A stretch of 32,000 bases of DNA. Origin: Candidatus Thorarchaeota archaeon (GTDB taxonomy: Archaea; Asgardarchaeota; Thorarchaeia; Thorarchaeales; Thorarchaeaceae). The translations under genes and the position numbers were made by a program. Of the stretch, positions 1-32,000 are shown piece by piece (position 1 is the stretch's first letter; each line of letters begins with the position of its first letter). Below the pieces are notes generated by a model that was not told the DNA's origin, ran no database searches, and saw nothing but the letters and a program-made list of their open reading frames with translations. The stretch lies in NCBI GenBank assembly GCA_008080745.1, contig SHMX01000005.1:150001-182000 (forward strand). The letters are read 5' to 3'.

Positions 1-473
1 GCAAGATCAAAATCTTCTCCACCCTTTAGGCCCGATTCTTTCTCAAGGATTTTTTGGACTACATTTTGAGTTGTTCCTGGAGCAACTGTTGACTCAACTA
101 CAACCATAGCTCCCTTTTTCATTCTCTGTCCAATGTTTTTGCTTACCTCTCTTAAGGACACATACTGGGGCATATTTTGGGCATCGGTTGGTGTCTGCAC
201 ATCGATAAGGATGATGTCTGCATCTTTTAGGATATCGATGTCATCTGTTACTCTGAATGTACCCTTTTCAACTACTTTGGCAATCAATTCATCTAGGCCA
301 GGCTCATCACCCTCAAAGGGGGATTTTCCACTATTGAGCACATCTATCTTCCAACCGGAACGCTTTGATCTACGTTGCAGACCTATTACATCATAACCAT
401 CCACATCAGCAAGCAAAGCCGCTGCTGGAATTCCTACATAACCCATACCAATTACAACAATCCTTGTAGTCAT
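1..473 (-). CDS. Nucleotide-sugar (UDP-HexNAc-type, WecC/WbpA/TviB family) 6-dehydrogenase, N-terminal part; runs off the window start
   Basis: Hand translation from ATG at 473: MTTRIVVIGMGYVGIPAAALLA (GxGxxG Rossmann motif) ... IILIDVQTPTD ... VVVESTVAPGTT. The reading frame stays open to the window edge. Absent from the ORF track because it is truncated. Confidence 0.9.
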   Translation of the reverse strand, partial: MTTRIVVIGMGYVGIPAAALLADVDGYDVIGLQRRSKRSGWKIDVLNSGKSPFEGDEPGLDELIAKVVEKGTFRVTDDIDILKDADIILIDVQTPTDAQNMPQYVSLREVSKNIGQRMKKGAMVVVESTVAPGTTQNVVQKILEKESGLKGGEDFDL

Positions 474-719
474 CTTAATCGTCCCGTGGATTACAATTAT
501 AGTTCAGCATTTTCGCTGAGAGTACATTGAAAAAGGTTACTGAAACTCTGCTTGACCATCTTCATAAAAGCATGGTTATTATTGATGACTAGTATCTTGG
601 ATTGGAGGTAGTAAGATTAAACTATTTTATTAATCACAGAATTGAATCAATATGATTGGATGAAATAACTTATTTATCCCTCATGATTCGGTTTCGATGC
701 TTATATTTATGCCTCGAGG

Positions 720-1403
720 GTGATTCAAATAAAATTTCCAATCTCAAGTTTTACCGTGCGTGCCATAAAAAATCGGGTAAAAAGGATAGTAACAAGAAAG
801 AGATCGATTAAATTCCCTAATCCCTGGATGGAAGCTGAAGAGATAGCTTTGATTGATCACTTATTCGGACGTGTGGCACCAGAGCGATGTCTGGAATGGG
901 GCTGTGGTGGAAGTACCCTGCATTTTTCAAAGATACTTCAAGACACATCATGGGATTCAATTGAACATGATTTTCGTTGGTATAAGATTATATCCAGCTA
1001 TCTAGAACCAAAGCCAAATTGTACAATTCATCATGTTCCTTTTGGTAGTGAAACAGATTCCAGTCAAGAAGAGGTCGAGTCCTATGTCAATTTTCCTGAC
1101 ACCCTGGGAGGAGATTTTGACTTTATTCTGGTTGATGGCCGGAAGCGTGTCAAGTGTCTGAGAAAAACAAAAGACATCCTCAGTAGAAGAGGAATTGTGA
1201 TGCTTCATGACGCTGGTCGTGCTCGCTATCAGAGCGGACTGGAGGGATTTGCTTTTGGATATATGTTTAGATTACCCTGGTATCATATTGGTGTATGGGT
1301 TGGTGGAATGAACAAGTCATTGGTGAAATATTATGGTATTGATGGGCTATTCAAAGAATGGCAGATGCTCTTATATCTCTATGATTTTATTGGACTATAT
1401 TAG
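720..1403 (+). CDS. Class I SAM-dependent methyltransferase of the type found in glycan clusters
   Basis: Motif I-like CLEWGCGGST, DSIEHD (acidic residue at the end of strand 2), FDFILVDGR and MLHDA. GTG start uncertain. Confidence 0.75.
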   Translation: MIQIKFPISSFTVRAIKNRVKRIVTRKRSIKFPNPWMEAEEIALIDHLFGRVAPERCLEWGCGGSTLHFSKILQDTSWDSIEHDFRWYKIISSYLEPKPNCTIHHVPFGSETDSSQEEVESYVNFPDTLGGDFDFILVDGRKRVKCLRKTKDILSRRGIVMLHDAGRARYQSGLEGFAFGYMFRLPWYHIGVWVGGMNKSLVKYYGIDGLFKEWQMLLYLYDFIGLY

Positions 1404-1515
1404 TTTATGAATTTAGAAACCAATCTTCGTATTTGCACTAACTTATCATACATCCCTGATTGTACAATTGAATGGGTATAATCGTTTTCTAACTAATTAA
1501 TAATCTCTTTCAAAT

Positions 1516-2202
1516 CTATCGGAATTCTTCTATATACATGATTCTCATTTCGAATGCTTCTGCAAATTCCTCTCCCACAAAAGGACCTCTATAGCGCATA
1601 TTAGCTTCTAGACTCTTTCTAGAAAAATACGGTCTTCTTTCCAATTCGGATTTATACTCCCAAAGCGCTTTAAGTTTGGTTTCAACCTCCTTTTTAGTTA
1701 GTGGAACGAAAACGTTGGGTGAAAACCCTTGACAGTCCAAGGGCACTTCATAACTCAATAAAGTAGATTTTGTCCCCTTAAACGCTCTGAATGCCTCATG
1801 AGCTATAACTGCATGGTCTTGATGCACATCTTTTTCCCAATGAGTGAATACAATATCAAAATGAGTTTCTTTTCTAAGATCATAGAGATATTGGAGAATT
1901 TCTTGTCGATAAGCAGGTAATTTTCTAACAGGGAAGTCTAGTATTCTCAGATCTTGAATCCCAACAATCTTCGAGGCATTGACACATTCTTTTCTTCTGA
2001 TATCTTTTGGATGTTTAGGATCAGCAGCATCTTCACAACCGGAAAAGACTACTGATGTTATATGCACTCCCGAATTAGCGAGTTTGGTGATTACTCCTCC
2101 ACACCCAAATTCTGCATCGTCTGCATGTGCAGATATGAATAATACTTTCTTTGCATTGAACTCCACATTGCTACTTCCTTTGCGGTTTATCAAAACGTAC
2201 AA
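1516..2202 (-). CDS. PIG-L/LmbE-family Zn-dependent N-deacetylase
   Basis: SAHADDAEFGCGG (HxDD) and HQDH (HxDH) metal/catalytic motifs, plus C-terminal AEAFE. The true start may be GTG at 2166. Confidence 0.9.
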   Translation of the reverse strand: MYVLINRKGSSNVEFNAKKVLFISAHADDAEFGCGGVITKLANSGVHITSVVFSGCEDAADPKHPKDIRRKECVNASKIVGIQDLRILDFPVRKLPAYRQEILQYLYDLRKETHFDIVFTHWEKDVHQDHAVIAHEAFRAFKGTKSTLLSYEVPLDCQGFSPNVFVPLTKKEVETKLKALWEYKSELERRPYFSRKSLEANMRYRGPFVGEEFAEAFEMRIMYIEEFR

Positions 2203-2278
2203 AAAGTCATTGTACAGTTTTTAGAGTGATATTTAATTGTTCAGTCTTTGAGATTGAAAGGTTTATTGGTGTCTACAG

Positions 2279-3394
2279 ATGTATCCGGGAATTGAATGTA
2301 AAGATATAGAAATCGGCGAAAATTTTGACCTGGGACCAGGTGTTTCCATTAAAGCAAAACAAGTACGGATTGGTGATAATGTATCCATTGGTTCTCTTAG
2401 TTCCGATGAAGCTTTCCGGCACCCTGGGGGTGTTCAGATAAATGTTGATAGTCTGGAGATTGGAGATTCATCCAATATATCCCGTTCAGTCTTAATCAAA
2501 GGCGGTTCTATTTCTTTTGGAATGAAAGTCACTATTCGGGAATATAGCACTATAAATGTTCGTCAGAAATTATATCTTGATGACCTCTGTTATATCAGTC
2601 CTTATTGCAGGGTAAATGGAAGGGATATCAAAATAGGCAAAAACTTTCGAATGCTGACATGGGCCAATATTGGTGGTGGTAGCTGTTTTGAAGTTCAGTC
2701 AAAGCTTAGAATGGGTGATAATTGTCACCTTGGAGAATTCGCTCAGATAAATACCGCTGATAGTATTCAAATCGGCCACGAGGTCGGTATTGGTATACGT
2801 TCTAGCGTTTTCACACATGGTGCCTATCAATCTGTCATAAAAGGCTATCCGGTTGAATTTGGTCCGGTCCAGATTGGAAGCTATTGTTGGCTTCCTCATG
2901 CTTACGTCTTACCTAATGTGAATATTGGCGAAGGTACCGTGGTAGCAGCAGGTTCTGTGGTCAACAAGAGTTTACCTCCCTATAGCTTAGCAGGAGGAGT
3001 GCCTGCAAAAGTTATTCGAAGTGACATATACAAGAACCCCCCCTCTGATATTCCCCTACGAGACCTACTGGGAGGATTACTGGTTCGTCTCGATCAGATT
3101 CTCAAAGATTCTTTTGGAGAAAAAGAAACATCCCGTGGAGGAGCAGGCTATTTTCATGGTTCTGACCATAGGCTGGTAGTTTGCGAATCGTTGGATTCTG
3201 AAGATATAAAAAAGCTAAATGTACAACCAAATGATACCTTTATTGTTCGAAAAAATGATCTATCTAAAGATGAAATTGAGGAAATTGGAATCACTGTAAT
3301 TGACGTAACAAATCTTCTAGTTATTGGCCAAACTAATGAATATGCTAGGAGGGTTACTAATCAACTTAGAAGATATGGTGTACGTTTACGTTAG
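2279..3394 (+). CDS. Hexapeptide-repeat (left-handed beta-helix) acyltransferase with a C-terminal extension
   Basis: Many [IV]-G-x-x-x-x repeats (IGENFD, IGDNVS, IGDSSN, IGKNFR, IGHEVG, IGSYCW, IGEGTV) and VVNKSLPPYSLAGGVPAKVIR, typical of LbH sugar O-acetyltransferases. Confidence 0.85.
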   Translation: MYPGIECKDIEIGENFDLGPGVSIKAKQVRIGDNVSIGSLSSDEAFRHPGGVQINVDSLEIGDSSNISRSVLIKGGSISFGMKVTIREYSTINVRQKLYLDDLCYISPYCRVNGRDIKIGKNFRMLTWANIGGGSCFEVQSKLRMGDNCHLGEFAQINTADSIQIGHEVGIGIRSSVFTHGAYQSVIKGYPVEFGPVQIGSYCWLPHAYVLPNVNIGEGTVVAAGSVVNKSLPPYSLAGGVPAKVIRSDIYKNPPSDIPLRDLLGGLLVRLDQILKDSFGEKETSRGGAGYFHGSDHRLVVCESLDSEDIKKLNVQPNDTFIVRKNDLSKDEIEEIGITVIDVTNLLVIGQTNEYARRVTNQLRRYGVRLR

Positions 3395-3521
3395 TTTCTC
3401 AACTACATGAGAAAAAATCACCTACTTAATCTATGAAAACAAAGGCTTAGCAACAAACACTACCAATTTACTACCTGCAAAAGCCCACAACGCTATCGTC
3501 AGAATAAGTCAGTTTTATGTG

Positions 3522-3547
3522 GACACTCTCATAATGGCGAGAGTGTC
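3522..3547. repeat. 9-bp perfect inverted repeat (hairpin) between convergent genes
   Basis: GACACTCTC-ataatggc-GAGAGTGTC, in the 3' region shared by the acyltransferase and the 4Fe-4S gene. No adjacent poly-T tract. Confidence 0.55.
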
Positions 3548-3589
3548 TAACTACAAAACATACGAGTATAACTGTTGTTAGATGCACAT

Positions 3590-4414
3590 TCATTCCACGT
3601 CTACAACTTTAGCAATTCTCTCCAAAGCTATATCGTATCCTGCTCTATCGATATGAATTTCGATTGCGTCATTAGGGCATACCTCAACACAACGTCCACA
3701 TGCTCTACAGTTCTTGCCGATTACTGCTCTTCCCTTTACTATATGTATCGCATCAACAAAGCAAACATTTTGGGTACACTTACCACACCCGATACAGCTG
3801 TCATTTACTCGTATTTCCACACCTGGCATTTTGGTCACCTTCTCCCCGATATGGGGTGTGATATCCGGAAGCATGCGCCATAGACAACAACATGGACAGC
3901 AATTACATATTGTTAGAAGTTTTTCACCTGGACCTACATTTAGCCAAACCGAATCCAATTTGTTTCGACCTATCAGGTGAACAAGACCCGCTTCTCTCAC
4001 CTTTTTTACATATTCGAGAGCCTCTTCTTTAGTTACTTTTCGTCCCAAATTTGGATTGATTCCCAAAGTAGCTTCACCCAAGAATAAACATCCATAATCG
4101 ATAGGATAGTCTTTGCACTGCAGCGAATCTCTACAAATACAGAAATTCATAATCCAATGATAGTTCGCCTTTTTGATGAACTCGTCAACAATCTGGGAGG
4201 GAAGAACTGTATCAGTTGGACGTTCTAGTGATTTGCCAATTGTAATGGTCTTATGTGCTGCACTATCTTTGGGCAAATAGATAATATCGTCTCCTTCAAA
4301 GAGCATCCTTTCAATAATGCCTCCAATAATTGGCACATTGGTCAATTTTGCAATAATACGCGTATTTGGAAATGTCTTCTTTAGGAGTGCAACAAACCAG
4401 AGAGGTCTCGCCAT
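3590..4414 (-). CDS. Cys-rich 4Fe-4S binding protein (C-terminal 2x[4Fe-4S] ferredoxin domain plus a CNCCPCCC cluster)
   Basis: CIGCGKC..VC and CRACGRCVEVCP ferredoxin motifs, plus FCICR..C..GC and CNCCPCCC; 18 Cys by hand count. Confidence 0.85.
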   Translation of the reverse strand: MARPLWFVALLKKTFPNTRIIAKLTNVPIIGGIIERMLFEGDDIIYLPKDSAAHKTITIGKSLERPTDTVLPSQIVDEFIKKANYHWIMNFCICRDSLQCKDYPIDYGCLFLGEATLGINPNLGRKVTKEEALEYVKKVREAGLVHLIGRNKLDSVWLNVGPGEKLLTICNCCPCCCLWRMLPDITPHIGEKVTKMPGVEIRVNDSCIGCGKCTQNVCFVDAIHIVKGRAVIGKNCRACGRCVEVCPNDAIEIHIDRAGYDIALERIAKVVDVE

Positions 4415-4556
4415 AAATCGATTAGTGATTCAATAACTGATATTAGTATCGAAATATGATAAAACACCAAATGGCATCTGTCTATAGTGGCATGATGCGG
4501 TATTCTCATAAGTTGTCATGTATATCCTGAATAGGAGAGATAGAGGTGCCTGATAC

Positions 4557-7500
4557 ATGCGGTTAATGAGAACCATCATCATTTTGATAATAGTGGCTGT
4601 GATTTCCACGGTTGTCTTGGGTTCGGTATACGGGTTCTTTCTTGGACAGAGTATATACCAGAACACATACTATACAAAGGCAGGAGTGGACTTCTGGGCA
4701 ACTTGGACATTACGAAATAATATTTTCACGGCTTCGGTATTGTTGACCATATTGAGTATGATTACTCTTCCACAACGTTCTACCCTTCTTACACTTATAT
4801 CAACCATCGCGACAGATGGAAAACCAGTGAGTAAACTAACTCTGGGTCAAGCTGTAGGATGGCGTATCATTCAGGCGGTGGCTCTTTTTCTGATCTATGT
4901 AAGTATTGGGGGCTATTCCTTCACAGGTCAAAATGTTGCCTTTCTGATGATGCTTGTGGGTGATGGTTCGATAAGCATTAATGCTGACCAACTGGGACTA
5001 TTATTCTCACTTCCATTCTATCCACAGACTTCTGCTTCAACCATTGTGGGACTGATTCCTGCATTGGAAGCATATCAATTGTATCTGGGTCTTATCTCGA
5101 CCTTTGTATTTTTCACTGCTGGCCGATTCGTATTGGGCCTGATTTCAAATCTCCTCTCTCAGCGACGTGACTCATATCTTGCAATTTCTCTTGGCTCGTT
5201 CGCGATTGGATTTGGAATCCTTCTTGAGATTCTGGGTGTTCCAATGTGGACAGTCAACGCCGGTACCTATCTTTCCTATCTTGCATTACTAGTGGGTCTT
5301 GCCGCCTCTCTTATAGCCGGTTTCATGTTTGCTGTGGCTAGATTACGTTCTGGGGGTTCAACACAACGGACAAAAAGTAAAATTACGCAACTTGAGCAGG
5401 ATTTAGCGAGGCTTCAGGGTGAGCTACTCTCAGTTAGAAAAGAGTACGAGGAGGGTACAATGGACTTTGCCACCTTCGAGCGGCGTGTTAAGCTACTCCA
5501 AGAAGACCAGTACTACATTAAAGAAGAGCTCCGTAGACTCAAAATAGCTCGTTTTGTTCCAATCATGGGTAGTGATCGCAGCTATGGCTGTGTTGCTTTA
5601 TTTCTCATTGTGATTGTAGCTGTACTACCTATTGCTCAAGTGGTTCTCTATGAGATTCCCATGGATGGAGACCAGTATCTAGAATGGAAATTTAATTATG
5701 AGACTAAAAAAGAGATAACCCTTACCAACTGGGCTGCGGGATTAGAGGATATGCAGATTAAGACCCTGGAGGATTTGACATCAAATGCTACGCCTGAAAG
5801 CGAAGTCGAATCGTTGACTACAGTAAGGCAATGGGACCAGACTGCAAGCTATAAACGGATGAAAAATCAGATTGGCACAAATTGGATGCAATTGTCGGAT
5901 TCTGACATTGTATATCTTGGAGGACATGAGTATTGGGTTGCACCTTTGACATTCGACACTGGCAGGACCAAGACTAATTTCATCAATCAACATCTTTACT
6001 ATACCCATACAGAGGGAATGGTGGTCTTAGATGCTTATAGTGGGGATCTGATAGAGAATGAAAATCTTATTGCGCTGCTAAATAGCAGTGCTGACATCAA
6101 CATATATTATGGTGAGGGTGACGGATTTAGTGATGTTGCTTTTGTGAATGTTCCTGGGTTTACAGAGGTGGGGAATACCACTTTCTCGGCCTCTCCAGAT
6201 TACGTACTTTCCGGCTTTGAATCTCTCTTCTATATGTTCACAATGGGTCCGGAGGCATGGTCATTTATGGGCCGTGATATGAACATGCTCGTAGAACGAG
6301 ATGTACTTTCTCGAGTACGTTCTATCCTTTTACAAGGACTAACTGCAGATTCGGATCCCTATATCGTGGTTGACGATTCAGGTAGACTGCATTATGCAGT
6401 ATCAGTGTATATTGATTATAAGCTTGCTACAGGATACGCTCATGAGAACTATATGCGCTTCATCGGTCAGGTGTTGGTAGATATCGATACAGGTGATCTC
6501 TCGTTCTACAGATCTCCAACTGAAACTGATGAGTTCTTCATAGACAAGACATACATGGAGTATTACCTCTGGCAGGACGCTCCCAGCTGGTTACAAAGCC
6601 AGATGAAGTGGCCCGAGGATATGTACGAAACTCAACTTGAAGTTGCTTACATCTACCATGTTATAGATGGCCTTGTCTGGCGAGGAGGCCTTGATTTCCA
6701 TCAGACTCCCGATGGTTCAGATACCAGATATATTATCATGCAGATTGGTGGAGAAGAGCGCTTTGTAGCTATGCATAACACTGAGTTCAGGGATTCGATG
6801 GGTAGGAACTTGGCAGGACTATATATCATGGGATGCGGAAACAAGGATTTTGGAGAGCTGGTATTCTATAGTGCTGGCGAATTAGGCTTCTCAACGTTAC
6901 TTGGACCAAATGCTGCTGTTCAGGCCTTCGAAACTGCAGATGAGGTGCGTACACAACTTCAACTCTGGGGTGAACATCGATATGGTAATCGTCTCCTCTA
7001 TCATCTTGGAGGTGCCCTCTTTTTCGTTATACCAGTATTCCTAGAGGTGGAGACTTCCTCGGATATTGTCATTGAGAAGCTGGGTGGTGTAGGTCTCGTA
7101 GATGCGCTTACTGGTGAGCGAGTAGAGCTGGGTGAAAATATTGTGGAGGCATATTACAAGATGTTTGGTCTGCTTAACCAGACTGTAATTGAGGAAGGAA
7201 GTGTGGGTATTGAGAGTGCAGTCTTTAATCCTGTTACTATAGAATCTGGAGAATTTGCTGATCTCGTGACTCTTCTAAGAAATAATGACAATGTTACACA
7301 TAATCTGACCATGGATATTGTGGTTTCTTCAGGAAACTTCTCTGTGAATTGGCATGGTGGAGCTGTTACGCCATCGGTGTATAGTACCAATACCACATAC
7401 TCTTTGAATATAGGGCTGGTTGGACCTGGTGACTCGTATGGAACTGCTCCGCAGATCACAGCATATCTGCCATCTGGTCTAGTGTTTGCACAATATGTGG

Positions 7501-7568
7501 TACAGGTGATTCTCAGAACTGAAGAAGGTATATCTGATGAAATCACTTTGTTCTTAACTGTGACTTAA
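4557..7568 (+). CDS. UPF0182-family integral membrane protein with a C-terminal extension
   Basis: N-terminal multi-TM region, then a soluble domain with VRQWD, HLYYTH, IYYGE, DSDPYIVV and YMRF segments resembling COG1615/UPF0182. GAGGTG SD upstream of the ATG. Confidence 0.75.
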   Translation: MRLMRTIIILIIVAVISTVVLGSVYGFFLGQSIYQNTYYTKAGVDFWATWTLRNNIFTASVLLTILSMITLPQRSTLLTLISTIATDGKPVSKLTLGQAVGWRIIQAVALFLIYVSIGGYSFTGQNVAFLMMLVGDGSISINADQLGLLFSLPFYPQTSASTIVGLIPALEAYQLYLGLISTFVFFTAGRFVLGLISNLLSQRRDSYLAISLGSFAIGFGILLEILGVPMWTVNAGTYLSYLALLVGLAASLIAGFMFAVARLRSGGSTQRTKSKITQLEQDLARLQGELLSVRKEYEEGTMDFATFERRVKLLQEDQYYIKEELRRLKIARFVPIMGSDRSYGCVALFLIVIVAVLPIAQVVLYEIPMDGDQYLEWKFNYETKKEITLTNWAAGLEDMQIKTLEDLTSNATPESEVESLTTVRQWDQTASYKRMKNQIGTNWMQLSDSDIVYLGGHEYWVAPLTFDTGRTKTNFINQHLYYTHTEGMVVLDAYSGDLIENENLIALLNSSADINIYYGEGDGFSDVAFVNVPGFTEVGNTTFSASPDYVLSGFESLFYMFTMGPEAWSFMGRDMNMLVERDVLSRVRSILLQGLTADSDPYIVVDDSGRLHYAVSVYIDYKLATGYAHENYMRFIGQVLVDIDTGDLSFYRSPTETDEFFIDKTYMEYYLWQDAPSWLQSQMKWPEDMYETQLEVAYIYHVIDGLVWRGGLDFHQTPDGSDTRYIIMQIGGEERFVAMHNTEFRDSMGRNLAGLYIMGCGNKDFGELVFYSAGELGFSTLLGPNAAVQAFETADEVRTQLQLWGEHRYGNRLLYHLGGALFFVIPVFLEVETSSDIVIEKLGGVGLVDALTGERVELGENIVEAYYKMFGLLNQTVIEEGSVGIESAVFNPVTIESGEFADLVTLLRNNDNVTHNLTMDIVVSSGNFSVNWHGGAVTPSVYSTNTTYSLNIGLVGPGDSYGTAPQITAYLPSGLVFAQYVVQVILRTEEGISDEITLFLTVT

Positions 7569-7575
7569 GGGCGGT

Positions 7576-8505
7576 TTATCCGAACCGCTCTCTGTACCAT
7601 TTTATGGTTTCTTCGAGTCCTGTTTCAAAAGGTATAGTGGGTTCGAAATCTAAGAGTTTCTTCGCTTTCTTCAAAGAACCAAAGCTCTCCTTGACATCTC
7701 CTGCTCTCGGCGGACCATGGATAATCTGCACACTCTCAAAGTTATCTGCTATCTTTTTCGCAATCTCCAGAATTGTTAATACTTCTGTACCACAAATGTT
7801 GATTATCTCACCTGAAATATCTGCGACCTCAGCTGCCCGAATAGTTGCATCAACTACATCATTCACATGTATCATACTTCTTGTCTGAGTTCCATCTCCA
7901 TCGATTGTCAAAGGTTTCTCTTGGAGAGCATCATTGATAAAAATCGAAACCACTCCACTATACGCAGAATATGCTTGTCGGGGACCATAGACATTAAAAT
8001 AACGCAAAAGTGTAGATTCGAGACTGTATGTTTTAATATATGCTTGGATATATTTCTCTGCAGAAGCCTTGGAGGCGGCATAAGGACTAAGACAGTCTAT
8101 GGGCATCGATTCTGTAATTGGCTGTGTATCAGGATTTCCATATACTGCTGCACTGGAACTGAATACAAATCGTCTTGCATCTCTTTCTTTAGCAAGATTT
8201 AGCACATTCAATGTACCTATGGTGTTGTGTTTGTTTACTAGAAGGGGATCTTCAACACTAAGTTTGACAGACGATATTGCGGCTAGATGAAACACATAAT
8301 CCAAATCTTGCTCAATTACTGGAGACAAGTCTTCTGTGATATCCAATTTATGGAACTCAAAGTTTGCACTTGTTGGTAGATTTTCCATTATGCCAGTTGA
8401 TAGATTATCTATTCCAATAACTGTGAATCCTTTCTCAAGCAATTTATCCGTGAGATGACTTGCTATGAATCCAGCACAACCTGTGACAAGAGCGGTCTTT
8501 ACCAT
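7576..8505 (-). CDS. Extended SDR NAD-dependent NDP-sugar epimerase/dehydratase (GalE/WbpP-like)
   Basis: TGCAGFIASH, FHLAA, SSAAVYG, catalytic YAASK and LRYFNVYGPRQ. Confidence 0.92.
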   Translation of the reverse strand: MVKTALVTGCAGFIASHLTDKLLEKGFTVIGIDNLSTGIMENLPTSANFEFHKLDITEDLSPVIEQDLDYVFHLAAISSVKLSVEDPLLVNKHNTIGTLNVLNLAKERDARRFVFSSSAAVYGNPDTQPITESMPIDCLSPYAASKASAEKYIQAYIKTYSLESTLLRYFNVYGPRQAYSAYSGVVSIFINDALQEKPLTIDGDGTQTRSMIHVNDVVDATIRAAEVADISGEIINICGTEVLTILEIAKKIADNFESVQIIHGPPRAGDVKESFGSLKKAKKLLDFEPTIPFETGLEETIKWYRERFG

Positions 8506-8655
8506 TCTTTTCCCTCTCTAATGTGGAAATTCTCTCATCTATAATCCTTTCCGCCATTGTTAGTGGTCACTTGATTCATCGTCTTACGAATAAGTTTATG
8601 AAGCTGCATCAAGCGCCGAGATAACAGCAACCACCGTAGTTATGCCTAGGCGGGA

Positions 8656-8952
8656 TTGTCGATGATTTCAGAACCATTCGAGTTTGCACAACTAATTATC
8701 CTGGTCCTAGCTGTTATTTTCCTTGTCGTAGCAATCGAATATCGTAGATTGTCTTTTGCAATCATCTCGTTTGCTGTTGGTAATGGCTTTCTCAGCCTTG
8801 CCTTCTTTGCTCTCGGGGCTCCCATTGTTGCAGCTTTCAATTTCAGTGTCTTTTCAGGCGCTTTCTTGATTGTCTTCCTTGCTACAATGAATCTTGAAGC
8901 TCCAGAAGAGGAGAAACCAGCTAGTCCAGAGGAATCGGAGGTGACTGCGTGA
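8656..8952 (+). CDS. Complex I/Mrp-like small membrane subunit, NuoJ N-half/MbhD-like
   Basis: Three hydrophobic segments; GAPIVAAFNFSVFSGA resembles NuoJ AP.VA..Q..VY.GA; first gene of a nuoK-L-M-type cluster. Likely start is ATG at 8662. Confidence 0.65.
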   Translation: MSMISEPFEFAQLIILVLAVIFLVVAIEYRRLSFAIISFAVGNGFLSLAFFALGAPIVAAFNFSVFSGAFLIVFLATMNLEAPEEEKPASPEESEVTA

Positions 8953-9224
8953 TGAAACATAAAATAGTCGCAGCAGTACTCTCCCTTGTTATAATAATCC
9001 TCGTCGGATACCAGCTGATAGATTTCTCAGCTTTTGTACTAGGTACTCCGGCAGGTGGTACACAACCAGCTGACCTAGCCAACGCTGGACAGGTTTTGGG
9101 CGTCATTCGGGACTGGATCTCATCCTATCGAGCCATTGACGTTCTTATTCAAGCAACCTTACTGCTTGCAGCTGTTATGGGTGTGTCTGCTCTAGTTCGG
9201 TCGATGTACATGGAGGAATCCTAA
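8949..9224 (+). CDS. Complex I/Mrp-like small membrane subunit, NuoJ C-half/MbhE-MrpB-like
   Basis: YRAIDVLIQATLLLAAVMGVSAL; TGATG overlap with the upstream gene (likely ATG at 8952) and GGAGGTGA SD. Confidence 0.65.
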   Translation: MMKHKIVAAVLSLVIIILVGYQLIDFSAFVLGTPAGGTQPADLANAGQVLGVIRDWISSYRAIDVLIQATLLLAAVMGVSALVRSMYMEES

Positions 9225-9226
9225 TC

Positions 9227-9556
9227 ATGTTTGATATGCTTCATATCTATCTTATTGTAGGTCTAGCCCTCTATATGCTAGGGATATACGCTCTTGCTAG
9301 TGCCAGAAACATGATTAAACTCGTTTTAGGAATCGAGATTCTTGTGGCAGCGGCTAACTTGAACTTCCTAGCTCTGGCAGGTTTCACGACCAGTCCTAGT
9401 GTACTTGGTCCCATTGATCCCATGGCACAGACCTTTGTGATTCTCTCAATCTGTGTAGGCGGTGCCATTGCCGCTGTGGCAATGAGTCTGATTGTAAATG
9501 CCTACTATCATTATGGAACTCTTGATGTTCGAGAACTTAGGAGGCTAAGAGAATGA
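9227..9556 (+). CDS. nuoK: NuoK/MrpC-family subunit
   Basis: Three TM segments, RNMIKLVLGIEILVAAANL with the conserved TM2 Glu, DPMAQTFV, C-terminal GTLDVRELRRLR. Confidence 0.85.
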   Translation: MFDMLHIYLIVGLALYMLGIYALASARNMIKLVLGIEILVAAANLNFLALAGFTTSPSVLGPIDPMAQTFVILSICVGGAIAAVAMSLIVNAYYHYGTLDVRELRRLRE

Positions 9557-11568
9557 TATTTCCAATCGAATTAGCTGGATGGTTGGTATTTGTAATTCCC
9601 GTTATCGGTGCTCTCCTTACCCCTGTATTTGGTAAGATTCATGATACACTACGGGATGCAATGGCCGTTTTGGTGGGATTTGCGACTGCATTTGTTGCTG
9701 TTGATATGGGTCTTGATTTGTTATTCAACCCTCGAGTTCTAGACTTGAGCCTGCTTAAGTGGACTGTAGTAGGTAGTACAGCTATCGAGTTTGGAGTGCT
9801 TATTGATCCTCTTTCCGTCCTACTAGCATGTATAGCTGGAGGAATCGGCTCCCTGATTATCCTTTACAGTATTGGATATATGACTGGTCACGATGAAGAT
9901 GGACATGTAATAAAGGACCCCAGTCTCACACGATATTACTTCTTTATGCAGTTCTTCGTCGCTGGAATGATTCTTTTGGTCATGTCTAACAACCTTCTAA
10001 TGACCTTTATTGGCTGGGAAATTGTTGGAATGTGCAGCTATGCTCTCATCGGTTTCTGGCATCAAGTTGAAGCGCCCAGTCCTGTTCCTGAATATGCGAC
10101 TGAGGGTGAATATAATGCGGTCTGTGGAATGAAAGCCTTCATGGTCACCCGTGTAGGTGACATCGGTCTTCTTGCAGGCATTGTACTACTATTCTTTATG
10201 ACTGGTACTTTCAACTACACAGAGATTCTAGCAACTGCACCCACATGGATTGCAGGACTTACAGCTTTCACTACATGGCTATTACCAATTGTGGCAATCT
10301 TGATCTTTGCAGGTCCAATCGGCAAGAGTGCTCAATTTCCATTACATATTTGGTTACCAGAAGCGATGGCTGGACCTACAACTGTTAGTGCACTTATTCA
10401 TGCTGCAGCAATGGTAAAGGCTGGAGTGTATCTAGTTGCTCGCATTGTACCTCTCTTCATTGAGATAGCAATCGATGTTGCAGGACTGATTGTCTTTTTC
10501 CAAGTTGTAGCTTGGATCGGAGCAATCACGGCGTTTATGGCAGCAACCATGGCAATGGTACAAGATGAGATCAAGAAAGTTCTCGCTTATTCTACTATCT
10601 CACAACTTGGTTACATGTTCATGGCTCTTGGAGCTACAGGGTTAGTAGCTGAAAGTGTCGCAGCATATAGTGCCGGTGCTTTCCATTTACTAGCTCATGC
10701 TGTATTCAAAGCACTTCTATTCCTTGCCGCGGGTTCTGTGCTTCACGCAGTTCAGAGCAAGTCTATGAATGATATGGGAGGTCTCGGAAGAGACATGAAG
10801 ATAACCGCTGTGACCTTCACTTTTGGTGCTTTGGCACTATCCGGTGTCCCGCCCTTCATTGGTTTCTTCTCAAAGGAACTCATATTTGAGGCACTCTGGC
10901 ATGGACACCAATATATCCTGTTCATCATGGCTTTTGTGACAGCTATTCTAACAGCATTCTATACGTTCAGAATGCTTGGAATGACTTTCTTCGGTGAAAA
11001 ATCTGACCATGTAAAGGAGATGGAGTCTCACGGACATCCTATCCATGAGTCCCCGCTGGTAATGACCCTACCCCTAATGATACTTGCATTTGCAGCATTG
11101 GTTGGAGGATTCTTTGAAGGCTATTTCTTCAACTTCTTCACACCAATCGGTGAAGGTCTCACTCATGCATTTGATTGGTCTCATCTACCAGTATTCCCCA
11201 TTGGCATCACAACACTGTTCACTGCAGTAGTCCTCGTTGTTGGAATTGTCCCCTCTTACTTCATCTACTTCAAGGGTAAGGGTGACTTCTCAGGACTCAG
11301 AAATGGCCCATTGGGCAAATTCCTAGAGAACCGTTGGTATATCAACGCGATTTTCAACAGGATCTTCGTGGATGGATATCTATGGGTAAGTAATGGACTG
11401 AAGAACCGGTTAGAAGCAGGACTTCTCAAACTCAGTGGAAATGTTGCTGAGGGAATGGATGATGTTTCTAAAGGTTGGAGAAAAACCATGACTGGTGTGC
11501 TCAATACAAATGTCTTGGGCATGATGATGGGAATCATCGCGTTTCTCCTGATACTTATGTTCCTATAG
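9553..11568 (+). CDS. nuoL: NuoL-like antiporter subunit with lateral helix
   Basis: WEIVGMCSY, TRVGD, GKSAQFPLHIWLPEAMAGPTTVSALIHAA, IKKVLAYSTISQLGYM, HAVFKALLFL, FFSKELI; C-terminal RWYINAIF helix plus a final TM. ATGA overlap with nuoK. Confidence 0.92.
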   Translation: MIFPIELAGWLVFVIPVIGALLTPVFGKIHDTLRDAMAVLVGFATAFVAVDMGLDLLFNPRVLDLSLLKWTVVGSTAIEFGVLIDPLSVLLACIAGGIGSLIILYSIGYMTGHDEDGHVIKDPSLTRYYFFMQFFVAGMILLVMSNNLLMTFIGWEIVGMCSYALIGFWHQVEAPSPVPEYATEGEYNAVCGMKAFMVTRVGDIGLLAGIVLLFFMTGTFNYTEILATAPTWIAGLTAFTTWLLPIVAILIFAGPIGKSAQFPLHIWLPEAMAGPTTVSALIHAAAMVKAGVYLVARIVPLFIEIAIDVAGLIVFFQVVAWIGAITAFMAATMAMVQDEIKKVLAYSTISQLGYMFMALGATGLVAESVAAYSAGAFHLLAHAVFKALLFLAAGSVLHAVQSKSMNDMGGLGRDMKITAVTFTFGALALSGVPPFIGFFSKELIFEALWHGHQYILFIMAFVTAILTAFYTFRMLGMTFFGEKSDHVKEMESHGHPIHESPLVMTLPLMILAFAALVGGFFEGYFFNFFTPIGEGLTHAFDWSHLPVFPIGITTLFTAVVLVVGIVPSYFIYFKGKGDFSGLRNGPLGKFLENRWYINAIFNRIFVDGYLWVSNGLKNRLEAGLLKLSGNVAEGMDDVSKGWRKTMTGVLNTNVLGMMMGIIAFLLILMFL

Positions 11569-11581
11569 GAGGCTGAAAGAA

Positions 11582-13105
11582 ATGCAATTATTCACACTAC
11601 CAATACTCTCGGAATACCCAATGATTCTAACACTCCTCGGCCTCATTGCAGGTGGGTTATTGACCCTACTGGTAGGACAGAAGTCCGAAAAAGGTGGTCA
11701 GGCTATGGCAGCTCTATCTCTTTTGGGCGGGCTGTTTCTCAACATCCTATTGGTCCTTCAGATTTGGAATGGAGCAACTGTCTTTCATGACATTGTATGG
11801 CTTGGGAATCCATCTAATCCAATCATGACCCTAGGTTTCCTTGGTGATGGACTCAGTGCAGCTGTAGCTATCCTCATTCTTGGACTTGGATTGTTCTCTG
11901 TACTATTCTCCTTCGTATACATGAAAAAGGTGGAGAATCCTGGCTTATACTATTCTCTCATGGTCTGGTTTGTTGCAGCCATGGTTGGAGTGGTTTATGC
12001 AACCAACCTCATGCAGTTCTTCATATTCTATGAGCTCATGTTAATCCCTGCATTCATTCTGGTCTATCTCTATGGTGTGTCAGAAGATGCTCAGGAGAGA
12101 TCGAGGAATGCTTTACAGTTCTGGGTCTGGACTGCTCTTGGTGGACTCATCTCATTGCTGGCCACATTCATTCTATTCGGTGCAACCGGAACAATGGATA
12201 TCGCAGTTCTATACACCTCACCTTTAGCTGTCAGCACAGCTCAAACCATAGGTATAATCTTCTTGCTTGGATTTGGAATCAAGCTAGGTCTTGTACCACT
12301 ACATGTCTGGGCTCCTCCCGTTTACCGAGAGGCTCCTATGCCTGTATTGGTCCTCCTTAGTGGTGCCATGACCAAGACTGCTGCATATGGTGTGATCAGA
12401 ATCGTCATTCCAATTGTTTGGACTGCCATGGAGACCTTCACAACAGGTCTTATGACTATTGCAATCATCACCATGTTTTACGGTGCAATGCTTGCTATTG
12501 CTCAGAAAGACTTGAAGATGATGCTAGCATACTCAAGCATCAGTCAGCTTGGCTATCTGATGTTTGGGTATTCCACCATGACTCTGATGGGTCTAAGTGG
12601 GGCTGCTTTCCAATTGATTAACCACGGCATTCTAGCAAGTCTTACTTTCTTCTGCGCTGGTGCGCTAAAGATGAAGACAGGCACTCTGGAATTTGATAAA
12701 CTTGGTGGGTTGGCTCCTAAGATGCCTATATTGGCAAGCATCTACATTCTTGGTGCCCTTGCTCTGGCAGGTACACCACCTCTATCAGCATTTGCTGGTG
12801 AATGGATGATATTTGCTGGTGCCGCACAGTTGGCAACTTCAGCAAATGCCTCGGTTATATTGGTCATCTTGACAGTCCTCGGTGTTGTCGCAACAGGCCT
12901 GACTGCAGGGTATTACCTCTGGTCAATCAGACGTATATTCTTAGGACCTATTCGTGATGGGTTCGAACAAGTTACTGACCCGCCCAAGATCATTCTTGGT
13001 ATCATTGCCATTCTTGCGATAATAGTCGTTGTTCTTGGTGTGTGGCCCTGGTTACTCTGGAGGTTCATGAATCCTGTTTTGTCAGGACTACTTGGAGGAG
13101 GCTGA
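11582..13105 (+). CDS. nuoM: NuoM-like antiporter subunit
   Basis: FFIFYELML, IKLGLVPLHVWAP, LSGAMTK, DLKMMLAYSSISQLG, NHG, FAGEW (terminal Glu typical of NuoM). GGAGG SD. Confidence 0.9.
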   Translation: MQLFTLPILSEYPMILTLLGLIAGGLLTLLVGQKSEKGGQAMAALSLLGGLFLNILLVLQIWNGATVFHDIVWLGNPSNPIMTLGFLGDGLSAAVAILILGLGLFSVLFSFVYMKKVENPGLYYSLMVWFVAAMVGVVYATNLMQFFIFYELMLIPAFILVYLYGVSEDAQERSRNALQFWVWTALGGLISLLATFILFGATGTMDIAVLYTSPLAVSTAQTIGIIFLLGFGIKLGLVPLHVWAPPVYREAPMPVLVLLSGAMTKTAAYGVIRIVIPIVWTAMETFTTGLMTIAIITMFYGAMLAIAQKDLKMMLAYSSISQLGYLMFGYSTMTLMGLSGAAFQLINHGILASLTFFCAGALKMKTGTLEFDKLGGLAPKMPILASIYILGALALAGTPPLSAFAGEWMIFAGAAQLATSANASVILVILTVLGVVATGLTAGYYLWSIRRIFLGPIRDGFEQVTDPPKIILGIIAILAIIVVVLGVWPWLLWRFMNPVLSGLLGGG

Positions 13106-13109
13106 TATC

Positions 13110-14684
13110 ATGCAATTAGATCTATTCATCATACCCGAACTAAGCACAGTGATGCCAGTATTATTACCTGTACTCTTCGCACTGCTCGTAGCAGTCTTAT
13201 CAGAAATAGTGCTGTTCACTAAGAATCGTGTGCCCAGAGGACTTCCTGATTTCATAGCAGTTATCGGGTTTGGATTCACCTTTCTCTATTCCTACTTATT
13301 AGGTCTTGAAGTCTGGAACAATGGCATTCAGACCTTTGTTTGGAGCTGGGCTGGTGAATCTTTCGGTGGACCTCTTGGAGTAGTATTAGCAGCTGATATG
13401 TTCTCTGTGATGTTGATGGGACTATTCAGTTTCATGGGCCTTGTTGTGTCCATCTATTCCTTTGGATATATGAAGGGCGAGAGCAGACTTCCTCAGTACT
13501 ATGTACTCCTACTCCTTATGGTTGCGGGTATGAATGGTGTAGTCATTTCTGGTGACCTTTTCACCCTTTTCCTCTTCTATGAGACCATGGGACTCTCCAG
13601 CTTCATTCTCGTTGCTTTCAGAAGAAACTGGGAGGGTATAGAGGCCGCAATAAAATATCTGATGATGTCAGCTATCGGATCAACTCTGATTCTATACTCG
13701 TCAAGCTTCCTATATGGCCTAACTGGGACCCTGAATCTCGGTGCTATGTCTGTAGCAATACAGTCCAGTCCTAGTAATCCTATGATACCAATATTAATCG
13801 CCTTACTTATTGCTGGATTTGGAGTCAAGGGTGCGATTGTCCCATTCGCAGCTTGGTTGGCCGATGCCCATCCTGCTGCCCCCTCTGGTATCAGCGCTAT
13901 GCTTTCAGGAGTGGTTATCAAAGTTGGTATCTATGGTATCATTCGAGTGAATACTCTATTATTCCCGATGACGACCCAGTACTTCAATTGGCCACTGCTC
14001 ATTGGAATCTTTGCATTGGTGACTATGACTGCAGGTAATCTCTGGGCATTGACCCAAAAAGACCTGAAGAGAATGCTTGCTTACAGCTCCATTGCTCAAA
14101 TTGGATTCATCCTCTTTGCCTTTGGAACTGCAACTGAATTTGGTTATCAGACTGGAGCGTTTTACATAGTGAGTCATGCACTCACAAAGGGACTTCTGTT
14201 CCTCTGTGCAGGAGCATTCCTGCATTCTATTGGCTCAAGAAACTTGGATGATCTACAAGGTATCGGCAAGAAGATGCCCATTGCTGGTGCATTCTTTGCA
14301 ATAGGTATTCTTTCCCTTATGGGCATGCCACCTATGGCTGGATTCTATGCAAAATTCTTGATACTTGCAGCAGGTGCTGAGGTTGGACTTACAAATGGAC
14401 TCTACATGGCTTTCACTCTGATTGCAATCATCAATGCAATCATTGGTCTAGGATACTATCTTAGAATGTTGACTACTGTGTGGTTCAAGCCAGTTTCTGC
14501 AGTATCTGAGAAAGCTCATCGTTCACATCCTGCTATCATTTTCGGCATGTTTGTGCTTGGTGTCGCTCTCTTAGTTATTGGTGTGTATCCAGCACCAATA
14601 TACAGTATCACAGAAGCCGCAGGGAGTGCTCTCTATAACTTCGGTGATTTAGTTCTCCAGATATTGAGTGCTGGAGCCCCCTAG
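13110..14684 (+). CDS. NuoN/MrpD (MbhH)-like antiporter subunit
   Basis: FYETMG, EAAIKYL, GVKGAIVPFAAWLADAHPAAPSGISAMLSGVVIK, DLKRMLAYSS, SHALTKGLLF, FYAKF. Start reassigned from TTG 13092 to ATG 13110, which follows a GGAGGAGG SD. Confidence 0.88.
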   Translation: MQLDLFIIPELSTVMPVLLPVLFALLVAVLSEIVLFTKNRVPRGLPDFIAVIGFGFTFLYSYLLGLEVWNNGIQTFVWSWAGESFGGPLGVVLAADMFSVMLMGLFSFMGLVVSIYSFGYMKGESRLPQYYVLLLLMVAGMNGVVISGDLFTLFLFYETMGLSSFILVAFRRNWEGIEAAIKYLMMSAIGSTLILYSSSFLYGLTGTLNLGAMSVAIQSSPSNPMIPILIALLIAGFGVKGAIVPFAAWLADAHPAAPSGISAMLSGVVIKVGIYGIIRVNTLLFPMTTQYFNWPLLIGIFALVTMTAGNLWALTQKDLKRMLAYSSIAQIGFILFAFGTATEFGYQTGAFYIVSHALTKGLLFLCAGAFLHSIGSRNLDDLQGIGKKMPIAGAFFAIGILSLMGMPPMAGFYAKFLILAAGAEVGLTNGLYMAFTLIAIINAIIGLGYYLRMLTTVWFKPVSAVSEKAHRSHPAIIFGMFVLGVALLVIGVYPAPIYSITEAAGSALYNFGDLVLQILSAGAP

Positions 14685-14712
14685 GGGGCTCTTGCCTCTC
14701 CCTTTCTTTTTT
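14674..14712 (+). terminator. Perfect 18-bp palindrome over the stop codon, followed by a pyrimidine/T tract
   Basis: GAGCCCCCTAGGGGGCTC (14674-14691, self-complementary, stop TAG at 14682-14684), then TTGCCTCTCCCTTTCTTTTTT. Confidence 0.7.
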
Positions 14713-14777
14713 CGACATATTTATAGATGAATCTCTATTCGCACACTGAAAATCTGCTAAATGAAAATGTACCTGTC

Positions 14778-14801
14778 CAAAACTTTAATTATATCTAATT
14801 A
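14778..14801 (+). promoter_or_regulatory. Candidate BRE/TATA promoter of the sulfur cluster with an overlapping near-palindrome
   Basis: CAAAACTTTAATTA about 65-75 nt upstream of the tauE ATG; TAATTA-tatc-TAATTA at 14786-14801. Confidence 0.3.
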
Positions 14802-14853
14802 CGGGCGTTAGTATGGTTCGTTCAGATACCAGAGTAATGGGAGGCGATATATC

Positions 14854-15618
14854 ATGCTTGTAGTCTTTCTAGTGTTGTTCATACTGTCTTTCATATGTGA
14901 ATATGCGGCAGCCACATTAGGAATGGGTTATGGTACGACTCTCGCTCCCCTTCTCCTCATTGCAGGATATGCTCCTTTGGTATTGGTGCCTGTCATTCTC
15001 TTTAGTCAATTCTTTGCAGGGTTTATAGCTGCAGGATTTCATCACAAGTTCGAAAATATGGATTTGAAAGATAATCATCAACGATCTGCTATAACGATTT
15101 TTACAATAACAGGAATAATCGGTGTTGTTGTATCTATATTGGCAAGTATTTCTCTTCCCTCAATTATCGTGAAGACATACATTGCAATCACTGTCATTCT
15201 GGTCGGCATTCTCACCTTTGTGGATGGTGGTCATCATACTCCCTATTCACAGAGAAAATTAGCTGGATTGGGGATATTAGCAGCCTTCAACAAGGGTATG
15301 TCTGGGGGAGGTTACGGCCCAATCACTACGGCTGGCCAAATGATAAGCGGAATTCCTCCAAGAGCGGCCATTGCCATCACGGCCTTAGTTGAAGGTATTA
15401 TTTGCATAATTGGTGTTATACTCTACTATCTATTAGCAGCTCCAGTAGACCTATTATTACTTGCCAGTGTAACGGCTGGTGGGATTGTAGCCGCACCTCT
15501 TTCTGCATTCACAACAAAGACTCTCAAGCAAGAGTCTGTTAAGAAGGCTGTAGCCATTGCCATTATTCTGATAGGTATTGTTAGCCTCTTCCTTGTGATA
15601 ATATATCCAGTGTCCTAA
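14854..15618 (+). CDS. TauE/SafE-family sulfite/organosulfur exporter-like membrane protein
   Basis: Twofold repeated Gly-rich motifs (AATLGMGYG and GMSGGGYG), about 8 TM segments, GGGAGG SD, next to sat. Confidence 0.85.
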   Translation: MLVVFLVLFILSFICEYAAATLGMGYGTTLAPLLLIAGYAPLVLVPVILFSQFFAGFIAAGFHHKFENMDLKDNHQRSAITIFTITGIIGVVVSILASISLPSIIVKTYIAITVILVGILTFVDGGHHTPYSQRKLAGLGILAAFNKGMSGGGYGPITTAGQMISGIPPRAAIAITALVEGIICIIGVILYYLLAAPVDLLLLASVTAGGIVAAPLSAFTTKTLKQESVKKAVAIAIILIGIVSLFLVIIYPVS

Positions 15619-15666
15619 GAGATGATAGTATGAACCTTACTAACGATTGAATTAGATAGGTGACAA

Positions 15667-16818
15667 ATGACAATGATTACCCCACATGGTGGAAAACTGG
15701 TAGATAGAAAAGCTACCAAAGAAGACAGAGAGAAGATTCTGAAAGAGTTCGACTCGTATCATAGTCTTTCATTAGACAAGGAAGATGCCCAAGAATTAGA
15801 CAATATAGCTTATGGTGTATTTAGCCCTCTAGAGGGCTTTCTAACCCAGAAAGATTTCAAATCAGTATTAGAAAAAGGCAGATTGCTGGATGGTACCCCT
15901 TGGACAATTCCAATTGTTCTTGACGTTGAAGAGAGTGAGATTGGCGAAACAAAACCTGGGGATATTGTTGGATTGACGTATAATGGTCAAGCAACGGCAA
16001 TCATTGAAGTAGAAGATATTTATGAATATGATAAGATGCACTTCAAAACTGCGGTTTTTGCCACAACGGACGATGCACATCCTGGTGTGGAAAAAGTAAA
16101 TGATATGAAACCTCTATTGATTGGTGGTAAAATAACTCTTCTTAACGACATTGGTAATCCTTATCCTAGTTATACCTTGTCACCTAAACAAACCCGTGAC
16201 TTGTTTGAGCAGAAAGGTTGGAAAACTGTTGTAGCATTTCAGACCCGTAATACTCCTCATTTAGGACATGAATATGTGCAGAAAACTGCATTATCTATCA
16301 CCGATGGACTGTTCATTAATCCACTAATCGGAAAGAAAAAGTCGGGTGATTTTAAAGATGAGGTGATATTAGAGTCTTACAAGGCACTAATGCATCATTA
16401 CTATCCTAAGAAGCATGCTTCGATGGCAGTACTTCATACTGAAATGAGATATGGTGGTCCCAAAGAAGCTGTACATCATGCTATTATGAGACAGAATTTC
16501 GGTTGTACCCACTTTATTGTGGGTCGAGATCATGCAGGTGTCGGAGACTATTACGGTCCATTCGACGCTCACAAAATTTTTGATGAGTATCCCGATCTCG
16601 AAATCAAACCAATTTTCTTCCGCTCTTTCTTCTTCTGCAGAAAATGCAATAGTATTGCTAATGACAAAGTCTGTCCGCATTCTGGAGAGGATATAATCAT
16701 TTTTGCAGGGCGAAGAATTCGAGCAATGTTGAACGATGGTGAGGTTCCCCCTTCTGATATGATGAGACCTGAAGTGGCAGAAACTATTCTGAGTTATGAC
16801 CATCCCTTTGTAGAATAG
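15667..16818 (+). CDS. sat: Sulfate adenylyltransferase (ATP sulfurylase)
   Basis: PHGGKLV, FSPLEGF, AFQTRNTPHLGHEY, MRYGGPKEA..HA..RQNFGCTHFIVGRDHAG, Zn site CRKC...CPH; AGGTGA SD. Confidence 0.97.
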   Translation: MTMITPHGGKLVDRKATKEDREKILKEFDSYHSLSLDKEDAQELDNIAYGVFSPLEGFLTQKDFKSVLEKGRLLDGTPWTIPIVLDVEESEIGETKPGDIVGLTYNGQATAIIEVEDIYEYDKMHFKTAVFATTDDAHPGVEKVNDMKPLLIGGKITLLNDIGNPYPSYTLSPKQTRDLFEQKGWKTVVAFQTRNTPHLGHEYVQKTALSITDGLFINPLIGKKKSGDFKDEVILESYKALMHHYYPKKHASMAVLHTEMRYGGPKEAVHHAIMRQNFGCTHFIVGRDHAGVGDYYGPFDAHKIFDEYPDLEIKPIFFRSFFFCRKCNSIANDKVCPHSGEDIIIFAGRRIRAMLNDGEVPPSDMMRPEVAETILSYDHPFVE

Positions 16819-16829
16819 GGGTGTATAAA

Positions 16830-18203
16830 ATGAAGAAAGCTGTACTGCTTGGTTGGGATGGAGTTCCTCCGACATTAGTGTTTGAGGAACTAATCGACCG
16901 AATGCCTAATCTTCGTAAACTATTGCAATCAAGCACGTATGGCCCACTTAGAAGTACTAATCCACCAATTACTGTTCCCGCTTGGATGAGTATGATGACC
17001 GGATGCGATCCGGGCCAACTTGGTATCTATGGATTTCGACACAGAACTCCTGGAGATTACAAGGAGATCTGGATACCTGATTCTACTCAGATTCTCGCTC
17101 CAAAAATTTGGGATATGACTGGTGAAGCAGGGGGTAAGGTTATTGTGATAGGTGTCCCCCCAACATATCCTCCTTCCGAGGTGAATGGATTGCTTGTTTC
17201 CGGGTTTCTAACCCCTGATATTGATAGTCCATATACTTACCCAGAAAGATTGGCTAAAACTATCAAGCAGCTGGTAGGTGAATACAAGCTAGATGTGTTC
17301 TATAGGACGGAGGATAAGGACACATTAGGTGCTGAACTCCTTGAAATGACTGAGAAACGGCATGAGATAGCAAAACACTTCATGCAGAATGAAGAATGGA
17401 ATCTCTTTGTCATGATGGAAGTTGGTCCAGATCGGTTGCATCACGGATTCTGGAGATATTATGACACCACTCACTCTAGATATATTGTTTCTGAGAAATA
17501 CCGATCCCTCTTTATTCAATATTATGAGATGTTAGATCGGCATCTTGGTGAGCTAATGGAGATTCTTCCCGATGAATGCCTTTTCATTTTAGCTTCGGAC
17601 CACGGGGCAAAAGAACGTGAAGGTGCATTTTGTATAAATCAATGGCTTAGAGAGCATGGATTGCTTACTCTAAGAACAGAACCAACTTCTCCCACCTCTT
17701 TTGAGGACTTGGATGTCGATTGGAAACATACCAAAGCATGGGCCTGGGGGGGTTATTACGCTCGTATTTTCATTAATCTTGAGGGATATGAGCGTGAAGG
17801 ATGTATATCTCCTGATGAGTATGAATCATTTCGTGATATGCTGGCAGAAATGTTGAGAGAAATCACTGGTCCCAATGGAGAAAAATGGGCGAATATTGTA
17901 CACAAACCTGAAGACATCTATCAAGAATGTAATGGTGAGTATCCAGACCTCATGCTATATCTTGATGACTTACATTGGCGTGCATCTGGTGGCATGGGGT
18001 ATGATTCTCTCTATTTTTATGAGAGCGATAACGGACCTGATGATGCGATACATGACTGGAATGGTATCTATGTCATCCACGGCCCCAATCATACGCACAG
18101 TAGGCGTGATAATCAGAATATACTGGATATTGCTCCTACTATTTTGAAACATTTGGGATTGAAAGTCCCATCCTATATGAAAGGAAAAACAATACGGAGT
18201 TAA
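16830..18203 (+). CDS. Alkaline phosphatase superfamily, nucleotide pyrophosphatase/phosphodiesterase-type (COG3379-like) protein
   Basis: GWDG, STNPPITVPAWMSMMTG (Thr nucleophile), PDRLHH, SDHG and HDWNG metal ligands. Start moved from GTG 16821 to ATG 16830, after a GGGGTG SD. Confidence 0.88.
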   Translation: MKKAVLLGWDGVPPTLVFEELIDRMPNLRKLLQSSTYGPLRSTNPPITVPAWMSMMTGCDPGQLGIYGFRHRTPGDYKEIWIPDSTQILAPKIWDMTGEAGGKVIVIGVPPTYPPSEVNGLLVSGFLTPDIDSPYTYPERLAKTIKQLVGEYKLDVFYRTEDKDTLGAELLEMTEKRHEIAKHFMQNEEWNLFVMMEVGPDRLHHGFWRYYDTTHSRYIVSEKYRSLFIQYYEMLDRHLGELMEILPDECLFILASDHGAKEREGAFCINQWLREHGLLTLRTEPTSPTSFEDLDVDWKHTKAWAWGGYYARIFINLEGYEREGCISPDEYESFRDMLAEMLREITGPNGEKWANIVHKPEDIYQECNGEYPDLMLYLDDLHWRASGGMGYDSLYFYESDNGPDDAIHDWNGIYVIHGPNHTHSRRDNQNILDIAPTILKHLGLKVPSYMKGKTIRS

Positions 18204-18208
18204 TAGAA

Positions 18209-18733
18209 ATGAAACGAAATGGATTTTGCATCTGGCTCACAGGACTTTCAGGAGCTGGAAAGACAACAATATCGAAGAAACTAATAGAACGCTTCAAGGA
18301 GGAGAGATTTATTGAGGCTATGGATGGAGACGAGATTCGTAAAGGATTGAGTCGCGACCTCGGCTTCTCAAAAAAAGACCGCAACGAACACAATAGACGA
18401 GTGATATTCTGCACCAAACTCTTGGTGAGAAATGGTGTTATTGTCAACGTTGCATTGATTTCTCCTTATAGGGAAACCCGTGCTTTCGCTAAAACGGAGA
18501 TTCCAAACATGATGGAGGTCTTTGTGAAGGCACCACTTGATGTCTGCATAGAACGAGATCCCAAAGGGCTTTATGAAAAAGCATTAGCTGGTGAAATCAA
18601 ACAGTTTACTGGTATTGATGACCCCTATGAGGAACCGCTTGAGCCAGATCTCATCGTTGAAACCCACAAGGAAACAGTCGATGAATCGGTTGATAAAATA
18701 ATTGCAAAAGCTAAAGAGCTAGGATACCTATAG
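18209..18733 (+). CDS. cysC: Adenylyl-sulfate (APS) kinase
   Basis: IWLTGLSGAGKTT P-loop, DGDEIR, LGFSKKDR, ISPY, RDPKGLY, FTGIDDPYEEP. Confidence 0.96.
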   Translation: MKRNGFCIWLTGLSGAGKTTISKKLIERFKEERFIEAMDGDEIRKGLSRDLGFSKKDRNEHNRRVIFCTKLLVRNGVIVNVALISPYRETRAFAKTEIPNMMEVFVKAPLDVCIERDPKGLYEKALAGEIKQFTGIDDPYEEPLEPDLIVETHKETVDESVDKIIAKAKELGYL

Positions 18734-18757
18734 ATTAAGTTATGGACTGATGAGAAT

Positions 18758-18997
18758 ATGCCAAAGACCAAGTCACGAAAAGGAAAATTCACATCGGTAT
18801 CGATTCCAATTCCTCTCTTCAGAAAGATTGAGGAACACATCGCTGATACTGGTTTTACCTCTGTATCAAGTTATGTCACATACATATTGAGAGAGATTGT
18901 TGCAGAATCCGCATCTGAATCTTCTAGTGCGAGCTCTGCTAAAGAGGATCAGAAAAAGGTCAAAGAACGACTACGGGCTTTGGGCTATCTAGATTAG
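18758..18997 (+). CDS. CopG/ribbon-helix-helix DNA-binding protein with a C-terminal ERLRALGYL tail
   Basis: TSVSIP strand, helix LFRKIEEHI, then FTSVSSYVTYILRE; Ser-rich linker and KVKERLRALGYLD. Confidence 0.8.
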   Translation: MPKTKSRKGKFTSVSIPIPLFRKIEEHIADTGFTSVSSYVTYILREIVAESASESSSASSAKEDQKKVKERLRALGYLD

Positions 18998-19071
18998 ATA
19001 TGTAGTTCGTTGATTGTTTACTACCTCACAAGCTCACAAAGTGTGATGATTTACACTTGGTCAAGGATATC

Positions 19072-19108
19072 TGAATGCGGCTCCCCCGCATTCACTTTCT
19101 CCTTTCTT
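19072..19108 (+). terminator. Hairpin plus pyrimidine tract downstream of the tauE-sat-NPP-cysC-RHH unit
   Basis: TGAATGCGG-ctccc-CCGCATTCA (9-bp perfect stem, 19072-19094), then CTTTCTCCTTTCTT. Confidence 0.65.
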
Positions 19109-19267
19109 GCTATTAAATCCAATCCCATTCTGTTGAATCTAGTTATTTATGGGTAAATTCCCATGCGAGATTCTTTGATAGCGAATTTCGAGATGTATGA
19201 CAAGCGATTAGTTCTTAATCTATCTTAAACTCAAAAAGTTAGCAAACATGATTATTGGTGGAGTATT

Positions 19268-20101
19268 ATGGTCAAAGAAACAGACTATCTAGCACTTCTT
19301 CGTGAAACAGTAATTCCCGGGGGTATTGTTTTACGTGCATTACAGGGACGATTGGATAATACTCCAAAAGAGTCAGATTTGCCTGAAGAAATGACAGATG
19401 CGAAATCTACAGCACATACTATTGGAGATGATCTGGTTCAAGAAATAGCACTTCAAATCCTTTCTAGTCATAGTACCGACTTTAGAATAAATGCAGAAGA
19501 AGAAACTCCCAGAGTCAAGATCTTCAATGGCACTCCTACTTCCTATTGCTATCATTTAGACCCTCTGGATGGCACTTTGTCCTTTATCCAGGGCCGTGAT
19601 GGGTTTGCTGTAGGTGCAGCTTTTTCGAGGAATCTAAAGTTTGAGGCATCAGCGATCTATCTTCCTGCCCGAGACGAATTATATTTAGCACAGAGAGGCG
19701 AAGGTGTTCGAGTGGAGTCACAATTTGGAGTGGAAATACCCTTTGAGAAGAAAGATCCTCCATGTGATAAATACATCCAACGTCGTGCAGAGAAGCTTAT
19801 CCCTGTCGTTGAATCTATGGATTTGTCACATCTAGAAACTATGGGAGCACATCATGGTATGTTATGTGTGGCAAAAGGTGAAGCAAGAGTGCTAATGTAC
19901 AGAATGGCAAGTCCTCACGATTTTGGAATCCCCCAGGTCATTGTAGAGGAGGCAGGAGGAATATGTACTGATTTGAAAGGTGTTCCAGTATCATATCAAA
20001 CAAATTTTCCAAGAGTATCGCTGTTTCTGGCATTCACAGACCTTGAAACAAAAGACCAATTCTTTGAGCAAGATATTCTAGGAGATATTGATTTTGATTA
20101 A
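19268..20101 (+). CDS. Inositol monophosphatase superfamily protein (possible CysQ-like PAP 3'-phosphatase)
   Basis: NAEE, LDPLDGT and SPHDFGIPQVIVEEAGG (degenerate WD..A...IV.EAGG). The CysQ role is inferred from context only. Confidence 0.82.
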   Translation: MVKETDYLALLRETVIPGGIVLRALQGRLDNTPKESDLPEEMTDAKSTAHTIGDDLVQEIALQILSSHSTDFRINAEEETPRVKIFNGTPTSYCYHLDPLDGTLSFIQGRDGFAVGAAFSRNLKFEASAIYLPARDELYLAQRGEGVRVESQFGVEIPFEKKDPPCDKYIQRRAEKLIPVVESMDLSHLETMGAHHGMLCVAKGEARVLMYRMASPHDFGIPQVIVEEAGGICTDLKGVPVSYQTNFPRVSLFLAFTDLETKDQFFEQDILGDIDFD

Positions 20102-20108
20102 TTTTTCA

Positions 20109-21164
20109 TCATCTCACTTCTTCTGGAGTATCGAATACATGGTTTCTTAATCTTAATCTAGTGATTATGATAATTACACTTAGAAAAATCAAAGGACCCA
20201 GTATAACCATCGCAAGATACATTAGAATACCAATAATGATGGCAAGTTCGCTCAAGAAGCACCACGCAATAGCCAAGACTGAAAAAGTTCCAAAGAGAAG
20301 CCACATTCTCCTCATTGTAATCCCTCTCTCTCCCTCTTCCAATTCAGTATCCTTTGGACCTAACCAGATTAGGAATAAAACCAAGATATAAAATCCAATT
20401 GTAAGAAGAATCGTTTCAATCCCGGGAATCCGTTCAGGAAGAAGCACAAACCACATGAAGATGTAAAGAAATGATAGATATAAAGCGGCAAGTGTCATCC
20501 CTTTCTTTCCTAGTCTTAGTTGCTGGATACTCATTTCTCCATTAGACAACCTCTTAGCAAGGAAGTACGTCAATACTACTAATAGTATATTTCCAAGAAT
20601 CGCGATGATCACAGGCACTAGTTCGGTATTAAGACCTGCTGCAATCATGGTTGCCCCCAAAATGAATGCGAGGATAAATAGAATCTCGTTTTTCTTGTTT
20701 TTTACTAAGAATTTTCCATGACTTGGAATAATTTGTGTCCATTTGGAATCTCCATTTTCATTCAAAGCACTAATTTCGAATACGAAAATAGGTATAATGA
20801 ATGAGAATATTGCATGCCAAAATAACGCTATGACGAGAAACTCCCCAACGGCGAACCCAAGAAAGGTACCAAATTGAGGACTATCTTCTCCCATGTATCC
20901 CGCCCAGATGACCTTTGTCATCCATGATTCATAGAGTCCGTAGATTATTCCCCATAGATAGAGCTGGATAGGAGAAGACCGATGAAATCTCAGAGCAAGA
21001 TTGAGGAGTATAAGTCCATGAAGCCAATAGAGTGGAAATACTACGAAGATTCCCCAGGGGTCCAAGAACCACAGAGGGGCGGAACCAGAGAACACTTCCG
21101 CAAATACTATTGAGAGTACACCAAAATAGACTACACTACCCAAGTTTCTGGATTCGGACTCCAT
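20109..21164 (-). CDS. Hypothetical polytopic membrane protein
   Basis: 351-aa ORF with about 9-10 hydrophobic segments; no family recognised. Confidence 0.75.
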   Translation of the reverse strand: MESESRNLGSVVYFGVLSIVFAEVFSGSAPLWFLDPWGIFVVFPLYWLHGLILLNLALRFHRSSPIQLYLWGIIYGLYESWMTKVIWAGYMGEDSPQFGTFLGFAVGEFLVIALFWHAIFSFIIPIFVFEISALNENGDSKWTQIIPSHGKFLVKNKKNEILFILAFILGATMIAAGLNTELVPVIIAILGNILLVVLTYFLAKRLSNGEMSIQQLRLGKKGMTLAALYLSFLYIFMWFVLLPERIPGIETILLTIGFYILVLFLIWLGPKDTELEEGERGITMRRMWLLFGTFSVLAIAWCFLSELAIIIGILMYLAMVILGPLIFLSVIIIITRLRLRNHVFDTPEEVR

Positions 21165-21229
21165 AATTCCAGGTAGTATATCCTGAATTTAAAACTCACT
21201 GAACTCGGTTAAGATACTTTAAAATGTAT

Positions 21230-21267
21230 AAAAAAAGGGATGAAAGGATGTTTTGTCAACATCCTTT
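21230..21267 (-). terminator. Hairpin plus T7 tract after the surface-protein gene
   Basis: + strand AAAGGATGTT-ttgtc-AACATCCTTT (10-bp stem, 21243-21267) with A7 at 21230-21236, i.e. a hairpin followed by CATCCCTTTTTTT on the - strand. Confidence 0.75.
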
Positions 21268-21280
21268 TCCTAATTGTTTC

Positions 21281-24061
21281 TTATTTCCTTCGTCGTACTG
21301 CCATGACAATGATAATCAGTGCAAGCACTCCTATCACTATTAGAAGCAAGGTTTGAGTATCGAGCCACTCTGGAAGACCTGGAATTATCGGCCCGCCTGT
21401 TGGTTCAGTTACTGTTACCAGAACTATATCCTCACTGAGATGTCCAAGTGTATCATTGACCTTTAGTGTGAAAAAGTATGTACCTGGAGTCAAATCATCG
21501 AGGTCTAGGACCACGGAATCCCCATCCCATACTCCACTATCATACTCGGTAGAATTCAGAAGAATTACGTAATGACTTGGATTTGCATCAGATGCCACCC
21601 AGGTCAAAGTATTGCCTGTTGTACCAGCTTCCATCTCCATGTCGGATGGATTACTAATTAATGGAGCAGTAGTGTCAACAACGGTGACAAAGACAATATC
21701 GCCACGTGGATGACCTGAATCGCCAATAACTCGGCATTCAACGGTGTGAAAACCTAAGCCAATAGCATCAACATTTACATTGATTGCTGAGCCATCCCAG
21801 CTGCCGCTATCGACTACACTTCCGTCGATAAACACTTGATATGTGTCGGGTGATGAATCTGTTGGGTTCCAGGTAATAGAATGACCCGTACTACCATCTT
21901 CATATTGAATGTCTGCCGGATGATCGATTTCAGGTAAATTCAACATGAAATTGATTTCGTTCAGGTAAATCTCAAAGCCATCCATGTATGCTGAGCTGTC
22001 CGCATCACCGCGAAGACCGTTCAACATGAACCCATTGAATAGTACCTGATTAGTATTGGTCAGAACAATTGATCCGTTGCCGTCCTGCTCAGTCGGAGTA
22101 GCTCCCGTTAGGGCTGTAGCATTATCAAAGACTTGTAGCTTGAAGCCATCAATCGTGAACCCAGTGCTGGCTATATTCAAGGTCGGTGCATTATAGTTCA
22201 CAAGACCGTCGAATATCGGATGTGAGTTGTCCCAGATGTATGATGGAGCATTACTCATGATAGTTTCTGTCCAGTTAACACCAATGAATGACCACAATGG
22301 GTCTTCCTTTTCAAATTCAAACGTCCAGGAGGTCAATATCATCTGTTTCCCGGTTTCCAAGTAGTCCAAGATATGTGGATAGGAGTCTTGTCTCTGCCAG
22401 TTACAGTTGTCAATTATGGTAAGGTCCCAGTCATCACCGTACCATGTACCATTGAGAGTCGCATTTAAGCCCGTTTCAGTGTAAGTGAGATAGAAGGGTA
22501 TCTCGAGCTGGTTCAGGGCATCTGCTACCATAGTGCGATAATAGTTACCACCGTAGGGGTCATCAGTGTAGAGTAGTACTTTTGCATCATCAGCTGTTAG
22601 CCAATTAGCAACATTCACAGCCCACTTCGAATTATTAGCGGAATCAACATTGGATAGAAAGTTGATATCCCCTGCAAGAAGTATCCGGCCATCTCCAATC
22701 TCCTGAAAAGCTATAACTGTATTCTGTTCATCCATTGCCAGAGGAGTAGCAGATCCAGAATAGTTGACATACGTACCACCACTAAATTCTAGCTCATCCA
22801 CATCTTCCATAGTTGGATGATTCATTAGTTCAGTAGTGGTGAATGAGAACGTATTGTAATTATCTGTCAAGTTGATTCTTAGGTCACTATTTGAGAGAAG
22901 ATAATTGAGGTTCTGGTGCTCATCTAGAAATCCTGAGTTATCACCTAATGCTATCAAACTTCCACCAGCATTGACCCAATCATTGATTGCGGTCACTTCA
23001 CTTGCAGTGAAATTTATTTCAGGTGTATTTATTATCACGATGTCATACGGCGCAAGGACGCCAGCTGTAAAGTTTCCTACTGAGGGCCACAGTTTATCAA
23101 ATGTGTATCTTCTGCTTACAAGATCGTCCCTTAGTGTACTAAATCTTGAATCAGAATTAAATCCTGTTGGATCTCCTGCGTCGACGGGATAATAGTTGTT
23201 ATGTGCGACATCAAACAATATCTTTCCCTTGGGCCGAGGAGCTAGCCAACCAATGGCGTCAAGTAGCATGGATTCCCAGTCGGTCGGGAAGTCAGGTACA
23301 GGCACTCCAAAGAAGGCTGCTCTACCACCCTTATCTGGTGCGTCAATGGAAATTGCCGTTACTAAATCATCCGATCCATTTAATCGTGCAATCTTCGTTA
23401 GATACGGCGAAACAGATGTGTCCATCAGAGCAGTCCAATTATAGACCGCCCAGCTGGCATAGTCATGTACTAGATATGAACCATTGGCATAACTTTGTGA
23501 GATTGGTGTTTTTTCAACTATCTCGCTAACGTTGGTAGATGAATACTTCCACCATTCAAGAAAGCCATGAGATTGACTTTCATTCTCTCTAGGAAGTATA
23601 CCGCCATATACTAAGAATGCGGCTGCAGAATCGATAGCTAAAACACCTCCTCCTGCTAACCAAAAATCTTTGACATGCTTTGTGATGTTTTCTCTGGGAA
23701 CATTATCCGCCAGTATCACAACATCATAATTGGCAGTATTTAGTTCGTAATTCTCGATATCTGTACTATTTATCTTTGTTACATCATAACTTGAACTAGA
23801 CAGCACATCATAGATTTGCGTATAGTTATTTGTCAATGAAAGCACTGCATAATCTGGGGCTGTCGTGTTTGTTTCATTGTAGAATGCCACTCTGAATACC
23901 CTATCATTGGGGAGTTCTGCGGTTTCTACATCATTATTTCTTGCATCAGCAAATGTGACTCTGTCATCTTGAAGGCGTGCAGGGGATATTATTCCATTTG
24001 GCACAATACAGATTCCTACAAGAAATAACATTATCAACAATATTGTTTGGGCGCGTTTCAT
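21281..24061 (-). CDS. Large cell-surface glycoprotein: signal peptide, three GATase-like (DUF4350/GIFT-type) domains, two Ig-like repeats, C-terminal TM anchor
   Basis: Start reassigned to ATG 24061 (GAGGTGG SD; MKR plus a hydrophobic signal). Three YD/WD-hhhh...GG-type alpha/beta units, two repeats of about 90 aa, then P/G linker, TM and RRRK. Confidence 0.8.
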   Translation of the reverse strand: MKRAQTILLIMLFLVGICIVPNGIISPARLQDDRVTFADARNNDVETAELPNDRVFRVAFYNETNTTAPDYAVLSLTNNYTQIYDVLSSSSYDVTKINSTDIENYELNTANYDVVILADNVPRENITKHVKDFWLAGGGVLAIDSAAAFLVYGGILPRENESQSHGFLEWWKYSSTNVSEIVEKTPISQSYANGSYLVHDYASWAVYNWTALMDTSVSPYLTKIARLNGSDDLVTAISIDAPDKGGRAAFFGVPVPDFPTDWESMLLDAIGWLAPRPKGKILFDVAHNNYYPVDAGDPTGFNSDSRFSTLRDDLVSRRYTFDKLWPSVGNFTAGVLAPYDIVIINTPEINFTASEVTAINDWVNAGGSLIALGDNSGFLDEHQNLNYLLSNSDLRINLTDNYNTFSFTTTELMNHPTMEDVDELEFSGGTYVNYSGSATPLAMDEQNTVIAFQEIGDGRILLAGDINFLSNVDSANNSKWAVNVANWLTADDAKVLLYTDDPYGGNYYRTMVADALNQLEIPFYLTYTETGLNATLNGTWYGDDWDLTIIDNCNWQRQDSYPHILDYLETGKQMILTSWTFEFEKEDPLWSFIGVNWTETIMSNAPSYIWDNSHPIFDGLVNYNAPTLNIASTGFTIDGFKLQVFDNATALTGATPTEQDGNGSIVLTNTNQVLFNGFMLNGLRGDADSSAYMDGFEIYLNEINFMLNLPEIDHPADIQYEDGSTGHSITWNPTDSSPDTYQVFIDGSVVDSGSWDGSAINVNVDAIGLGFHTVECRVIGDSGHPRGDIVFVTVVDTTAPLISNPSDMEMEAGTTGNTLTWVASDANPSHYVILLNSTEYDSGVWDGDSVVLDLDDLTPGTYFFTLKVNDTLGHLSEDIVLVTVTEPTGGPIIPGLPEWLDTQTLLLIVIGVLALIIIVMAVRRRK
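21400..21935 (-). repeat. Two tandem Ig-like protein repeats (approximate bounds)
   Basis: PADIQYEDGSTGHSITW..D.SP.TY..IDG...DSGSWDG...DIVFVTV versus PSDMEMEAGTTGNTLTW..D.NP.HY..LNS...DSGVWDG...DIVLVTV. Confidence 0.75.
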
Positions 24062-24263
24062 ATCAACCACCTCTTCTACGTTTAAGGCACATTTTGTTAT
24101 AAATTCCCCCCTCATCAATTATTATAAATAATATTCATATATTTTATTATTTGAAACAATCTTAGAATAGTAGATTGGCGCTCGAAACCGTCCGCAACGT
24201 CTGCAAACAAACTACCCAAGATTTTTCAATTTGACAATTTCTATCAAGATTGGAGAGTAAACG

Positions 24264-24554
24264 GTGTACTATGTTTATATCATTGAAACCGAAGATGGAA
24301 CATATTATACTGGAATCACCAATAACCTTCTTCGTCGATTGAAGGAACATACTTCAGGTTCAGGTCGGGGTGCAGCATATCTACGAATGCACAAACCAAA
24401 ATACCTAGTCTTTCTCTCCGAGTGTGAGGACCGGGGTGAAGCACAGAGTCTGGAATATAGAATAAAACGCGATCAGAAATTTAAGCAAAGTTTGATTGGT
24501 CCAAGAAGAGATATCCGCGAAGTAATTGAAACCGAAGAGAGCTATCTGAGTTAA
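24264..24554 (+). CDS. Stand-alone GIY-YIG nuclease family protein (UPF0213/YhbQ-like)
   Basis: YYVYII...YYTGITNNL.RRL.EH...GA.Y, with a conserved Glu in AQSLEYRIK. GTG start. Confidence 0.88.
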   Translation: MYYVYIIETEDGTYYTGITNNLLRRLKEHTSGSGRGAAYLRMHKPKYLVFLSECEDRGEAQSLEYRIKRDQKFKQSLIGPRRDIREVIETEESYLS

Positions 24555-27220
24555 CTTAGAGCGTTGGTCGTTCTCTCTACCTGCTTTCTTAACGGATCTC
24601 CCAGCTCGTCTAGTAAGGAGTGTAATTTATTCAACCAGAAAACACTCGTTTCTCTACATGAAATGAATGGTTGTGGTATTCCCATTGCATTTCCTATATC
24701 TTCTAATTGTTCCAATGCCAAAGCAAGCCAGTCCAAATACCCATCATGTTCTCCAACTGCTTGAATTCCTCTCTGTGAGAAATGCCCTTTACCAGCCAAG
24801 AAATCACATAGAAAATCGTACGATGCTCTGAGATGGCGAATATCATCCCTGATTCTTACCTTGGGAATCTTGTGAATCAGACGGAATGGAAGTTTTTCAT
24901 CATTTCTAAGGAACCTCTGGTAGGTAGCTAGTACCTTTAGAATAGAATAAGCACACTTTACTTCTCTTACAAGTATGTCTAGAAAACCAGGACGATTCCA
25001 AGTCCACGGGTTAGAGAATTTGTGCATCTTAAAATCATATTCTGTTGTGACTTTCTGATCTATTGATAGTGCTTGAAGCCAATTGATACTCCAACAGAAT
25101 CTGGTTGGCATGCCATTTTCGACAAGACCCGACCTTGTGGAGAGACATCTTGTGGTTTCTTCAAAGGTTTTCTGACGAACGACAAAATCATGCACTGCAG
25201 AGCTGAGAGGTGAGAGTCTTTGTGATTCTTCCACTAAGGCAAGACCTAAGGCGTTTACTGGACTTCTAATTAGTTGATTGTCTCGGGTCATAACAATATA
25301 ACAGTCATGTCTTTGACTATGGTTCACTATGGGCGTTTTTTGTTTTATTATCTTCTTACTATCTTCGTTTAGTCTGACAAAAATACTGGAATGCTGAAAT
25401 GGTTCTCGTGACCATATCAATTCCACTCTCTCGTGAAATTCGCTGTTTTCAAGACTAAGAAATGTTACTCTATTGTGCAGGATTTCCCAGAGATAGTGAT
25501 AGTTCTGATGTGTTAATACCTCTAAGAATACCTTCTCCCTTAGTGGATGATGAAACAAGAATGGAATTTTGCAATCTTTTGTATGATCTGACATTTTTGC
25601 AATTTCTTCAGTCAGCCCTCCAGAAATAATCCATGCTCCACCCCCAGTGGCAATCCAGTCGAGTACCCCTATCTTAGCTAAATCCAATACGGGCATTATA
25701 TCTCCTAGTGTTTTGTTCCCTGTTATCTGAGGGATGTCCAATACCGGTTTCTCATGCTTCTGTGAATATTTCCTAATTGTTACCTTCTGTTTTGATCCTA
25801 TTAGTTTAGTCAGGATTGATTCTCCCATTTTTTCTTCTATTCGCTCAATCAACCCAGTTGTTGTCAAAGTTCTACCATTGTTTATCCTATCAAGACCAGA
25901 ATCTGGATGTATTTGCGGAAGAACATTGACCCGTAAGAGTAGAAACCGAAGCTCCTCATTTTGATCTATATCGCTTGGGTCTTCAATTCTTTTTTCTATC
26001 TCCTGAATAGTTTTTTCTTCTCTCGCGTATCCATCAATTGCCATGACTGTGTTGCTGATGTCTAACAGTTCCAAATCGATTCCGTCAATTTCTCCCTCAA
26101 AGATATCTTCCAAGAGTAGTCGATGATTTCTTTCAAGTTCTTCTTTTAACCAGTTTCTTTCTAGGAACATTATTTGAGAGTCCTCTGGTTCAACGAGTCG
26201 TTCTCCCTCTGTGCTAATGATCGAATATCCTGAAAGCCCAAGAGATCGTTGCATAGCATTTTCCGAGCTTTTTAGAAATCTAGCTATAAAATCCGAGTTA
26301 GCTCCCTTCAAATCCTTTTCTTCTGAGAAGTTGATATGTGAATTCCCACGTGAATCCCATATTATCTCATAGAGGAACTCTCCCGCTATTTTGACTTCAT
26401 CTGGGTTTATGATTTTAAAATCATATTGTTTATCGATTAGTCTAATGAGATTCATAATTGACTCTCTTGAAAACAACGTACTTTCATCATCTGACACACT
26501 GGAAATTCCTATCAGGTCACTTCCAAATGATTTAACCTGCTCCCCACGTAAATCCGCCAACAACAGCATGTTCCAAAGATTGTAGGTTCTGATTCTAAGA
26601 AACGCAAATATTCGTTTATATCTGCTAATTTTGGAATGATATTTCAGGGCATACTCTAGAATATCTGCTTCTTTATCAGTGAGAGGATCATCAAACTCGA
26701 GATGGTCAAGTATCTCTTCAATATCGACCTCATGACGTTCTTCTAAGAGATTTTCTCGTGCTCTTATCTCCTGTCTGATTTCAGTTTCTATGGAAATGAT
26801 ATACTTTCGTAGTAGAATCAACTCCCAAAGATTCATTCCTGTTTTGTTTATTATTTCCTCAACATTCTCTTTTTTGGAGATACCAATCAGAGACTTGAGG
26901 TTTCGAGGACGATTTAGAATTTGTTTCTCTAGCTCAGCCATGTCTTGTTTCCAAGATAGCTGTATCAGAATTGATGTGATTATCCAGAGAAAAACATCAA
27001 AAATTCCTATTGCGATTAGAGGATATATGTCAATTGTTGCACCCCACGGAGATGGAAAAACGAACTCATAGTCAAGAACCACAAACACTATGTTTTGTTC
27101 AGTATTTGTTGTAATGGTTAGCAATGTGATGACAATACCAATAAAGAATGTAACCGCTATGGATACGAACTTCTTTCTCACATAATTAATTCGCTCTCGA
27201 AGTTTAGAATTATATCCCAT
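24551..27220 (-). CDS. Hypothetical 889-aa protein with two N-terminal TM segments
   Basis: Long uninterrupted ORF with two hydrophobic helices in the first ~90 aa and a large soluble remainder; no motif recognised. Confidence 0.8.
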   Translation of the reverse strand: MGYNSKLRERINYVRKKFVSIAVTFFIGIVITLLTITTNTEQNIVFVVLDYEFVFPSPWGATIDIYPLIAIGIFDVFLWIITSILIQLSWKQDMAELEKQILNRPRNLKSLIGISKKENVEEIINKTGMNLWELILLRKYIISIETEIRQEIRARENLLEERHEVDIEEILDHLEFDDPLTDKEADILEYALKYHSKISRYKRIFAFLRIRTYNLWNMLLLADLRGEQVKSFGSDLIGISSVSDDESTLFSRESIMNLIRLIDKQYDFKIINPDEVKIAGEFLYEIIWDSRGNSHINFSEEKDLKGANSDFIARFLKSSENAMQRSLGLSGYSIISTEGERLVEPEDSQIMFLERNWLKEELERNHRLLLEDIFEGEIDGIDLELLDISNTVMAIDGYAREEKTIQEIEKRIEDPSDIDQNEELRFLLLRVNVLPQIHPDSGLDRINNGRTLTTTGLIERIEEKMGESILTKLIGSKQKVTIRKYSQKHEKPVLDIPQITGNKTLGDIMPVLDLAKIGVLDWIATGGGAWIISGGLTEEIAKMSDHTKDCKIPFLFHHPLREKVFLEVLTHQNYHYLWEILHNRVTFLSLENSEFHERVELIWSREPFQHSSIFVRLNEDSKKIIKQKTPIVNHSQRHDCYIVMTRDNQLIRSPVNALGLALVEESQRLSPLSSAVHDFVVRQKTFEETTRCLSTRSGLVENGMPTRFCWSINWLQALSIDQKVTTEYDFKMHKFSNPWTWNRPGFLDILVREVKCAYSILKVLATYQRFLRNDEKLPFRLIHKIPKVRIRDDIRHLRASYDFLCDFLAGKGHFSQRGIQAVGEHDGYLDWLALALEQLEDIGNAMGIPQPFISCRETSVFWLNKLHSLLDELGDPLRKQVERTTNALS

Positions 27221-27240
27221 AGACTTTTAGCTCCTTTGAA

Positions 27241-28050
27241 TCAAATCGAATTGAGATATTTTCGTAGAAGTGAAATTGCCAAAACCATATGGTCTGTCGC
27301 ATCAATATCTTCAGCTATTGGGAGACCGTTATTCTCTACAATGCTTGAAAGTGTATCATCATCAATCGAAGGGAAGAATAGGTATGAATGTTCTTTTCCT
27401 CTTATTGCAACCTCCGTAGACGAAACGTTAACCGGAGCGTACATAACACAGGATGTATCGTGATTACCTCCCCATACTATTCCCAGCATGCGAAAGTCCT
27501 CTTTTGAATAGTCCTCTCCTTCTGTTAATGATGTTTCTTCAGCAATCTCTCTAGCCGAGGTTTCAAACAGACATTCAGGAACGGCTTTCCACTGATTGTG
27601 TTGATTTTCAACAGCAACTAATTTTGGATCGACAAAACCTCCTCCCACCGTGTGTAACATACCTCCTTGATCTGAACCTTTTCTGACTCCCAGCACAATT
27701 TTTTGATCCGTTGTCACTATCAATGATGTTACACTAGTAGGGTTGGGATACATGTTTGCAGCTTGGTAATGTTGCTGTCTTAGAATGAAGTGCCATTTAT
27801 AGCTACATTTACTAACCTCGATAGATACCCTTTCATCCTGTTTTACAACTCTCTCGAATCGCCACAGCGGACCATTGTAGACTCCTCCGGGTCTTTGTTT
27901 CCATTCATTCTCTACAAAATCCAACTGTTTTTGTGTTGGCGCCCATGAAGATTGGATAACTTTCACTTCCACTTGATTTCTTTTCCAAATTCCTTCAACA
28001 AGCACTTTTCGATAAGAGGACTGAGCGGGCATCGTATTGTGAAAAGTCAT
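27241..28050 (-). CDS. Nudix hydrolase with N-terminal extension (NUDT22-like architecture)
   Basis: VGGGFVDP...ETSAREIAEETSL Nudix box; upstream EW....YNGPLWR and TTDQKIVLGVR segments. Start is more plausibly ATG 28050 or 28032 than TTG 28098. Confidence 0.75.
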   Translation of the reverse strand: MTFHNTMPAQSSYRKVLVEGIWKRNQVEVKVIQSSWAPTQKQLDFVENEWKQRPGGVYNGPLWRFERVVKQDERVSIEVSKCSYKWHFILRQQHYQAANMYPNPTSVTSLIVTTDQKIVLGVRKGSDQGGMLHTVGGGFVDPKLVAVENQHNQWKAVPECLFETSAREIAEETSLTEGEDYSKEDFRMLGIVWGGNHDTSCVMYAPVNVSSTEVAIRGKEHSYLFFPSIDDDTLSSIVENNGLPIAEDIDATDHMVLAISLLRKYLNSI

Positions 28051-28136
28051 CCCCTCATATAGATTTGACGTGTGAACGTTATTTTGCGAAGATTTCAAAT
28101 CTTGGTATGCATCCTCATGGTGATGTGAATCCCACC

Positions 28137-29657
28137 ATGAAAGAACTCGTTCTTGCTATCGATGCTGGTACATCTGGAGTACGTTCAATGGTCTTTGATA
28201 TCTCTGGAAGTGTGATTGCTAAGGCATATCGTGAATTCAAGAGCCTTCACCCACACCCCTCTTGGGTTGAACAGGATGCAAGGACATGGTGGGATACTGC
28301 TTGTAAGACTATCTCCGAATGTCTGAAAACTATGTCACAGAGTGCTGAGAATATAGCGAGTATAAGCGTTACAAATCAGCGTGAAACCATTGTACCAATT
28401 GATGAAAATGGCTCTCCACTCAGAAATGCTATTGTCTGGCAGGACCGGAGAACAAGTCCACAATGTGATTGGATTAAGGAGCGTATTGGTGTTGATGATA
28501 TTTACAATGAGACTGGTCTTACTATAGACCCCTATTTCTCTGGACCCAAAATTCTATGGATTAAGGAGGAGGAACCTGACATCTTCAAAAAAACAAGCAA
28601 ATTTCTTCTGGTCCATGACTACCTTCTCTTTCGTCTTACTGGGTTAACCGTGACAGATTATTCCAATGCAAGCAGGACCATGCTGTTTGGACTTGATTCT
28701 GCAGACTGGTCAGATGCTATTCTTGATCAATTAGAGATTCCCAAAGAAAAGCTCCCCGATATAGTTCAGTCGGGATTGCAAGTTGGAGAGGTATCAACCA
28801 AGGCTGCAAAAGAAACTGGCTTACTAGCAAGCACTCCAGTTGTTGCTGGTGGTGGTGACCAACAATGTGCAGCTCTTGGAGTTGGAGTTGTAAAACCCGG
28901 CCGAATTAAATCCACAACAGGTACAGGAACTTTCATGCTTGCCTTCTCAAAGGAACCAAGATTGGATTCTAAGAGGCGGGTTCTCTGTAGCCATCATGTT
29001 GTCCCGGATTCTTTCGTCATTGAAGCTAGTATGTTCACTACAGGTTCTGCTCTCAGATGGTTCCGTGATAATCTTGCAGTGGAAGAATACAATTTCGCTG
29101 TTGAACATGACATGGACCCATATGATGTTATGACAGATGCAGCCAAGCATGTCCCTGCGGGCTCTGAAGGTGTGATGCACATTCCTCATTTTGTGGGGGC
29201 AGGTGCTCCTTATTGGAACCCTCATGCACGAGGAGTATTTGCTGGGTTGTCCCTGGGGCATGGTCGAAACCATCTCATGAGAGCAATTCTTGAGGGGGTG
29301 GGTTATGAGATTAGAACGAATCTTGATATAATGCAGGATTTGGGTATACCAACTGCGGAAATGCGTGTGACAGGTGGGGCATCCCGAAGCGACGTTTGGA
29401 TGCAGATTCAGGCTGATATTCTAAACATTCCAGTAATCACCACCGAGATGGAAGAGGCAACTGCAGTAGGTGCGGCTATACTCGCATGTAAAGGAATAGG
29501 TATATTCAAGTCTGTTGCAGAAGCAGCAGAGGAGATGATACGCATTAATCCCCCAATTAAGCCCCTCTCTGAACACAGGGAGGTATATGATCGTAGCTAC
29601 GAGCGATACCGCGAGCTTTATGCTGCGATTGCAAATATTCGATGGGCGACAAACTAA
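28137..29657 (+). CDS. FGGY-family carbohydrate kinase (xylulokinase-like)
   Basis: LAIDAGTSGVR, NAIVWQDRRT, DYSNASRT, GGGDQQCAALG, TGGASRS. Start moved to ATG 28137 (upstream GGTGA). Substrate not determinable. Confidence 0.92.
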   Translation: MKELVLAIDAGTSGVRSMVFDISGSVIAKAYREFKSLHPHPSWVEQDARTWWDTACKTISECLKTMSQSAENIASISVTNQRETIVPIDENGSPLRNAIVWQDRRTSPQCDWIKERIGVDDIYNETGLTIDPYFSGPKILWIKEEEPDIFKKTSKFLLVHDYLLFRLTGLTVTDYSNASRTMLFGLDSADWSDAILDQLEIPKEKLPDIVQSGLQVGEVSTKAAKETGLLASTPVVAGGGDQQCAALGVGVVKPGRIKSTTGTGTFMLAFSKEPRLDSKRRVLCSHHVVPDSFVIEASMFTTGSALRWFRDNLAVEEYNFAVEHDMDPYDVMTDAAKHVPAGSEGVMHIPHFVGAGAPYWNPHARGVFAGLSLGHGRNHLMRAILEGVGYEIRTNLDIMQDLGIPTAEMRVTGGASRSDVWMQIQADILNIPVITTEMEEATAVGAAILACKGIGIFKSVAEAAEEMIRINPPIKPLSEHREVYDRSYERYRELYAAIANIRWATN

Positions 29658-30937
29658 GAGTAGACAGCAAGTTTGTTTGCTTTGTCTAGAACGATAATCT
29701 TCACGTTCGGGTCTTCGGCAATCCACCCATCTATTACTTGCTGGGGGTCTTCTACTTTGATTAGATGTGCAGATTCAACAGTTTCCCTGTCCAACTCTGT
29801 AAACATTTTGATTGCTGAAAGCCGTTGGAGTAGCTCCGCAAACTTGTATGCCTTGTGTTCATAGAGATTATACTTCCCCTTTATGCTCTCGATAATCTCT
29901 CCCACCGGTACCAACATTTTCTTGTAGAAATTTTCGACAGCCTTTGGAGGTGCGACTCCATCTCTGCATTCCGCTAGGAAGAGAATCTCGCCACCGTCTG
30001 CAACTGCATTTTTTGTCAGTTCTAATCCTCTTTGGGCATGATAGAGGCTTAGGTCTTGTGGATATCCTCCCGGAGAAACTATAATTTTTGATGTGGGTTT
30101 AACGGTGAAGCTTGTCATTTCGTCTAGAACCTCAATTCCTCTACTTATGACTGGTTCCAGCTCACCCGCATCAGCCCAGACAAGCTTTCCTTGATTTGTA
30201 ATAACAGAGAGTGTGAAGGATTTTGCATCTTCTGTTATCATCTCCATAGCCTCACGCATATCATCCGCGAGTGGGTTGTTACGTCTTCCAGGAATGGGAT
30301 GATATGGATGTTGACCGAACGTGGAGTTGGGGTCTAATGCCATCGAATGATTGGCCTCAATGGTTTCATAGGCACATATACCCGGAAGGAAGTCTTTCAA
30401 TGCGTTAGAATATCCAGCAAAGTAGTGCGCCTTCATATCGGCAAGTGCAACATATACGTCGTGATTTGCAGCGTCTGCATCGATGATAACAGGAGTGCCT
30501 CTGCTTGTTGTACCTAAATTGACAACATCTTCATTCTGGCAATCGTTTATTTTAATTCGATAATTCTTCAATCCGTTATCTTCAGCAGCTTGTTTAATCA
30601 TTCCTACAATTACTTGATTCTCAGGATGGTCAACTACATGTGAGCCTGTAGTGATAATGAACTGCACAAAATTGGCATCGACAAGATAAGGCATAACTGC
30701 ATGAATGAGCTCCCAATGGGGTTCATCACGGGTGTGATCCTCCACCATGACAAGAACACTCTTTGACTTGACCAGCTCATCAAGTGCAGGGCCCTGTGGA
30801 TTTGTCATTACTCGTTGAAGCTCTTCAAGAGTGTCTGGTTTGGTCTTAACCTCCTTTGGCACAATAAGTCTAACAAAATTCTCAAGGGGGATTTCCAAAC
30901 TGATAGCTTCAGACCCGTACTTAATTCTCATTTCCAA
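29654..30937 (-). CDS. LarA-family nickel-pincer-dependent alpha-hydroxyacid racemase/epimerase homolog
   Basis: EDHTRD, TGSH, GTTSRGTP, HYFAGYS...K..LPG, EANH, SPGGYPQD..LY, AECRDG. Start TTG 30937 or ATG 30931. Confidence 0.88.
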   Translation of the reverse strand: MEMRIKYGSEAISLEIPLENFVRLIVPKEVKTKPDTLEELQRVMTNPQGPALDELVKSKSVLVMVEDHTRDEPHWELIHAVMPYLVDANFVQFIITTGSHVVDHPENQVIVGMIKQAAEDNGLKNYRIKINDCQNEDVVNLGTTSRGTPVIIDADAANHDVYVALADMKAHYFAGYSNALKDFLPGICAYETIEANHSMALDPNSTFGQHPYHPIPGRRNNPLADDMREAMEMITEDAKSFTLSVITNQGKLVWADAGELEPVISRGIEVLDEMTSFTVKPTSKIIVSPGGYPQDLSLYHAQRGLELTKNAVADGGEILFLAECRDGVAPPKAVENFYKKMLVPVGEIIESIKGKYNLYEHKAYKFAELLQRLSAIKMFTELDRETVESAHLIKVEDPQQVIDGWIAEDPNVKIIVLDKANKLAVYS

Positions 30938-31107
30938 GGCTAGACCTCATAGAACTATTGTAACACCCGAAGAAAAAGATTCGCTATGAGGCGAAATAGA
31001 TGTCATCCTTTCTTGAAACACTTCAAATGAAACCTATGACCGTAATTGAATTCATATGTTCTTCAAAAGGTTCATATTATGCATAAGTTCGTGCATGCTT
31101 GGTGGCC

Positions 31108-32000
31108 ATGCAAATCGACATCATTGAAACTGGTTTCGGACTGATTGGTGGACTCGCACTATTCATGTTTGGAATCACTATCTTACGTGAAACGTTGAGC
31201 AAATTGTCTGGTTCAACAGTTGCAAGGATACTCGAGAAAGTCAGCGATAATCCAATCAAGGGAATGGGTGCAGGCGCCGGAGCCACATTTATGACCCAGA
31301 GTTCAAGTATCACAGTCTTAACATTGATTGGATTCGTCAACGCTGGCATGATGACTTTCCGCCAGTCAGTCAATGTCATGCTGGGATCAGAGATTGGTAC
31401 CACCATCACTGCTCAGCTTGTTGCATTTGAGGTTGGCGCGATGTACTGGCCGCTTATTGCAATTGGTTTCATCGCATCGGTGAATCCAAAGAGCGAACGT
31501 CTTCGACATCTGGGTAAGACCATATTCAGTCTAGGTCTAATTTTTCTCGCGATGGAATTCATGAAAAATGCTGCACGTCCTCTAGCCAGTAGTCCATTAT
31601 TTGTTGATCTGATTAATGGCTATGGTCAGTTTCCTTTTACTGGTGTATTGATTGGAGCACTCATCGCCGCTGTCACATCTAGTAGTTCTGCGACCACAAG
31701 TTTAGTGATAGCTCTTGGTATGGGTGATGTAATTGGATTAGAGGCTGGAATAGCTCTTATTATGGGTGCAAATATTGGTACATGTGTTTTGGAGCTATTT
31801 GCCGGTGTGGGTGCGACTACTCCTGCCAAGCGGACTGCACTGGCTCAAACGATGATCAATTTGGTCGGAGTTGGTCTATTTCTTCCATTTCTATTTCCTT
31901 TTGCTAATATAGTTCGGAGTACTGCATTAGACTTGCCTCGTCAGATTGCAAACGCACATACCATATTCAATGTCCTTGTTAGTCTGATTTTCATTCCCCT
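31108..32000 (+). CDS. Na/Pi cotransporter family (SLC34/NptA/YjbB-like), runs off the window end
   Basis: Hand translation: MQIDIIETGFGLIGGLALFMFG...TQSSSIT...GSEIGTTIT...VTSSSSAT...GANIGT...QIANAHTIFN. Absent from the ORF track because it is truncated. Confidence 0.92.
   Translation, partial: MQIDIIETGFGLIGGLALFMFGITILRETLSKLSGSTVARILEKVSDNPIKGMGAGAGATFMTQSSSITVLTLIGFVNAGMMTFRQSVNVMLGSEIGTTITAQLVAFEVGAMYWPLIAIGFIASVNPKSERLRHLGKTIFSLGLIFLAMEFMKNAARPLASSPLFVDLINGYGQFPFTGVLIGALIAAVTSSSSATTSLVIALGMGDVIGLEAGIALIMGANIGTCVLELFAGVGATTPAKRTALAQTMINLVGVGLFLPFLFPFANIVRSTALDLPRQIANAHTIFNVLVSLIFIP

Follow-up and report, generated by a model that had tools for sequence, protein, structure and literature searches.

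What does an alkaline phosphatase (AlkP)-superfamily protein do when its gene lies directly between those for ATP sulfurylase and APS kinase? The question is raised by a stretch of 32,000 nucleotides, called here the window, from a Candidatus Thorarchaeota archaeon (contig SHMX01000005.1, positions 150,001 to 182,000), in which a gene of the nucleotide pyrophosphatase/phosphodiesterase (NPP) type occupies exactly that place. An earlier note, made from the sequence alone, took the surroundings to be a sulfation module and proposed that the NPP-type protein is a non-canonical sulfotransferase or an enzyme that handles PAPS or APS. The genes concerned are the following:

14854-15618, + strand: anion permease of the TauE/SafE (TSUP) family (PF01925, 3.2e-22)
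15667-16818, + strand: Sat, homo-oligomeric ATP sulfurylase (PUA_2 and ATP-sulfurylase; NF003166, TIGR00339)
16821-18203, + strand: NPP-type AlkP-superfamily protein of the NPP clade (PF01663, Phosphodiest, 2e-43)
18209-18733, + strand: CysC, APS kinase (PF01583, 1.5e-55; TIGR00455)
18758-18997, + strand: 79-aa RHH/CopG-like ORF (no significant family match)
19268-20101, + strand: IMPase-superfamily phosphatase (PF00459, 3e-23)

The arrangement described in the earlier note was re-derived from the open reading frames and Pfam matches. All six genes are called on the + strand of the window; the five from tauE to the RHH-like ORF follow one another with gaps of 48, 2, 5 and 24 bp, and the IMPase-family gene comes after them, set off by 270 bp. 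The gap between sat and the AlkP gene widens to 11 bp if the latter starts at ATG 16830, which is probably its true start because a 457-aa database entry is 100% identical and a GGGGTG box lies just upstream. Sat scores 523 bits with NF003166 and 388 bits with TIGR00339, and CysC 217.8 bits with TIGR00455, all above cut-off. Sat converts ATP and sulfate to APS and PPi, and CysC converts APS and a further ATP to PAPS and ADP.

The clustering of these genes is far beyond chance: among 100 non-redundant loci whose flanks were long enough to judge, the same gene set recurs at 98. In this sample the NPP-type gene has cysC adjacent at 87 loci, an RHH gene at 84 and sat at 68, and the loci span Asgard archaea, Bathyarchaeia, Thermococci, Archaeoglobi, Nitrososphaeria, Aminicenantes and Eubacteriales. 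The neighborhood survey that the earlier note had suggested thus finds the NPP-type homologs overwhelmingly enriched beside sat and cysC. At 20 of the 100 loci a trio of RHH, AlkP and CysC genes stands without sat nearby, and in four of five genomes checked with such a locus sat lies elsewhere in the genome. Fusions of Sat to the AlkP protein occur in at least 159 protein clusters (long proteins matching at E <= 1e-60), and the best 120 of these 159 long proteins all combine PUA_2, ATP-sulfurylase and Phosphodiest domains. At all three fusion loci examined cysC is directly downstream; a context of APS alone, which would have excluded a role with PAPS, was thus not seen. AlkP-CysC fusions are rare, with two among the 120 best near-length matches.

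This type of operon is already known from the Thermococcales, and the window holds an Asgard instance of it. In Pyrococcus yayanosii the cluster comprises copG, ATP sulfurylase, a DHH pApase, PYCH_17550, APS kinase and TauE, and PYCH_17550, annotated as a "type I phosphodiesterase/nucleotide pyrophosphatase", was assigned the removal of PPi (Jin et al. 2021, PMC8268124). This locus was re-found with exactly the published genes. The window protein is 45% identical to its P. yayanosii homolog (AEH25414.1) over 461 aligned positions, the full length (E 2e-161), and all of its catalytic residues are kept there. For Thermococcus onnurineus, PMC4463584 gives TON_1704 to TON_1707 as APS kinase, pyrophosphatase, PAP phosphatase and ATP sulfurylase, and PMC9653972, with reference to Lee et al. 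2009 (J Bacteriol 191:3415), tabulates TON_1705 as a pyrophosphatase (PPase) with a kcat of 2.1 per s, a Km of 18.8 uM and a pH optimum of 9.5; the link from the window protein to TON_1705 is one of gene position and secondary citations, the sequence comparison having been made with the P. yayanosii protein. The reactions of Sat and CysC are reported to need fast removal of PPi (PMC10322725). The Thermococcales clusters (TON_1704-1707; PYCH_17520-17570) share with the window the families of sat, the NPP-type AlkP gene, cysC, copG/RHH and tauE, as well as the placement of the AlkP gene directly between sat and cysC. They differ in that the window's host is an Asgard archaeon, in that they have a DHH pAp phosphatase whereas the window lacks one and carries an IMPase-family gene after the module, and in gene order: the RHH gene follows cysC in the window but precedes sat in the Thermococcales, and tauE is the first gene of the window operon but the last of theirs (in P. 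yayanosii it is directly 3' of cysC).

The reading that we favor, with a probability of about 0.7, is that the window carries a PAPS-synthesis operon of the Thermococcales type, in which the NPP-type enzyme hydrolyzes the PPi released by Sat and the PAPS goes to glycan sulfation. The NPP-type protein is most likely an inorganic pyrophosphatase dedicated to sulfate activation, because of the published cluster, the biochemistry of TON_1705, the orthology with the P. yayanosii protein, the synteny and the fusions to Sat. TauE would probably take up sulfate, and Sat would turn it into APS and pyrophosphate. The NPP-type enzyme would cleave the latter through a phospho-Thr51 at its two-metal site (the in vitro report of PPase activity being for the positional counterpart in T. 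onnurineus), and cleavage would pull the very unfavorable Sat reaction forward; CysC would then convert APS to PAPS. Fusions of APS kinase, ATP sulfurylase and pyrophosphatase, reportedly described by Patron et al. in 2008 from some eukaryotes, follow the same logic, tying a PPi remover to ATP sulfurylase as the prokaryotic Sat-AlkP fusions do. The pyrophosphatase of the eukaryotic fusions is reported to be of the soluble family I type and not of the AlkP fold.

The protein itself matches PF01663 at 149.6 bits (gathering cut-off 23), and this is the only Pfam family that it matches at E <= 0.001; at that threshold neither a Sulfotransfer_1/3 profile nor PF00884 (Sulfatase) matches it, and some of its homologs match PF00884 weakly. 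The family is very large, with more than 5000 protein clusters, and public databases name it only in general terms ("alkaline phosphatase family protein", "nucleotide pyrophosphatase"). The earlier note's observation of a Thr in TVPAW together with a full metal-ligand set was borne out: the motif PPITVPAW is present, and D13, T51, D204, H208, D260, H261, D407, D408 and H411 are invariant in alignments of 20 and of 7 homologs, fusions included. Mean column identity is 62% across the 20, and the window protein is 45-49% identical to homologs across phyla. In the alignment Thr51 falls on Thr64, the nucleophile of phosphonoacetate hydrolase (PhnA), and on the formylglycine Cys of arylsulfatase 6hhm (I-T-V-P-A-W against I-C-A-P-S-R), and PDB entry 3t02 has Ala at this column. 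A formylglycine sulfatase is ruled out, as the C/S-x-P-x-R motif is absent.

The AlphaFold model of the protein (pLDDT 90.9) finds its best PDB matches in Foldseek among ENPP1/3 and Xanthomonas NPP (TM 0.55-0.58). Over the wider set of Xanthomonas NPP and ENPP1/3/4/5/6/7 the shared fold is recognized with E down to 2e-17 and TM 0.55-0.59, and these enzymes likewise have two metals at the active site and, within a T-x-P motif, a Thr as nucleophile. The window protein is only 12-18% identical to these enzymes and differs from them in being cytoplasmic: no signal peptide is evident, and the catalytic Asp comes as early as residue 13. In the region of the nucleotide-binding slot it has T-V/I-P-A-W where NPPs have T-F-P-N-H, so that the base-stacking Phe next to the nucleophile gives way to Val or Ile, and an invariant F-R-H-R block aligns near the classical NPP Asn position, although at 12-18% identity this residue mapping is uncertain. 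NPPs act on nucleotides, whereas the substrate reported for the family of the window protein is PPi.

If the protein instead consumed PAPS, it would be a non-canonical sulfotransferase with a ping-pong mechanism: Thr51 would first accept the sulfuryl group, which would then move on to a sugar, a lipid or some small molecule. Such a role would suit the near-universal linkage to cysC (87/100) and the occasional fusions to CysC, the trios that lack a nearby sat, and the glycan genes found beside many modules. It would also suit the failure of any canonical sulfotransferase to recur within 5 kb of the module in Pfam scans of recurrent neighbor clusters, or to appear near modules in a phmmer search seeded with the Sulfotransfer_3 of this genome, both searches being of limited sensitivity. 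Many carriers have neither Sulfotransfer_1 nor Sulfotransfer_3, Jin et al. (PMC8268124) found no sulfotransferase in P. yayanosii, and Agl30 (VNG1056C) and Agl31 (VNG1057C) of Halobacterium salinarum are AlkP-superfamily N-glycan sulfotransferases (Zaretsky et al. 2025, PMC11980604). Compared by description only, Agl30 and Agl31 belong with the window protein to a superfamily whose fold is able to serve as a sulfotransferase, but they are sulfatase-like (Agl31 is of the arylsulfatase family) while the window protein lacks the sulfatase motif and is structurally nearest to NPPs, and their genes lie in an aglB glycosylation cluster rather than between sat and cysC. A PAPS-consuming role is nonetheless unlikely. 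The positional counterpart in T. onnurineus is reported to be a PPase with a micromolar Km; the common fusion partner is Sat and not CysC; and the canonical sulfotransferase whose presence elsewhere the earlier note had set against its own proposal is indeed encoded, as a Sulfotransfer_3, in a glycan cluster of this genome. Sulfation does not need the AlkP protein, because Sulfotransfer_3 occurs in 40 of 101 Asgard genomes that lack the AlkP gene, and the high column and cross-phylum identities are better explained by a small substrate common to all carriers than by glycans that vary with the lineage. In the AP superfamily a two-metal site with a Thr nucleophile is well suited to moving phosphoryl groups, and an alkyl sulfate ester on Thr is a poor transfer intermediate, which makes a Thr-O-sulfate step chemically unfavorable. 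The proposal of a sulfotransferase or PAPS/APS handler is accordingly not supported.

A related view, rather doubtful but somewhat less so, holds that the Thermococcus PPase activity is a side reaction and that the family truly acts on APS or PAPS, for example as an AlkP-fold sulfotransferase like Agl30 and Agl31; the many archaeal and bacterial carriers in which no sulfotransferase or PAPS reductase is recognized would thereby gain a PAPS consumer. PPi closely resembles a phosphosulfate group, and an enzyme made for the latter might hydrolyze PPi incidentally. Counting against a pyrophosphatase are also the low kcat given for TON_1705, the sat-less trios, the lack of a recurrent sulfotransferase nearby, the existence of AlkP-fold sulfotransferases, and the Asgard carriers of the AlkP gene without Sulfotransfer_3 (29/50); the role would moreover be redundant because a family I pyrophosphatase is also encoded in this genome. 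Action on the nucleotides of the pathway, either as a 3'-phosphatase of pAp or PAPS or as a hydrolase of the APS/PAPS phosphosulfate bond that limits their pools, is quite improbable. Family membership, the adjacency to cysC and the absence from the window of the DHH pApase that is a separate member of the module at 41 of 148 related loci would fit it, but the AlkP gene is present alongside the DHH enzyme, so the two are not alternatives, and in T. onnurineus and P. yayanosii the hydrolysis of pAp is already accounted for by their DHH enzymes (Jin et al. 2021, PMC8268124). In DHH-bearing modules the NPP-type protein is thus not the pAp phosphatase, since a separate enzyme is there, and as the module's pAp phosphatase it is ruled out by this co-occurrence. 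An APS/PAPS hydrolase fused to Sat would run a futile cycle, and the replacement of the Phe and the F-R-H-R block at the Asn position also speak, weakly and depending on the alignment, against a nucleotide substrate. Least credible of all is a generic phosphodiesterase or phosphatase caught in the operon by chance, which the generic database names might suggest but which is effectively refuted by synteny at 98 of 100 loci in two domains of life and by the fusions to Sat and CysC.

The fate of PAPS can be approached from the whole genome, which is 97.98% complete. It has no NIR_SIR match (sulfite reductase) and no Sulfotransfer_1, and its best AprA score is 54.6 bits against a cut-off of 641.75. 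Its sole strong PAPS_reduct match is a 648-aa PUA-fused protein that matches NF010368, a "hypothetical protein" model, and falls far below the CysH and APS-reductase cut-offs, so that the genome has no bona fide CysH. The earlier note had reported no cysH, aprAB, sulfite reductase or P-loop sulfotransferase in the window, which is confirmed, the PAPS_reduct and Sulfotransfer_3 matches lying on other contigs only; its view of a sulfation rather than an assimilation module stands as well. PAPS is not reduced in this organism, and it would most likely feed surface-glycan sulfation by the Sulfotransfer_3 enzyme of the glycan cluster on another contig (C3). Among 50 Asgard genomes with the AlkP gene, 21 show Sulfotransfer_3 and 29 do not, and in five high-quality genomes among these 29 Sulfotransfer_1 was not found either. 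Across the phylum the presence of Sulfotransfer_3 does not follow that of the AlkP gene (21/50 carriers against 40/101 non-carriers, the overlap counted by hand). Within the window's own family Sulfotransfer_3 is present in 6/6 carriers against 4/21 non-carriers, these genomes being kin and not independent.

The operon in itself is an ordinary accessory operon. The published pyrophosphatase function is absent from the annotation, and the gene therefore keeps being flagged as a mystery. Carriers of the module are found among Asgard, TACK and Euryarchaeota as well as in several phyla of bacteria, and surface-glycan genes are often its neighbors. This suggests that glycan sulfation is common among anaerobes without sulfate assimilation, and the identity of the PAPS-consuming enzyme in many carriers of the module is a real question of archaeal sulfur and glycan biology. 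Counted over the 148 loci, the neighboring glycan genes include RmlB/GalE-type SDR (46), UDP-glucose dehydrogenase (16), NTP transferase (15), flippase (11) and GT2 (11) genes. The SDR genes were also considered as UDP-sulfoquinovose synthases and rejected, scoring 40-48 bits with that model against a cut-off of 575 and matching RmlB or GalE types.

The earlier note had called the last gene IMPase/CysQ-like. Its IMPase family (PF00459) holds, but the sequence does not justify the name CysQ: TIGR01331 (CysQ) gives 51.2 bits against a cut-off of 228.8 and NF008182 31.4 against 379, similar scores come from the HisN and FBPase/IMPase models, which also stay far below their cut-offs, and the nearest structures in the PDB are those of inositol monophosphatases and SuhB. 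Among the surveyed loci such a gene lies beside the module only here and in the nearest relative (locus L004). A tblastn search of the genome found neither an ortholog of the DHH pApase nor another IMPase, and the enzyme is a possible pAp phosphatase that may clear pAp in place of the DHH enzyme of other clusters.

TauE, whose gene is part of the module at 27 of the 148 loci, may import sulfate or carry another sulfur oxyanion across the membrane. Nothing in Pfam, NCBIfam or the PDB matches the 79-aa ORF significantly, and profile searches gave only non-significant hints of NikR and RelB. The predicted model of the ORF product, an extended N-terminal segment followed by helices 18-28, 36-57 and 59-74, is compatible with an RHH fold, and in P. 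yayanosii the corresponding gene bears the name copG (Jin et al. 2021, PMC8268124). The protein is presumed to be a regulator that would control the module genes. Alignment of its homologs reveals an acidic linker and, at the C-terminus, the conserved tail LGY[IL](D), and such homologs are found in the module at 105 of the 148 loci, mostly upstream of sat.

Six co-oriented genes lie at 14854-20101 of the window with intergenic gaps of 48, 2, 5, 24 and 270 bp, and coordinates, families and gaps all confirm the PAPS-making cluster described in the earlier note:

14854-15618, + strand: TauE
15667-16818, + strand: Sat
16821-18203, + strand: NPP-type AlkP-superfamily (Phosphodiest) protein P0001, 460 aa
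18209-18733, + strand: CysC
18758-18997, + strand: P0370, a 79-aa RHH-like ORF
19268-20101, + strand: IMPase-family protein

An AT-rich spacer of 169 bp precedes tauE. The ATG at 16830, 11 bp past the sat stop, is probably the true start of the NPP-type gene (the AlkP gene); a 100%-identical database entry of 457 aa and a GGGGTG box just upstream speak for it. The host genome is 3.16 Mb and 98% complete, and the relatives nearest to it carry the label Lokiarchaeota or Promethearchaeota. This lineage has a rearranged gene order. In the window, in the nearest relative (locus L004) and in L005 the RHH gene stands behind cysC, and in most of the other loci compared (L006-L163) it precedes sat; tauE comes first in the window operon and elsewhere mostly stands behind cysC; and the window module lacks the DHH gene, unlike many related loci.

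The P0001 family is large (more than 5000 clusters when proteins are grouped at 90% identity), and it is overwhelmingly linked to sat and cysC. About 160 loci were fetched from archaeal and bacterial genomes, and the window proteins were placed in them by tblastn. Among the 100 non-redundant loci whose flanks reach 3 kb or more upstream and 2.5 kb or more downstream, cysC lies within 6 kb in 87, sat is nearby in 68 and the RHH gene in 84, and only 2 have none of the three. Most often the genes run RHH - sat - (DHH) - AlkP - cysC. An unbiased clustering of all neighbouring ORFs in 148 loci left this picture unchanged, with a DHH phosphoesterase between sat and AlkP in 41 loci and TauE as a recurrent neighbor in 27. 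Also beside the module are RmlB/GalE-type SDRs (46/148), UDP-glucose dehydrogenase (16/148), a sugar nucleotidyltransferase (15/148), a flippase (11/148) and GT2 (11/148). Five genomes whose AlkP gene stands apart from sat or cysC were checked, and elsewhere in the genome four encode Sat and all five CysC. The module is patchy, since AlkP orthologs occur in 50 of 151 sampled Asgard genomes (the G006-G155 set), and within the window's own family no more than 5 of 26 genomes have one. This distribution suggests an accessory cassette, which may have moved laterally.

The window is a newly added Asgard instance of an already known type of sulfate-activation operon. The P. yayanosii cluster PYCH_17520-17570 was described as copG, ATP sulfurylase, DHH pApase, PYCH_17550, APS kinase and a TauE protein, with the same cluster in T. 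onnurineus, Ferroglobus, Aciduliprofundum, Aeropyrum and Ignicoccus; PYCH_17550 was annotated as a "type I phosphodiesterase/nucleotide pyrophosphatase", and PPi degradation was proposed for it (Jin et al. 2021, PMC8268124). The P. yayanosii locus was recovered here with exactly the published gene content, and P0001 shares 45% identity along its full length with the NPP-type protein encoded there (AEH25414.1). Biochemical evidence comes from T. onnurineus, where a passage of PMC4463584 citing Lee et al. 2009 (J Bacteriol 191:3415) gives TON_1704 to TON_1707 as APS kinase, pyrophosphatase, PAP phosphatase and ATP sulfurylase, and a table entry in PMC9653972, again citing Lee et al. 2009, lists TON_1705 as a pyrophosphatase with a kcat of 2.1 per s, a Km of 18.8 uM and a pH optimum of 9.5. 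TON_1705 would belong to the P0001 family by where its gene lies, with the DHH gene on one side and cysC on the other, rather than by sequence; in every related locus examined, this slot holds the AlkP gene. The NPP-type gene of the window is most likely the dedicated pyrophosphatase of the operon.

Fusion proteins point in the same direction. A search among longer proteins found at least 159 clusters that match P0001 at E <= 1e-60, and the best 120 of these 159 all combine PUA_2, ATP-sulfurylase and Phosphodiest domains, with Sat N-terminal and the AlkP domain C-terminal and, in the alignment, the catalytic residues of the AlkP domain intact. Fast removal of PPi has been shown experimentally to be needed in Sat/CysC reactions (PMC10322725), and the simplest reading of the fusions is a pyrophosphatase tied to the pyrophosphate-releasing Sat. 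Each of three Sat-AlkP fusion loci inspected has cysC immediately downstream, amid envelope-glycan genes, and so these loci do not separate a Sat-linked from a PAPS-linked role of the AlkP domain. AlkP-CysC fusions of about 695 aa are rare (P0050, P0097). The Sat-AlkP fusions (taken from the long proteins P0250-P0369) are about 863 aa long and occur, for example, in Anaerolineae; one of them, P0258, reaches 1173 aa with an unexplained C-terminal extension.

The active site claimed for P0001 is real, and the PPITVPAW motif is present. A profile search of the PDB pairs Thr51 with Thr64, the nucleophile in phosphonoacetate hydrolase (entry 3t02 has Ala at this column), and also with the formylglycine Cys of the I-C-A-P-S-R motif of arylsulfatase 6hhm; the profile alignment therefore gives P0001 a Thr nucleophile and no sulfatase C/S-x-P-x-R motif. 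Two alignments, both fusion proteins and separate homologs being covered, show no variation at D13, T51, D204, H208, D260, H261, D407, D408 and H411. With a pLDDT of 90.9 the AlphaFold model is confident, and the structures nearest to it are ENPP1/3, the Xanthomonas NPP and ENPP4-7 (TM 0.55-0.59, identity 12-18%); PDB searches found no solved structure of a close relative.

The view of the cluster as a sulfation rather than an assimilation module is supported by the rest of the genome, because a whole-genome family search found no NIR_SIR sulfite reductase and a profile search found no AprA. The only strong PAPS_reduct match is a 648-aa PUA-fused protein (G000:C2:160747-164265, on contig C2 of the window's genome), which passes the cut-off of NF010368, a "hypothetical protein" model, and falls far short of the CysH and APS-reductase cut-offs. 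PUA-PAPS_reduct proteins of equal size recur in other Asgard genomes. Where the earlier note had placed the NPP-type protein in the position of a sulfotransferase or reductase, the genome search did find a canonical sulfotransferase, the only one detected: a 328-aa Sulfotransfer_3 protein (G000:C3:193637-194620), whose gene has GT4 on one side and a WbqC-family gene on the other and lies some 2 kb from a UDP-glucose dehydrogenase gene. The family search found no Sulfotransfer_1 in this genome. The Sulfotransfer_3 protein could plausibly consume the PAPS that the window module supplies. The window itself opens (1-8505) at the edge of a large nucleotide-sugar/glycan region at about 98-158 kb of contig C5. 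This region includes a UDP-glucose dehydrogenase gene that spans the window start, genes for a PIG-L deacetylase and a hexapeptide transferase, a GalE/TviC-like epimerase gene at 7576-8505 and, upstream on the contig, several further SDR genes.

The earlier note had suggested that the NPP-type protein itself might use PAPS, as a non-canonical sulfotransferase or PAPS/APS-handling enzyme. Several points leave a little room for this idea: the genome also encodes a family I pyrophosphatase, the kcat tabulated for TON_1705 is modest, and PPi mimics a phosphosulfate group. Furthermore, AlkP is paired with cysC and has no sat nearby in 20 of 100 loci. No canonical sulfotransferase recurs near the module, and Sulfotransfer_3 occurs in only 21 of 50 Asgard AlkP carriers versus 40 of 101 non-carriers; five high-quality carriers without Sulfotransfer_3 are also without Sulfotransfer_1, and one of these, a 100%-complete genome, has no PAPS_reduct match either. 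Nor is the AlkP fold incompatible with sulfotransfer, because Agl30 and Agl31, sulfatase-like AlkP-fold proteins, act as N-glycan sulfotransferases in Halobacterium (PMC11980604). The biochemical report on TON_1705, together with gene order and the fusions to Sat, outweighs these doubts; use of PAPS by the NPP-type protein is accordingly improbable, and what stands of the earlier interpretation is the sulfation module, its enzyme being most likely a pyrophosphatase.

Two other loci hold stronger candidates for a sulfotransferase of the Agl30/Agl31 kind than the AlkP gene of the operon. Just beyond the P. yayanosii sulfate-activation cluster (CP002779.1, L164:9386-11023, - strand) lies a second AlkP-superfamily paralog of 545 aa, with Phosphodiest and weak Sulfatase and SGSH_C matches and 25% identity to P0001, flanked by a Wzx-type flippase and a GT2 gene. 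A similar sulfatase-like gene lies upstream of the Sat-AlkP fusion in L170.

Models for CysQ, HisN and FBPase/IMPase all give the IMPase-family protein similarly poor scores, and the solved structures nearest to it are inositol monophosphatases. Its gene adjoins the module only in the window and L004. By tblastn it is the only IMPase-family gene in the genome, in which no DHH pApase ortholog was found; judged from sequence, a role as pAp phosphatase is possible but unproven. Convergent with the module at 20109-24118 (- strand) are two ORFs. One, of 351 aa, has no family match and is 66% conserved beside the module in L004; the other, of 945 aa, has a DUF4350-type match as its sole match over cut-off, and weak ThuA-type matches.

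The RHH-like protein is kept in 105 of 148 loci. P0370 has no significant match in Pfam, NCBIfam or the PDB, and its predicted structure fits a strand-helix-helix core with a C-terminal helix. Of 111 RHH-like module proteins (window 18209-18997; loci L004-L163), 110 close with a C-terminal LGY[IL] tail, and about half of the adjacent APS kinases (55/109) have G-Y-[ILVM] in their last 8 residues; tails of this type occur in none of the AlkP, Sat, DHH, TauE and SDR neighbors. The tail common to RHH-like proteins and APS kinases may be a docking tail.
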